A DNA stretch of 64,000 bases from Promethearchaeota archaeon (GTDB lineage: Archaea > Asgardarchaeota > Lokiarchaeia > Sigyniarchaeales > SOKP01). The notes beneath the pieces are model-generated. The model was not told the DNA's origin. It worked only from the letters and a program-made list of their open reading frames with translations, and did not search any database. The stretch is taken from assembly GCA_016839555.1 (NCBI GenBank), contig JAEOUA010000003.1, forward strand, positions 128,001 to 192,000. Reading direction: 5' to 3'. Every line of letters begins with the position of its first letter. Within the stretch, counting starts at the first letter, position 1. A program made the translations under genes and the position numbers. Shown here in pieces: positions 1 through 64,000 of this stretch.

Positions 1-114
1 TTAGATAAATTAAATTTATTTGACTACTTAAGAGTTTCTTCAAAAACCGGAGAAAATGTAGAAAAAGCATTCGATTTAATTACAAAACGGTGCTTAGAAC
101 GTCAACTCCTATAA
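1..114 (+). CDS. Small GTPase, C-terminal fragment (partial at window edge)
   Basis: Manual translation of frame 1 gives LDKLNLFDYLRVSSKTGENVEKAFDLITKRCLERQLL*. The G5 motif SSKTGENV matches the other GTPases in the window. Confidence 0.85.
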   Translation, partial: LDKLNLFDYLRVSSKTGENVEKAFDLITKRCLERQLL

Positions 115-148
115 AATAGATAATTTTTTAGGGAATTTCCATAATCAA

Positions 149-598
149 TTGAAAATTATTAATAATCTCATTATTCTTGATAGTAATTTTTTATTAGTCC
201 CAATTCAATTTAAAATTGATTATATAGAAGAAATTTCACTAATGTTGGAAGGGAGATGTAAATTTATCATCTTTCAACAGGTAATAGATGAATTGCAAGC
301 CAAAAAATCTCGTTATAGGAAATCTAATAAAAGTGCTAAATTTGAAACGCAATTAAACGCAGGATTATTATATTTAGAAAGAAAAAAAAGGGAGTATAAT
401 ATTCAGATTATTGATATCAGAAAAAAAAATAATGAATCTACCGATGATTTTTTACTTAAAAAAATAAAACAACTCCAACAAGAAAATAGAATTGTATTTT
501 TAGCAACAAATGATTATAAATTAAGAAAAAAAGCAAAAACCGAGTGTTCTGTATTCTTTGTAAGGCAGAAAAAATTCATTTCCCTTCTCAAAAAATGA
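149..598 (+). CDS. PIN-domain protein, Fcf1/Utp23-like
   Basis: PIN acidic motifs IILDSNFL, VIDEL, TDD and LATND..LR. Confidence 0.85.
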   Translation: MKIINNLIILDSNFLLVPIQFKIDYIEEISLMLEGRCKFIIFQQVIDELQAKKSRYRKSNKSAKFETQLNAGLLYLERKKREYNIQIIDIRKKNNESTDDFLLKKIKQLQQENRIVFLATNDYKLRKKAKTECSVFFVRQKKFISLLKK

Positions 599-955
599 CA
601 AAATAAAATGAAAAAGATTTTTGGCTAACTATGAAATTTTGAGAATCTGTCATATATACCGTAAAAATATAAGATGATTTTAACAAATAGAGTTTAATTC
701 AAAAAGAGAACCTTTTAGAATAAATTATTAATAGAAATAAAATAAATAATATTTTTTAATCGAGTTTTTAACCTATATGTGAATTACTTTTAACTTATAA
801 ATAGCATGTGATTTAATTGCGCAAAAATTTTTTTTATTGCATAATTATATAAAGAATAGCACTGTATTATCATATATAATAGGATTTTAGAGCGTACAAA
901 ATTTTTGTGTTTATTATAAATTGAAATAATCTTCTAAACATAAGCAGAGAATCAG

Positions 956-1498
956 ATGATAGAATATAAAAAATATGAAAGACCGCTCGTTCTGAAAGTT
1001 TTAACGGCAGGTGAGGGCGGTGTCGGAAAAACAACGTTGCTCCATCGATATATTGAGGGGGAATTCAATGCAAATACAAAAATGACTATAGGAGTTCAAT
1101 TTTTTTTAAAAGAATTAGAAATTAACTCAAAACGGATTATTTTGCAGATATGGGACTTTGGTGGGCAAGAACGATTCAGAACACTTCTCAAATCCTATGC
1201 AAATGGTGCAAAGGGGGCAATACTTATGTTTGACTTAACAAGACCATTGACTCTTGATAGAATTGATGATTGGGTTGATATTTGTAGATCAGATGATCCA
1301 GAATTACCCATTATTTTTTTAGGAACGAAATATGATCTTAAATCTGAAATATCTATAGAAGATGATTATATCGAGGAATTTTTAAAAAAACACAATTTAA
1401 TTAGATTTTTGAAAACTTCTTCAAAATCAGGGAGAAATGTCAAGAGGTCATTTGAAATATTATCAGAAAGTATCTTGGAACATCTTGACATTATTTAA
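956..1498 (+). CDS. Rab-like small GTPase
   Basis: G1 GEGGVGKT, G2 TIGV, G3 WDFGGQERF, G4 TKYD, G5 SSK. Confidence 0.95.
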   Translation: MIEYKKYERPLVLKVLTAGEGGVGKTTLLHRYIEGEFNANTKMTIGVQFFLKELEINSKRIILQIWDFGGQERFRTLLKSYANGAKGAILMFDLTRPLTLDRIDDWVDICRSDDPELPIIFLGTKYDLKSEISIEDDYIEEFLKKHNLIRFLKTSSKSGRNVKRSFEILSESILEHLDII

Positions 1499-1597
1499 TC
1501 TAAACATTAAATTATTTTATATAATTAGATAAAAAATATTAAATAAATAGTATATATTCTTTTTAATTACCTTATATAAAAAGAGAGGGAAATTTTT

Positions 1598-1936
1598 ATG
1601 AAACAAGTAAATGAAAATGATTTTGACTATAGAAAGGGAAGCACGGGAGTAAAATACCTCATGCGGGGGCCCAGTATAGATTGGGGAATCATTAGATTAA
1701 TGCCCAATGAGAAAATGGGTGAAATACCACATGGACATGAATTTATCGATGAAACTTTTTATTTTATGGAAGGCGATGGGATCATGATAATAGATGATAA
1801 AGAATATGATGCTCCTGAAGGAAGCGTTTTCTTATGTGAACCAAAAGAGATGCATAATATTAGAAATGATTCTTCAGATCCAATAAAAATTGTCTTTATC
1901 AAAGGAGAATTCCGACCTAATGATAAAATTGAGTAA
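1598..1936 (+). CDS. Cupin-domain protein
   Basis: Cupin metal motifs PHGH...ETFYF.EG and P.EMH.I.N. Confidence 0.9.
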   Translation: MKQVNENDFDYRKGSTGVKYLMRGPSIDWGIIRLMPNEKMGEIPHGHEFIDETFYFMEGDGIMIIDDKEYDAPEGSVFLCEPKEMHNIRNDSSDPIKIVFIKGEFRPNDKIE

Positions 1937-1975
1937 TCTTTTTTAGAACTTATACATTTTTTTAAATTGAATCAT

Positions 1976-2326
1976 ATGAGTAAAGATAATTCTGAATCGG
2001 AAGCAATTGGTAGAATCAAAAAGCCTGATAGAAAGAAAGGGGAAATTTTTGCACGAGTTATTGATATCTATGGTAACGATAGAATGAGGGTTTTCTGTGA
2101 AGATGGTGTTCACAGAATTGGTCGAATTAGAGGAAAAATAAAAAAAAGGGTTTGGATACGGAAAGGGGATCTCGTCGTTGTTAATCCGTGGGATTGGGAG
2201 ACAGAGATAAAAGATAAACTTGGGAAGGCAGAAATTTCATGGCGATATAAAAAAAATGAAGTAGCGTGGTTAAAAAAACACGGAATATTACCTGAAAGGC
2301 TTGATTTAAATAACATTCCTGTTTAA
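1976..2326 (+). CDS. eif1a: Translation initiation factor aIF-1A
   Basis: V.CEDG..R.GRIRGK.KKRVWIR.GDLV.V.PWD; ATG at 1976 preferred over TTG at 1967. Confidence 0.95.
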   Translation: MSKDNSESEAIGRIKKPDRKKGEIFARVIDIYGNDRMRVFCEDGVHRIGRIRGKIKKRVWIRKGDLVVVNPWDWETEIKDKLGKAEISWRYKKNEVAWLKKHGILPERLDLNNIPV

Positions 2327-2730
2327 ATTTTAGTTGTTGGATAATAATTATATTACATAGTTTGCAAAATTTTTTAATCTAGGAAATCCTTACTTCAACT
2401 CAGTTAATAGAGTTTTCTGCTTTCTTGTAGTCTTTAATTTCGATGATGAATTTTTTATTGGAATTTTTCATTTTTTATCAATTATTTTTTAATTAGGGTT
2501 GAAATAATGGGATTTGGGGTTTTAAATGAGTTGAGATTGGCGGTTTAGTGAATTACTGCTAAAAATTAAGGGGAAAGAATAAAATGAGCATACTCATAAA
2601 AATTGAGCAAGATTAAGATATGCTCTTATATATTTTTTATCCAATTTTAATAAGTTTTGCTGATTTAAATCTAAAGTTAAAAATTTATTAAAAGAAAACA
2701 ACTTTATATTCTTAATTTTATATATCTTTA

Positions 2731-4134
2731 TTGATAGATTCCTTTAAAATCAATGAGTTAATTACCCTAAAGCTAGGTGAAAACGGTCGCACGATGATTT
2801 ATGTTGCTGGGAAGCCGTTCAAACAATGCACTTATTTATTATTAACCATTCCCAAAAATAGGGCAGAAGAGTTTGCAGATATCAAGTCAATTGACGATAC
2901 GGCGGAACGGTTAGATAAATCTATGCATGATGCAATAGAAAGCAAGAAAATTAACATACCTCCACGGGTGGAATTCTGGGGACACTGCTCCAATCTCCAA
3001 GCATGGACGGAAAATGGCTACGACCTGAATCTAATTCATTCTAACTTAGGGTTTCCGTTACTGAAAAAACTTAGCGAGTTGGGAGATCCCCAAGCCACGG
3101 CAGTTTTTAAGGAAGAGGTTGTCCGACGCTTTCGGGAGGGAGACTTCAAAACCAAGCAGTATCTTCTTCTTGAATTCTATTTCAGAAATTTCACAAAAGA
3201 GGAATTGGACATCGTATTTGAAAATCTGGACATTAAAAAGATTTCTACTGAATTAAATCCTAGAGAAAAATTTACCTTATTGGAGGAATTAACTGGTTTA
3301 GGAAATGCAGACGCCCGAAAGATTTTAAAGGAAAAGGTGCTCAAGCGTTTTAAAAAAGAGAGTGAATGGATAGACCGACATTTCATTGTACGAAGGGGTT
3401 ATTTGGATATTTTGAGCCGAGCGGAGATTGACAAACTCTTTTCCGGAGTCCCCAAAGAAGATTACAGATTAGCTTCCGTGAGTCCAAGTGTTTCGAAAAC
3501 ATTTCCGTACTATCTTCTAAAACTAAGTTATTTGGGCGAACTCCATTATAATTATTGCGATTTAGAAGAGCTTTCGGAATCGATCGGGAAGCTTACTTCT
3601 CTACATACCTTAGAATTAAATGGTAATAACCTCAAACGCCTCCCAGAATCTATCGCCAACTTAAATCGTTTAGAGTTATTAGAATTAGGCCATAATAAAT
3701 TTGAGGAATTTCCACAGCAAATCATCAATTTAGAAAGGTTAAAAAGATTGTATATGGAACATAATAAACTTAATAAGTTGCCGGAATCTATTGGACAGAT
3801 GAAAAGGCTTCGGATACTGTTTCTAACCGATAATAATCTCAGAGAATTGCCGAAGTCTATAGGGGAGTTAAAATTTTTAAGGGAGTTATGGCTAGAGAGA
3901 AATAGGCTTACCAGTTTGCCAGAATCTATTGGAATGTTAAAAAGCCTAAAAGTATTGTACTTAGACCAAAATAATCTCAAAGAATTGCCAGAAACCATCG
4001 GTAATTTGGAAAATTTAGAGTCGCTAGGATTAAGTTCGAATAATTTGAAAGGAGTGCCAGATACAATTAAAAACTTAAAAAAATTAAATTTCACGTTCTA
4101 CCCACAATCTCAGAGAAAAACAGTAAATAAATAA
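2731..4134 (+). CDS. LRR protein with conserved N-terminal FWGHCSN domain
   Basis: About eight 23-aa LPESIG.L..L..L.L..N.L repeats at the C-terminus; N-terminal domain shared with ORF 55927..57549. Confidence 0.9.
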   Translation: MIDSFKINELITLKLGENGRTMIYVAGKPFKQCTYLLLTIPKNRAEEFADIKSIDDTAERLDKSMHDAIESKKINIPPRVEFWGHCSNLQAWTENGYDLNLIHSNLGFPLLKKLSELGDPQATAVFKEEVVRRFREGDFKTKQYLLLEFYFRNFTKEELDIVFENLDIKKISTELNPREKFTLLEELTGLGNADARKILKEKVLKRFKKESEWIDRHFIVRRGYLDILSRAEIDKLFSGVPKEDYRLASVSPSVSKTFPYYLLKLSYLGELHYNYCDLEELSESIGKLTSLHTLELNGNNLKRLPESIANLNRLELLELGHNKFEEFPQQIINLERLKRLYMEHNKLNKLPESIGQMKRLRILFLTDNNLRELPKSIGELKFLRELWLERNRLTSLPESIGMLKSLKVLYLDQNNLKELPETIGNLENLESLGLSSNNLKGVPDTIKNLKKLNFTFYPQSQRKTVNK

Positions 4135-4152
4135 AAAGTCTTCGAGTAGCTT

Positions 4153-4755
4153 TTAACCTAATGCTTCTTTTAATTTTTTCCAATTAAACCACTCGTCAAA
4201 GCTTAATTGCCTGGTTAATGGCGTTATCCCCCATCGAATTTGCTTAATAAAATCATGATACTGTTCATAAAGCTTTTTAAACCCTTCCAAATCTTTACTA
4301 TACTTACTTGCTTTCTCCATCTTAAGAAATAATGATTCTATCCAGTTTTTGCCGTTAGGATCTTTTTGAAGCATGCTCTGAATTTCAAAGTCTTCGGCAA
4401 ACTCTTGCAGCGTCACAATATGCACATAATCCTCGTATTTCTTACAGTCTTTATATCCTTTATTCTTCATGACTTTTTGAGCTTCAAGTTTAGCGGCTTC
4501 TCTTAGATCGAAAAGTTTCCTTTTGAATTCCATCGTTTCGGTGTCTTGTCCATATATAACAATCACCACATGCCTATTTTCACCCAAATATTTAGATATT
4601 TTTCCTAAGATAAGATCTTCTCTGGTAGAACTGATATAATCGACTACGATATATTCAATATCATCGCCCCCATATTGACCATGCAAGATTGGATATATTA
4701 TAGGACGACTGCTTGTCCTGAAATGTGCCTTAAAATTATTATCAACCACAAACAC
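4153..4755 (-). CDS. Hypothetical protein, possibly 5'-truncated, with C-terminal PIP-like motif
   Basis: 200-aa ORF with a weak GTG start; QLSFDEWF near the C-terminus. Confidence 0.5.
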   Translation of the reverse strand: MFVVDNNFKAHFRTSSRPIIYPILHGQYGGDDIEYIVVDYISSTREDLILGKISKYLGENRHVVIVIYGQDTETMEFKRKLFDLREAAKLEAQKVMKNKGYKDCKKYEDYVHIVTLQEFAEDFEIQSMLQKDPNGKNWIESLFLKMEKASKYSKDLEGFKKLYEQYHDFIKQIRWGITPLTRQLSFDEWFNWKKLKEALG

Positions 4756-5111
4756 GGTATGTGTTTGTGGTCATAAATTTTTTGAAAATCCATCTTTTTA
4801 TAGCTATTTTTTTCTGATTTGTTGGCTCTAATTATTACAAATTTAAAAAAGGTTGATATGTTTATAAACTGGTTAATTTTTAGTTAATAAATAATAATTT
4901 ACTTGTCTATTTATATTCTAATTTTCCTTTTAAAATATCATTCACTTTACATAGGATATACTATTTTCTTAAATATAGAATATATTTTTCTTAAAAAGTA
5001 AAATCTGCTTTAAAATATTATGATTAAAATATTGGGTTATTGGTAATTTTTACTTGAATGGGATCCCCTTCCTTGAGTTCATAGGACGCTTGTATTTCTT
5101 CAGCACATGTA

Positions 5112-6095
5112 TCACATATTTAATTTTTCTCTTAATTCATTGATAAAGTTGTCTAAGTTTGATTTATCATAAACGGACACCCAACCGTGTTCTTTATCAT
5201 TAATATAAATAAGGATTCGTATTATTTTATCAGAAGTGTCTAGATATATATGAACTTTTACTCGTTCTAGTATGATTTCGTAATTCGGAGGCTCAGCCCC
5301 AGAAGCCAAGTGGCCGTTGAACCCCCATCGTTTAGGAGCATCGTAATGGAATCCTAAATATTCATTCAAATCATCTTTATATCTGTCTAAGAGGTTCAAT
5401 AACTTATCAATCTCTTCCTTATACTTCACTGTTTTACTTTCTTCGAGTTCAAATTTGAGATAACACAGATTCTTTATTGCTTCATAACATCGCAAGAATG
5501 AGCTTCTTAAGCTCGTGATTTGTAAATAATTTTGGGGATAATTTTTTATTAAGCTTGGTATTTTTCTTTTTATAAAATCTAAATCATTTTTCTTAACGGC
5601 CTCTTCAAGTTCCTTAATTTTTCTTTCATAATTTTCTTCTTTTTTTTTAAGAATAGACGCGCTTTTGATTTGGTTTTTTTTTCCTATTATTTTAGTTTCA
5701 ATCAAAATTTCTTCGACAATATCCACATATTTTTTAGCTATTTCTTTTCTAATACCTAATCTTAATGATTCTTCCCCATGTTGGTAAATATTACGATCAT
5801 TATGTAATTGAGAGATAGTAAGATTATAATCAGGTAAATTTGGAAACTTATTTTTTAATACATCTTTATAGAGTTTGGGAAAATTATATGTTCTTAAATT
5901 CCCCTCCCTATTCCTCCTTTTATATTGGAGATTATACTTTTTTGCGATTATTAATGCAATTTTTGTGATTATATTATCAGATAAATAATGACTCAGTTCA
6001 TAAATATAATTATTTTCATGTTCCGAAAATTCTTTTGCAATAGCAAACATCTCTTTAATTACTTCAAGTTCTTCATTCATGCTCTTAAAATACAC
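5112..6095 (-). CDS. Putative HEPN-like (Rx4H) domain protein
   Basis: Helical N-terminal region containing LHNDRNIYQHG; alternative start ATG at 6080. Confidence 0.55.
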   Translation of the reverse strand: MYFKSMNEELEVIKEMFAIAKEFSEHENNYIYELSHYLSDNIITKIALIIAKKYNLQYKRRNREGNLRTYNFPKLYKDVLKNKFPNLPDYNLTISQLHNDRNIYQHGEESLRLGIRKEIAKKYVDIVEEILIETKIIGKKNQIKSASILKKKEENYERKIKELEEAVKKNDLDFIKRKIPSLIKNYPQNYLQITSLRSSFLRCYEAIKNLCYLKFELEESKTVKYKEEIDKLLNLLDRYKDDLNEYLGFHYDAPKRWGFNGHLASGAEPPNYEIILERVKVHIYLDTSDKIIRILIYINDKEHGWVSVYDKSNLDNFINELREKLNM

Positions 6096-6537
6096 CTCAA
6101 AATAAAAAATATAAATTATTTGTAGTAGATTTGAGAATTATAATGTGATATTTATCTTTTAAATATATTCCTTGTTATATATTAAATATTTTTTTTATTT
6201 AAAGTTTGAGTTAAAAAGGAGGAAGAAATCTTCTCTAATTAATAAATTTGTATTATATCTATCTTTCTTGCATTAATAAAATATCAGTTTTCCCTAAAAA
6301 AACTATGTGGATCAATATCACCTCCTGAAATGATTTTTTATTGTTTCAATATAAAAAGTTATTAATAGAATCGTGAGAATAATATAGAATCTTTACATTT
6401 TCTTCTTTTTTTTTAGATTTTATAGTAAACTTCTTAAGAATACTTTTATATGTTGAGTTCCTTTATGTACTTAAAGAGATTATCCGATGATGTAAATAAG
6501 AGAGATTAATATAAAAATTAATAGGCATTGATTTAAA

Positions 6538-9500
6538 ATGGAATTAAATTTTAGAAAAGTCTTATGTATAAATCTTATAGGGAAAGAGGGTTGTAAATAT
6601 AAAGTTATTGATAAAATCGATAGAGGGGGAGGGGGAAATGTTTTTGTATGTGTTGATGATGATGAAAACCAATTTGCTGTAAAAATTTTTTCTCGTTTAG
6701 GTAGAGATGATACTGAAAGATCAAGAAAGCGTTTCATAAATACCTATTCTTTTCTTTATCAATTAAAACATGAAAATGTCATCCCAGTTATTGATTATGA
6801 GAAATGTAAATATGATGGGAATTCTCTTCCTTTCTACATCATGCTTATAGCAAGAGAAAATCTTAAGGATTATTTTAAGAGAAATGAAATAAAAGAAAAA
6901 ACTTACGAAGTTGAACGCATTTTAAATCAAATTCTTGATGGGCTTATTTATTTACATAATGAAGGCTATGTGCATAGAGATATTAAGCCTAAAAACATAT
7001 TAGTCTTTCCTGATAATAAAATTAAAATTGCTGATTTGGATATAGGACATATTCCAGATAAGTATAAAAAAGAATCAATTGAGACACTTCCAGAGGATTA
7101 TTCTCAAAAGGGTTTCTATAAAACGATAGAAGAAAGAGCTTCGGATGATCCTAGAGCAGACATTTTTGCTTTAGGAAAGGTTATAATGCATTTATTAACG
7201 GGTGGAAAACAAGAAGCTGGGATAATAATTAGTCAAGTAAATCACTCCTTTAGTCGGAGATTTGATAATATTATAGCAAAGATGACCAAGGATAATATTG
7301 ACGAACGTTATCCCTCCCTAATTGAAGTTAAAAAAGCGCTATTGCTATATTTTAATACGGCAGAAACAAAATTACGAAATTCTCTTGATGATGAAATTTA
7401 TCGTAAGTTTTTCGACCTAGATCAAAATTTAGCTGAGGAATTTGATTCTGCTGTTAGTCTATTAAAGCAAGAGAATCTTTCTAGGAGATTTTCTCAATCA
7501 GCTAACTCTTTTCAATATATATGCAAAATTTTACAAAAACATCTTGATAGATGGTATTCTGAAGCATTATTTATCCCTAAGCGATCCCGAGAATTAAAGG
7601 AACAATTATTAAATGAATTGAATAATATATGTCAATTTTTTACAATAATAGCGGATCATGAGAAGGATACAAATAAACCAGAATTTGAAGGTAAGATTGA
7701 AGAATTTGAGAAAATAGTAAAAAAGTTATTAAAATCCAATATAAATGTTATTAATGCCTTAGATAATCTCTTGGAGAAAAAGAACCCCGTTTTAGATGAT
7801 GTGGACGAATTAATTAGTTTATTAAGCAATCCATCTCATTCACAATATTTTTTCACAAGGCTAAAATCTCCGAAATGGTTGGATTTATTAATTGAAAAGG
7901 AATTTTTTAGTAATCCGCCTGAGCATGAAATTGAGCAGCCATTAATGATACATATTTGGCCTCAAATTAATTACTTAATAAATATATCCTCTATCCGGCC
8001 GCAAAAAGTTCTTTCAATATTGAATGATATAAGTCCTATTGTGCATTTTTCAATAAATAGATCAATTCTTTTATGCATTAACAACATGCCGGTTGAAATC
8101 TCTAAACAAGCACTCCCCTTGATTAAAAAATTAAGTTCTAATTTTTCAATAGCAGAATCTATTTATCTTAAAAAATTAGTGAAAGCATTTATTTTTGAAA
8201 AAGAGATTGAATCTGTTTATAGCATCTTAGAGATTATCTTGATAAAAGAAGGAAAAAGGCAAAAAAAAGAATTCTTATTATCAGACGATGTTTATTATTT
8301 AATATTAGATTATCAAGATATTTTCGATCAATTGATTATTATTGATAAGAATACAAAAGAGCTCCGAGTCTTGAGGCTTTTATGTAAAATTTTATCATTT
8401 AATTTATATCTAAATTCAAATAATGATTCTGATAAAGTTAAAGATTATTCTGAAATATGGAGAACCAGTATTAAATCTGAAAGTGATATTTATGAGACAA
8501 AAGATACAAAAAATCTATTAGTTAATAAGATTCGAGATTATTTTTCTGAGATTGATTCTACTAACCACCAACTCATTAAGGAAGGATTTAAGATATTGGA
8601 AAAATATGAATTGACCATTTTTAAGAGGATTAGATTATTCATAATAAATGCATTTCCAAATATATTTTCTGAGGAATTACTTAAATATCTATGTAATGAA
8701 AATTTCTTTTTTGATGATAAGCTATGGAGCGAATATTATACTTTACTAAAGAATCATTTCCCAAAACTTTCTGAAAATCAAAAACAATTGATTTTTGAGT
8801 GGATTAAAAAAGGACCTAAAATTCAATTTATAGAAAAAGACTTTGATACAACACAAAAATATGAAAAATTTAAATCAGAAGTTATTTCCGCGTGGTTAAG
8901 AAGAAGAATGGAACCTATTCATCGTTATTTAAAACCAGAATTAAGAGAAAAATATGAGAATCTAATTAAGAAATTTGGAAAAATTGAAGAGCCACAATTT
9001 TATAACAAAATGGAGCATCCTCGATTCTTTTCAGGTTCACCATTGAAAGATTCCGAACTTAAGAGTTTAAAAATATCCGAGTTAATTTCCTATTTACAGA
9101 AATGGCAACCAAACGAGAAGGATTTCTTGGCTTCTAAAAGTGGTCTCGGTGTAGCTTTATATAGATTAATTTCTGAAAATACTGAAAAATTTGAAATTTT
9201 ATTGGACTATTTAGATGAGATTCCATTTTATTATTTTTCACATATAATCAGAGGATTTTCATCATCATTGAAAAAAAATAAGCCTTTGCAAATAGCCAAA
9301 AAAGTGGATAAAATTATTCAAACATTTAGAAAATATGAAAATGATTATACCTTAAAGCAATATTACGAAGTATCTAAAGCAATATTTAACTTTGTACAAG
9401 AAGCTTTAAACATAGAAAATATAAAATTATCTAATGAGATTATTAACCAAGTGCGGAATTTTATTTTAGATATGTTAACTCTTGACAAGTTTGAGTCTAA

Positions 9501-10578
9501 GAAATATCAAAATCTCTCACAATACGAGGATATTGTTGCATATTCAATTAATACATTTAAAGGTAACCTAATTTTAACCTTTCTCTCTTATGCTGTGTAT
9601 CACGGGAGAAACATGGACATAACTAAAAAAGACAAAATGACTTCTGAAGTGAAAGAAGTGTTCAATAAATTACTCGATCCCGGAATAGGTTCTGCCGAAA
9701 TAATTCGTTCAATATTATGTTCTCATCTGAATATAATATTTTATCTAAATAAAGAATGGTTACTGTCTAATATTAAAGAATTATTTCCTGAAAAAAATAA
9801 AGATTTATGGAGGATTGGATGGGAAAGTTATATTGCATATAGTGACTTAAATCCAATAATTTATGAAGTCCTTAGAAATGATTACAGAAACGCAATAGTA
9901 GAATTTCAAAAGTATTCTTTTTCGAATAAAATGAGCAAAGGACTTGCTGGTCATATCATCCTTCTTTATGTTTATGACCTTGCTGAGTTAAATGATAAAT
10001 CGATCATTCATTTATTTTTCGAAAATGTTGATCTCCAAACTCGTTCAAATGCTATGTGGTTTATTTTACATCTTTGGGATAATAATAAGGGAACAGCACA
10101 AGAAGGTAAGATACTTCATAAAATCTTAAATATATGGGAATATCGCATAAATCAAATACAAAATATTGAATCTTTAGACCTTAAGAAGTTTGAAAGAGAA
10201 CTCAAATGGTATCCCAGGTTATTTAATAAATTACCGAAAGGAGAACTACAAATAATGATTCTCACTAAGGTTATAGAATTGATCGAGGGAAGGATAGAAA
10301 CCTCTATAATCGATATTATGGATGTGTTAAAAAAATATACCGAAAAATATCCTAATTTGGTTTTAAAAAATATTGAATATCTGTTGAAAGGATCTCAAGA
10401 ATCTTATTTTATAGGGAGAGATGAGATAAAGATCATTAAAATTATGGAAATAATAGCAGAAAAAGGTGGCATTAAAGTTTTTAGAAATGAATTAAAGAAG
10501 ATAACTGAATTATTATTGTCAAAAGGACATTATGAAATAAAAAACGCACAATTCTATCCTTCTCTTAATATTTCTTAA
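6538..10578 (+). CDS. Ser/Thr protein kinase fused to a large helical C-terminal region
   Basis: GGGGNVF, FAVK, HRDIKPKN, IADLD (DFG position) and DIFALG in the first ~270 aa; more than 1000 aa unassigned. Confidence 0.85.
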   Translation: MELNFRKVLCINLIGKEGCKYKVIDKIDRGGGGNVFVCVDDDENQFAVKIFSRLGRDDTERSRKRFINTYSFLYQLKHENVIPVIDYEKCKYDGNSLPFYIMLIARENLKDYFKRNEIKEKTYEVERILNQILDGLIYLHNEGYVHRDIKPKNILVFPDNKIKIADLDIGHIPDKYKKESIETLPEDYSQKGFYKTIEERASDDPRADIFALGKVIMHLLTGGKQEAGIIISQVNHSFSRRFDNIIAKMTKDNIDERYPSLIEVKKALLLYFNTAETKLRNSLDDEIYRKFFDLDQNLAEEFDSAVSLLKQENLSRRFSQSANSFQYICKILQKHLDRWYSEALFIPKRSRELKEQLLNELNNICQFFTIIADHEKDTNKPEFEGKIEEFEKIVKKLLKSNINVINALDNLLEKKNPVLDDVDELISLLSNPSHSQYFFTRLKSPKWLDLLIEKEFFSNPPEHEIEQPLMIHIWPQINYLINISSIRPQKVLSILNDISPIVHFSINRSILLCINNMPVEISKQALPLIKKLSSNFSIAESIYLKKLVKAFIFEKEIESVYSILEIILIKEGKRQKKEFLLSDDVYYLILDYQDIFDQLIIIDKNTKELRVLRLLCKILSFNLYLNSNNDSDKVKDYSEIWRTSIKSESDIYETKDTKNLLVNKIRDYFSEIDSTNHQLIKEGFKILEKYELTIFKRIRLFIINAFPNIFSEELLKYLCNENFFFDDKLWSEYYTLLKNHFPKLSENQKQLIFEWIKKGPKIQFIEKDFDTTQKYEKFKSEVISAWLRRRMEPIHRYLKPELREKYENLIKKFGKIEEPQFYNKMEHPRFFSGSPLKDSELKSLKISELISYLQKWQPNEKDFLASKSGLGVALYRLISENTEKFEILLDYLDEIPFYYFSHIIRGFSSSLKKNKPLQIAKKVDKIIQTFRKYENDYTLKQYYEVSKAIFNFVQEALNIENIKLSNEIINQVRNFILDMLTLDKFESKKYQNLSQYEDIVAYSINTFKGNLILTFLSYAVYHGRNMDITKKDKMTSEVKEVFNKLLDPGIGSAEIIRSILCSHLNIIFYLNKEWLLSNIKELFPEKNKDLWRIGWESYIAYSDLNPIIYEVLRNDYRNAIVEFQKYSFSNKMSKGLAGHIILLYVYDLAELNDKSIIHLFFENVDLQTRSNAMWFILHLWDNNKGTAQEGKILHKILNIWEYRINQIQNIESLDLKKFERELKWYPRLFNKLPKGELQIMILTKVIELIEGRIETSIIDIMDVLKKYTEKYPNLVLKNIEYLLKGSQESYFIGRDEIKIIKIMEIIAEKGGIKVFRNELKKITELLLSKGHYEIKNAQFYPSLNIS

Positions 10579-10792
10579 TTATATCTTCTTTTTATTTACT
10601 TTTAATAGAAAACAAAATGAGAAAAAGATAAGAAAATTCATCAGAGAGTATAGAAAAAGGGAGGAGAGCGAATCTTTTTTTTGCGTCAATCAAAAAAAAG
10701 AGTATTAGACAAAAATCCAGAAGTCTCGATGAAATTCTTATCTTTATAAATACTCCTTCAGTGAAGGAATATTACCATGATAAAGAAAGGAA

Positions 10793-12028
10793 TTATGGAG
10801 GTCCTTTCGAATGAAATACAAACTGACATTTATCCTTATTGAAATTACGATTATGTTTAGAATCGTCTTTATAATGATTAAGTGGTAATAAAAGAGAGAC
10901 GTAGATGGGTTGTAAATCAGCTTGATTTCGAATCATAAATATAAAATTATTATAATATTTTTTAGTCTTAAGAATTTTCTGTGAGAACTCTACATTTAGC
11001 TGTGTGATGTGAATAATTTTTGGAGTTCGAATAAATTCCGGAGATGTTTCTTTTCCCTTTGATTCTCCTTTAAGTTCTTTCTTTTCGGCTGTAAAGATTC
11101 CTAATTTATAGATCGTCCTTTTTACAATATCAGCCGATTTTACCAGACTTTCAAAACCTTCCACATTAAATTCTTCGATAAGGTGTCGTTTTACTCGGGA
11201 TTGAATGGTGCTCATTGCGATATTTAACCTCTTACAGAGAGAATTAATTGTAACTTTATTTTGATAATGGCATAATACAGCCACGGAAGAGACCAGTCCA
11301 GCGATCACATCATCTTTAGTGCAATAAATGTCTTTCCATAAAACTTTAAGTAAACATATAGCGTCGTTATAAAAGTCCATCCCCAAATGAAATTCTTGAG
11401 AAAGCCTAAATAGTTTGTTCTTTATGAGTTTTTTCCGATTACGATCTCGTTGTCCTATCATAAGGTCAATAAGCTTGAATTTATAGCGGTTATATTCTTT
11501 TTTTCCCATATTTGTAAGCGTCATTAATTCTTGTTCGTTTATAGGAATGCCTTGCTTTCTGCAATAGAAGTACACAAGTACAGGAATTAAATTTTCAAGC
11601 ATATATGTCCCTTTTTGAAGAGTTGCTTTGAGTTTTTTGAAGCTCCTTAAAATCGGCGCTTTAAAGGAATGAGGGAGATTTAATCCCGAGAGAAGTCGAA
11701 GAATTTGGAGTTCTACATCTAAAAGTGCATAATATTTATATGATCGTTGTTGTTGAAGTTTCTGCATACGTTCGAGCTTAGATGATTGTTGGTGATTACA
11801 ACGTTCTTTTTGGGTGCCAATAGAAGAGCTTCCCGAGGAAATTTCATGATGCACTTGCTCTTTTTTATATGGGTAATGAGATTTCATTATTGGAATTTCC
11901 AACACACATCCACACCGAGAGCATACGTAACTTTGCTCGGTTTCTATAATCTCGTCCGATAGACATAGATCACAGGTTAATCCAAAACCTGTTGAATTAT
12001 CATAATATACACAATTTTGAACAGCCAT
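10793..12028 (-). CDS. Divergent TFB/TFIIB-like protein
   Basis: Zn ribbon CDLC..CSRCG followed by two cyclin-like repeats (ILRLLSGLNLP; YFYCRKQGIPI; IAGLVS..VTINSLCKRLNIAMSTIQSR). Confidence 0.75.
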   Translation of the reverse strand: MAVQNCVYYDNSTGFGLTCDLCLSDEIIETEQSYVCSRCGCVLEIPIMKSHYPYKKEQVHHEISSGSSSIGTQKERCNHQQSSKLERMQKLQQQRSYKYYALLDVELQILRLLSGLNLPHSFKAPILRSFKKLKATLQKGTYMLENLIPVLVYFYCRKQGIPINEQELMTLTNMGKKEYNRYKFKLIDLMIGQRDRNRKKLIKNKLFRLSQEFHLGMDFYNDAICLLKVLWKDIYCTKDDVIAGLVSSVAVLCHYQNKVTINSLCKRLNIAMSTIQSRVKRHLIEEFNVEGFESLVKSADIVKRTIYKLGIFTAEKKELKGESKGKETSPEFIRTPKIIHITQLNVEFSQKILKTKKYYNNFIFMIRNQADLQPIYVSLLLPLNHYKDDSKHNRNFNKDKCQFVFHSKGPP

Positions 12029-12047
12029 AGTAGATTCACACTTTTTT

Positions 12048-12638
12048 TTATTTTTTCACCCCAATGGTTACATTTTCAAAGTTTAATTGCTGTAATAAAT
12101 CCAAAAAACAGATAATACAAGGAAGTTTGAGAGTAATTCTTCTCTCATACACATATCGAAAGGATTTTTCCATTCTCAGCCGTGCAATAAGTTTTTCCTT
12201 AAGTTGTTGTCGGTCGTAAGGTCTGTTAAAATAGTAAAGCCTCAAATATTGCTCATCTAATTCAGTGTTGCATACGGGACACATTCTATATTTTTTGTGA
12301 AATTTAGGAAAAGTAAGGGTATATGTTTTAATATTTTGAAAGGTACATCGATCTTCGTCAAATTCAAACCTTCGGAGATCCTCAGTAAAAGTTAAGCACT
12401 CACTAACGGAAATATAGGAGATTTTAGCAACTTTATCCAAGCTTAGAAAGTAATCATTTGCGTTTAAATAGAGAAGGAACAAGAGCGGTATGAGTTTCAA
12501 AGGATCTGTCTGAATAGCGCATTTCTCGATTTCCTGAAATAAAATATAGATCTGCTCGTTAATCGAAAGAGGCAAATCCAATCTCTTTCTTATTCTATTA
12601 ATTTCTTGCCTAACTTTATGGTAAAGCCCTTGAATAAT
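12048..12638 (-). CDS. Single cyclin-fold (TFB-repeat-like) protein with CxxC..CxxC Zn finger
   Basis: The frame is open upstream of TTG 12581 to ATT 12638, adding VRQEINRIRKRLDLP, which resembles the first TFB helix; CPVC and CIIC near the C-terminus. Confidence 0.55.
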   Translation of the reverse strand: MIQGLYHKVRQEINRIRKRLDLPLSINEQIYILFQEIEKCAIQTDPLKLIPLLFLLYLNANDYFLSLDKVAKISYISVSECLTFTEDLRRFEFDEDRCTFQNIKTYTLTFPKFHKKYRMCPVCNTELDEQYLRLYYFNRPYDRQQLKEKLIARLRMEKSFRYVYERRITLKLPCIICFLDLLQQLNFENVTIGVKK

Positions 12639-12640
12639 AC

Positions 12641-12994
12641 TTATACCTCTTCTTTATCTTTATATTTAGATGAACATATTAAATCTTCAAGAATTTTTTT
12701 TATGTTCGCTTTTTTTTGAGCTGATAATGTGTGAATGTCTTTCCCTTCTGGAATAGGAGAAATCAATTTTTTCCTATGTGTTAAGGAAGTAAAAATCCGT
12801 AAAAAGTTGGTTAGATACTCTCCTTTTACTGCCTCTGAATGTAAAAGTTTTATAAGGAGTTTAGTAGCCCACGCAAACCAGACATCAAAATTATCTTCCA
12901 AACTCTCACTAAGAATTTCTATAAATTGTGAATAAAGTAAGGATATTTTGTTAGATTCAGGTTTTAGCTTTGATGAATGGTCTAGAGTACTCAT
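12641..12994 (-). CDS. Hypothetical protein
   Basis: ATG start, 117 aa, first gene of a tight three-gene run. Confidence 0.6.
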   Translation of the reverse strand: MSTLDHSSKLKPESNKISLLYSQFIEILSESLEDNFDVWFAWATKLLIKLLHSEAVKGEYLTNFLRIFTSLTHRKKLISPIPEGKDIHTLSAQKKANIKKILEDLICSSKYKDKEEV

Positions 12995-13094
12995 CTTAAT
13001 GGTTTTTATCTTTTATTTACCTGATATTTTATAGTGATGATACTAAGATTATAAAATGATAAGATGATATTTAAATGTTATCGTTACTAATCGC

Positions 13095-13116
13095 TAATTG
13101 CAATCGATAGCAATTA
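13095..13116. promoter_or_regulatory. 22-bp near-perfect palindrome, candidate operator
   Basis: TAATTGCAATCGATAGCAATTA has one mismatched pair and lies in a divergent intergenic region. Confidence 0.45.
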
Positions 13117-13346
13117 ATAGACAATAATTAAAAACCATTAATATTTATTATAATAATCTGCACTTCCAAATCTCTAAATAACATAATAAAAATAGTATTA
13201 AAAATCATTATACACTATCACTCATTTACTTGACCAAATCTCAATAATTTCCGAATTATTTATAGATTTTAATAACTTCTTACTTAATATATAAGATTTT
13301 AATATATTTACAAACATTTTTAATAAAAAAGAAATAATACTTAGAT

Positions 13347-13682
13347 ATGGAATCGAAACCTTTTCGAGTTTCTTTACGGGAGGCGGGTGAAAAGGATGAA
13401 GAAACAGGTAAAGCAAGCTCCATTAAATTTACTATCCCCTCAGCAGTAGTAAAAGCATTAGAGATTGATAAAGGTGATATTGTCCATATTAAAGTATATA
13501 AGATATTAGAGGGAACTAATATTAGGGAAGTTGAGTTCCCTCTATTTTCCGAAGTTATTAAAGGAGGTTCTACTTCATTAGCCGTAACTGTAGATAAGAA
13601 AGAAGTGGAACGGTATGATTTAAATAAAGACCTCGATTTGGAAATTACGCTTTCTATTGTTAAAAAATATGATTCTATTTAA
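13347..13682 (+). CDS. Tandem AbrB/MazE-like DNA-binding protein
   Basis: Two swapped-hairpin-like units: SIKFTIPSAVVKALEIDKGDIVHIKV and GSTSLAVTVDKKEVERYDLNKDLDLEITL. Confidence 0.75.
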   Translation: MESKPFRVSLREAGEKDEETGKASSIKFTIPSAVVKALEIDKGDIVHIKVYKILEGTNIREVEFPLFSEVIKGGSTSLAVTVDKKEVERYDLNKDLDLEITLSIVKKYDSI

Positions 13683-14301
13683 CGAATATTTAAAAATTTA
13701 TTAAAATATTTAGAGATCTTAAAATTATTTTAATCAATATTATGTAATTTTTAATAGGAAAAACTGAGTAAGAAATTGGATATTCACTAACTTTGAAAGG
13801 ATTTTTTCTATATTTTCTTGTTTTTTTTCTTTTAATCTTGGATCATTATAATATTTTTCTAAAGTTAAAATCTCATTGATAATAAATATATAGTCCCAGA
13901 ATCAGATAATGGAAACTATTTTTGAATATACTTTGTGAGTGAAAAAGAATAAGAATTCTAAAAATAAAAATAAAATGCTTGAGAAATCAAGAGATTTAAA
14001 TTTAGACATTCCTTAATTTTATAATGGTTAAAAAATCCTTTGACTTTGTAGACTATTTTTATTATCGGTATCAAATTCCAGAGTATTAATTAGAAATCTC
14101 TATTCTTACTATAAGACTATGGCAAGATGAGAAACCAAACATATATTAGAAGCAGAAATTTTCTTTTCTTTTCTTATTTAATTCCTTTTTTAATTTTTAC
14201 AATAATCTATTACTCTATTTTAGTATTTAAGGGATTTTTATTTAAATAAATTTATTCAAAACTATTAGTAATGCATCATACAAGAATAAAAGAAAAAAAA
14301 A

Positions 14302-14526
14302 ATGGAAGTAATCTTCAAGTTCAAGTTAAGCACTCAAGATTTAGGAATTAACGCTTCTCAGTATTCTAATCAGCAACTTAAAGAACTATTAACAAAAGAA
14401 CTGATCGAAAACATCACAAATTACGATTTTGAGAAGGCATTAACCCGCAGTTCAGATGATTATATAACTTTCAAAATACAAAAGCCCACTTTAGAAGCTC
14501 CTAAATCCAAAATACCTATCTTTTAA
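14302..14526 (+). CDS. Small hypothetical protein
   Basis: ATG start, 74 aa, followed by a T-rich tract. Confidence 0.5.
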   Translation: MEVIFKFKLSTQDLGINASQYSNQQLKELLTKELIENITNYDFEKALTRSSDDYITFKIQKPTLEAPKSKIPIF

Positions 14527-14991
14527 TTTACTTTCTTTTTTTCCTTTTTGTTAAAAATATGAGAATAAATGAGATTAAAAGTTCTCAGATTTCCTCAATC
14601 ATTATAAGGATGATCCCTTTAATTCGGGATTTTTTTTATACTAAGTTAATAGGAGATAGCTTCTATTACCCTTAGAAGACTATTTGAAACATCCAAAACC
14701 TTAAATATCTCAGAATAAACCACAAAACTACAAAATTTTTTTTATAAGTTAAGATCAATATTAACACTGTTAAGATAGTTATTAACTTAGATAGTTAAGA
14801 GATCTATTTTTTGAGACTGATCGGAAGAAGATTGAAAAAGAAGATTTATCAGATAACTGGGTTTCGTGTTTTAGATATTCCGAGAATCCTTTAAAATTGC
14901 TTAATTCTAAAGCAATTTGTCTTATTCATACATATATGAGAATTTTTCATTAATTTTCTATAAGAATATTAGAGATCTTTTAATTTTATTA

Positions 14992-15071
14992 ATATTTTGC
15001 TAATCTAATACTGTTGAGCTCTAATAAAGGAAAAATTTTATTTATTTTGGTTAATTAAAGAGTAATAATTA
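14992..15071 (+). repeat. 80-bp upstream repeat, copy 1 (before spt5)
   Basis: 71/80 ungapped identity to 20985..21064 by manual comparison. Confidence 0.85.
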
Positions 15072-15108
15072 TTGAAATTTTTGATAATTCAAATTAGGAG
15101 AAAAAGAT

Positions 15109-15882
15109 ATGACGGAACAAGAAAAAGATATGGGTGAAGATATAGATTCAGAAGAACTAATTACTGAAGAGGATAAAGAAAGATTAATGGATCTTACTAC
15201 CCTTTTTGCTGTAAGAACCACAATTAATCAAGAAAGTAATATTTTAAAACAGATTTTTTATCGCTTTCGGATTCTTGATGAAGTTCCAGATATCAGAGCC
15301 ATCTTAGTTTCTCCATTGCTTCCGGGATATGTATTCTTCGAGGCACCCCAAAAGAGAGATGTTCAGATAGCCGTCCAGGGAATTCCACATATAAAGGGAA
15401 GAATTGTACAGAACATTAATTTAGGGGAAATTAAACATGTTCTCTTGCCTAGAAGTGTTACAGAATATTTAGAAGTAGGTGATACTGTAGAAATTATAAG
15501 TGGTGTATTTGAAGGTGCCCGTGCGAAAGTTATGAGAATGCCACATGATACTTCTAGCAGTGAAGAAGTAGTAGTGCGCCTCCTTCAAGAAGAAACTCCA
15601 ATTACTATAAAGATCCATGGAGACTATCTTAAATTAGTTGGCAAGAAAGAAAAGGAAGAAGAAGAGGAAGAAATAATAGTTCCTCAAGTAAAGGTCAGTA
15701 CTTCTCAAGAAACAATGAAAGACTTAGATAAAGCATTAAGTTTTGAAGAAGAATTTGAAGCAGAATATGAAGGAGAGGAAGAACCAGAATCCAAATATGA
15801 AGAAATTGAAGAGGAGGAAGAAGAGGAAGAGGAAGAGGAATATGAAGAAGAAGATGCGTGGGCTAAATTTGACGGGTTTTAA
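15109..15882 (+). CDS. spt5: Transcription elongation factor Spt5 with acidic tail
   Basis: NGN domain (FAVRTT..QE, LPGYVFFEA) and KOW motif (GDTVEIISGVFEG); long Glu-rich C-terminus. Confidence 0.93.
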   Translation: MTEQEKDMGEDIDSEELITEEDKERLMDLTTLFAVRTTINQESNILKQIFYRFRILDEVPDIRAILVSPLLPGYVFFEAPQKRDVQIAVQGIPHIKGRIVQNINLGEIKHVLLPRSVTEYLEVGDTVEIISGVFEGARAKVMRMPHDTSSSEEVVVRLLQEETPITIKIHGDYLKLVGKKEKEEEEEEIIVPQVKVSTSQETMKDLDKALSFEEEFEAEYEGEEEPESKYEEIEEEEEEEEEEEYEEEDAWAKFDGF

Positions 15883-16066
15883 CTCATTTCTTTAAAATCA
15901 TGGAAGATGCCGGAAATGGATTAAATTCAGGTATTTTCTTCTAAATTTTTGATATTAATCTTAATCTTTTTATATCTGAATTATTATTAATTGAATATAT
16001 AATTAGATTATAAAGGGTTAAACAAAAAAGGGAATAAACACATCGAAACCCCTTCTATTTAAATTA

Positions 16067-16819
16067 ATGATTAAAAGCATTTTTATACAAAAAGGAAATA
16101 CAGGAGAGCTTATATTTTTTAAAACTTATGAGGATCTTTTTGATATTAAGTTAACTAGTAGTTTTTTAAGCGCTATTTTCTCATTTGTGAAACAGACTTT
16201 AAGAACAGAAATGCTCTCGGAAATTGAAGTTGGTCCATTTAGATTTATTTTTGAAATTGAAAAATTAGGGAATGATGAGCTTTTATTTGCGCTCTTTGCA
16301 GATCGAACAGACAATCTTGTTGAACTAAGAAATCATTTACGTGAAATTCAGACCCAATTTTTAAAAAGATTTGATGAATCTTCTTTAACTCATGGATTCG
16401 ATGGAGAGATTACAAAATTCAAAGCATTTGAAGAAAACATCGAAAATATATTGGAAGATAATAAGAGGCTTATTTCTGAAAGCATAAAAAAAGATATAAT
16501 AAAGGTTTTTGAGGAACTACATAAATTTTCCGTATTTGTGGTATCATCAGCTTTAATCACTCAAACGGGAAGGGTTGTTGTATCTTATTTAGATGCAAAT
16601 ATTCTCTCTGAAATAATTCGCTTATTAGAAGGGCGGTTTATTACTGGTAATTATAGAATTAATGAATTGATTTCACTGGAGGAGTTTGGTATCCTTTCAT
16701 TGAAGGGGATAGATGAACATTTCATTTCAGTCATTCAATTCAGAAAGGATTGTCCTTTTGAAACAAGCTTACTTATAGCGAAAAAATTTTCTAATAGATT
16801 AAAAAAATTGATCATTTAA
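16067..16819 (+). CDS. Longin-like plus roadblock/profilin-like protein
   Basis: IKSIFI..GELIF, L.SSFLSAIFSF and F..FEE are longin-like; the C-terminal SSALITQTGRVVVS is roadblock-like. Confidence 0.65.
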   Translation: MIKSIFIQKGNTGELIFFKTYEDLFDIKLTSSFLSAIFSFVKQTLRTEMLSEIEVGPFRFIFEIEKLGNDELLFALFADRTDNLVELRNHLREIQTQFLKRFDESSLTHGFDGEITKFKAFEENIENILEDNKRLISESIKKDIIKVFEELHKFSVFVVSSALITQTGRVVVSYLDANILSEIIRLLEGRFITGNYRINELISLEEFGILSLKGIDEHFISVIQFRKDCPFETSLLIAKKFSNRLKKLII

Positions 16820-17021
16820 AATTACTATTTTCTACAAAATAGTATAGTTTTAAAAAGAATTAGTAATAAACTGTTCACTATTTTTTCTACTTTTTAAAAA
16901 ATTATTTTCAATTATCTAAATGGAATTTAAAAAAAAATTAAAAAAGAATTTCATATTTTTACTATTATAAGAATTATTATAAAGTTATGAAAAAAACTTA
17001 AAAAAAATATAAGTGATAAAT

Positions 17022-18317
17022 ATGGGAAGAAGGTTTGAAGTTCAAGCAATTAATGACGAAATTTTGGATGCAATGAGCTTGGAGAATCGATATAACTTCG
17101 TTAATAATAACTTAAGATCTGTATTAACACCCGATCAATTTAGTTTTTTTAATGAAGTGCAAAGATTTTGTAAACGATTTGAAAAGAAAAATGATATAAC
17201 ACATGGACCAGAAGAAGATGTATATGATTGGGTTCCTGAATTTGGTAAAAAAGGCTATATTTCTAGATTTCATGACTATTCGAAAATAGGACTCGACAAT
17301 TTACAACCTTATGGTGCGGTCGCAGATTTTCTTAGAAGTCTTGCTATTGATCTCTTTGATACACAATTTGCAATGGGTGCCGGAGCTACAGTATTAGCAA
17401 CTAATCCGCTTTGGGAACATCATGAGAATATCCCAGTGCGTTTAGAAGCTCTGCGAGATATGTTAACAGGGAAGAGTTGTGGTGCAATTTTAATTACAGA
17501 ACCAGAAAGAGGTTCTGATGCAACTCATATGTTAACCACTTGTGAAGAACAACCAGATGGTAGTTTTATATTAAATGGAACCAAAATTTTCAGTACTAAT
17601 GCTCCTAAATCGGATTGGGTTGTTGCATATGCTACCTCGGAGGCAAATAATTCAAATACAATGGCACAATTTTTAATTAATACTAATTGGGAGGGAATTG
17701 ACGTTCAGCGTGTGGGAATTCCATGGGTTCCGAAATTATATTTGGGAAAAGAAGAATTGGTGAATTTAAGAGTACCTAAGGAATATGTTTTGGGGGGACC
17801 TGGAAGAGGAAAGGCTCATCTTTTTGAAGGGTTAATCCCAGAAAGAATTGGAATTGCTATGGTTTCAATTTCCCAATGCTGGGGAGCTATAACTCTTGCA
17901 ACGATCTATGCTAATATGAGAGAACAGATGGGAAAAAAAATATTAATATGGCAAGGAGTAGGGTTTCCATTAACAGACTATTGGTCCAAAACAACTAATC
18001 TGACACTAGCATTATTAAAGTTTTGTGAATTATATGATGAGAAAATTGAAAAATTTGGAGAAGAGCTTCCTAATATTATTCGTCAAACTATGGTTGCCTC
18101 CGCAAGTCAACTAAAATATCATATCACTAATTTATCAAAAGAAATATGTTATGAATGTGGGAATTTAATGGGTGGAGCCGGTGTATGCGATAACACAGCA
18201 ATGCATGATTACATGAACATTTCTAGAATTCAAGAAGTAATCGGAGGAACTAGTCAAATACAGCAATATATTATGAGTATGAGCTTAAGAACTTTGTATA
18301 AAATGTCTGTACTATAA
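17022..18317 (+). CDS. Acyl-CoA dehydrogenase family protein
   Basis: ITEPERGSDA, LNGTKIFSTNA, REQMGK.I, MGGAG and IGGTSQIQ. Confidence 0.92.
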   Translation: MGRRFEVQAINDEILDAMSLENRYNFVNNNLRSVLTPDQFSFFNEVQRFCKRFEKKNDITHGPEEDVYDWVPEFGKKGYISRFHDYSKIGLDNLQPYGAVADFLRSLAIDLFDTQFAMGAGATVLATNPLWEHHENIPVRLEALRDMLTGKSCGAILITEPERGSDATHMLTTCEEQPDGSFILNGTKIFSTNAPKSDWVVAYATSEANNSNTMAQFLINTNWEGIDVQRVGIPWVPKLYLGKEELVNLRVPKEYVLGGPGRGKAHLFEGLIPERIGIAMVSISQCWGAITLATIYANMREQMGKKILIWQGVGFPLTDYWSKTTNLTLALLKFCELYDEKIEKFGEELPNIIRQTMVASASQLKYHITNLSKEICYECGNLMGGAGVCDNTAMHDYMNISRIQEVIGGTSQIQQYIMSMSLRTLYKMSVL

Positions 18318-18463
18318 TTCTAATGGGAAAATTGATATAATTTTCTCAATTTTATTCATTTTTCTTTTTTATTTGTTTCTTTTTTAAAATTTGTTAGTAT
18401 TAAAACTATTAAATGTCTTTATTTTCGGTAAATGATTAGTAAAAAAAATATGAAAAGAAAAGC

Positions 18464-20533
18464 CTAATCACTTTTTAGATTATATAATTTTTTTTCAATT
18501 TCTTTATTTAGTTTATTGATCTGCTTTTCTAAATCATTAATTTCAGCTTTTATTGCTTCAAATCTGTTTTCTTGTAAGGTCAATTTATTTACATATTTTT
18601 CTTTTAATGATGCTTCTTGGGTGCTATCTCCTAATACTGAGATATTTTCTCGTAATCGTTCTTGTTCCGATATCATTTGATTTTGTTCATTTTCTAATTT
18701 TGATTTTTGATTTTGAAATTGGGCAAGATCCCCAATTAATTCTGCTATTTCTCTTAAATTGGATTCTAATTCCTTTTCAATGAATTGCTTTTTAATATAG
18801 AAAGAGATTTTATTTAATATATCTTTTTTCGTCCAATTCCAAATATAGTAACTAGAATAATTCTCTTTTCGCTCTAGAAGTTTAAATTCTATAGCGGATT
18901 TAGGCTCCAAAATCAGTTTAAAACGCCAATAATTGGCGGTTTCCTCTGGTTCCTCTGGCTTTTCAATAATTTTATAATCGGGTTTCTTAGGATGATCAAT
19001 ATATAATTCTTTGGGTTCTTCAGTTTTATTTTTAATTTTATAAACTGTGTTGAGGTTAGTATAATAGTATTCATAACAATATGCTCCACCAAAAGAGACT
19101 TTATGAACATTTAGATTCTCTGTTTTTTGTTCAGTATTAATAATGACTGCTTGTTCAACAGCATAATTCAATAATCGAGTATCATCTTTATTCATAAATG
19201 GAATTATGGATTCACCAGCTAAATTATCATCATAAATAATAGTAACAGGTCCACGTTCTAAGATAAGCGCGCTATTATTTGTTATTTCTAAGCAAGCATT
19301 TGGATTCTTATCATGTTCATTTTTATTATATAAAAGAATTTTTTTGGTCTTAATTTCTTCAGTTAAGAGTGGCACGAGTGCACTTTTTTTTCTTTTAATT
19401 GTCACTGGATTTGATATCTTATATTCGAATAATTCCCCTAACTCTTTTGTTTGAGTTTTTGTTGCAAATCTCATTTTATCTAACAACATATCATCACTTA
19501 ATCCCCCACTTATAGTAGTGTCTGGAGAAGTCATTACAGCTCTTGCTGGTGCCATTGGAGCTTTTGCATACTCCATAGCTGTTCCAATTGCCTCTTTTTT
19601 CATTTTTGGGGCGCCGCCGCCACGATATGCTTTAAATTCATCGAAGGCCATTTCTTCCTCAATATCTGTTGGTTTAGCACTAAGAACTTTAGGGGGTTCT
19701 ATAATTGGGCGTTCCATGATAATGGGCCTATAAAAATCATAAATAAATGAAACAGGCATTCCAGCAACAAGCGTAAGCTCAATATCCTCCCAATCTTGAT
19801 TAGTAATATTTTCAATGAGGGAATAACCCGCTAATAAGCATTTATTTTGTTCTTCTTGCTCTTTACTCATAATTAGCCGATAGGAAGTTTTCCAAATAGG
19901 AGATTCGTGTAAATATGATACAAATATGGTTCTTTCATTTTCATCATTTCCCCCAGATTCACAATTAATAATAATTTTTTTTGAATCCTTCTTAATGCCT
20001 GAAATTATTGTATCTAAAAAGAATTTCAAATCATTTTTTATATCTTTGTTTAAAACATCAAATTCACTAATCTCAGAAAAGGGAATTTTTACAATTTTTC
20101 CAGTTTCTTCCAATAATAATACTAATAATTTATCGGTTATTTTTATATCATTTTTGATTTTCTCTATTTCTTCCATTCCCATGATGATACCTTTTCTTTT
20201 TTCGGAAGTTTGCCTACCGATGGAAATTTCTATTTTTGCTCCCTTTAATTGGGTGATTAATGAGGTAAAAGAATTCACATTTGGAATATCGATCATAATA
20301 TTTTTTAATAACTGGTCAGGTGTGATAGCTGCATCGTAAGAGATAAAACTGATATGCCCCTTCTCACTAGTATCTAATACAAATAAGGATTTTAGTATAT
20401 CATTCATCTCATCAACGTTAAATTCCAATTCAAATGTTCCTGTACCTTTCATAGTACCTTTTAAGAGAAAATAACCAATCCCATGCTTAAAGATAATGAT
20501 TTTTTCAATTTTCAACTTATTTTCTTGATTCAT
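18464..20533 (-). CDS. DUF4139-like protein with C-terminal coiled coil
   Basis: IFKHGIGYF, NDILKSL, P.WKTSYRL, N.T.QDW.DIELTLVAG.P and GELFEY.I..PVTI....SALVP. Confidence 0.8.
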   Translation of the reverse strand: MNQENKLKIEKIIIFKHGIGYFLLKGTMKGTGTFELEFNVDEMNDILKSLFVLDTSEKGHISFISYDAAITPDQLLKNIMIDIPNVNSFTSLITQLKGAKIEISIGRQTSEKRKGIIMGMEEIEKIKNDIKITDKLLVLLLEETGKIVKIPFSEISEFDVLNKDIKNDLKFFLDTIISGIKKDSKKIIINCESGGNDENERTIFVSYLHESPIWKTSYRLIMSKEQEEQNKCLLAGYSLIENITNQDWEDIELTLVAGMPVSFIYDFYRPIIMERPIIEPPKVLSAKPTDIEEEMAFDEFKAYRGGGAPKMKKEAIGTAMEYAKAPMAPARAVMTSPDTTISGGLSDDMLLDKMRFATKTQTKELGELFEYKISNPVTIKRKKSALVPLLTEEIKTKKILLYNKNEHDKNPNACLEITNNSALILERGPVTIIYDDNLAGESIIPFMNKDDTRLLNYAVEQAVIINTEQKTENLNVHKVSFGGAYCYEYYYTNLNTVYKIKNKTEEPKELYIDHPKKPDYKIIEKPEEPEETANYWRFKLILEPKSAIEFKLLERKENYSSYYIWNWTKKDILNKISFYIKKQFIEKELESNLREIAELIGDLAQFQNQKSKLENEQNQMISEQERLRENISVLGDSTQEASLKEKYVNKLTLQENRFEAIKAEINDLEKQINKLNKEIEKKLYNLKSD

Positions 20534-20703
20534 AAAAATGATATGGCGATAATAATATTTAACTTTTCTCACATTACCTTTTTTTGTTGTTTTGTGAAAG
20601 TTAAGGATAAATTTATAAAAATCAATAAAATATTTTAGGAAAAAATAACTATCTTTTATAAGAAAAATAAATTATTTACTTCTTTTTAGAGGAAAACTTT
20701 ATA

Positions 20704-20904
20704 ATGATAATACCCATTAGATGTTTTTCATGCGGAAAGTTAATTGCTCATGTATATGAACCATATTTAGAAGCTATAAAAAAAGGGGAAAGCTCTGAAG
20801 AAGCATTCGAAAAGCTAGGAATTAAAAGATGGTGCTGCAGACGTATGATAGTGTCTCATATTAACCTTATCGATGATCTGCTTAAATTTCCAAGATTGCA
20901 ATAA
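20704..20904 (+). CDS. rpoN: RNA polymerase subunit N (Rpo10)
   Basis: MIIPIRCFSCGK...R.CCRRM. Confidence 0.97.
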   Translation: MIIPIRCFSCGKLIAHVYEPYLEAIKKGESSEEAFEKLGIKRWCCRRMIVSHINLIDDLLKFPRLQ

Positions 20905-20984
20905 GGATTATTTCTTTTTTTAAAGATATACAGTAATATTCAATAATTTTCTATAAGAATAATAGAGTTTTATTATTTTTACCG

Positions 20985-21064
20985 ATATTTTGCTAATTTA
21001 ATCCTATTGGGTTCTATTAAAGCAAAAATTTTATTTATTTTAGTTAATTAAACAGTAATAATTA
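20985..21064 (+). repeat. 80-bp upstream repeat, copy 2 (before rpl7ae)
   Basis: 71/80 identity to 14992..15071; includes a BRE/TATA-like AAAAATTTTATTTA. Confidence 0.85.
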
Positions 21065-21107
21065 GATCGATGATTAATGAAAATATTTATTAAAGTATTT
21101 GAATGAG

Positions 21108-21491
21108 ATGAGTAAAATGAGTTATGTAAAATTTAAGACACCTGATAATATGCAATCAGAAATAAAACAGGTATTAAATGGCATTGCTAAGACGCGCGGT
21201 TCGAAAATACGTAAAGGAATGAACGAAACGACAAAATCAATAGAAAGGGGACTAGCAAAATTAGTAGTTATGGCCGAAGATGTCAGTCCTCCAGAAATTT
21301 TATTTCATATGCCTATTTTATGTGAAGAAAAAGATATCCCCTATGGATATATAAAGAAACAAGAGGATTTAGGGAATGCGGTAAGAATCAATGTAGCAGC
21401 ATCATCAATTGCCATAGAAGACGCAGGATCCTCTGAGAATGAACAAGATCTTAATAATTTAATAAAAAAAATTGAAACCCTAAGCAAATAA
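21108..21491 (+). CDS. rpl7ae: Ribosomal protein L7Ae
   Basis: IRKGMNETTKSIERGLAKLVVMAEDVSPPEI..H.P.LCEEK.IPY. Confidence 0.96.
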   Translation: MSKMSYVKFKTPDNMQSEIKQVLNGIAKTRGSKIRKGMNETTKSIERGLAKLVVMAEDVSPPEILFHMPILCEEKDIPYGYIKKQEDLGNAVRINVAASSIAIEDAGSSENEQDLNNLIKKIETLSK

Positions 21492-21525
21492 TTGATAATA
21501 AATATAAAAAAAAGATTTTAGAACA

Positions 21526-21774
21526 ATGTCTTCGAAAAAAAAAAGTGAATCAACGGGATATGAAGAAAATGCTTCGATTCCCGCTCAAGTAATACAAGTT
21601 GTGGGGAGAACAGGGTTAACTGGAGAAATAAATCAGATTAAAGTACGTATTTTAGAAGGGAGAGATAAAAACAGAATCCTCACGCGTAATGTAAAAGGTC
21701 CTGTAAGAGAGGATGATATTATCTTATTAAGAGAAGCAGAGAGAGAGGCTCGTAAGATTCGAAAGAGGAGATAA
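21526..21774 (+). CDS. rps28e: Ribosomal protein S28e
   Basis: GRTG..GE..Q.KVRIL...[18 protein letters not shown]. Confidence 0.96.
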
Positions 21775-21853
21775 TCATTTATAGTTCCGATTGCGCTAAA
21801 AATATTTAAAATTATTATAGATAACTAAATAATTATAATAAAAAAAATAAAAG

Positions 21854-22066
21854 CTATTTTTCTTCATCAAAAAAATTTAAAAGCTTTAAATTGATACTAT
21901 ATTCCTTTTCTAAATATTCTTTTAAAGCCAGCCTTACTGCTTGTGATCTACTTGAAACTATACCTTTTTCTTTTAGTTTTTGAATATTTTTATCGTAGAT
22001 TTCTGGAATATTAATTGTTATATTTTGCATGGGAGGTTTTTCTTCATTATTATTATTTTCTCTCAT
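21854..22066 (-). CDS. Ribbon-helix-helix (CopG-like) protein
   Basis: MQNITINIP....IQKL...G...SRSQAVRLALKEYL; ATG at 22066 follows AAGGAG. Confidence 0.85.
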   Translation of the reverse strand: MRENNNNEEKPPMQNITINIPEIYDKNIQKLKEKGIVSSRSQAVRLALKEYLEKEYSINLKLLNFFDEEK

Positions 22067-22395
22067 ATAAACGGTCTCCTTATATAATTTCATAAGAATG
22101 AGAAATATGAATAGTACCTAAATTGAATTAGATTAATTTTCGTATAGAATACCCTTTCTTATTCTCACTTTTTTTCAAAAATTATATAATAATTAAAGAT
22201 AAACTGATTTATAACTTTAATGTGTATTTATAAAGATCCCTATATCATAAGAATTTTTTGAACAATTATAAAATGGTTTTATATTTTAATTGAACAAAGT
22301 TTAACTAAATTTTAAGAAATCATACATTTAAATTGATCCAAAAAGACGAAAAATTAATTAAGTAAGGGTTTAAAGATATTAGGGCGCCGAATTAT

Positions 22396-23070
22396 TTACA
22401 ATCGGTCCGATTTTTTAATATATCTCCCACGTGTCTCTATGACTTCAATATTTTTAATGATCGCATCGCAATCTCTTTTTGATGTTTTTTCATAAATCAA
22501 CCTATATCCTTGGAGAAATGCATTAAAACATATTTTATATTTATTACCATGAGAAGACATTAGAACTCTTTTAAACAGATGTAAATCAACACTTTTATCT
22601 TCAATAGTTTCAGAATATTCATGTAATCCGAAATCAATTAAAAAAATTTCTTCTTGTTCTGTTATTATTACATTACTAGTAGTAATATCTCCATGAATTT
22701 CACCGTGTAAATGTAATCGAGCTATGAATTCCCCTATTTTTTCAAAATATTTAATTAATTTAGAATTATTAAAGGTAGGTACTAAATTTTTTAATTTTTC
22801 ACCGGGTATAAAATCCATTATGATAAGAGCCTTTTCTGAATCGATTTCATATACTTTCGGAACATTAATTCCGTATTCTTTAACTTTAATTAGCGCTTTT
22901 GCTTCATTTATTGTTCTAAAAACCCTAATTCTCTGGTCTAATTCATTTAATCTATAATTTTTTGGTATTCGATGTTTAAAAATAACTTCTTTATCAAACC
23001 ATTTTCCATAATAAAGATAAGCTTCTGCTCCTTTCTTTAATAGATGTTCTCTTATAATAGATGAGTTCAT
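22396..23070 (-). CDS. bud32: KEOPS kinase Bud32
   Basis: GAEA, K.RIPK.YR...LD, HGDITTSN, IDFGL, EDK.VDL and RGRY; adjacent to kae1. Confidence 0.95.
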   Translation of the reverse strand: MNSSIIREHLLKKGAEAYLYYGKWFDKEVIFKHRIPKNYRLNELDQRIRVFRTINEAKALIKVKEYGINVPKVYEIDSEKALIIMDFIPGEKLKNLVPTFNNSKLIKYFEKIGEFIARLHLHGEIHGDITTSNVIITEQEEIFLIDFGLHEYSETIEDKSVDLHLFKRVLMSSHGNKYKICFNAFLQGYRLIYEKTSKRDCDAIIKNIEVIETRGRYIKKSDRL

Positions 23071-23080
23071 TTTTCTTGTT

Positions 23081-24085
23081 TTAATTTCTCCAAGGGATTA
23101 AGATCTTATCCATCCTTTTTTTTGGTTTTATAATCGTTTCTTTAATATCATCTGAACCTTTTGATTTGTATTGTAAAATTCCCGTCCAAGCTATCATTAC
23201 TCCATTATCTCCAGCATATTTAGCAGGAACTACTTCGAATTGTGCATCATGTTCTTTAGAGATATAAGATATCATCTCTTGTAGTCTTTTATTTGCGGCT
23301 ACTCCACCAGTTAATAAAACTTCTTTCTTTTCTGTGTGAGCCAAAGCACGTTCGGTTACCTCAGTTAACATTGCAAAACTTGTTTCTTGTAATGAATATG
23401 CCAAATCATTTAGAGTATATTTTTGATGAAACTTCTTGGATTTTAATACTCGTTTCGCAGCAGTGTAAAGGCCTGAAAAGGAGAGATCCATTCCCTTTAC
23501 CACATAAGGTAGGGGGATATAATAAGATGCTCCTTGGGCTAGCTTCTCTATTTTTGGCCCTCCAGGGTGAGATATTTCCGCTTCTCGGGCAAAAGAATCC
23601 AACATATTTCCAATAGCTAGGTCAAGGGTTTCACCAAAAATCTGATAAGCTCCAGATTCAAAAGCACTAACAATAGTGTTTCCACCTGAAACATATAAGG
23701 TGAGAGGATCTTTTATATTACATAATAGTCTACCAATTTCTATATGAGCAATACAATGGTTTACTCCCACTAATGGAATTTGTAAAGTTTGACTCAATAA
23801 TCTTGCCACTAAAGCTCCAATCTTAAGCACGGGCCCAAGACCAGGACTCTGACTAAAAGCTATTAATGAAATATCTCTCAGAGATATATTGGCTTCTATT
23901 AAAGCTTCTTCGATTGTTTCTTTAAAATTATTAAGATGTTGTTCTTTCACCATTACCGGGTGTATTCCTCCTTTCTCAGGGACATAAATATCATTAATCA
24001 TACTCATAATTTTTCCTTTAAAGTCTACTATCCCAATTCCAAAAGTATGAGCAGTACTCTCTATTCCCAATGCAAATTCAGTAAT
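23081..24085 (-). CDS. kae1: tRNA threonylcarbamoyladenosine synthase Kae1
   Basis: LGIESTAH, VNHCIAHIE, LYVSGGNT, GGVAAN and DNG.MIAW; start proposed at ATT 24085 rather than TTG 24070. Confidence 0.95.
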   Translation of the reverse strand: MTEFALGIESTAHTFGIGIVDFKGKIMSMINDIYVPEKGGIHPVMVKEQHLNNFKETIEEALIEANISLRDISLIAFSQSPGLGPVLKIGALVARLLSQTLQIPLVGVNHCIAHIEIGRLLCNIKDPLTLYVSGGNTIVSAFESGAYQIFGETLDLAIGNMLDSFAREAEISHPGGPKIEKLAQGASYYIPLPYVVKGMDLSFSGLYTAAKRVLKSKKFHQKYTLNDLAYSLQETSFAMLTEVTERALAHTEKKEVLLTGGVAANKRLQEMISYISKEHDAQFEVVPAKYAGDNGVMIAWTGILQYKSKGSDDIKETIIKPKKRMDKILIPWRN

Positions 24086-24277
24086 TTTTCTCTCCTTACC
24101 TTGCTTTCATTATAAATTATAAAATTATGAGCAATATAAATATTAAAGTAGATTATTTATTAAATTAAATAGGAAGAATTACGGTAAGGTCATAAAAGAG
24201 AAGATAAAATAAGTTTAATTTAGAAGCTTCATAAGATTAATGGTCTTCCAAGAAAAATGAGGATAATTATTAATTAA

Positions 24278-24493
24278 TTAAGTTGATTTCTTTCTTTTTC
24301 TAGGAGATCTTTTGCGCGGTCTTGTAGTGCTTTTTCCCTTCTTTCTTTTAAAGATCGTATATTTACATCTTCCACAGGTGAATCTATCGTAGTGTTCCGC
24401 CATGAAGACCGAAGGACCGCACTTAGGACATGATCTATGAGTCCTTATCAGTTTATCTCCCTCAATTTTATAATAGTTTGAAACATCAGTCAT
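24278..24493 (-). CDS. rps27ae: Ribosomal protein S27ae
   Basis: YYKI...CPKCG..VFMAEH.DR.TCGRC.YT; basic C-terminal extension. Confidence 0.95.
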
Positions 24494-24523
24494 AGTTTTA
24501 TCATCAGTTTATTACTCATTAAT

Positions 24524-24877
24524 TTAATATTCAAATAAATGTTCATATTTTTGATTTTTTCGTTTAAGCTTGTAAATTTCAGAACGCTTTTCTAGTTCTG
24601 TATTGCGAACTTTAATATGGAAGGGTTCAAAATATTTTAAATCTTCAATATTTTTATATATATTAGCCTTTCCAATTGAATAAGAGCCTCCAAAATGCGA
24701 ATGGATTTTTCGAATAATTGTGAGCTTCTCATCAGCACCTTCCATTCCAGCGATTTTTTTTTTAATTTCTAATCGATTTGGAGTAGGTTCCGCAAAATGA
24801 TCTATTCTAAATTCAAGCTCGGTTCTTTGGATTAAAGGATTTTCCTGCTTTTTTATTATCTCTATCTCAAACGCCAT
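24524..24877 (-). CDS. rps24e: Ribosomal protein S24e
   Basis: NPLI.R.E..F...H...TP.R and FG...S.G.A.IY; conserved position before rps27ae. Confidence 0.93.
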   Translation of the reverse strand: MAFEIEIIKKQENPLIQRTELEFRIDHFAEPTPNRLEIKKKIAGMEGADEKLTIIRKIHSHFGGSYSIGKANIYKNIEDLKYFEPFHIKVRNTELEKRSEIYKLKRKNQKYEHLFEY

Positions 24878-25036
24878 TATTTGAACCTCTAGTTTTTAAT
24901 AGGCTTTATTTCGATGAAGTTATCGATTAATATTAATTATAATAAATAAAATACTTATTATCAAATAAAAATTATGGACTTTTAATTTTAAAAGAAATAA
25001 ATAGAGAAAATAGAGAACCTAAATTCTAAGAAAATA

Positions 25037-25627
25037 TTATTCTTTTGAATCCATCAATTTAATAAATCGATTAACAATTCTTTGTATTCTTTTGTTAACC
25101 TCAACCATTACAATCCCTTCGGGTATACTATTTTTTGAACTTGTTATAGGGGGTTGCCCATAAAATACATAATTAATTCTATTTTTATTAATAGATAAGC
25201 TTACTATTAAAGGAAGAACTAATAAATCTTCTTCTCCTTGAGTAACTTTTAATAATGTTCTTTTATCCGAATTAATGCTATCTTTAATAATTTCCCAGCT
25301 TTTTTCTGAAATCATTCCTTTAGGATTAATAAATTCTTTTTCTTCTTCAAAAAAACTCTCATGAGAGATTTCAATTTTATCTCTCTGAGTTTTTTCATCA
25401 ATTATGCATATTTTAATATATTTACGGAGAAAAGAATTTGATAAAAAATCTTGCGTAACTATATCTCCAACTATATAAAAATGAAATTTTTTTCCTTGCT
25501 TTTTCAAATTTTTAAATTTATTTTCTACTTTTATTATTGTTTCTTCTCTCGTACCAGCTATTAAAGTATCTAACGGTTGAGCAAATAGATGACGTTTTTC
25601 ATTAGGAACACTTAAACGCTCTTTCAT
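25037..25627 (-). CDS. DUF359 / GTP-dependent dephospho-CoA kinase
   Basis: VGDIVT, D.KT.R, NP.G.I, GEEDLL.LP and YGQP; lies between spt4 and rps24e. Confidence 0.88.
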   Translation of the reverse strand: MKERLSVPNEKRHLFAQPLDTLIAGTREETIIKVENKFKNLKKQGKKFHFYIVGDIVTQDFLSNSFLRKYIKICIIDEKTQRDKIEISHESFFEEEKEFINPKGMISEKSWEIIKDSINSDKRTLLKVTQGEEDLLVLPLIVSLSINKNRINYVFYGQPPITSSKNSIPEGIVMVEVNKRIQRIVNRFIKLMDSKE

Positions 25628-25701
25628 ATTAATTTTTAAAAATTAATTGAATAATAAAGTCAATAAATTTTATAATAATTTATTTAGGAGAGAAGGCGTC
25701 T

Positions 25702-25890
25702 TTATCTCACTCTTAAAGCATATTTGCCTGGGATATGAATTTTTAAATATTCAGCTATCTTTGATTCTTCAGGCTTTATAATAATTACCTCTCCAGTAAA
25801 ATCGTCACTTAATGTATGAGTTTTACATTTTGGACAAACTTGTTCATTCTTAGTAATTAGGTGACAGTTTTTACATGCTTTTTCAGTCAT
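25702..25890 (-). CDS. spt4: Transcription elongation factor Spt4 (RpoE'')
   Basis: KACKNC......CPKC...LS.D..G.VII..PE.S.IA....PGKYALRV. Confidence 0.95.
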   Translation of the reverse strand: MTEKACKNCHLITKNEQVCPKCKTHTLSDDFTGEVIIIKPEESKIAEYLKIHIPGKYALRVR

Positions 25891-26148
25891 AAATTTTTCC
25901 TCCTAAAGTATTCAATATTTTTTCTATTGATTTTCTTATTAAAAGAGAATAAATCATATGAAAAAAATTTAACTAAGATAATTGAAATTCTTTTTTATAT
26001 AGACAAGTCACTGAAATGTGTTGTTGTACTTGCTTTAATATAGGAAGATTTATTATTTCTGATGGATTGATACAAATTTTGAATTACTATAAAATTATCC
26101 ATTCATTCTGCTGAATAAGAACTAACCTTAAAATAATAGATAGAAAAT

Positions 26149-28680
26149 TTATCCTATATTTTCCAATACTTCTGTTAATACGATTGGAATGTCCACAATG
26201 TTCATAATATGAATAATTTCTCCTTGAGTTACATCTAAAATCAACTTAGCATAGTTTTTTATATAAGATCTTGAATTTACTCCTAATAAAAATTGAACTT
26301 GTTGATTCAAATATTCTTCTAATTCTTTTTTAATTACAGTTTCTCGCTCAGAAAAAGCACAATCTGTTAATAAAAAACATATTTTTCGCTCTGTTTGAGT
26401 CTTTTCTAATTCGCGTGCTCCCCAAGCTAAGGCTGCTTGCGCTTGAGTACCTCCTCTTGCCCTTAAATCTAGAAGTTCATCAGCAACATCTTCTAAACTC
26501 CTTGAATCACCAAATTTTTTTACTACATGGGTATTTGATTCAAAGAAACAGATCGCTACCTCATCAGCCCGCAAGCTACCAATCAAAACCATAACAGCAA
26601 TTGAACAAGCAGCAAGTTTCATTCCACTCATAGAACCTGAAATATCCAACAAGAAGCAGATTGAGACTCTTCCTTTTTCAGTTTGTCTGACTAATAAATC
26701 TTCGGCGGTAATCATTTCTACGGACTTTCCCTGCATTATTATATTTTCAATAGATGCATCTATATTGATTAAGTCAAAATCATCTCCTAATATGAATGGT
26801 CTTAATTGATTAGTTGGAATCAATCCCTTCTCACCGCTCCCTCTTTGATTAGAAATCATATTTAAAGCGATTTTAATAAGGGCATCTTTAACGAGATTCT
26901 TTACAAAATCTTTTAGATGTCGAGGAATTTGGTGTCGATGATAAAACCATTGAATTATTAGATTTTCACCTGGTCCAGCGCTAAGAGATTCTGCGACTCT
27001 TCTCTGAGCGTTTTGTCCATAACCAGCAGCTGACTTAAATGCATTACCAATATGGTGATGACTAAGGGCTCCTAATCCTTGAAAATTATCTAAATCTAAG
27101 GCGATCTTCATAAGTTCATTCATTTGTATTTGAGTTAATTTAATCTTTTTCATTATATTTGTATAGCGCTCAAAATTTCCAATATTTTGTTCATACATAG
27201 TTTTTAACAATTTATAATTACCTCCAAATATTTCAATTATTATTTCTTCTGTTATCCCAATCTTTTTCCCAATTTCAATGACTTTTTCTTGCTGTAGTGG
27301 AACTAGATTAGATATTAACGATTTAAGTACATTTTCAAATTGGTCTATGTCATCTGCTACTTCTAATGCTTTTATTCCAGCTTTTACGGCATTTTCAACG
27401 AGAGCATTATAACAAGATTCAAATTTTGCTTGATTAGATAAACTTATTAGTTTATTAGCTAAATCCGCAAGATCATAACTAGCTCTTCCGTTATTATTAA
27501 TATATTCAGTTATTTTTATATCAATAATGTTATTTAACATTGTTTTCCATTCATTTTTATCTGCTTGCGCTTGAAAAAGTTCTGGTAAAGAAGGAGATGG
27601 ATTTTTTTTTGCCCAAATGTCAAAAAATTCATTATTCAATTGGGATTTAAATCTTTTATCTAATGCTCTTGTTTGATTAAAGCCCATACCGGGATCTTTT
27701 CTAATAGTATTTGACATCACTTTTTTATGGTCAAATGATGGAATATAATCTAAAACATCCGATATTTCATAAATATCCATCATATCTTCAATCTTATTAA
27801 CTAATTCGTTAGCAAGTGTATCTAATTTTGATTTTTCCATTCCTAATTTTTTAAGATAGTTCAAAGAGCGTGCTGAAGCTCCAACATCTTCATTTTTAAT
27901 AATATTTTCAAGAGAATGTTGGAATTCAGGAGAATTCATCAAAAATTGAGCAGTAATATTGATCCAAGGTATGTTAGATTGATCTAAAATATCCTTTCCC
28001 CAATTAAGATTTGTAGCAGACTTAATATCTAATGGAGAGAGGTCGTTCATTTCTCTAAGTATAGTTTTATGACAATCATCTTTTAAGCTATTCACATCTT
28101 TTATTCCTTGCTCCAGAATATATCTATAATTATATCTCTGTTCAATAATATCTCTTAGACTTTTATAAGGCTCTTCATTTTGATCCGCTTTCTCATAAAG
28201 TTCATTAACAAAATCCATCAAACTGGATAAATCTTCTAGTGTTTTATCCATTAATTCTTCTGTATCTACATTTTCAATATCAAGTTCTGAATCAAAAATT
28301 TCTAAAAATTCATCCATAAAATCAGTTTTTTGATCAACTGATTTTATTGTTCCGGTTGTTTGCTGTTTTTTTTTATTTGATTTTTTTTCCTGCCCGAAAA
28401 TAATTTTAAAAGCGATTTCTCGAGCGATAGATTGATCCTCGACTGGTGTTGTAATGACGGCAGCTTTGATAAAATCATCGGGAATTAGTTCAAATTTTCG
28501 ATAATACATCGCCGTGATTAATTTAGGAATGGCAATAGCCTGCCGAGTGCTTGGAGTATTTTGTAATCTTCCTTTATTTCTTCTCATTTGATAAATAAAC
28601 TCAATAGCAAATGATATTGGTTTCCATTCTATAATTTTATTATTTACATAGTCACCAATATTTCCATAATCAATATCCAT
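26149..28680 (-). CDS. vWA-domain protein, likely MoxR partner
   Basis: C-terminal MIDAS motifs DISGSM, GGT and LTD; adjacent to the MoxR ATPase. Confidence 0.9.
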   Translation of the reverse strand: MDIDYGNIGDYVNNKIIEWKPISFAIEFIYQMRRNKGRLQNTPSTRQAIAIPKLITAMYYRKFELIPDDFIKAAVITTPVEDQSIAREIAFKIIFGQEKKSNKKKQQTTGTIKSVDQKTDFMDEFLEIFDSELDIENVDTEELMDKTLEDLSSLMDFVNELYEKADQNEEPYKSLRDIIEQRYNYRYILEQGIKDVNSLKDDCHKTILREMNDLSPLDIKSATNLNWGKDILDQSNIPWINITAQFLMNSPEFQHSLENIIKNEDVGASARSLNYLKKLGMEKSKLDTLANELVNKIEDMMDIYEISDVLDYIPSFDHKKVMSNTIRKDPGMGFNQTRALDKRFKSQLNNEFFDIWAKKNPSPSLPELFQAQADKNEWKTMLNNIIDIKITEYINNNGRASYDLADLANKLISLSNQAKFESCYNALVENAVKAGIKALEVADDIDQFENVLKSLISNLVPLQQEKVIEIGKKIGITEEIIIEIFGGNYKLLKTMYEQNIGNFERYTNIMKKIKLTQIQMNELMKIALDLDNFQGLGALSHHHIGNAFKSAAGYGQNAQRRVAESLSAGPGENLIIQWFYHRHQIPRHLKDFVKNLVKDALIKIALNMISNQRGSGEKGLIPTNQLRPFILGDDFDLINIDASIENIIMQGKSVEMITAEDLLVRQTEKGRVSICFLLDISGSMSGMKLAACSIAVMVLIGSLRADEVAICFFESNTHVVKKFGDSRSLEDVADELLDLRARGGTQAQAALAWGARELEKTQTERKICFLLTDCAFSERETVIKKELEEYLNQQVQFLLGVNSRSYIKNYAKLILDVTQGEIIHIMNIVDIPIVLTEVLENIG

Positions 28681-28758
28681 CTTTTATCAGTATGCTTTTC
28701 ATACTTTTTTTATAATATAATCCATAAATTAATTTGCTTAGAATTTATAGAAGAGGAA

Positions 28759-29667
28759 TTAAGCTACTCCAACAACTTTTGTTAATATCTTTCTCATAAA
28801 TTGGTCTACATTTCTTCCTGGGCGTAATTGAATGGAATCTGGTAGAATTAATTTTGCAGATTCTGCGATTAATTTATTATCAACCTTCACTTTAAGGCGT
28901 TGGGCTCTTTGTGAAACAAATCTAGCAATTCCAATGCTTGTTCGTAAGCTAGGTGGCTTTTCGACTTCTGAATCCTCCCTACACTGAATCATTAACTCTA
29001 TTATTTTTTCTTGAGTAAGCGCTGATAAATTATATTCAGGACAATTAGAAATCATAATTTTTTGTTCCAGCGATTTTGGAGGATATTCTAGATGTATCCA
29101 AACTTTTATTCTATCTTTAATAGCTGAAGGTAATTTCCGGGTTCCTTTTAATTCCGCAGGATTCATGGCAGCAATCACATAAAACTTATCTTTTGCTTTC
29201 AACCATGTCTTTAATTGAGGAATATATAGGCGACGTTCTTCCATAGCATCTAGCATACTATTTAATACATATTCATCTCCTCTATTTAATTCATTAGCAA
29301 GAAATACTCCTCCTTTAAGGGCTGCTAGTGAAAATGGGCCTGGTGTATAGGAATCAGGTGAAAATCCATATTTAAACACAAGAGAGGGATCGAAAGAACC
29401 AATTAATGTTGCTGGACGTACCAAATCGGAGAAAGTTATCCAATAAAATTCCTGATTTAGATCGTATGCAAATTTTCTACATAGAGCGGTTTTTCCACAA
29501 CCTACGGGTCCAACTAATCCCACAAATAATCCTGCATTATATGCATCCATCATTGCTTCGTATGCATATTTATACTGTCCCTCCAATACTAGATTAATTT
29601 CTTCTCGTATATCTACTATTTTGCTCTCTTCCATTAATTCTGAGAATTCTTTAATTTGTTTAGACAT
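28759..29667 (-). CDS. MoxR-family AAA+ ATPase
   Basis: GPVGCGKT, Walker B position LANELNR (Asn where Asp is usual), NSMLDAMEER, AAMNP, LP.A..DR and PSLR. Confidence 0.9.
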   Translation of the reverse strand: MSKQIKEFSELMEESKIVDIREEINLVLEGQYKYAYEAMMDAYNAGLFVGLVGPVGCGKTALCRKFAYDLNQEFYWITFSDLVRPATLIGSFDPSLVFKYGFSPDSYTPGPFSLAALKGGVFLANELNRGDEYVLNSMLDAMEERRLYIPQLKTWLKAKDKFYVIAAMNPAELKGTRKLPSAIKDRIKVWIHLEYPPKSLEQKIMISNCPEYNLSALTQEKIIELMIQCREDSEVEKPPSLRTSIGIARFVSQRAQRLKVKVDNKLIAESAKLILPDSIQLRPGRNVDQFMRKILTKVVGVA

Positions 29668-29746
29668 TTTTTTTTTTCTTAATTTTTTGGTTTTTTATTT
29701 CTCTATCTTTTTATATCTTTAATTTTAAAATTTTTTTGAATTTATT

Positions 29747-30271
29747 TTACTTTTTAAAAAAGCTCTCGGTTTCTGTTGGCTGAACAACTATTGGTAATTC
29801 ATAATTGAGTTTTTTAATAGCGCTAATTATTTTCTCGTATTCTTCTTGATTTAATACACTTTTGCGGGAAAAATCTAATTTTTCCATAATAAATTCTCCA
29901 AAGTAAGTGCGTTTAAGTTCTTGAATATAATATTTTTTCCCTTTTTTTTCTACTTGACAATTTTTAAGTTCTTCAATTCTTTTTAATAAGATTATTTTAA
30001 CAAGGGGTATCCAAATTTTATTTTTCTTTAATTCTTCAAAAATAAAATCCCTATGATTTAATTCCTCCTTTTTTACCATAGAAATAACCTCTTTTAAAAA
30101 GCTAATAAAGAATTGTCTTTCATAATTCTCTAAGGAATTAGTGCTATTAATTTTATTTTTAAGCTTTTGAAATATCTTTTCTATTTGTTGATTATTTGGG
30201 TCACTATAAAAGGTTTGAAATTCGGTTTTGAATTTAGTTAAAAAATTGATATATTTTTCTTCTTGCGACAT
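29747..30271 (-). CDS. Hypothetical helical protein in the Mre11/Rad50 locus
   Basis: 174-aa ATG ORF starting 27 nt after the Rad50-B stop. Confidence 0.75.
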   Translation of the reverse strand: MSQEEKYINFLTKFKTEFQTFYSDPNNQQIEKIFQKLKNKINSTNSLENYERQFFISFLKEVISMVKKEELNHRDFIFEELKKNKIWIPLVKIILLKRIEELKNCQVEKKGKKYYIQELKRTYFGEFIMEKLDFSRKSVLNQEEYEKIISAIKKLNYELPIVVQPTETESFFKK

Positions 30272-30298
30272 TTCATTAAATCTCTTAATTTTTTTTTT

Positions 30299-32818
30299 TT
30301 ATTTTTTTATTTCAATTTTATTATTACATTGAATTTTATCTATATCTTGATGAGTTATCAGAATAACTTGAGTAGAATCTGAAATATTTGATATATTTGA
30401 CAAAAGAGTTTTTCTATTATTTTCATCTATAAATTCGGTAGGCTCGTCAATTAAAAGAAATGTCGAATTTCCAATTATTTTATTTAAAGCGAATTTATAA
30501 GAAAGTCCAAGAATTAATTGATATCCTCCTCCTTCATAAACAGAAGCAGGATAATAAATTTTCGATTCCTTACCTTTTGGAATAACAGATAGACTATAAT
30601 CCTTATTATCAATACATACCTTTTCAAACTCATCTTCAGAAGAAAATAATTTATAACTTTTCAAAATATCTTCTTCTAAGGTTATAGAAACATTATTACG
30701 AATTATCTGTTGTACTTGTTTGAAGATCTGTTGAAAATTGCGATATTTTTCTGCTAATTCATATTTAGTGTGTAAAATTTGGATTTTTTTCTCTGTTTGC
30801 GCTATTTCTTTATCTAATCTTTTAATTTGCTTCTTAGTTTCATCAATATCTTCTGATATTTGTTCATTCTGTTGTTTAAGATGATTTAGAGTAGTAGAGA
30901 GTTCTGAGATTTTGAAAATAATTGCCTCTTTTAATTCATCTCTTATATGAAGTGCGTTTTCAAGATTTCTATTCGCTTCATAATCATTTATTTTCTTTAA
31001 AATTATTTCTAAAGTAGTAATGAAATTATCAGAACTATCTAAAGATTTTAAATTTTCTTTCAATTCATTTTTTAAATTTTCAAATAGTTTCGAGAGATCT
31101 GCTTTTTGCTGATTAAAATCTTCTTCCCCTTTTTTTTTCTCTTCCTGTATTATTGTTAATTTCTTTACGTATTCTTTATATTGATTTAAAAATGCTTTCG
31201 ACTCATTAAGTTTTTTACTAATTTCGTCATGTTCTTCTCTTATTGAATTTAATTTCTTCTGATTATTTTGTAATAATTTATTTTGCTCCTCTATATTATT
31301 ATTTAATTCTATAATATCCTTATTTAACCCATCCTCGAAGGAAGCATTTAAAGAATTTTCCATTTCATTAATTTTATTTATTAGATTATTTAACTTAATT
31401 TTTTCCTCAAATTGAGTCTTCTCTTCAACTCTTAATTGTAAAAAATTTTTATTAATTTCCTTTTTTTCTTGCTCTTGTTTGGCTAAATCTTTTTCTAAAT
31501 TTTGTAATTTTTCCTTACAATCTTTTATTTCTCGCAAAATTTTTGAGGAGTCTATAGGAGCGCCACAATATTCACAAGTTTGATTATTTTTATTTGATTC
31601 TCTTCTTTTTAATATTCCTTCTATATCGCCCTTTTCTCTTTCACTATTTCTAATAGAATTTTGAAGTTCTAATTGTAATTTCTCTAATTTGATTATTTCA
31701 TTTTTTATTTTTTTCAAATTTTCTTTAACTTTCTTAACTTTATCTTTTAGTTCTGTCTTTTCTCCATATTCATTTTTAAAAGAATCTAATTGTTTTAACG
31801 ATTTTTGCTTTTGTTTTTTAAGACTCTCCTTTTCTATCTTTAGAGTTTCATTCTCTCGAATTTGGTTATGGAGATGGGTAATATCTTCATTTAATTTAGT
31901 TTCTTTTATGTTTATTTCATTTAAATCTTGCTCAAGATTGGTAATTTTGGTTATTAAATCTGCCTCCGAACCATATTTTTTTGTATTTTCTTCTATATCC
32001 TTTAATGTCATCTCTTCTTTTATTTTGGTATCATTTATTTTCTTTTTAATATCTTCAAATGACTTAACTAAATCTCTAATTCTTTCAGAAAACTTTTTGA
32101 ATTTTTGGAATTTATTCAAATCATTATTATTACGAGCGATTTTAAAATTAATTTTTTCCTGCTTCTGCTTTTGAATTTCTAATTTTTTTTGATATTCTTT
32201 TTTTTCTTTCTGAGAATGGTCTAATGTGGCTTTAAAGGTATCGATTATTTTAACCTCTTTTTCAAAATCAAGGGCACGTTCTCTAAACGCATTTGATAAA
32301 GCAGTAGCTGTTTTAATGCCAAAAACAATATCTAACTTTTCATCACCCATTAATATTTTAGAAATTTCTCCCTGAGAAAAATGAATTCCTGCCTCAAAAA
32401 GTCGCTTAGAAATCCCAAGAAGTTCGTTTAATTTTAAAGATAAAACTCCCTCTGAATCTCCAAAATCTGTTGCTAAAAGATATTTTTCTTTATCTTTATT
32501 TATAATTTTTTTTAAGGTGAAAAATCCATTAGCAGAACGTGATTTTCCCTTTAATTTGTGCATTCTCTGTAATTTATAAATGTTATCATCTTTACCTTTA
32601 AAGATAAGCTCCACGCCCACAATATTTTGTTCAAATCGAGTCAATTGTGAAATACTTCGAAATCCTCGAACCATTCCAAAAAGAGCGTATTCTATAGCAT
32701 AAAATATTGTTGTTTTACCTGCATTGTTTTTTCCATGAATTAGATTGAAGTGTTCATCTAAATGTATATTTAAGTCTTCATGTCTTCTAAAGTTTTTTAA
32801 TTTTATTGATTTAATCAT
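30299..32818 (-). CDS. Rad50/SbcC-like SMC ATPase B (degenerate signature)
   Basis: Walker A GKNNAGKTT, Q-loop FSQGEI, central CEYC, signature position YEGGG, Walker B LLIDEPT, ITH; ATG at 32818. Confidence 0.9.
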   Translation of the reverse strand: MIKSIKLKNFRRHEDLNIHLDEHFNLIHGKNNAGKTTIFYAIEYALFGMVRGFRSISQLTRFEQNIVGVELIFKGKDDNIYKLQRMHKLKGKSRSANGFFTLKKIINKDKEKYLLATDFGDSEGVLSLKLNELLGISKRLFEAGIHFSQGEISKILMGDEKLDIVFGIKTATALSNAFRERALDFEKEVKIIDTFKATLDHSQKEKKEYQKKLEIQKQKQEKINFKIARNNNDLNKFQKFKKFSERIRDLVKSFEDIKKKINDTKIKEEMTLKDIEENTKKYGSEADLITKITNLEQDLNEINIKETKLNEDITHLHNQIRENETLKIEKESLKKQKQKSLKQLDSFKNEYGEKTELKDKVKKVKENLKKIKNEIIKLEKLQLELQNSIRNSEREKGDIEGILKRRESNKNNQTCEYCGAPIDSSKILREIKDCKEKLQNLEKDLAKQEQEKKEINKNFLQLRVEEKTQFEEKIKLNNLINKINEMENSLNASFEDGLNKDIIELNNNIEEQNKLLQNNQKKLNSIREEHDEISKKLNESKAFLNQYKEYVKKLTIIQEEKKKGEEDFNQQKADLSKLFENLKNELKENLKSLDSSDNFITTLEIILKKINDYEANRNLENALHIRDELKEAIIFKISELSTTLNHLKQQNEQISEDIDETKKQIKRLDKEIAQTEKKIQILHTKYELAEKYRNFQQIFKQVQQIIRNNVSITLEEDILKSYKLFSSEDEFEKVCIDNKDYSLSVIPKGKESKIYYPASVYEGGGYQLILGLSYKFALNKIIGNSTFLLIDEPTEFIDENNRKTLLSNISNISDSTQVILITHQDIDKIQCNNKIEIKK

Positions 32819-33140
32819 CTCTAATTTGCTCCATTTCATCCCTTTCTTCTAATATATCTAATTCAAAAATTTCTTTTATTCTTTGGTGCAATTGAATGCG
32901 CGCGTCCTTTACTAATTTAAAAGTTTTAGTAAGATTATTCTCATCATCATATAAATAGTTAGCAAATTCAAATAAACGTACGAGATCGTTTTTTTCATTC
33001 TCAGATAATATAAATTGTGCCAATATCTCTAAAAGGTCGAATTTGAAGCTCATTATAGAAACCATTCTTTTTATTGATTTGTCTTTAATTTTGGTAATAA
33101 AATAATTATAAAAATTAATATAAAAATTATTATTAATCAA
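32811..33140 (-). CDS. Small helical protein between the two Rad50 genes
   Basis: Stop overlaps the Rad50-B start; true start may be ATG 33065 or 33053. Confidence 0.65.
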   Translation of the reverse strand: MINNNFYINFYNYFITKIKDKSIKRMVSIMSFKFDLLEILAQFILSENEKNDLVRLFEFANYLYDDENNLTKTFKLVKDARIQLHQRIKEIFELDILEERDEMEQIRDD

Positions 33141-35854
33141 CTAATTTTAGTTAAATAATTGACTTCTGTCTGTTCATTATCATCTTTTGTCAACTTAATA
33201 ACATATTCACTATGGCGCTTAAAAGAATCATCATGAGAAATAACAAATAATTGATTAAAATTTCTTGAGACATCATTAATATATCTACTGAGATTATTTT
33301 TAGAATTTTCATCAAGATTTATAGTTGGTTCGTCAAAGATCGCAAAGTTAGCAGAGGTTAATGTTTTTAAGATAGCAAGTCTCACTGCTAATGCAGCAGA
33401 CATTTTTTCGCCTCCAGATAATCTTAAAAATCCTTTCTTAGTTCTTGCTTTAATAATTTCGATTTCATAATTCTTGTTCCATATTAATGAGGTGTTTTGG
33501 TCCCCACGGATATTTCTATATATATTTGATGCGTATCTATTTACTTTCTTTATTAATTCCACTCTCATTTTAGGTTTAAATTCTCGTATCCATACACGTA
33601 TTTTCTTCACGAATTTTTGTTCAGCTTTCAAATTTAACTCTTTATTTTGGAATTCTTCGAGTTTTTTTTCCTTATCTTCTAATTTTTTAATAGATTCATT
33701 AACATCATCAAATTGTTCTTCAATATTATTTAAATTTTCTTTCAATTTAATGACCATTTCATGCTTCTCATCAAATTCTTTTTTAAGCTTATCAAAATTT
33801 TCCTCATCAAATTCTTTTTCATATTTTTTCTTTTCCTTTAATTTTTGCTGAGATAGATTTATGATGTTTTCCAATTTATTTTGAGATTCTAATACTTTTT
33901 GCTTTCTATTCACCAATTTTTCTGCTTCATTGATATTTTTTTGGAATTTGTTATATTGAATTTCTAAATCATTCAATTCTTTCCTTATTTTTGCTAATTT
34001 TGATGGAATTTTTTCTTTTTTGTTTATTTCCTGATTAAATATAGTTCTTTTTTGTTCTAGTTCTTTTAATTTAGTTTTAAGGGGTAAAAGATTATCTTGA
34101 ATTTTTTGGAGACTTTGAGCATTTTTGTTATGGATTAAGTATTGATCATAAAAAGTATTTAATTCTTCTATTTGTACTTTAAGGTTATTTTTAGAATTGA
34201 TAAGTTCTTCTTTTTGCGATATGTTTATTTCTATTTCGATAACATCTTCTTTTAAATTTTTTAAATGTTTTTCATATTCTTCAAGTGTAATTAATTTTTT
34301 TTGTAATCTTTCGATTTCAGTTTGGATTTTAGATTTGTTTTTTAATTTATCCTGAATTTCATTGAATTCATTACGTTTTAATCGTAATTCTTTCTTTTTC
34401 CCTTTTATTTCTTTTTTAAAACCTTCAACATTAAAATTTCCTTCTTGTAGATCTGTACATTTTTTACCTGAAAATGGACAGAGTTTATTTTCAATCTTAT
34501 TTTGATTATTTTGATAAAATGAAAGATCATTTTCTATACTTGACATTTCTAATAGTAAAGAATCTTTAATTTTTTCAAGGTTTATGATTTTTTTATGCTC
34601 TTTTTGTATATGTAATAATCCGCTTATTTCATTTCTTAATAAGGCTATTTCTTGGTTTAAATTTGAAATTTTTTTTTTATTTTTTTCTAAAATATTTTCA
34701 CTAGAATCGATTATAGCTAACTTTTTATTTAGTTCTTGTAATTCATTCTTAAAACTTAAAAGTTGCTGATATTTTGGTTCAATTTCTTTTAGTTTTTCTT
34801 TTGAAAATTGAGCGTCTTTTATTTTGTCTTCAAGATTAGTGTATTGATGTTTAATTTCTTGATATTTCTGATTTAATTGGTTTAATTGATCTTTTTGCTG
34901 TGTTAATTCGTCATTTTGAGTTATAAAATTATTTTTAATTTTATAAAGAGATATATATTTTTCATAAGCATTTTTGGTATAATTGCAGATCTTCTCTGCT
35001 TTAAAAGACTCATTCAATTGTTGTTGGAGAGTTTTTAAATTTTCCTCTTCCTTTTTTTTCTCAAAGTTTAATTGATTATTATCTATGGTAATAGTTTCTA
35101 ATTTTTTTTTTAAATCTTTAAGCTTTTCAAGTTTATCTTTAATAATCTTTCTCCTTTTTTTAGATTTTTCTAGCTTTAACGATGTATCTTTCATTTTTTC
35201 GATAAGATTTTCTTGTGCTTTTTGTTTTTCTTCCTTTTCCTTAGTTTCGCCTATTAATTCGCTAATTTTTTTTTGAATTTCAATCAATTTTTCTTTATAT
35301 TTTCTTTCAATTATTCCTAAATTCTCCCAAAATTTTTCATAGATATCTAATTGAAAAATTTCATCAAAATATTCCTTCCTTTCCTTTGGACTCATTAAAA
35401 AACTGTTAATGATCATCCCTTGGGGTATGCCTATTGCTGTGTTAAATAATGTTTCTAGATTCACATCATATTTTACACCAATTTGCTTTTTTATCCAAGA
35501 TTTAAATTTTGAAATAGTATCTATATCAGGTGAAAGAGATTTACCTTTATCATTAGTTACTTGTATATCACTTCGTCCAATAGTGCGTATAATGCGATAT
35601 ATTTTACTATCTGCTCCACTTATCCAGATTTTTACTGTTCCATAGGAAGGTCTCTCGTTTTCAACTGCTCTTATATAGTCTGAATGATGAGTTTTAGACT
35701 TTAAAAAATCGAACAACACGAACCCAATCATTTCAAGAACAGTAGATTTTCCAGCCCCATTATCACCATAAAGAACATTTAATCCTTCTTTAAAAGATAT
35801 AGATGTATTCTTATGGGTTTTAACATTTTTTATTTCTATTTTTCTAATTATCAT
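33137..35854 (-). CDS. Rad50/SbcC-like SMC ATPase A
   Basis: Walker A GDNGAGKST, Q-loop IPQG, central CPFSGKKC, LSGGE, FDEPT.NLD, ISH; ATG at 35854 follows AAGGGGG. Confidence 0.93.
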   Translation of the reverse strand: MIIRKIEIKNVKTHKNTSISFKEGLNVLYGDNGAGKSTVLEMIGFVLFDFLKSKTHHSDYIRAVENERPSYGTVKIWISGADSKIYRIIRTIGRSDIQVTNDKGKSLSPDIDTISKFKSWIKKQIGVKYDVNLETLFNTAIGIPQGMIINSFLMSPKERKEYFDEIFQLDIYEKFWENLGIIERKYKEKLIEIQKKISELIGETKEKEEKQKAQENLIEKMKDTSLKLEKSKKRRKIIKDKLEKLKDLKKKLETITIDNNQLNFEKKKEEENLKTLQQQLNESFKAEKICNYTKNAYEKYISLYKIKNNFITQNDELTQQKDQLNQLNQKYQEIKHQYTNLEDKIKDAQFSKEKLKEIEPKYQQLLSFKNELQELNKKLAIIDSSENILEKNKKKISNLNQEIALLRNEISGLLHIQKEHKKIINLEKIKDSLLLEMSSIENDLSFYQNNQNKIENKLCPFSGKKCTDLQEGNFNVEGFKKEIKGKKKELRLKRNEFNEIQDKLKNKSKIQTEIERLQKKLITLEEYEKHLKNLKEDVIEIEINISQKEELINSKNNLKVQIEELNTFYDQYLIHNKNAQSLQKIQDNLLPLKTKLKELEQKRTIFNQEINKKEKIPSKLAKIRKELNDLEIQYNKFQKNINEAEKLVNRKQKVLESQNKLENIINLSQQKLKEKKKYEKEFDEENFDKLKKEFDEKHEMVIKLKENLNNIEEQFDDVNESIKKLEDKEKKLEEFQNKELNLKAEQKFVKKIRVWIREFKPKMRVELIKKVNRYASNIYRNIRGDQNTSLIWNKNYEIEIIKARTKKGFLRLSGGEKMSAALAVRLAILKTLTSANFAIFDEPTINLDENSKNNLSRYINDVSRNFNQLFVISHDDSFKRHSEYVIKLTKDDNEQTEVNYLTKIS

Positions 35855-35867
35855 CTTATAATCCCCC

Positions 35868-37442
35868 TTAAATATTAAGATCTCCATCATCAATAATTTC
35901 ATCAATATCTAAATTCTCATCGCCTTCACCATCAATATCTAATAAATTTTTAAATTCTCCCAACTCTTTAGAAAACTCTTCTTCCCACATCTTATCTATA
36001 TTCATTTGCTTCGATATTTTACTTATTTTCTTCTTTTTTTTCTTTTTTGGATTTTTGAATTTTTCTTGTTTTTTAACAATATTTTTAAGTTCTTGGAAGA
36101 TATCTTGATGAAGATTGAACCAATTATTAATATCACTTTTAATAACCTTATAATCAGCATTCTGGGTAAGTTTCTCTTTTAATTGATTTAAGATGAGTTG
36201 GGAAATTTCTTCTTTATGTTCCCGAAAAGTTTCTTCATTTTTTATAGTTGTTAAGAGTGCTTCTTCTTCGATTTTATCAAAACTCCACTCATCATTCATA
36301 TCAAATTCCTCTTCCATTTTAGAAAAGATTTGGTTATTTATTTTCAAACCTAATATTTCAAATGTGTCAAAAATTTTGATTCTTAATTCTGCTAGATCAA
36401 TTTCTAATTCAGAATAGCCCGTTTCACCTTTTATAGAGAGATATAGAACAGGAACATCAAGATTACTTAATAATGGATTAGAATCACTCCTTTCAGGAAC
36501 ACCTAGTTTTCTAAGTTTATCTATTATCATTATTTCAGCTTCTTCAAATGAATTAGATTCTGAAATATCTATAGAAGAAAATGATAAAAATCTTCTATTG
36601 GGAATAGAATAAGCGTCATAAGTATTTCCATTTTCACATAATATTGATTTTACCCTAAAATTGTTATTTTCATCTGGAAATATTTCCACTAAAAAAATTC
36701 CACGGCCTTCGGCGTATTCGTTAATTTCATTAATTTCAAGGCTTCCCGGATTAAATATCCACGGTTGATTTTCGGGTAATTGATATTGTTTATGAAAATG
36801 TCCCAAAGCTAAATAATCAACCTTCTTGTGTAGATCTTGAAGATTTTCAGTTAAATCATATCCTTTTTTTCTTTTATCTTGCCCATTTATCCCAAAATGC
36901 ATCATTAAAATAATGAATTTATCATTCTCTTGAATTTCTTTCCTAATTAAAGGATATAATTCTGGAGTTGAACTCCCAAAATAACTCATTCCATAAATCA
37001 CGGCATTTTTAATCTCTATCTTTCCTCCAATATGATCCCTAGGGGAAAAATTAGCAAACTTAATACTATTAGAATGATAATCATAAGTTCCTGAAAGTAA
37101 AATTATTAAATCTAAATCAGCCAATAATTTCAACCATGTATGTTCTGAAAAGAATGGAGTTTCATGATTACCTTCTATACATATAATAGGTATTACTCTT
37201 TCTATTGTTTCTTGACATTTTATTTGAAAATCTCTTATTGTCTTTATAATATTAATTAATGTAGATGGATTGATCTTACGCTCGTTATCGATTAAATCAC
37301 CGCTAATTAAAACGAAATCAACTTCTTCAAAAATTGCCTTGTTTAATACCCATTCAAATGCTTTGAAAAAATCGTAATATCTTTGAGTGATATTATAAAG
37401 TGTTTTTCCCAAATGTATATCTGCCGCATGTATAAATTTCAA
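35868..37442 (-). CDS. mre11: Mre11/SbcD-family nuclease
   Basis: Phosphoesterase motifs DIHLG, GDLID, GNHE, MMH, ALGHFH and NPGS.E. Confidence 0.92.
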   Translation of the reverse strand: MKFIHAADIHLGKTLYNITQRYYDFFKAFEWVLNKAIFEEVDFVLISGDLIDNERKINPSTLINIIKTIRDFQIKCQETIERVIPIICIEGNHETPFFSEHTWLKLLADLDLIILLSGTYDYHSNSIKFANFSPRDHIGGKIEIKNAVIYGMSYFGSSTPELYPLIRKEIQENDKFIILMMHFGINGQDKRKKGYDLTENLQDLHKKVDYLALGHFHKQYQLPENQPWIFNPGSLEINEINEYAEGRGIFLVEIFPDENNNFRVKSILCENGNTYDAYSIPNRRFLSFSSIDISESNSFEEAEIMIIDKLRKLGVPERSDSNPLLSNLDVPVLYLSIKGETGYSELEIDLAELRIKIFDTFEILGLKINNQIFSKMEEEFDMNDEWSFDKIEEEALLTTIKNEETFREHKEEISQLILNQLKEKLTQNADYKVIKSDINNWFNLHQDIFQELKNIVKKQEKFKNPKKKKKKKISKISKQMNIDKMWEEEFSKELGEFKNLLDIDGEGDENLDIDEIIDDGDLNI

Positions 37443-37457
37443 TGTTAATACTCTCCC

Positions 37458-40400
37458 CTATTCTTTATATCTTAATCTAACTTCTTGAATAATATTATTA
37501 AACTTGTTTTTTATTTGAAGAGGCAGTTCTTTGTTACAAAATTCTTCTACGTACATATAAATTTTTGAAGAATTCTTAATAAGCTCCCTTTCATTGGGAA
37601 TATACTGTATAAATTTGTCGCTAGAAATAAATATGAGTTTATTTTTTGCTCTTGAAGTTAATACATTAAATCTATTTAAATTATATATAAAATCATCTTC
37701 CATTTGCAATTTATCCTCATCCGACAACCCTATGGAACAAATTATTAAATCTCTGTCAGAGCCTTGGAATTTCTCCACAGAATAAACTGTATCTTTTAAA
37801 AGTTGCATTAATTTAGATCTTGATAATTTTGTAAAGAGCTTAAATAAATTATATAACTTTCTAATAATAGTACGCCCTTGGGCATTATGTGGTGCCACCA
37901 CCCCAACTTGTTCAGACCAAAATCTAATTTCCTCTTTTCTATTTGAAGGAGCCACCATTATATAAAATCCTTTAACAATTTCAGCAACGATTTGAGCCTC
38001 AAAAAGGCTAATTCCAATTTCAAATTGTTCATTATGAATAATTGAGCATGCTACCCTCTTTGGGAGTAAAATTTCCTTTAACCATAATTTATTAATATTG
38101 CTTAGATTCCCCTGAAGGGTACTTTTTGCATTTTGCTCATATGCCTGTAAATCCTCGTATAAACCCAAAAGAGAGGTAAATTCAACAATATCTTTATGAG
38201 AACGATAATTAACTTTTAATTGTTTACTAGAAATGTTATGCCCCTCAACATAATACCTAAAAACATTATCTAAAATTAATTCAAGGTTTTTCGGTGGCTT
38301 TTTAACCCTCACAGGCGATAATTGATTATGATCTCCAACAATTACTATTTTAGTAAGAGATTCTGGGGATATTTTGTTGTTAGCGATTATTAAAGGATCA
38401 ATCAAGTTCTTGTCATTAATCAATTTTTTTGAAAGCATATCAGTAGGTTTTTCAATAGTAATTTTTGGTTTTTTAATAAATTGCAAACTTGACATAAAGT
38501 AATCTGCTGGCATTTGACTCGCTTCATCCACAAAAATTAAATCGAAAGCAAAATTATCTGCAACCCTCTCCGTTAAATGATATAATTGATGAGCATTCGC
38601 AAAGATAATGAAATTATTTTCTAAAGATTCCTCTAATAAAATAGTGTTAGTCACTGATCTGGGTTTTCCATTTAATTTCCAAGTATTTCCATCTTTCATT
38701 AAATCATCTATATCTCTACATTTCGGGATCTTAGGTATGGGATTTTGTGTACTAGAATGAATAAATATCATCTGGAGCTTTGATGAGGGAGTTTGTTTTC
38801 CAAATATATCTTTACTTTTCCGGATTTTATCTATTATAACTCTTAGTGCTGCATAAGAAAAAGAAGTGATGAGTATTTTAATTGATTTATTTTGCTTAGT
38901 CCGCCTTATAACATATTCATCAATAAAAGCGGCTATAGTCTGAGATTTACCTGTGCCGGGAGGGCCCAATATGGCTGATATTATATTATAGAGAGAATTT
39001 TTTATTGCTTCTTTTTGAGAAGGATCCGGAGTAGGGGCGATTTTTGTAAACAGATGGGGTTCCTTTAACTGCTTATTAAAGTGCTTTAATAATAATGGGG
39101 CAAATAAATAAATTGAGGGAGTTGTAAAAGACCAATTATACGGCCATTTTAATTTGGGCTTAATCCTAAGATTCCATAGAAAAGCTAATCTTGCTCCTAA
39201 CCAAGATTGCCCAAAATTTTCTCTTTGTAGTAAACCATTATTATTTCGACAGTTATATAATTTATTAGACCATGAATCGGGACTAATAGGATAGATATAC
39301 CATTCTTCTTTTACCGGATCTATTCCCTCTTCACTGCAAATATTGTATACATTATTAGATGTTGGTTTTGTAGTTATAATATATCCTCCAATTGATGGAT
39401 CCCATTTTATATCATTAATAGATATAATCCATTTAAAAACTCTATTATCAATTTTCAATCCCCTTTTGGAATTGGGAATTAACAATACTCTATTACCCTC
39501 TTGGATCTTCATATTACAGGAAAGTCCAATAAGAGTAAATTTATATTTTAATGATTTACCTTCTAAATCTATTATTTCAAGGTGTTGTATTCTAGCAGAA
39601 GATAATTTCCCGATACTGAAATCTGGAAACATTGTTCTATAATATTCTTCATCTTGCTGCTGTAAAGCATTATTAAGTCTTGAGAATAAATACCAAACAT
39701 GAGAAATATCATGATATTCAGAGGGTAAAATTGCACTTTTATAATCATGTCGACTAATTGTCCTTGCGTTTTCAGAAAGAGCTGTATTTCCTTCTTTTTG
39801 AAATTTAGAGCGGATTTGATCAATTACATGAAGTTTAAAAATAATTTGCTTTCTAATAATGTTTAATTTTTTCTTCTTTTTCTCTGGATCTTTTTCCCTT
39901 AAATATAATAACCAATTAGCAAGATCCAAGAAATTAAAATGAGGAATCCAGTACATTTTTGTATTTATATTTAATTTAAATAATTTTTTAGCAATGCTAT
40001 GCCAAGTATAATTGATTATATCTGGAAATCCAACACAAGTTTCCGCAAAACTTTGAACGTCAAATAATTTTTTATGTTGATAAGGATTACTGACTTCAGT
40101 ATCTGAGGGCGTAAAATACATTAAAATAGCTTCATAAGCAGCTCTTGCTTTTGTATTACTAATAACTACATTTAAATTTCTCTGTAGCATATCTTGAAGA
40201 TGTTCTAATTGATTTCTAGACCAATAAAAAATGCTTGTGTCTGGACCGATATAATATTTTCCATATTTCCCATTTATATCAATAACAATAAAATCCTCAA
40301 TGATATTGCACATCTGTAATACCAAGTTCAATCTTAATATGGTAGTAATGGTTAGATCAGCTTCACTTTCATTGGTAATATCTTCGTTCACCTTCGCAAA

Positions 40401-41933
40401 TCTATACATTATACTGCTTCCCGCACTTGTTTTTTCACCTCTTAATGAGATCTCAACGGTTTTTAATTTTTTTAAACAATTTAAAAATAAGTCAACAATC
40501 TCTATTGGGATTTCTCTTATTAAATAATCATTCAACTCTCCTTGAATTTCTTTAGTGGATTTATTTTCTTCAAGTCCGTTTTTCCAAATTCTCCACCAAT
40601 TATCGAAAATACCATGATATTTTAGTTTAGATGATATAAACATTTTTAAAAGGATACCTACAGCAAATATTCTATCCGTATTTCTATCATACTCAACATC
40701 AAAATTGATTCTAATAGGGGAATATCTAGGAATTGAATAGGAATAGATCTGAGTATTTTTTGGATACACTAATCTTTTGTTTTTTAACGCTTTTATTTTT
40801 AGTTTTAAATTTGGTAGTTCGGAATAAAGAGGTTTAGGAATATTATCAATTTTTATTTTATCAAAATTTTTTATTAGATCTCCAATAGTTTTGAAATTGA
40901 ATTCATTTATTAATTGTTGAGCAATCGATTTTGAAGTAAAGGGGATTAATTTTATTGACCAATTTTCGGGGTCATTTTTTTCCTTCATTCCTAATGTTGC
41001 TTTACAATCCTCTATAAATTGACAATATCCACATCCATCATGAATATTTGTTTTAATTTGATTAATTGGACATGGTGATTTTTTCCATAATTCTTTTACA
41101 ACCTTTATTACTTGATTATAAATTCGATTAGCTTCTTTCCAACTGACCAAATTAACTAACTCATTGTTAAATAAATCTTCTATAGAACTAATGGTTTTAA
41201 GTTCCTCCTCTCCCCTCAAAGATAATATCCCATTAAAATTTGCTCTTACATAATAGATATTTTCTAAACCTATATGTTTTAAATAAAAAGCTAGCGTTTT
41301 TAGATAATAAAATATCTCTAAAAAATGCTTTTTACCTACATTCTCTTCATTTGTATATTTAATATCAAAAATCGATATTCCTAATCGTTCATTTTCTTTT
41401 TCTTTTGGAATTTTTTGAATACTCCCATCAGCTAAAATCTCGTACAAAGATTCAACATATTTATTTAATCCATTGCCAATAAAAATTAGATCTGGCCTCT
41501 GAGAGGAATATTCAACAGGAATATCTCTGAATTTTGCTTTATGCATAAAAATAGGATAAAAAAAAGAACGTGGTATTTCGAATTCATATTCTAATAGTAG
41601 GATGAGAGAATTCGAGATATTATTTTTTAATTTTGTGCTGAAATTAATTAAAATATTTGGATATAAATAAGAGTCTTCTATTTCTCCATCATATTCTCTA
41701 AAGTACGTATTGTTCAGTTTTTTTAAGTATGAATAAACAATTTGTTCATATTCTTTTCCTTTTTCTTTTAAGTATTTGGTTTGAAAAATTAATCGTTCAG
41801 GAGGAGTTGAAGGGATTGGCCTTAGTGGATTAAACCATAAATCAGGATGATCTCGACCCAATTCTAAAAATAATCTTCTCTTGCAATTCGTAAGAATATA
41901 ACTTTGTAATAAGATCTTATTAAATTTGGCCAT
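37458..41933 (-). CDS. Dna2-like nuclease-helicase: Cas4/RecB-type nuclease, RNase H-like domain, Upf1-like SF1B helicase
   Basis: N-terminal Cys, RPDL, DIK, CGYCQFIEDC and FDVEYD; helicase motifs GPPGTGKS, DEASQ, GDHNQL.P, NYRSH, PHNAQ, VEKFQGSDRD and NR.NV..SRA. Confidence 0.88.
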   Translation of the reverse strand: MAKFNKILLQSYILTNCKRRLFLELGRDHPDLWFNPLRPIPSTPPERLIFQTKYLKEKGKEYEQIVYSYLKKLNNTYFREYDGEIEDSYLYPNILINFSTKLKNNISNSLILLLEYEFEIPRSFFYPIFMHKAKFRDIPVEYSSQRPDLIFIGNGLNKYVESLYEILADGSIQKIPKEKENERLGISIFDIKYTNEENVGKKHFLEIFYYLKTLAFYLKHIGLENIYYVRANFNGILSLRGEEELKTISSIEDLFNNELVNLVSWKEANRIYNQVIKVVKELWKKSPCPINQIKTNIHDGCGYCQFIEDCKATLGMKEKNDPENWSIKLIPFTSKSIAQQLINEFNFKTIGDLIKNFDKIKIDNIPKPLYSELPNLKLKIKALKNKRLVYPKNTQIYSYSIPRYSPIRINFDVEYDRNTDRIFAVGILLKMFISSKLKYHGIFDNWWRIWKNGLEENKSTKEIQGELNDYLIREIPIEIVDLFLNCLKKLKTVEISLRGEKTSAGSSIMYRFAKVNEDITNESEADLTITTILRLNLVLQMCNIIEDFIVIDINGKYGKYYIGPDTSIFYWSRNQLEHLQDMLQRNLNVVISNTKARAAYEAILMYFTPSDTEVSNPYQHKKLFDVQSFAETCVGFPDIINYTWHSIAKKLFKLNINTKMYWIPHFNFLDLANWLLYLREKDPEKKKKKLNIIRKQIIFKLHVIDQIRSKFQKEGNTALSENARTISRHDYKSAILPSEYHDISHVWYLFSRLNNALQQQDEEYYRTMFPDFSIGKLSSARIQHLEIIDLEGKSLKYKFTLIGLSCNMKIQEGNRVLLIPNSKRGLKIDNRVFKWIISINDIKWDPSIGGYIITTKPTSNNVYNICSEEGIDPVKEEWYIYPISPDSWSNKLYNCRNNNGLLQRENFGQSWLGARLAFLWNLRIKPKLKWPYNWSFTTPSIYLFAPLLLKHFNKQLKEPHLFTKIAPTPDPSQKEAIKNSLYNIISAILGPPGTGKSQTIAAFIDEYVIRRTKQNKSIKILITSFSYAALRVIIDKIRKSKDIFGKQTPSSKLQMIFIHSSTQNPIPKIPKCRDIDDLMKDGNTWKLNGKPRSVTNTILLEESLENNFIIFANAHQLYHLTERVADNFAFDLIFVDEASQMPADYFMSSLQFIKKPKITIEKPTDMLSKKLINDKNLIDPLIIANNKISPESLTKIVIVGDHNQLSPVRVKKPPKNLELILDNVFRYYVEGHNISSKQLKVNYRSHKDIVEFTSLLGLYEDLQAYEQNAKSTLQGNLSNINKLWLKEILLPKRVACSIIHNEQFEIGISLFEAQIVAEIVKGFYIMVAPSNRKEEIRFWSEQVGVVAPHNAQGRTIIRKLYNLFKLFTKLSRSKLMQLLKDTVYSVEKFQGSDRDLIICSIGLSDEDKLQMEDDFIYNLNRFNVLTSRAKNKLIFISSDKFIQYIPNERELIKNSSKIYMYVEEFCNKELPLQIKNKFNNIIQEVRLRYKE

Positions 41934-42289
41934 AAATCAAATCTTAATTTTTATAGTATTAATTTAATACCTAGCTTTTGATTTATAATATAGGACTTAG
42001 TAAGTTTATTGTTAAAAATAAAGAAAAATAATAGGAAATCAACATATAGATTTCTTTTTATGAAAATTTGTTTATTTATTTGTAGAACTCATTAATTCCG
42101 TAATGAAAGCTTTAAGATTATGTCTATTTTAACTCAGAAATAAGGCTTGGTCTTGATAATATGCATTTATGATATTTATATTTCATAATCTTTAATTTCT
42201 TTCTATTCTAGTGAATATTTTTAAGCTTGGTCACACAGAGTACTTCGTAATATTTATATATGATGGCTGATTTGTTATTTTTAATAAAG

Positions 42290-42308
42290 TACTTTGTATA
42301 ATAAAGTA
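42290..42308. promoter_or_regulatory. Inverted repeat, candidate operator for the downstream wHTH operon
   Basis: TACTTT-N7-AAAGTA, overlapping the palindrome AAAGTACTTT, about 140 bp upstream of the first gene. Confidence 0.4.
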
Positions 42309-42446
42309 ATAAGAAAGATTATTCTACATATTATTAATAAATAGTTCTAATCACATTTAGGATATATTTTTTTAATATCTAAGAATGAAATAAAAATGAA
42401 AATTAAAAAGGATAGTTGAATTCAAATTTAGAAGTGATATATAAAA

Positions 42447-42692
42447 ATGAAAAAATTGGAATTTCGACTATTTAGGGCATTAATGGTAATACTCTTAATA
42501 ATCATCACACTCTCATATCTAATAAGATTCATAGATGGAGAGGCAATTACCTTTCAAGGGTTTATTTCTTGCCTGAATATTCCTTTAATTGCCCTATGCT
42601 TAATCTTATCAGCGACTTTAATAAGAAAAAGAGAAGAACTAAATATCAAAAATAATCAATATTCTAAATCTAAATTTAAACGAGGTGTATAA
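42447..42692 (+). CDS. Small membrane protein
   Basis: Two hydrophobic segments. Confidence 0.6.
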   Translation: MKKLEFRLFRALMVILLIIITLSYLIRFIDGEAITFQGFISCLNIPLIALCLILSATLIRKREELNIKNNQYSKSKFKRGV

Positions 42693-42696
42693 AAAA

Positions 42697-42954
42697 ATGT
42701 GGAATAATATTAAAAAAGAAGTTTTAATATCCATCGGAATGTTTTCTTTGGTTATTGCTATTTTTTTAGATAGATTTGGTCCAGATTTCGGGATAATAGA
42801 TTTCTTAGTGGGTTTATTTACAGGGTTGTCAGCAGCTCTTAACCTTGGATATCTTATTAGATTGCGACTAGAACGTAATAATAATCCAAACTTAACCAAA
42901 ATTAAAAACAAATCCGATGAAATAAATAAACAAAATGCAAATAAAAATGAATAG
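42697..42954 (+). CDS. Small membrane protein
   Basis: Two hydrophobic segments; ATG follows GAGGTG. Confidence 0.65.
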   Translation: MWNNIKKEVLISIGMFSLVIAIFLDRFGPDFGIIDFLVGLFTGLSAALNLGYLIRLRLERNNNPNLTKIKNKSDEINKQNANKNE

Positions 42955-42974
42955 AAAACTGAAAGGTGAAAAAA

Positions 42975-43661
42975 ATGGTTGAAAATATAGATTTAAAAGC
43001 TCTGGAAAAAAAGGCTTTTAGATCTACCTATGAAGATGGCTTATGGGATATATTTTTTGGAATGATTTTTTTAGGATTGGGTATCCTTTGGACATTTTCC
43101 TTTTCTAATATATTGATAGGATTTATTATTCAAATTATAATTAGTATCTCTGCTGTAATATTACTTAAACTATTAAAAAAATATATTACAACACCGAGAT
43201 TAGGGAATGTAAAATTCAGTGAAAAGCGTAAAGTAAAGAAAATTAGATTAAAGATTTTTTTAGTTATTTTTGTGGTTATCAATATTATTGTACTTATTTT
43301 AACTATAAACAATCTATTCAAATTAATAGATTTAGAAGGAATATATGTGTTATTAATTATTGGAGTTTGTTTTGTCTCAATTCCATTTATAATCGTCGCT
43401 TATTTTTTGGATTTTAAAAGATTATATTTTATAGCAATTATGGGCGGTTTTTGTTTTTTTATTTTTGGGATTTTGGATGAAATTCTTGGAAATCCTTGGA
43501 GTAGTATTTTTTCTTTCGTTTTATTGGGTATTGGTGTTATAATATGGGGAGTAATTTTGTTTTATAAGTTTTTAAATACATATCCATCTCAACATAGAAA
43601 GAGTAATGAAAAGATTGGAGATAATAATTATGAAATGAAGTTCATGGAAGGAAATGAATAA
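42975..43661 (+). CDS. Multi-pass membrane protein, paralog 1
   Basis: LEKKAFRSTYEDGLWDI, ITTPRLG.VKF; about six TM segments. Confidence 0.8.
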   Translation: MVENIDLKALEKKAFRSTYEDGLWDIFFGMIFLGLGILWTFSFSNILIGFIIQIIISISAVILLKLLKKYITTPRLGNVKFSEKRKVKKIRLKIFLVIFVVINIIVLILTINNLFKLIDLEGIYVLLIIGVCFVSIPFIIVAYFLDFKRLYFIAIMGGFCFFIFGILDEILGNPWSSIFSFVLLGIGVIIWGVILFYKFLNTYPSQHRKSNEKIGDNNYEMKFMEGNE

Positions 43662-44292
43662 ATTGAATGATGAAAAACTCAATTTGAAGGAACTTGAAAA
43701 AAAAGCATATCGCTCCACTTTTCAGGATGGTATTTGGGATATTTATTTAGGCATTATAATATTAGGATTGGCTCTCTCAACCATAGGAACATTATTTGGA
43801 TTAGATTCTATTATATCCATGTTATTTATCTTGCCTTTAGTTTATTCTATAGCAATTGCTGTTTTGATACTAGGAAAAAAGAAAATAACAGTTCCAAGGA
43901 TAGGATATGTAAAGTTCGGATTGAAAAGGCAGAGGAGGAAAAAGGAATTATTAATATTTTTATCTATTATTTTTATTATTAATGTAATTATCTTTCTACT
44001 TTCTAATCTTGAAATAGTAGATATTGGAGGGTTATTGATATTAACTATAATAATAATAGTTATACCATTAAGTATTGTTGCCTATTTATTAGACTTTAGA
44101 AGATTATATTTAATCGCTCTCTTAATTGGAATTGGGATCTATACAAGTATTGAGTTTGTTGATATACTTGGTTATCCTTTAAGCCCAATTCTGAGTTTTG
44201 GAATCATAGGAGGTGTTATTATTTTCTGGGGAATCTATTATTTAATTAAATTTCTTAAAAAATATCCAATTGTGGAACAAAATTCCGAATAA
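43654..44292 (+). CDS. Multi-pass membrane protein, paralog 2
   Basis: LEKKAYRSTFQDGIWDI, ITVPRIG.VKF; tandem duplicate of the preceding gene. Confidence 0.8.
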   Translation: MNKLNDEKLNLKELEKKAYRSTFQDGIWDIYLGIIILGLALSTIGTLFGLDSIISMLFILPLVYSIAIAVLILGKKKITVPRIGYVKFGLKRQRRKKELLIFLSIIFIINVIIFLLSNLEIVDIGGLLILTIIIIVIPLSIVAYLLDFRRLYLIALLIGIGIYTSIEFVDILGYPLSPILSFGIIGGVIIFWGIYYLIKFLKKYPIVEQNSE

Positions 44293-44302
44293 GGAGATAA
44301 GA

Positions 44303-44650
44303 ATGGCTGAAAAAAAGGATTCGGAGGAGATCTTATTACCTAAATTTAGTGAGGAAGATAAATTCATCCATCAATCAGCTCGTTTAAGGCTTATCTCTTT
44401 ATTATATGTAATTGAGGAAGCAGACTATGTATTTTTGAAAAACCAGACAGGACTTACTTGGGGAAATTTATCATCTCATATGGAAAGGTTGGAAGAAAAA
44501 GGATTTGTAGATGTAAAAAAGGAGTTTAAAGGTAAAAAACCTCAAACAACTGCTAAATTAAATGAATATGGAAAGAAAGCATTTGAAGCATATCGTCAAA
44601 AAATTAAAATGATGGATAAATTGTTGAAAAATGCAGATTCTAATTCCTGA
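44303..44650 (+). CDS. Winged-helix transcriptional regulator (ArsR/MarR-like)
   Basis: IH..ARL....L, LT.GNLSSH...LE..G.V...K.F.GKKP.T. Confidence 0.88.
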   Translation: MAEKKDSEEILLPKFSEEDKFIHQSARLRLISLLYVIEEADYVFLKNQTGLTWGNLSSHMERLEEKGFVDVKKEFKGKKPQTTAKLNEYGKKAFEAYRQKIKMMDKLLKNADSNS

Positions 44651-44736
44651 AAAAGGGTAGATTACATATTTTATAATCAAAAAACTAAAAGATTTATTTC
44701 AGAATATAAGAAACCAAAGAGAAGGATACTTAAAAA

Positions 44737-45339
44737 TTAAGAGCTTTTTTCTTCTGCTATATCTTTTTTAGCGCCTTTAGTTTTTTTCTCTTCATAAAAG
44801 TCCTCAATATCTTCGCTAATCCACTCTTCTTTCCCTAAAAATGGGCTTCTCATAGAGAGCCCTAACTTTCCACTTCTGCCCCCTCCCAAAGATACCGCTA
44901 TCACTTTCGCTCTTATAGTATCATTCACTTCTAATATTTTTCCTGTTTCCTTTCCAATAAATCTATTCCCTACTTGTTCATACGAGATGTAATCATCACA
45001 TATTTGACTCACATGAACAAGGCCATCTAATGGCCCTAAGCGAATAAAAGCACCAAAATCTACGATTTCCACCACATTTCCTTCTACAATTTCTGATACA
45101 GTAGGTTTGAAGGTTAAAATCGTAAATTTTACTTCATGAAAAGTATTGGCGTTTCCAGGAATAATTTGCCCCGAAGAAACAGAAATCACATCCACCACAG
45201 CTATAATAAAACCATATTCACGAGTGATAACACCTTCATAATCCTCACTTAAAATGATTCTGGCTGATGTGGTTTTATCTTGATGGAAAAGAAATGGAGG
45301 GATTTCAATCTTCCCTTCAATACTTATCAGCTTAAACAT
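44737..45339 (-). CDS. rpoE1: RNA polymerase subunit E' (Rpo7)
   Basis: IPP..F, EG.VVEIVDFGAFIRLGP.DGLVHVSQI, RAKVIAVS and MR.PFLGK.EW. Confidence 0.95.
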   Translation of the reverse strand: MFKLISIEGKIEIPPFLFHQDKTTSARIILSEDYEGVITREYGFIIAVVDVISVSSGQIIPGNANTFHEVKFTILTFKPTVSEIVEGNVVEIVDFGAFIRLGPLDGLVHVSQICDDYISYEQVGNRFIGKETGKILEVNDTIRAKVIAVSLGGGRSGKLGLSMRSPFLGKEEWISEDIEDFYEEKKTKGAKKDIAEEKSS

Positions 45340-45522
45340 CTTATTATAAAGAATTATAAAGAATTTTTTTATAAAGAAATAAAATTTAGATGAATTGGTT
45401 AAGGAATTATAGAATTAATATTTTGTGATTTTATTATTTTTAATATAGATTTTGAACAAAAAATTACAGAAATTGTTCTAAATCTTCAAAATTTCACTAT
45501 TTTGTAAAATAATTATTTCTTT

Positions 45523-45852
45523 TTAGGTTTTTGTGTTTTTTTTTTTGGACAACTTATATAATTTAAAATTTAAATATTCAAGATCTTGCTCTAAGGAATG
45601 AATTTCCACATTGAGTGCCTTTAATATTTCATTTCCAAACACCTTCATATCTTTATCAACAATCATATGCTCTCCCAAATCTTTTAGTATTGATTTCTCA
45701 ATTTTATCAAAAATATATATTAATTGATAATCTTTTTCAGTTTCGTATAATATCTCGAATCCGGTTGCCCCATTTAAAACTTTCTTTTTAATTTCAATAA
45801 CTTTGTTTAATTTAGCTTGTTTGGTGGCAATTGTATTTTTTATAAAATCCAT
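45523..45852 (-). CDS. Hypothetical protein
   Basis: 109-aa ATG ORF with no recognised motif. Confidence 0.65.
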   Translation of the reverse strand: MDFIKNTIATKQAKLNKVIEIKKKVLNGATGFEILYETEKDYQLIYIFDKIEKSILKDLGEHMIVDKDMKVFGNEILKALNVEIHSLEQDLEYLNFKLYKLSKKKNTKT

Positions 45853-45965
45853 TCTTTTATAAATAATCCCCTTTTTTCATTATAGAATAATACCTCAAAA
45901 TCTTTATCGGTTCATTCTTTTTAACATTATGGAAAAAGATAATCAAAGGGATTTATAAACATATA

Positions 45966-46541
45966 ATGAAAATTTCTGTGGATGTTGATGGTGTTTTATT
46001 TGATATAATGATATTATATTGTAAGATATTTAATAAAAGATATAAAACAGATTATAATAAAAAACATGTTATTCAATGGGATTTTTTTATTGATTGGAAT
46101 ATTGAAAGGGAAGATGCTTTTGCGATTTTTCGCGAAATTTATGAAACCCCCGCCCATGTTCCATTAACAGATCAAAATGCCCCTCAAATTCTTGAAAAAT
46201 TGAACAAAGATAATAAAATAGATATTGTATCAGCAAGAACCAAAAAATTTAGACCACAACTTGAAAAGGAACTTTCAGTTCATGGAATTGAAAAAGGAAG
46301 GCACTATGATAAATTAATTCTAGTAGATGATACTCCTAAGGATATTAAACTTCAGCTAAAATATGATATTTACATAGATGACAATCCTTTTTTAGCAGAT
46401 GCAATAAAAAATGTTAAAAACTCAACTCTCCTCTTATATGAACAGCCTTGGAATCGAATGGTTAAAACCTGTTTTAATATAAAGAAAGTAAGTAATTGGA
46501 AAGAAATATTTGAGTATTTTACCCAATTGAAAGACGATTAA
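45966..46541 (+). CDS. HAD-family 5'(3')-nucleotidase-like protein
   Basis: DVDGVL, IVSAR, YIDDNP and PWN. Confidence 0.85.
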   Translation: MKISVDVDGVLFDIMILYCKIFNKRYKTDYNKKHVIQWDFFIDWNIEREDAFAIFREIYETPAHVPLTDQNAPQILEKLNKDNKIDIVSARTKKFRPQLEKELSVHGIEKGRHYDKLILVDDTPKDIKLQLKYDIYIDDNPFLADAIKNVKNSTLLLYEQPWNRMVKTCFNIKKVSNWKEIFEYFTQLKDD

Positions 46542-46566
46542 TAAGGTAAAAATAAGAAGAGGTAAA

Positions 46567-46938
46567 TTAAATAAGTTCGGCTATTTTTTCTGTTGTTCTT
46601 TTACAATCTAGAAAAATTAGACCTAATCTGACATCTTTTGTCGTAGAAACAGTTAAAACTGCATTAGGTCCTGCCTCTAAGACCAATAATATTCCATCAT
46701 TTCCCTTCACCATTATTTGCTCAAGGTCGCCTTTTTGCATCTCGTGCGCTGCTCTCTCGCCAAGGGATAAAATAGCTGCAGTCATAGCAGCTATTCTAGT
46801 CTCGTCAATTCCTTGAGGTAGAGCTGAGGCGATTGGCAGACCCTCAACAGAGACAATTGCTGCTGCTTTTACTTCTGGTATCGAGGCTAAAAGACTTTTG
46901 AGGATGCTATCTAAGGTCTCTCCAGTACTTTCTTCCAT
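46567..46938 (-). CDS. Roadblock/LC7 (MglB-like) protein
   Basis: AAAIVSVEGLPIASALP...DETRIAAMTAAILSLGER. Confidence 0.93.
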   Translation of the reverse strand: MEESTGETLDSILKSLLASIPEVKAAAIVSVEGLPIASALPQGIDETRIAAMTAAILSLGERAAHEMQKGDLEQIMVKGNDGILLVLEAGPNAVLTVSTTKDVRLGLIFLDCKRTTEKIAELI

Positions 46939-47186
46939 AATATTCTCCAAACAATTTTATTTAAAATTAAACTCAAGATTATGATTAATTTTATAGTATT
47001 TATAGTTATAGTAATATTTATTTTTTATTTTTTTTTATTTTTATATATCGTTTCAAGATAAAAATCTCACGTCTAAAATTAAAAAAATTTTCATCCAAAG
47101 ATAAAATATATCTATTTTAATTTATGATAGAATTTTTTTTGAAAGTAACTTTCTGTATATTAATTTTAATTTTACATTTTAATATT

Positions 47187-48344
47187 ATGGATTATTGGAA
47201 TCTAGTTGCCGCTTTATATGAGATAGCTTTGGTACTAATTTTATATATTGTCGCATCTATAATGATTTATATAGGAATTCGAGGAATTAATGTAAACAAA
47301 GGAAAGAGAAAAAACATTTATGGAAGCGTTTCTACATTGATATGTGGCATTTCATGGGTTTTTTTTGCATTTTATAATTCTTTTGTTGGTCTTTTTACTT
47401 ATCCTTATGATGGATTTATGGTTTGGTGGATTGGGGTTATTTTTATTATTTTTGCGTCCTTCGGTCTTCTGGTAAGAAAGGTTTCACATAGTACGGATTT
47501 TAAGGAGGCAACTCATTCTGATCAAGAATTATCAAAAATCGAACTTTTTATTAAGAAAATACGGAGAAAGGAGACATATAAAGATGAAATCCCAATTAAG
47601 ATGGAAATAATTCGTAAAAGCTTTCATTTAACTGGGCTTATCTTTATAGTGGGGTATTTTGGCTGTTATTGTATTCCTCCTCTTACTTTATTAGCAAATA
47701 AAGGAATATATGTTTTTATTCATTGGACCAAACCAATATATAATGTGTTATGGGGTGATATCAGCAATTATCCCTATCCGTTTGATGGTATTGACGCGAT
47801 TAATGCAATTATAACACTTGGGTTATTGGGAGCTTTTTTTTTTATGATCAATTCAGACTTAATACGAGTGCTTTTGGGCCCAGAATATTCCATTTTTCAC
47901 TTCTTAACACGTTCCACCCTTAGAAATGAAGAATATGAAGCGGTTGGACCGCAAATCTATTTAATTACAGGTGCAATTTTTGGCTATATTTTATTTTTAA
48001 TGGGTATAATCGATATTTTATCATATATAGCTGGTCTGAGCTGTAGTTGTTTTTCTGATGCATTAGCAGCCTTAGTGGGGAGAATATGGGGCGATAAAAG
48101 TGTTAATTGCCGCGGTGGGCAAAAAAAAACAGTAGAAGGTTTTATTGCAGGGACGGGAAGCGCGTTTGCATTTTGCTTAATAATTGTGGGCCCGATTTAT
48201 GCAATTATTGGTACTTTAATCTTCTTATTAATCGATTATTTATCTCTTCATATTTCAGATAATATATTAAATCCGATATTTATACCTTTAGGAATTACAA
48301 TTTTATATTGGATTATACAAATTCCCATCGGATGGTCATTTTAA
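47187..48344 (+). CDS. Polyprenol/phytol/dolichol kinase family membrane protein
   Basis: RKSFH, SDALAALVG..WG, KKTVEG..AG and DNI..P. Confidence 0.8.
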   Translation: MDYWNLVAALYEIALVLILYIVASIMIYIGIRGINVNKGKRKNIYGSVSTLICGISWVFFAFYNSFVGLFTYPYDGFMVWWIGVIFIIFASFGLLVRKVSHSTDFKEATHSDQELSKIELFIKKIRRKETYKDEIPIKMEIIRKSFHLTGLIFIVGYFGCYCIPPLTLLANKGIYVFIHWTKPIYNVLWGDISNYPYPFDGIDAINAIITLGLLGAFFFMINSDLIRVLLGPEYSIFHFLTRSTLRNEEYEAVGPQIYLITGAIFGYILFLMGIIDILSYIAGLSCSCFSDALAALVGRIWGDKSVNCRGGQKKTVEGFIAGTGSAFAFCLIIVGPIYAIIGTLIFLLIDYLSLHISDNILNPIFIPLGITILYWIIQIPIGWSF

Positions 48345-48398
48345 AAAAATTTAATTGAATATTATATTTTATTTTAAAAAAATAATCTAAATCCACAT

Positions 48399-49241
48399 AT
48401 GACTGCTTTAATTGATGATTTAAAGAGATTGAAATTAGCCATTTTTGATTTAGATGGTGTTGTGTATAGGGGCAACAAATTAATTCCCAATGTTGATCAA
48501 ATTATCAAAAGATTAAATAATCTTTCAATACAAGTCGTTTATAATTCAAATAATTCAACTGCTACACGTGAAATGTATGTAAAAAAATTAAAAAAGTATA
48601 ACATTTCTAGTAATATCAATGATTTTTATACAAGCGCGTCAATAACCGCCACAGAAATCACAAAATTAAAACAAAAAGCAAAAATATTTATAATTGGAGA
48701 AATAGGTCTAAAGAAAGAGCTTGAAGCGAAGGGGCATACAATCCTTACAGAGAGAGATAATTTTGAAGTTGTTGATTTTGTAATTGTTGGACTTGATAGA
48801 GATTTTAATTATAATAAGTTATCAATTGCACAGAGATGTATTTTAGATGGAAATGCATTGTTTTATGCTACGAATTCGGATACAACCTTACCAGTAGCAG
48901 AGAGACTAATGCCTGGTGCGGGGGTTATGGTGAATGCTGTAGAAACATGCACCTCTCAGAAGCCGATAAAGATTTTTGGTAAACCAAATCCTTTTGGAAT
49001 TAATTTAATTTTAGAAGAAAGAAATACAGAACCCGAATTTGCATGTATTTTTGGAGACAGATTAAATACAGATATTCTTGCAGGTAATAGAGCAGGCATC
49101 ATTACTGTGGCAGTGTTAACTGGAGTAGCTACTTTAGAGGACGTTGAGAATATTAAAAAAAATTCATTGTTATCAAAAAAAGTAGATAGAAATTTAATAC
49201 CAGATATAATTCTAAATAGTTTAGATAATATTTTTATATAA
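48399..49241 (+). CDS. HAD-IIA (NagD-like) hydrolase
   Basis: FDLDGV, NNS, TN.D, GKP and GDRL.TDI. Confidence 0.92.
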   Translation: MTALIDDLKRLKLAIFDLDGVVYRGNKLIPNVDQIIKRLNNLSIQVVYNSNNSTATREMYVKKLKKYNISSNINDFYTSASITATEITKLKQKAKIFIIGEIGLKKELEAKGHTILTERDNFEVVDFVIVGLDRDFNYNKLSIAQRCILDGNALFYATNSDTTLPVAERLMPGAGVMVNAVETCTSQKPIKIFGKPNPFGINLILEERNTEPEFACIFGDRLNTDILAGNRAGIITVAVLTGVATLEDVENIKKNSLLSKKVDRNLIPDIILNSLDNIFI

Positions 49242-49772
49242 TTTGTTTAAAGTGAATAAAAATTTTTTTTTATATTATTAATATATTAATGTTTTTCTCT
49301 CTTCTCAAATTTTTATTCCCAAAGCACGCTAGTATCAAAATTTTTTAAGAATTTCCTAATGGAACCTTTATTCCATTTTTAAATTTATAAAAATTGTTTC
49401 TTATTAATAAGGTAATAATCAATTTTGAAAATATCTATGAGTTTACTACTATTTTGAAATTTTTTCGAAATCATTATTAACCAATAAATATTCATAGCCA
49501 CTAATATCCGACAAAAAAGAAGAAGAGAGTTATCTTCATATTTTTTAGGAAATAACTGCAAAGAGTATTTTAAATCATTAATATAATAAAACTATAAGAA
49601 TCCTTCTTGTAATAAACTAGATTCAAAAAAAACTTCAATTTATAAAAAGAATTTAAATAGTTCTTAGATAAGTGGGAAAATAAATCTATTTTTATTTCCC
49701 AAAATTTAATTTTTATTTATTAATCATTTAATAAAAATGTTAATGAGTAAATATCTCCAGTGAATATTTTTC

Positions 49773-50324
49773 TTAAATCATATTAATTCTTCTCAATAAC
49801 TCTCTTGAAAGCTCTTCAAATATCAACTCTACATTCTCTCCCGTTTTTGCAGAACATTCTTCATATGCATATAAATTTTGAGTTCGAACAAATTTTTTTG
49901 CTTCATATCCTGGTATGGATCTTTTATCTTCCAAATCTTTTTTACCGCCAACCATAATGATTGGTAGTGCCTCACCTGGCTGCTTCCTAGAAGTATATTC
50001 CTCTCTAAAAATCTCTAACCAATCCTTTATATTTTTCAAGGTGGAATATCGTGTGATATCATACATAAATATTCCTCCAGATGAGCCAGAAACATATTTA
50101 GGCAAAATAAAACGAAATCGATCTTCACCCCCAAAGTCCCAGAGCTGCAGGGTCACTTTTATGTTTTCAATTTGTAATTTTTTTACATAAAAATCTACAC
50201 CTATCGTTAGCGTAGTGGAAACATCAAATACTCCTAATAAATAGCGCTTAACTAAGGATGTTTTGCCGACTCCACCATCCCCGAAGATGCAGATTTTAAA
50301 CAGAGCGTCGTTCTGGACCCTAAT
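49773..50324 (-). CDS. Rab-like small GTPase (full length; the ORF track truncates it)
   Basis: The frame extends upstream of 50156 through IRVQNDALFKICIFGDGGVGKTS..TIGVDF; start inferred at ATT 50324. Confidence 0.9.
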   Translation of the reverse strand: MRVQNDALFKICIFGDGGVGKTSLVKRYLLGVFDVSTTLTIGVDFYVKKLQIENIKVTLQLWDFGGEDRFRFILPKYVSGSSGGIFMYDITRYSTLKNIKDWLEIFREEYTSRKQPGEALPIIMVGGKKDLEDKRSIPGYEAKKFVRTQNLYAYEECSAKTGENVELIFEELSRELLRRINMI

Positions 50325-50788
50325 ATATATCTCCCTTAAATTATTCTCATTAACCTTTAATTTATACTAAGATAAAAAATTTTATAATTTTCTTTAATAA
50401 AAAAATAAATAATACTATATATTAAAATTTTTTAAACTAAATTATAACTTAACTAAAAATAAATGATATAAACTCAAAAAAAAATTTTGAAAATAGGAAT
50501 GATTATAAATATACCCAAGAAGCGATAACTAATTTAATTGAAAAGATTAATTAAAATTAAATTTTAGATCAAATAACAATAAAAAATAAGAATTTCTGAT
50601 AAAACCCAATTAATTATTAGCATATAAGGGTGAATTTTCAATCAAATGTATTTCAATATATAAAAAAAGCTTTAAAATATAATACCTCTAGAATGAATGT
50701 CTATATTTCTGATTCTTAACTATATTTACCCAAATTACACTTTAAACTAGCTAATAAGGGGAAAATTCGATTTCACTCTCTTATTTCT

Positions 50789-51367
50789 TCATGAATTTTC
50801 GGTTTTCACAACTCCTACCCTTCTTAATAATTCTAGGGCAAGATCTTCAAATATTTCTTCCACATTTTCTCCAGTTTTGGCGGAACATTCTCTATATTTA
50901 TATAACTTTTGATTTTGAACAATTTTTTTGGCATGATCTCTTTCTACAGATCTATTTTCCTCCAAATCCTTTTTGCTGCCAACCATTATAATCGGAAGGG
51001 TACTATTTGAGTGCCCATGATTAGAATATTCCTCTCGAAATATTTCCAACCAAGAATTAAAATTTTTTAAGCTTGTATATCTTGTAATATCGAACATAAA
51101 AATTCCTCCTGAAGAGCCTGCAACATATTGAGGTAGAAGAAAGCGAAAGCGTTCTTCTCCACCGAAATCCCAAATTTGTAATGTAACATTCATATCATTA
51201 ATCCGAAGTCTTTTAACAAAAAAATCTGCGCCAATAGTAAGTTTTGTAGAAAGGTCGTAAAAGCCCAACATATAACGTTTCACTAAAGTGGTTTTCCCTA
51301 CTCCACCATCTCCGAAAATTATTACTTTAAAAAGAGCATCAGTCTTAAAGTTAATACTAATCCTCAC
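50789..51367 (-). CDS. Rab-like small GTPase, tandem paralog
   Basis: GDGGVGKT, TIGADF, WDFGGEERF, SKKD and SAK; start at GTG 51367 or ATT 51355. Confidence 0.95.
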   Translation of the reverse strand: MRISINFKTDALFKVIIFGDGGVGKTTLVKRYMLGFYDLSTKLTIGADFFVKRLRINDMNVTLQIWDFGGEERFRFLLPQYVAGSSGGIFMFDITRYTSLKNFNSWLEIFREEYSNHGHSNSTLPIIMVGSKKDLEENRSVERDHAKKIVQNQKLYKYRECSAKTGENVEEIFEDLALELLRRVGVVKTENS

Positions 51368-51608
51368 CTAGCTATTTTTGAGTAATTCTTATATAATTTC
51401 AATTAAGAAAAATATTTTTATACCTATAATGATATTAAGAAAAATTGATTTTAAATAATTTTCTTTTGAGATAAAGAAAAATTTCTTAATTTTTCAAAAT
51501 TAGAATGAAATTGTTTTATATAAAAAAATTTCTCATTTTATTAGTTGAAATTTTGAATTTTAAATTTAAAATAAATCAATTTCAAATTTGCGTTACATTT
51601 TTCAAGAA

Positions 51609-53009
51609 TTATAAGGATTCTATTAATAATTTATAATAATTATTTAAAAAATGAAAATATCCTAATCTTGCATTTATTATGGAGTCAAGCTGAATGAATT
51701 CATTTGCTGCATGAGCATTTCCTCCAATCCCTAAACCTCCAGTAACATAGTTAATGCCTAATTCATTCTGAATTTTGCTTAAAGGGGAGGCAGCTGCACT
51801 TATTGGCCAGAGTTCAGGCTCCACATTTAGCTCTTTAAAGGTATTAAGCAAACTTCTAACCAGTACAGAATTTCTTTTTACTCTAGAAGGTCCATATCCT
51901 AAACGTTTTTTAATGCTTATTTTAATAGGTAAATTTTTTAAGAAATTTTTGGCTTGTTCTTCTATTTCTTTATAAATTATATGAGGTAGAATATTATGAG
52001 CAAATCTAATATCTATTTTAGAGAGTGCGGAATTTGGCACCGAATTTTTAATTCCTTTTTTTAAATATCCCCCTTTAAGAGTAGAAATATTAAAAGTAGG
52101 TTTGAATAAATATGCATATAAAAATTCTTCAGGTTTTTCTATTGAAACATGATCTATTCCTGCTTTTTGTATAATTTTTGATATTATTTTTTTCTTAATA
52201 AGCGCATTAATTAAGTCTATTTCTTCTTTAGATAATTCATAAGCTTTAGCTAATGATTCGATATTAAATTTTCTCTTAGAATAAATTTTTTCAAGAAATT
52301 CAATAAGATATTGAGGAGAATTAGGGATAATATTTGCGTATGAAGAGTGTGCCTCCAAATTACTAGTCTGAACTTTTATTTTTAATGATACTATTCCTTT
52401 ATATCCTAATTTTAAAACCGCTTTTCCGTCTAAATCTTGTTTAACAGCAGGATAATAGGCATCTTTACAGTTTCGAAATAGTTCCTTATTTTCTTCAAGT
52501 AATTTTAAAAGGGTAGGAGAGCCTATTTCCTCTTCTCCATCGAATACTAATAATAAGGAGAGTGGTAATTTATTTTCCTTTTTTAATAATTTTATGATAT
52601 TTAAGAAGGAAATAAGAGGTGTTTTAGAATTATACGCGCCCCTTGCAATGATACAATTTCCCAAATGATTTAGAGGGGAAGGGAGTTCTCTAATGCTTGC
52701 TCCAAAGGGTTCCTCTATCCAATCCTCTCTTTTATTGATTGGTTGAGTATCATACATCATATAAATTAGTAATTGTGAAGAATTATTACCTTTAATCTTT
52801 GCCAAAAACACAGGATTAATTTCTCCTTGAAATTTTTCTATGCTTTCAGAAAAATCTGAAATATATGAAGTAATATAATTAATAGCAGTAGATATTCCTT
52901 CAGAGTTTAGTGTAGAACTTGGAATTTTAAGAAATGGACACAAATCCTTTTGAATAAACTTTTCATTATTTGCTTTTATTTTTTCTTCTATATTAGTCTC
53001 TACTTCCAT
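51609..53009 (-). CDS. M20/ArgE-DapE family peptidase with altered metal ligands
   Basis: YDTQP, ARGA, DGEEEIGS and AH..NE. Confidence 0.85.
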   Translation of the reverse strand: MEVETNIEEKIKANNEKFIQKDLCPFLKIPSSTLNSEGISTAINYITSYISDFSESIEKFQGEINPVFLAKIKGNNSSQLLIYMMYDTQPINKREDWIEEPFGASIRELPSPLNHLGNCIIARGAYNSKTPLISFLNIIKLLKKENKLPLSLLLVFDGEEEIGSPTLLKLLEENKELFRNCKDAYYPAVKQDLDGKAVLKLGYKGIVSLKIKVQTSNLEAHSSYANIIPNSPQYLIEFLEKIYSKRKFNIESLAKAYELSKEEIDLINALIKKKIISKIIQKAGIDHVSIEKPEEFLYAYLFKPTFNISTLKGGYLKKGIKNSVPNSALSKIDIRFAHNILPHIIYKEIEEQAKNFLKNLPIKISIKKRLGYGPSRVKRNSVLVRSLLNTFKELNVEPELWPISAAASPLSKIQNELGINYVTGGLGIGGNAHAANEFIQLDSIINARLGYFHFLNNYYKLLIESL

Positions 53010-53078
53010 TTTCCTAAAAAATAAAAAAAAAAATTAAAATTAGTTATTCTAGTTAACTGATTTATTGGTTTTAAAATA

Positions 53079-54338
53079 TTATTTTTTTGAATCTACACTT
53101 TTTAAATATTCCATACAAATTTGAACCACTAATCCTAAAGCTTCAGGATCTACTACTTCTGGGGTGTCATATCTTGTATGGTAATAATTTACTAATTCAT
53201 TTACTAACTTAAGTCCGGAAATCGAGGTTGCTGAAATATTCTTTTTACTAAATGCTGCGGCATCAGTAGCACCAAAGGGTAATATAGCAATAGGATCCTC
53301 TATTTTTAGATTTTTTGCTATGGTCTCTAGCTTCTTATAAATTTCTTCAGAATGTTTAGCGCCTATTAATGGTTCACTTTTTAAAATTGCTGTACTTTCA
53401 GGTTTACTAATACCATCTATATTAACCACTTTAGCGTCTTCCTCTTTAAGTTCATCATAATGTTTCTTAATATATCGTTTTGCTCCTCTCAGTCCCGCTT
53501 CTTCTCCTGCAAAAGAAATCAAAGTAACCTTTGTGTGCTCTGGAACGAATTTTCCTTCTTTTTTATTTTCTGATAATAGTTTTCCAATTCCCAATACAAT
53601 ACTTACACCTGAAAGATTATCAAAAGCTCCTAAAACGCTATTATAACTATGGAAAAACATATATGCTCCTACGATTGGCACAAGTCCTATGAGTATAAAT
53701 CCAAAGATAAGAAATAATACAAGTGCAAAAATCGAGAAAAGATTTAATATTAATTTTAAGATTATAACGAAAAACAAAAGAAGAACACCTAAATATCCAA
53801 TAAAGATTGTAATTTCACCGAATCGCTTTAAATAATAAAATATATTGAATTCATAGGCAGAATCGTGGTGAGCTGAGAAGATTATCGAATTCTTCATCTC
53901 TTTTTGAGGTTCAATCACGCCAATTACATTCCTTGATGTTTTATTGGGGAAGAGAAAATCAAAAGATTCATGATATCTCATAACTTCCAAGATGAAATAG
54001 CTAATAGTAATAGAAATCAAAAGTACATCGATTAACAAAAAAATTATGCTATATATTTCAGGTAGATTAAGAATATTTAAATCAATCAACAATGAGAGCC
54101 AATAAAATATGATTGAAACAAGAACCAAAAACGCACCATATCTTATTCCTCCTAAAAATGCGGTTGGGCTACTAATATATTCCTCTTGATGAGTTTTATC
54201 GCAGAATTTTTTCAATTCTCTTTCAATACGATCTCCCGCTAAGAGTTCAGCCTCTGTTCCCGACTCTCTTGGTCCTATTTCTTCACAGATTTCTTTGATA
54301 AAATTATGCATATATTTATTTAAATTTTGATTAGCCAT
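53079..54338 (-). CDS. Membrane-embedded M28 peptidase
   Basis: SAHHDS, GA.DN.SG, EEAGLRG, TDAA.F and YHT..DT, with TM segments. Confidence 0.88.
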   Translation of the reverse strand: MANQNLNKYMHNFIKEICEEIGPRESGTEAELLAGDRIERELKKFCDKTHQEEYISSPTAFLGGIRYGAFLVLVSIIFYWLSLLIDLNILNLPEIYSIIFLLIDVLLISITISYFILEVMRYHESFDFLFPNKTSRNVIGVIEPQKEMKNSIIFSAHHDSAYEFNIFYYLKRFGEITIFIGYLGVLLLFFVIILKLILNLFSIFALVLFLIFGFILIGLVPIVGAYMFFHSYNSVLGAFDNLSGVSIVLGIGKLLSENKKEGKFVPEHTKVTLISFAGEEAGLRGAKRYIKKHYDELKEEDAKVVNIDGISKPESTAILKSEPLIGAKHSEEIYKKLETIAKNLKIEDPIAILPFGATDAAAFSKKNISATSISGLKLVNELVNYYHTRYDTPEVVDPEALGLVVQICMEYLKSVDSKK

Positions 54339-54481
54339 TTTTTATGAAATAGTTCTTTTTTATTTAATTAAGAATGTGATTCTTAGAAATTTATAATTAT
54401 TTACTTTTCAAAATAATAAAGATTTAATATAATTTAAATAAATAAATGTAAAATAAGAACTCAAAATTTATTATAAAAATT

Positions 54482-55363
54482 ATGAATAGAGATTTTATAA
54501 AATTCGAGAGCTTTGATGGAACCTTTCCCTTTAAGCCAAATTTTAAAAATATAAATGGATTTAATATGCATTATGTTGATGAAGGAGTTGGTGAACCTAT
54601 CTTATGTTTGCATGGAATGCCTACTTGGAGTTATCTCTATAGGAAATTCATTAAAGTACTTTCAAAAACAAATCGAGTTGTGGCTCCTGATGCAATGGGT
54701 TTCGGGAAAAGCGATGTTCCTCAAAATAAGAATTATGTAATGCAAGAACATATTGATAATTTAAAAGAATTAGTACTTAATTTGAATTTGAAAGATATAA
54801 CCCTAATTGTTCAAGATTGGGGTGGTCCCATTGGATTTGGTTTGGCGGTAAATTATCCAGAAAAAATAAAACGATTAATTATTATGAATACCTCTATAGG
54901 TGTAATGAAAGAGGGAAGAAAACCTTGGTATGCACCTCTCGAAGAAAAAGGGATTTATAAGCAGTTCATAATGAATATAAGTGGACTAATAAAAGGAGGA
55001 ATTTATAATAAAGATAAAATTACTGATTCTATGATTGAAGCATATAAAGCACCATTCCCAAGTGAGAAATATTATATTGGTGCGTTTGTCTGGCCTAAAG
55101 ATATTCCTGTAGGTGAATCCCATCCAAGCGCTTCTATTATGAAATTTGTACGTAATAATTTAGAGCGCTTAGAAGAGCAGAAAAAGATATTAATTTGGGG
55201 AGTAAAAGATCCTATATTTCCAGAAAAATTAATTTCTTGGTGGAATAAAATTTACCCAGGTATAGAAACCCATAAGATTAAGAATGCCTCTCATTTTTTA
55301 CAAGAAGATGCTCCTAAACAAATAATTGATATTATTAAGCAGTTTTTAGATAACAATCCTTAA
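54482..55363 (+). CDS. Haloalkane dehalogenase-like alpha/beta hydrolase
   Basis: HG.PTWSYLYR, PD..GFG.SD, QDWGG and HFLQED. Confidence 0.88.
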   Translation: MNRDFIKFESFDGTFPFKPNFKNINGFNMHYVDEGVGEPILCLHGMPTWSYLYRKFIKVLSKTNRVVAPDAMGFGKSDVPQNKNYVMQEHIDNLKELVLNLNLKDITLIVQDWGGPIGFGLAVNYPEKIKRLIIMNTSIGVMKEGRKPWYAPLEEKGIYKQFIMNISGLIKGGIYNKDKITDSMIEAYKAPFPSEKYYIGAFVWPKDIPVGESHPSASIMKFVRNNLERLEEQKKILIWGVKDPIFPEKLISWWNKIYPGIETHKIKNASHFLQEDAPKQIIDIIKQFLDNNP

Positions 55364-55491
55364 TTCAAAAATTTCTGTCATTTTCTTTTTTTTTGGTTTT
55401 TGTTGGAATGAAAAAAATCTACTCCTTTAAATAAATTAAACGAGATTTATTACCAACAATAATCTCAATTTAAAATTCATTAATGAAAAAA

Positions 55492-55743
55492 ATGGTATAT
55501 TATAGATTTAGATTAACTGGGGTGCCTCCTGACCAAGCTATAAAGCAAATTGATATTGATCCAAATCAAACTATTCAATCTGTTAAAAAAAATGTTCAAC
55601 AAGAATATAAACTGAATCCTATTTTAGCAATTCAATTTATTTTCAAAGGAAAAGTCTTACCAGATACCATGGCTTTTTCAAAAGCGGGAATTCATCCTAA
55701 AAAGGATGTTATTACTGTTATGGCAACTCAGGCGGGTGGATAA
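55492..55743 (+). CDS. Ubiquitin-like protein with C-terminal GG
   Basis: Beta-grasp pattern TI..VK, FIFKGKVL.D; ends QAGG*. Confidence 0.85.
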   Translation: MVYYRFRLTGVPPDQAIKQIDIDPNQTIQSVKKNVQQEYKLNPILAIQFIFKGKVLPDTMAFSKAGIHPKKDVITVMATQAGG

Positions 55744-55812
55744 TTCTCTTATCCATAGGAAAAATATTATTTGAGTTTTATTGAATTTAAAGAATCTAGG
55801 GAATAATTTCAA

Positions 55813-55915
55813 AGAAATAGATCAAATGGGAATTGATCTTTTCTAAAATTGTCGTTCGGTAGATGAGATCTTAGGAGCTACCTCCTTAAATCGTCATTAT
55901 TAATAATCAGAAGGG
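55813..55915. ncRNA. Candidate structured RNA (two hairpins; box C/D-like words on the minus strand)
   Basis: Stems at 55813-55844 and 55863-55897; minus-strand CTGA-N9-ATGACGA. Confidence 0.3.
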
Positions 55916-55926
55916 ATGCTTTATAA

Positions 55927-57549
55927 ATGAAAGGTTTAATCTATATATTCACTTCTTTAACAGTCTTTTTCATAATAAATTTGATAGTTCTTAGGAACTC
56001 CAGAGAATTAAAAGAATATAAAATCAATGAGTATTTAAAATTAAAATTAGAAGGCGATAGAACCTATATTTATGTAAAAAATAAACGGTTTCGTCAATGT
56101 ATGTACTTGCTAATGAATGTTCAACTTGATAAAGTGGAAAAATATGATGTCATTAATTCTATAGATGAGGCCGCAGAAACTTTAGATCGATCAATGGAAA
56201 GAGATCAATCTATTAGGAGGCAAATTTCTCCCCAAGTAGAATTTTGGGGGCATTGTTCTAATATAGAAGCATGGGCAGAAAATGATTATGATACTCGGCT
56301 CTTACATAGAAACTTAGCATTTCCATTACTTAGAGAGCTCATGCTTGCGGGTGATCCTATAGCAAAAAGAGTGTTTAAAGAAGAGATCGCTATAAGAATA
56401 ACTAGTAAACATCCCACTGTTATTAACTATTTATTTGAAGAAGGATACTTAAAGTATTTAAAAAATTATGAACTAGAAACTATTTTTGATGATTTAGATA
56501 TTCCTATTATCGCTCAAACATCAAATTCTTTAAATCGAATTTTAGAAAGTGGTCAACAACCATCAGAAAGAGAAATATTTTATGTATTGAAAAGGTTCTT
56601 TGAAAAAATTGGGATCAATCATATTCCATTTATATTTTCAAAAATAAGAAAAAATGTTTCTCCTCAGAATCAAGATAAGATTGTTAAATTAGTATATGAA
56701 AATTACAAATCAAGAAAAAATTTTTCTGAAATAGAGTTTATTAATGAAAATCTTGAATATTTCAATATCGAGGAAAATGACTTCATAAAGTATAATAATA
56801 AAGTTATTGGCATAATTCAAGAGGAGGAAAAATTAATTTTAAAACATAAAAAAATAGGAGAAATAAATAAATTAAAAGGCTTAACTAATTATTTTGAAAA
56901 AATAAAAAACTTAGATTTAAGCAATAATCTAATTCAAAATTTAAGTGGTATAGAAAAATTTTCGAATGTACGAATTCTAAACTTAGATAATAATTTAATT
57001 AAAAATGTTAGACCCTTAAAAAATCTAACAGAATTAGAACGTTTATCGCTTAAAAATAACAATATTTCTAATATTGAGGAAATTGAAGATCTAGAGAAAT
57101 TAAAAACTATTGATTTGTCTGGAAATAAGCAAATAATTGAAATTCCTGAAATATTGACTTGTTTACCAGCATTAGAAGAAGTTAAATTATGGAATTGCAA
57201 TATTTATAAATTTAACGAAGCAACATCTCATATCTTTTGGAATAATCAGAATTATAGATTTTTTAAAGGATTTAATCATGATGATGTAAATTATTATGAA
57301 AATACGCATCGAGCAAAAGCGTTATCGCCCGTTGATAATGGATTATATAAAAAATTTGTCGAATGGATTATCAAAATGAGGAAAAAGATGAAAAAATATC
57401 ATTTTTCCTATGATGATATTAAAACATTTCATATTCAAAATCCCTCCCTTAACGCGATTTGGTCGGGCCGACTCACCAATTCTTTTAAAATCTGGTTAGA
57501 TTTTAATAAATATCAGAAGAAGATCACAGACTTTTTAAAGAATAAATAA
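55927..57549 (+). CDS. LRR protein with FWGHCSN N-terminal domain and C-terminal PIP box
   Basis: N-terminal domain shared with 2731..4134; SDS22-like LRRs; ends QKKITDFLKNK; alternative start TTG 55981. Confidence 0.88.
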   Translation: MKGLIYIFTSLTVFFIINLIVLRNSRELKEYKINEYLKLKLEGDRTYIYVKNKRFRQCMYLLMNVQLDKVEKYDVINSIDEAAETLDRSMERDQSIRRQISPQVEFWGHCSNIEAWAENDYDTRLLHRNLAFPLLRELMLAGDPIAKRVFKEEIAIRITSKHPTVINYLFEEGYLKYLKNYELETIFDDLDIPIIAQTSNSLNRILESGQQPSEREIFYVLKRFFEKIGINHIPFIFSKIRKNVSPQNQDKIVKLVYENYKSRKNFSEIEFINENLEYFNIEENDFIKYNNKVIGIIQEEEKLILKHKKIGEINKLKGLTNYFEKIKNLDLSNNLIQNLSGIEKFSNVRILNLDNNLIKNVRPLKNLTELERLSLKNNNISNIEEIEDLEKLKTIDLSGNKQIIEIPEILTCLPALEEVKLWNCNIYKFNEATSHIFWNNQNYRFFKGFNHDDVNYYENTHRAKALSPVDNGLYKKFVEWIIKMRKKMKKYHFSYDDIKTFHIQNPSLNAIWSGRLTNSFKIWLDFNKYQKKITDFLKNK

Positions 57550-57796
57550 GAGTAATCATAAATCTTTTCATATATTTATTTTAAAGATGTAATCTTACTT
57601 TGTTCTCTCAATTAATATTAATTAATTAAGATTTTTGAATGCAAAAAAAATAACATAATCAAGCTTACTCTAATCCTTGATAATAAGAAATTTGTAGAGA
57701 TTTCAAAAATACATTAATATTTAAATAGATGATTTTATCATCATATATTTGAGTAAAATTTTCTATTCAAATCAATTAAGATAAAATTTAGATTAT

Positions 57797-58711
57797 ATGC
57801 CATCGAATTCTGATCATAAAGAATTGCATAAAAATAATATTAGGGAAAGTTGTTGTGATAATCCTAAAATATCAGAATCTGATGGTTTTAATGTGTGTTT
57901 AAATTGTGGCGCAGTATTTTCGAGAATAATCGACAATTCTCCGAGAAGAGCATATAGTCAAGAAGAAATTAATAAAAGGAAAATCTCTGAAATAGTGTAC
58001 TCTCCTATTGGCCCTCGAACCATAATCAAGGGTTCTCGAGATGCTCATGGAAACTTAATTAATCCAAAATATAAATCGATATTTTATCGATTATCAAAAA
58101 TTCATCGATCTTTAATTACTAGTTTTGAAAGAAATTTATGGACGGCTTTGCCTCATCTTCAAACATTTCAAAAGAAAATTGGCTTACCAGAAAGAGTTGC
58201 AAAAGATGCACTCCGGATTTACACTGAAGCTGTAAAGAAAAAATTAACAATGGGGAGAAGTATTATTACATTATTATGTGCCTCAATTTTTTGTGCTGTA
58301 AAAATACATGGAATACCCCGTACTTTGTCAGAAATTACCGAGGTTGCTCAAGTTTCAGAAAAAAAAGTATTAAAAAATTATCAATTGATTTTATTAAAAA
58401 TTTTACCTGAATTAAATCTAAAAATACACCATTTCAATTCTATTGATTATATTGATAAATTTAATGACCAATTAAAATTATCTATGAAGTGTCGCCATGA
58501 GGCCATAAAATTAATTGAAAAAGCAAAAAGAAATGGATTTATTCCTAGCGGAAAAGACCCCAAAGGAATTGCCGCAGCAGTTCTCTATATGACTTCAAAA
58601 GATAATAATGAAAATAGAACTCAAAAAGAGATATGTTCGTGCTCTAATATAACAGAAGTCACTCTTAGATTAAGAATAAAAGAAATTTCTAAATTTATAG
58701 AAATGAAATAA
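57797..58711 (+). CDS. tfb: Transcription initiation factor IIB family protein
   Basis: CC..CLNCG Zn ribbon, ERNL..A, GRS, IPRTL.EI, GKDP.GIAAA.LY, RTQ.EI and TEVTLR.R. Confidence 0.92.
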   Translation: MPSNSDHKELHKNNIRESCCDNPKISESDGFNVCLNCGAVFSRIIDNSPRRAYSQEEINKRKISEIVYSPIGPRTIIKGSRDAHGNLINPKYKSIFYRLSKIHRSLITSFERNLWTALPHLQTFQKKIGLPERVAKDALRIYTEAVKKKLTMGRSIITLLCASIFCAVKIHGIPRTLSEITEVAQVSEKKVLKNYQLILLKILPELNLKIHHFNSIDYIDKFNDQLKLSMKCRHEAIKLIEKAKRNGFIPSGKDPKGIAAAVLYMTSKDNNENRTQKEICSCSNITEVTLRLRIKEISKFIEMK

Positions 58712-58832
58712 AAGATTGGCTTTTAAATTTTTAAGATAAATGTAATTTTACCAAAATTTTTTTCTTATTATGGATTTTATATAATATAATTTATGAATAA
58801 AACGTGATTATATTAATAATAAGGTATTAAAA

Positions 58833-59486
58833 ATGGATTACGTCGAACGAAATTATAACATATTAAAAGAGAAGATGCTTACCCAAATGGAGAATGCTCT
58901 TGAATTCGGAAAAGAATTAATAGATTCTGAGTTAGATGCGGGTGTTTTAAATTTTGTGGTTAAGCCAGTCGTTAAAGCTTTTTATAACTATTGGTGCGAC
59001 AAAGATGCACGTACTGGGACTCGCAAACAGATAAAACTCGTATTGGATTTAGGTAAAAATTTAGTTCAAAATGGAGCCGAAGCCAATTTTGATGAAGTAA
59101 TTGAAAACCATTTTCAAGATTATTTAAAAGGCGATCAAACCTATCTCAGATGTAAAAAAGAGCACAAGGATTTCAACAAATTACGGCAAATAACAAAACA
59201 ATGTTTTATCACTCAAGTAGAGGGTGCTATAAAATTTTTAAAGGTCCAAGATGATGCCAAGGAATATGATGATTTAACAAGAGCAGCATTTAAAACAAAG
59301 CAAGAAGCTTACGATGCTCTTTCTAGACAATTAGACTATCACGATGAAGGGATAAAAATTGTAGAAAATAGCCCCGATATATTGGATGTGCCTACAGGAA
59401 AAGGAATTATCATCAAAATTTTAAGAAAAGGATTTGAACAGACCAAGAAAGAATTAATAAAAAGCTTAAATGTAGTTTATAATTAA
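58833..59486 (+). CDS. Hypothetical protein
   Basis: 217-aa ATG ORF with SD AAGGT; helical, no recognised motif. Confidence 0.75.
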   Translation: MDYVERNYNILKEKMLTQMENALEFGKELIDSELDAGVLNFVVKPVVKAFYNYWCDKDARTGTRKQIKLVLDLGKNLVQNGAEANFDEVIENHFQDYLKGDQTYLRCKKEHKDFNKLRQITKQCFITQVEGAIKFLKVQDDAKEYDDLTRAAFKTKQEAYDALSRQLDYHDEGIKIVENSPDILDVPTGKGIIIKILRKGFEQTKKELIKSLNVVYN

Positions 59487-59552
59487 GTGCACTTATTTTT
59501 TTAAGAACTCACCTCTTAACATTTATGGAATATTTATTTAAAAAAAATTTCA

Positions 59553-60647
59553 ATGAAGATTTATACAACTAATAATACATATAAAAATAATAGCAAAAGA
59601 GCGGGGTTTAAAAAAAGATCTATAAACCTTCGAAAGATCTTTTTGCCCTTGTTTACTGGGGCTATTATTCTTATTATATATTTCTATACTTCGGAAGGAT
59701 GTGGTTCGATATCGACTCCATTCGTTAATGAAGCACATTTTTCTTTCCAATTTAATATAACTTTACTTATATTTGTTTTTTTTTCATTTTTAGCTGGCCC
59801 TTATCAAGGAGGTATTACAGGCTTTTTTGGTGAATATTTATACCAAATTGTAAATTACGAGTTTATTCATATTGATTGGTGTATTATTGTAGCCTTATTA
59901 GGAATCTTATCAGGAATATATAAATATGAACCATTAAAATATAAAAATAAATTAAAAATATTCTACACCTTTTTAATATTATTCATTTCTTCAATTATCA
60001 TTAGCTTTATAGTTATAATATTCAAAGTTCTCTTATCCTCAAGCTTAACGCTCGTATCTATTTTGTTATACTTTGGATTTAAATTTTTTCTCCAAGCACA
60101 ACTTACAATAGTATATATTGTTCCATTTCTTCTATTGATATATGATAAAGGGCTTGCTAATAAAGAAAAGTTCATCTATAATATTGCGCTTACTCATCAT
60201 CCCATAACTCAGAGTGATCATACTTTTTATTTTAAATTTGGCAGAACATATATATTTTTTTGCTCTAGATGTTCAGGTGTAATAATTGGTGGGTTAATGA
60301 TGAGTTTCATTTTCGATGTTGTCGAAAAAGTTTATCCCTTCATAATAAGTCCCGAAGTAGCAGTGATTTTTTGCATTGTCCTCCCAATTCCGGGTATAAT
60401 TGATTGGGGAACCCAAACATTAGGGTTACGAAAAAGCTCTACCGAATCTAGATTATTTACGGGATTTATTATTGGATCTGCTTTATATATACTTACCTTT
60501 ACTCAAGAATATTATTTACTTATGATAATACTAATAATCTTTTATTTTTCCATCGTAGGCCTATTAATGTTTATTGGGAATAGGAGACAGATGAAAAAAG
60601 AAGAAAAGAGTAAATATAATTTCCATAAGAGAAATTTCGATGACTAA
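59553..60647 (+). CDS. Membrane protein, ECF S-component-like plus DUF2085-like
   Basis: AGP..G...GF.G (S-component-like); H..TF...CSRC.G, P..IDW.TQ and R..TG...G (DUF2085-like). Confidence 0.65.
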   Translation: MKIYTTNNTYKNNSKRAGFKKRSINLRKIFLPLFTGAIILIIYFYTSEGCGSISTPFVNEAHFSFQFNITLLIFVFFSFLAGPYQGGITGFFGEYLYQIVNYEFIHIDWCIIVALLGILSGIYKYEPLKYKNKLKIFYTFLILFISSIIISFIVIIFKVLLSSSLTLVSILLYFGFKFFLQAQLTIVYIVPFLLLIYDKGLANKEKFIYNIALTHHPITQSDHTFYFKFGRTYIFFCSRCSGVIIGGLMMSFIFDVVEKVYPFIISPEVAVIFCIVLPIPGIIDWGTQTLGLRKSSTESRLFTGFIIGSALYILTFTQEYYLLMIILIIFYFSIVGLLMFIGNRRQMKKEEKSKYNFHKRNFDD

Positions 60648-61155
60648 TAAAAATATTATTTTTATTCATGGTTTGGAATCATCAGGACATGGATTTAAGG
60701 GAAATTTATTCCGAGAGCGAATCCCTGCTATTTTAACTCCTGATTTTCGGCCATATTCTCCGGAATTTTCTTACCAAGAATTATTGAAAGATCGAATGGG
60801 AGAATTGATTGGGATTCTAGAAAAAGGAGAGCATTGGAGAATAATAGGTTCCTCTTTTGGTGGTTTGATGGCTACTTTATATTGCTTAAAATATCCGAGA
60901 AAAGTATACAAATTAATTTTACTAGCACCTTTTCTAGCTGTACCAGAATTAGATCCCTCTAAATATGAAAAAGTAAATGTGCCGATAATAGTATTTCATG
61001 GAAAAAATGATAGAGTTATCCCAATCAAAAAAACTAAACCTCGAGCAGAAGCATTATTTAATAATTTAGAATATAATATTGTTGATGACGATCATATGCT
61101 TCATCCAACCACAGAATCTATCAATTGGTTGGAAATATTAGAATTAGAAAAATAG
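60640..61155 (+). CDS. Small alpha/beta hydrolase (YqiA-like esterase)
   Basis: FIHGLES, GSSFGG, HG..D and DDH. Confidence 0.85.
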   Translation: MTNKNIIFIHGLESSGHGFKGNLFRERIPAILTPDFRPYSPEFSYQELLKDRMGELIGILEKGEHWRIIGSSFGGLMATLYCLKYPRKVYKLILLAPFLAVPELDPSKYEKVNVPIIVFHGKNDRVIPIKKTKPRAEALFNNLEYNIVDDDHMLHPTTESINWLEILELEK

Positions 61156-61379
61156 AAGTATCAAAAATTCAATCAACTCTTCAATTGACCTAAAATAATA
61201 ATTGGACTCCAATTTTTTTATAGAGCTTAATATTCTTTAATTTATTGTAATAAATTACTACAATAATAAGTAGCAAAATTGAAGTTCTATTGAAAATGCT
61301 ATGAAAAAAAGAAACTAAATAGAAAAAAAATATAAATCATATAATAAAATTAAATTATAGGAATAAATTGTTGTAAAAA

Positions 61380-63056
61380 ATGACTCGAAAAAAATATATC
61401 TGTTCGGAATGTGGTAATATTTTTAATGAAGAATTGGGTCTATTAATTGAAAATAATATACAAGTATTTTGCGAAAAGTGTGGTGCTCCATTCACTCTTG
61501 AGAGTTCTGAACTTTTACAAAAAGAATTCAAGCCAATAAAAGAACCATCTGAAAGAAAACGAGTTTCCAAAAAAGAGAAAGAGAAGAAAGCTAAAAAAGA
61601 AAGAGAACGAAAAGAAATAGATCACTCCAAATTAAATGGAACAATTAAAGTATTTAATAAATTTGCTTATATTCCAATCTTAATTTTTGGGATTGTGTCA
61701 TTAATATTAATCTCTGAATGTTTTGCCAATCCTGAACAATTTACTATTCTTTTTATAAGACATTTTACTGCTGGTATAGCTGCATTAAGTATTGCTATTT
61801 ATGATAATAGATTTATTTCAAAAAAAATCAAAGAAGGTAAACATAATGATGTTGTATTGGATGCATTTTGTATGGGTATATTAGGATGTATTACTTTCGG
61901 ATTAGGGGTTCTCATATTGATAAAAGGTGTATTAATAATAATTTATGTATTTCTAAATGAAAATAACGAGGAACGAAGTTTTTACAAAAAGGGATTATCA
62001 ATGAAAAATTCTTTTTGTAATTTCTCTTCAAAAGCAGGTTATATTATAATAGTATTAGTTTTTAACGGCTTTTATAGCGGAAGAATTAAAGTGAATGAAA
62101 TACCAGTTTTGACATATATAAAAAACTTACCACATATTTCTATCGCTTTTCCTTATTTTATTGCTTTTTGCATATTCTTTTCTATGGCTCTTATTAGTCT
62201 TATCATAAATTCTTTGATAACCCACAAAATCTATTATAGACAGAAATTTGATACCAAACATGGCATATCATTAATAATATTAGGTATCTTAGCCGTTATG
62301 TTCTATGGTGCAGGAATATTTATGCTTTTAGAAGGAGCTTTATTGATAATGTTGCGGATTATAACTCCAGAAGAATATGAAGAAAAACCAATAATTGTCA
62401 AAGAAAGAGAAGAGGTCTCTAAGCTAAAAATAGAAGAAAAAGAACCTCAAATAGAACTTCCTCCGATTCCTTTTACGGAAAGAACAGAAGAGAAAGAAAA
62501 ACTCGAAGAGGGAAAAGAAGAGTTTAGAGAAAAAAAAATAATTGAAAAACCAGTTTCACAACCTCCTTTTACTGCACAAATTGAGAAACAAGATATATCT
62601 GAAGAAATTAAAGAAGAAATTATTAAAATAAAGGATGAAGAAATAGAAGGAATAAGTGAAGAAAAAAAAGAAGAAGAACTAGAATTAAAGCTCCATGAAT
62701 CTCTTTTACCTGTTAAAAATAAAAAAGATAAAAAATTGGTAAAAGAATATTTTTCAAAGATTTTTACTTTGCTCTCTAAAGAAATTAGAGAAAAAATAAA
62801 AGATTTAGATATATCGAAAAATGAAAGGAAAGAAATTCTAAAAGAGCTAGCTTTTCTCAGTAAGGAACAACAAATAAAATATATTAATGCTCTAATCTAT
62901 CTATATAAAGAAGAAATCCCACAACAATTAATCGACCGGATAAAAAATCTTAAAAATGTAAAACCCGAGCATTTCGAAAAATTAGTAGATCAATTAAAAT
63001 ATATGGATACTCAAGAACAAGAACAATTTATTCAATTTTTAGAAAAATTTGCATAA
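61380..63056 (+). CDS. Zn-ribbon membrane protein with charged C-terminal region
   Basis: CSEC..CEKC, about eight TM segments, Glu/Lys-rich linker. Confidence 0.75.
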   Translation: MTRKKYICSECGNIFNEELGLLIENNIQVFCEKCGAPFTLESSELLQKEFKPIKEPSERKRVSKKEKEKKAKKERERKEIDHSKLNGTIKVFNKFAYIPILIFGIVSLILISECFANPEQFTILFIRHFTAGIAALSIAIYDNRFISKKIKEGKHNDVVLDAFCMGILGCITFGLGVLILIKGVLIIIYVFLNENNEERSFYKKGLSMKNSFCNFSSKAGYIIIVLVFNGFYSGRIKVNEIPVLTYIKNLPHISIAFPYFIAFCIFFSMALISLIINSLITHKIYYRQKFDTKHGISLIILGILAVMFYGAGIFMLLEGALLIMLRIITPEEYEEKPIIVKEREEVSKLKIEEKEPQIELPPIPFTERTEEKEKLEEGKEEFREKKIIEKPVSQPPFTAQIEKQDISEEIKEEIIKIKDEEIEGISEEKKEEELELKLHESLLPVKNKKDKKLVKEYFSKIFTLLSKEIREKIKDLDISKNERKEILKELAFLSKEQQIKYINALIYLYKEEIPQQLIDRIKNLKNVKPEHFEKLVDQLKYMDTQEQEQFIQFLEKFA

Positions 63057-63070
63057 TGATTTGATTTCAA

Positions 63071-63952
63071 ATGTCCCTCGAAAAACGTAAAGATACTAAG
63101 GAAAAAGAAGAGGAATCAATATTAAAGGATAGCTCATTCAGGGTAAATGACTTTACTCCATTACAGTTGAAAAAAGCAGCTAAAAAAGTGGAACCTCCTG
63201 TTGAAAAATTATCCGAAATCGAAAAAGATGTATTAGAAATTGCTAAAGAAGTTTTAAAATTAAAAAGATTCGATACGGAGTTTGAAATCAAAACTCAAAC
63301 CCAAATCCAAAAATATCCTATTATTGAGAAACTATATGCTACATGCATATCAAAACTTGCTTATAATAAGGGATACAGTAAAGAAGATATCTTTTTAGCA
63401 ATAAGAAGCTTAGAAGATAAGAATTGGATTGTCACTAATGAACGACGAACTAAGTTAGAAGTATTAAAAAATGAAAAATTAGCGGCTGTATTAGAATTCA
63501 TACGGAAATATCCTGGAGTACACGGAAGAGATGAAAAAATAGAAGAAGAACTTGGGATCACGCGAACTCCCTTCTTGAAGCATGTTATGACTTTAGAGAA
63601 TTTCGAATTAATAAGATCAAAAAAAATAGGAAGACGATTGCATTATTTTGTAAAAGAAGTTGATGAAAATTTTGATGAATATAAAGCCCTTTTCTTTAAT
63701 CCATTAATTCCTCAAATTATCGAAGAATTTTTCAATGAAGAAACGGTTTCCATTACCGAAATTTCTGAAACTTTGGATGTATATCCTGGAACCATAAATT
63801 ATCATTTGAAGAAATTGAAAAATTTAGATATTATCAAAACCATTAAGAATAAAGAAGGGAAAAAAATGCACTTGGTAAATGTTGATCTTCTAAAGAAATA
63901 TAACGAAATATTTAAGGAACCAAATTTCTCTAACCTTCTCAACGGATTATAG
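63071..63952 (+). CDS. Multi-winged-helix DNA-binding protein
   Basis: FIRKYPG, H...LE...LI.S.K.GR and EISE.L.V...TINYHLKKL..L.II. Confidence 0.8.
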   Translation: MSLEKRKDTKEKEEESILKDSSFRVNDFTPLQLKKAAKKVEPPVEKLSEIEKDVLEIAKEVLKLKRFDTEFEIKTQTQIQKYPIIEKLYATCISKLAYNKGYSKEDIFLAIRSLEDKNWIVTNERRTKLEVLKNEKLAAVLEFIRKYPGVHGRDEKIEEELGITRTPFLKHVMTLENFELIRSKKIGRRLHYFVKEVDENFDEYKALFFNPLIPQIIEEFFNEETVSITEISETLDVYPGTINYHLKKLKNLDIIKTIKNKEGKKMHLVNVDLLKKYNEIFKEPNFSNLLNGL

Positions 63953-64000
63953 AGTTTAATTAATTTAATTTATATAATCTTTATTTAAATTATTCATAAT

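Follow-up and report, generated by a model that had tools for sequence, protein, structure and literature searches.

We find that a run of eight co-oriented genes in a Lokiarchaeial (Asgard) genome, on the minus strand at positions 26149 to 41933 of a 64,000-nucleotide stretch of DNA (the window), is two conserved, separable modules and not one indivisible system. Module A encodes a Dna2-like nuclease-helicase, Mre11 and a Rad50 (Rad50A). Module B encodes a small protein (sORF1), a second Rad50 (Rad50B), another small protein (sORF2), a MoxR-class ATPase and a vWA protein. On balance we favour a reading in which both work on broken or free DNA ends as a common substrate and have been joined repeatedly in Lokiarchaeia, with A resecting the ends and B supplying a Rad50-like tether together with a motor that remodels the Rad50-type complex. 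Neither module is described in any paper that we found. The features of the locus are as follows.

41934..42446, no strand: about 510 nt of AT-rich, non-coding DNA upstream of the Dna2-like gene (ORF list, sequence), presumed promoter region of module A
37458..41933, minus strand: Dna2-like nuclease-helicase, 1491 aa (Pfam AAA_11/AAA_12, invariant residues, VIA-align folds)
Its residues 1-330: Cas4/Dna2/AddB-type Fe-S PD-(D/E)xK nuclease
Its residues 405-770: family-B-polymerase-type DEDD exonuclease fold
Its residues 775-885: Upf1/Sen1-type 1B barrel
Its residues 970-1450: SF1B helicase (AAA_11/AAA_12)
35868..37442, minus strand: Mre11, 524 aa, TTG start (Metallophos 6e-17; NCBIfam Mre11_Pyroc 101 bits)
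33137..35854, minus strand: Rad50A, ORF to 35905, likely start ATG 35854 (PRK03918 208 bits over positions 1-868)
33054..33136, no strand: 83-nt AT-rich spacer with TATA-like runs at the junction of modules A and B (sequence; sORF1 start by alignment), possibly an internal promoter
32811..33053, minus strand: sORF1, 80 aa, helical, ORF 32811-33140 (11 orthologs)
30299..32818, minus strand: Rad50B, 839 aa, Rad50 paralog, ORF to 32839 (about 95 bits to Rad50 models)
29747..30271, minus strand: sORF2, 174 aa (ortholog alignment; model pLDDT 87)
28759..29667, minus strand: MoxR-class AAA+ ATPase, 302 aa (AAA_5 7e-20, AAA_3; GvpN model 64 bits)
26149..28680, minus strand: vWA protein, 843 aa (VWA_2 1e-10; MIDAS alignment)

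Two modules, together and apart

The preliminary description of this DNA, made from its letters alone, had proposed the run as one candidate system. The run itself is real: all eight ORFs lie where they had been placed, their domain matches agree, and the gaps of 15, 13, 27, 79 and 78 nt are correct. So is one of the two overlaps, since the Rad50B start (ATG 32818) overlaps the sORF1 stop by 8 nt. The other, between sORF1 and Rad50A, is refuted by 11 orthologs that put the sORF1 start at ATG 33053 and leave the 83-nt spacer in its place. Housekeeping genes (Rpb7/RpoE, Spt4, S24e, Kae1) flank the locus in the window, from which herA and nurA are absent, as had been claimed. A separate herA-nurA-mre11-rad50 operon is present elsewhere in the genome, on contig C11.

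What does not survive is the unity of the eight genes. Their order is kept in three genomes (G002, G005, G012), partly in a fourth (G001), and on three metagenome contigs (L182, L186, L195); the trio and the five-gene cassette each also stand alone. Module A is a strict trio with variable flanks in 21 of 41 related genomes, it occurs by itself in at least nine of the genomes whose loci were read, and it is found on three distant archaeal contigs (L175, L177, L173). Its Dna2-like gene is patchy across the phylum (50 of 400 genomes; 11 of the 90 of high quality). More than 20 contigs preserve the gene order of module B, which persists where Rad50B identity has fallen to 33%, and B stands alone in genomes G014 and G024 and at L180, L181, L183, L188 and L192. 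In G014 and G024 each module has a contig of its own, and in the closed genome G171 a distance of 3.4 Mb separates the two; because of this last separation, and because six B-positive genomes lack the Dna2-like gene, B needs no adjacent A.

These data bear on whether the locus could encode an obligate eight-subunit machine, with an asymmetric Rad50A-Rad50B heterodimer and eight proteins that work only together. The close spacing, the eight-gene order conserved in one clade and the enrichment of B in A-positive genomes would suit such a machine, as would the degenerate signature motif of Rad50B, which would give a mixed head dimer with one normal and one impaired ATP site. We nevertheless regard it as very improbable, given that most trio carriers lack B, that B occurs without the Dna2-like gene, that the modules can be so far apart, and that the hooks differ (CX6C in Rad50A, CXXC in Rad50B).

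The opposite extreme is that functionally unrelated modules were brought together by rearrangement. That the modules are frequently apart agrees with this, and so does the AT-rich spacer with its TATA-like runs between them. Against it stand four independent adjacent layouts in distant lineages: A then B (the window, L182, L186, L195), B then A (L196), divergent (L178), and convergent with a ligase-like gene between (L179). Adjacency in four layouts is too frequent for chance. Co-occurrence at genome level is also strong: the Dna2-like gene is present in 15 of 21 Rad50B-positive genomes, compared with its overall frequency given above, an odds ratio of 25 that overstates the association, since related genomes are not independent. 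Accidental neighbourhood is thus improbable, and we retain the reading of two modules with a shared substrate.

Genes around the modules vary. A ligase-like gene is a repeated neighbour of one or the other module (L175, L179, L180, L195); on L180 the vicinity also includes a PNK3P-family gene and a UvrD-type helicase. A tblastn search of the window's genome, which is 92% complete, gave no match to the ligase-like gene or its small partner. On L173 the trio adjoins a methyltransferase/Eco57I gene, an IS66 transposase and a group II intron.

The Dna2-like protein and its Mre11-Rad50

The Dna2-like layout proposed for the large protein is borne out. A PD-(D/E)xK nuclease whose Fe-S cluster has four cysteines forms its N-terminal part, and an SF1B helicase of Upf1-like type, 1B barrel included, its C-terminal part. 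Little or no variation is seen at the Cas4/Dna2-type nuclease residues C17, D148, D190, K192, C301, C304 and C310, and the helicase motifs GPPGTGK and DEASQ are invariant. A Foldseek search with the whole 960-aa N-terminal model returned nothing at E 0.001 or better, and domain-level VIA alignment of the structure model (pLDDT 79.6) was needed to assign the folds: the nuclease aligns with Cas4 (Z 8.9), Dna2 (6.9) and AddB (6.5), the exonuclease fold with the exonuclease domain of Pol alpha/Pol II (Z 13), and the barrel with Sen1 1B (Z 8.4).

The earlier notion of a eukaryote-like parts list holds for this architecture and not beyond it. Mouse DNA2 is the top PDB match of the single sequence (E 2.5e-8), but the family profile scores the same against Upf1 (53.6 bits) and Dna2 (51.9 bits), and the extra exonuclease fold is foreign to Dna2. 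Eukaryotic-type Mre11 or Rad50 can be ruled out, with Pyrococcus and Methanocaldococcus proteins as the top PDB matches. A 2025 paper relates some Asgard Dna2 homologs to eukaryotic Dna2 (PMC12680538), and these may or may not include the window's family.

Outside the archaea, a genome-collection scan with the Dna2-like alignment, swamped by the generic Walker A pattern, gave only two full-length bacterial relatives. One full-length bacterial homolog comes after BrxC-like, PglZ and DEAD-helicase genes. Scans of virus collections with a few peptide patterns confirmed no sequence related to Rad50B or to the N-terminal part of the Dna2-like protein.

Mre11 and Rad50A are archaeal in kind. Mre11, encoded next to Rad50A, is a calcineurin-like phosphoesterase with N-terminal DxH motifs (IHAADIHLG) and a long C-terminal extension, lysine-rich and then acidic; its top PDB match is P. 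furiosus Mre11 (87 bits), and it scores 81-101 bits against Mre11 models, under their equivalog cut-offs. Rad50A, which matches M. jannaschii Rad50 in the PDB at 88 bits, has the Q-loop and long coiled coil of a Rad50, and an alignment of 12 orthologs shows the Walker A, LSGGE signature and Walker B motifs intact. Its hook is CPFSGKKC (CX6C) and not CXXC, and the Rad50_zn_hook Pfam model finds no match in it; CX6C, as CPxxxxxC, is present in 11 of the 12 orthologs, G032 alone having CPVC.

How does this trio relate to the canonical archaeal operon? We rejected the view that the C11 operon is the normal one and the window trio an extra: only 6 of 41 relatives have the C11 type, which makes it rarer than the trio, and archaeal models give lower scores to the C11 Mre11. 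No Mre11 match other than the trio's occurs in G032 or G033, both closed genomes. On contig L167, a single strand carries DUF8166, HerA, Mre11, Rad50, Dna2L and NurA genes in this order, interleaving the Dna2-like, mre11 and rad50 genes with herA and nurA.

Proteins of the Mre11-Rad50 family bind and clip DNA ends. Break resection in archaea, as taught, uses Mre11-Rad50 with HerA-NurA, and in eukaryotes Mre11-Rad50 with Dna2 or Exo1. Module A would be a resection unit along these lines. Mre11-Rad50A would bind and clip the ends; the Dna2-like protein, judging from its domains, would load on the 5' strand, move along on its SF1B motor and digest that strand by means of the Fe-S nuclease, so that 3' tails remain for RadA. 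For the polymerase-type exonuclease fold, either the trimming of 3' ends or a structural role may be envisaged.

A second Rad50 with a MoxR/vWA pair

Rad50B, whose length of 839 aa is the same in the public gene call, has a CEYCG zinc hook (CXXC) and keeps Walker A, Q-loop, Walker B and H-loop, while a conserved YEGGG stands in place of the signature motif. The short protein encoded before it, sORF1, has a conserved NLTKT core and a variable acidic tail, and is predicted to bind the coiled-coil base of Rad50B. The complex prediction has an ipSAE of 0.68 (best control 0.00), contacts that agree at least 82% between runs and a partner pLDDT of at least 73; in calibration, 58 of 80 solved complexes came up to this mark, as did 2 of 110 mismatched pairs, counts that apply approximately to the present prediction, a three-chain job run with custom alignments. 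In solved Mre11-Rad50 structures the Rad50-binding helices of Mre11 occupy the same place, and the model may echo those structures.

The MoxR protein, 77-97% identical across the whole family, has a Walker A motif GPVGCGKT and a Walker B motif LANE in which the Glu is kept. Adjacent to it, the vWA protein joins a 660-aa N-terminal region of no known family to a C-terminal vWA domain with an intact MIDAS (DISGS...T...D), so that the two genes form a MoxR-vWA pair. The bpMoxR model, which belongs to the MoxR-vWA-beta-propeller and related ternary conflict systems, gives the MoxR protein 17.8 bits against a 27-bit cut-off, and no Pfam family, VMAP and iSTAND included, matches the vWA N-terminal region or sORF2. 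The sORF2 model is a helical bundle with a small alpha/beta C-terminal domain, and no fold is assigned to it: Foldseek gave no match and the top VIA Z among 48,161 chains was 5.4. Its C-terminal 80 aa resemble the end (residues 700-779) of X, the third protein of a paralogous MoxR-vWA-X system (BLASTP E 1e-7).

Module B would then be a Rad50-like zinc-hook tether without a nuclease, with sORF1 seated on its coiled-coil base. The products of sORF2, MoxR and vWA would make up an AAA+ remodeller whose MIDAS could grip an acidic ligand, for example the sORF1 tail or the Mre11 tail, and which would load, reset or strip the Rad50-type complex. Module B would thus join a Rad50-type DNA tether to a protein-remodelling motor, a combination of which we found no description.

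End processing, defence and known systems

Could the locus instead be an anti-virus or anti-plasmid defence, in which the Rad50s sense foreign or free ends, the Dna2-like effector shreds the invader and MoxR-vWA acts as a switch? The patchy Dna2-like distribution fits an accessory or defence role as well as it fits repair, and the variable flanks, the bacterial homolog in a BrxC-like/PglZ locus and the L173 trio near a restriction-type methyltransferase and mobile elements point the same way. PADLOC gives partial matches to helicase models (MkoA and DpdJ) and an SMC-like model (LmuB). MoxR-vWA conflict systems are known, with MoxR-vWA proposed as the switch (10.1101/2025.10.09.681413), and Lokiarchaeia are reported to carry Prometheus (ProA), a single-protein defence that has a nuclease domain of DNA2 type (PMC13700489). 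Weighing against defence, no PADLOC effector or partner model matched; system naming with PADLOC and NCBIfam yielded just generic helicase and SMC matches and no named system, in agreement with the earlier impression of an undescribed gene set. The match to the ProA model reaches 32 bits, where the cut-off is 1500 bits. Housekeeping genes surround the locus in the window, ligase-like and PNK3P-family genes occur near the modules, the L167 Dna2-like gene sits inside a herA-mre11-rad50-nurA operon, and two closed genomes show no Mre11 match besides that of the trio. Defence is unlikely on this evidence, and DNA-end processing and repair appears the best reading of the sequences.

The interest of that reading lies partly in where the operon is found, the archaeal group closest to eukaryotes, and partly in its interleaving with herA and nurA on one contig. 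A 2026 review lists how NurA was lost or replaced toward eukaryotes as unresolved (PMC13748450), and a Dna2-like enzyme in one operon with Mre11-Rad50 would make this question testable with purified proteins. We offer tentatively, as an unlikely but consequential proposal, a Lokiarchaeial kit for resection and end handling in which Mre11-Rad50 has a Dna2-type nuclease-helicase as its direct partner, and in which a MoxR/vWA AAA+ motor loads or strips a second Rad50 complex that lacks a nuclease. If true, the eukaryotic resection route of MRN plus Dna2 would have an archaeal forerunner, and AAA+-driven removal of repair factors from DNA ends would have a prokaryotic counterpart. Were the window's Dna2-like family also the sister of eukaryotic Dna2, the eukaryotic swap from HerA-NurA to Dna2 would have begun inside Asgard archaea.

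Among known systems, Lamassu (LmuA-LmuB-LmuC) and other SMC-type defences likewise combine a Rad50/SMC-like ATPase with small partner proteins, and the LmuB model matches both Rad50s (1e-26 to 1e-29); both nevertheless score better as Rad50, and at E 0.01 or better the PADLOC models of LmuA and LmuC match none of the eight proteins, so the Lamassu-type sensor suggested earlier gains no specific support. Prometheus shares a DNA2-type nuclease domain and Upf1-like helicase with the Dna2-like protein, but its model covers only residues 955-1008, and Pfam finds no DUF4011 or DUF3320 there. The MoxR/vWA pairs NorQ-NorD, CbbQ-CbbO, RavA-ViaA and the GvpN class, the last being the top NCBIfam match of the window's MoxR, have the same adjacent MoxR and vWA/MIDAS genes; they differ in the client, here presumed to be a zinc-hook ATPase of Rad50 type that has two small partners, and in the vWA protein's long N-terminal region.

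The bacterial helicase-nucleases AddAB, AdnAB and RecBCD, which serve repair as well as foreign-DNA degradation, also couple a motor to a Cas4/AddB-type Fe-S nuclease for end resection, whereas the window's enzyme is a single polypeptide with an SF1B and not an SF1A motor, encoded with Mre11-Rad50. Like the herA-mre11-rad50-nurA operon of Sulfolobus and Pyrococcus, module A encodes Mre11 and Rad50 with a motor and a 5' strand nuclease, here one SF1B/Fe-S polypeptide in place of a HerA hexamer and a NurA dimer. Eukaryotic Dna2, which acts with MRN/MRX in long-range resection, has the same succession of Fe-S nuclease and SF1B helicase and, presumably, the same Mre11-Rad50 partner, and the window's protein differs from it by the polymerase-type exonuclease fold of about 360 aa set between nuclease and helicase.

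Gene run and its surroundings

The assembly that holds the window comprises 3.74 Mb in 12 contigs, and homologs are labelled as Promethearchaeota or Lokiarchaeota. Eight co-oriented genes had been placed at 26149-41933 in the preliminary description, and we find that eight minus-strand ORFs fill that span.

Genes of the run, all within 26149-41933
minus strand: SF1B helicase protein (Dna2-like), 1491 aa (Pfam and NCBIfam)
minus strand: Mre11 (Pfam and NCBIfam)
33137-35854, minus strand: Rad50 (Rad50A), archaeal Rad50 model, 208 bits, full length
start ATG 33053, minus strand: small ORF (sORF1), 109 codons as first called, start later moved
start ATG 32818, minus strand: second Rad50-like protein (Rad50B), about 95 bits (Pfam/NCBIfam)
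minus strand: small ORF (sORF2), 174 aa
minus strand: MoxR AAA+ ATPase (Pfam and NCBIfam)
minus strand: vWA protein, 843 aa, vWA domain at the C-terminal end (Pfam and NCBIfam)

The claimed gaps stand; the overlap of sORF1 with Rad50A, which the preliminary description made dependent on the small ORF's start, does not, because 11 orthologs place the sORF1 start at ATG 33053, which leaves an 83-nt AT-rich spacer after Rad50A. The stop of sORF1 overlaps the start of Rad50B by 8 nt. The window's flanks are Rpb7/RpoE, Spt4, S24e and Kae1, with Spt4 (25702-25890) and Rpb7/RpoE (44737-45339) bracketing the eight genes. In another genome, G008 (L040), these two genes are adjacent to each other and the trio of Dna2-like, Mre11 and Rad50A genes lies immediately upstream, so in two genera the module occupies the same housekeeping spot, with insertion points that differ slightly.

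Two linked modules

The feature is real and conserved: a neighbourhood check finds the full eight-gene order in two genomes of the same genus (G002, G005), in one of another genus (G012), partially in G001, and in three metagenome contigs (L182, L186, L195). The proposal of one eight-gene system had to be given up, since the trio (module A) and the five-gene cassette sORF1-Rad50B-sORF2-MoxR-vWA (module B) each occur alone elsewhere; the run is composite. The trio stands alone in at least nine other genomes from three families, with different flanks each time, and the cassette occurs by itself in G014 and G024, where it lies on a contig other than the trio's, and also at L180, L181, L183, L188, L192, L200 and L202. 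Its order is intact even at 33% Rad50B identity (L179), MoxR identity across cassettes is 67-97%, and the single bacterial Rad50B-like match, from Myxococcota, is weak.

The two modules are adjacent in four layouts. A precedes B in the window and its clade, and B precedes A at L196; at L179 the two converge on a ligase-like gene lying between them, and at L178 they diverge and MoxR-vWA is missing. Among 400 genomes of the phylum, 50 have the Dna2-like gene and 21 have Rad50B, and 15 of these 21 have both (odds ratio 25, Fisher p 1e-10, a statistic that is overstated because related genomes in the set are not independent). We conclude that the modules are linked, though not obligately: no Dna2-like gene was detected in 6 of the 21 B-positive genomes, and in the closed genome G171 the modules lie 3.4 Mb apart. 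The ligase-like gene, whose product resembles ATP-dependent ligases but is divergent in sequence, is found at L175 15024-16703, L179 12063-13748, L180 20230-21762 and L195 14042-15073; its partner has 205-242 aa (in L195 the ligase alone was found), and tblastn of the genome under study gave no match to it.

A separate herA-nurA-mre11-rad50 locus, whose presence the preliminary description had left to be checked, lies on contig C11 (21017-27377; L013 6018-12377) and encodes proteins of 580, 402, 439 and 696 aa, the Rad50 with a CPTC hook. This operon type occurs in just 6 of 41 relatives, none of the same genus, and so looks acquired; against the archaeal Mre11 model its Mre11 scores 31 bits versus 102 bits for that of the window. 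A third locus type, in G006, G007, G016, G019, G020 and G021, has a HerA-like gene together with genes for an Mre11 of about 430 aa and a Rad50 of about 700 aa, preceded by an unassigned ~376-aa gene. Lokiarchaeia thus carry interchangeable Mre11-Rad50 modules, and the commonest within this genome's order is the Dna2-like trio.

Proteins of the modules

Seven residues of the Dna2-like protein (C17, D148, D190, K192, C301, C304 and C310) are among those invariant or near-invariant in 23 homologs and make up the Cas4/Dna2/AddB Fe-S nuclease signature; helicase motifs GPPGTGK and DEASQ are conserved in the same homologs. A structure model of residues 1-960 (pLDDT 79.6) is split by VIA-align into three folds.

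Folds in the model of the Dna2-like protein
residues 3-330: Cas4/Dna2/AddB-type nuclease (Cas4 Z 8.9, rmsd 4.1, 196 aligned; Dna2 Z 6.9)
residues 405-770: family-B-polymerase/RNase T-type DEDD exonuclease fold (Z 13.2, rmsd 3.0, 181 aligned)
residues 775-885: Upf1/Sen1-type 1B barrel (Z 8.4)

The architecture is therefore Dna2-like plus an added domain, residues 405-770, with a predicted exonuclease-like fold. The family is rare, its N-terminal profile matching 364 of 1.84 billion cluster representatives at E 0.001 or better. A 1605-aa paralog (34-46% identity) stands solo at C5:176618-181354 (L047 15171-19988), with no adjoining Mre11 or Rad50, and this solo paralog recurs in G001, G009 and G012. 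Among bacterial-type homologs, one (L171 6104-12361) immediately follows a beta-CASP/metallo-beta-lactamase nuclease gene; another, full-length and 33% identical (L079 147-14536, Proteobacteria MAG SYOX01000094.1), comes last in a co-oriented run of BrxC-like (DUF6079), PglZ, small ORF and DEAD/Cas3-like helicase genes, a BREX-like locus that includes a nuclease-helicase.

Rad50A has a normal signature and, in 11 of 12 orthologs, a CX6C hook, CP(F/I)xxxxC, in place of CXXC. Compared with other archaeal Mre11 proteins, that of the trio has about 100 extra residues; its C-terminus (35868-36200) has an eight-lysine run (within KNPKKKKKKKKISK) and then a strongly acidic tail, possibly a MIDAS ligand. 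The MIDAS motif of the vWA protein is intact.

In Rad50B the hook is a canonical CEYCG, and the Walker A, Q-loop, Walker B and H-loop motifs are intact; its signature reads YEGGG instead of LSGGE in every ortholog. Complex prediction places sORF1 on Rad50B residues 160-181 and 670-706, the coiled-coil base, with ipSAE 0.68 versus 0.00 for the best control, at least 82% of contacts shared between runs and partner pLDDT of at least 73; 58 of 80 solved complexes and 2 of 110 mismatched pairs reach that mark, a calibration that applies only roughly here. In solved structures this base holds the helices by which Mre11 binds Rad50, so the good score may be due in part to resemblance to such structures. 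If the contact is real, sORF1 would be a nuclease-free stand-in for Mre11.

The predicted fold of sORF2 has no match in structure searches. The final 80 residues of sORF2 are similar to the end of X, a protein encoded third in a paralogous MoxR-vWA-X system that most relatives have, and this similarity ties sORF2 to the MoxR-vWA pair. One copy in this genome (C5:518677-524474; L073 2677-8474) lies about 6 kb from an SMC gene (1481 aa); X itself has about 780-800 aa, no Pfam family, a SWIM-like C...CxH start and the sORF2-like domain at its end. The MoxR Walker B is LANE in both paralog families.

Repair, defence and known systems

We read the run as, most likely, a group of modules for processing DNA ends, and we lean slightly towards a role in repair or end processing. 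We count for this the single-strand order DUF8166, HerA, Mre11, Rad50, Dna2-like, NurA at L167; the joining of the Dna2-like gene to Mre11-Rad50 also at L173, L175 and L177; the ligase-like gene with its small partner beside either module (L175, L179, L180/L198, L195); a PNK3P-family gene with a UvrD-type helicase in L180; the nature of the window's flanking genes; and the closed genomes G032 and G033, whose sole Mre11 match is the trio's. A herA-nurA pair lies at a separate site in G032 and G038.

Defence against invaders, which we consider less likely, would fit the patchy spread of the Dna2-like gene (11 of 90 high-quality genomes of the phylum), the restriction-type and mobile neighbours at L173, and the full-length bacterial homolog that follows BrxC-like, PglZ and DEAD-helicase genes. 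PADLOC models applied to the eight proteins, a check the preliminary description had proposed, named no system, and a virus collection scan with the Dna2-like N-terminal part and Rad50B confirmed no relative. Such enzymes can do both: RecBCD and AddAB serve repair and defence in bacteria.

We found no description of the feature in the searchable literature, neither an operon of Asgard Dna2 with Mre11 nor a Rad50 and MoxR-vWA combination of this kind. Replacement of NurA by Exo1 or Dna2 is treated as an open question (PMC13748450). The ProA/Prometheus defence protein is reported in Lokiarchaeia (PMC13700489); comparison with the ProA model (NCBIfam) rejects the window's Dna2-like protein as a member. 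In the context of the replisome, a figure legend notes an apparent relationship of eukaryotic Dna2 with some of the Asgard homologs (PMC12680538). In a single-sequence search mouse DNA2 is the top PDB match to the Dna2-like protein, and with the family profile Upf1 and Dna2 score equally against PDB, so we do not claim orthology with Dna2.
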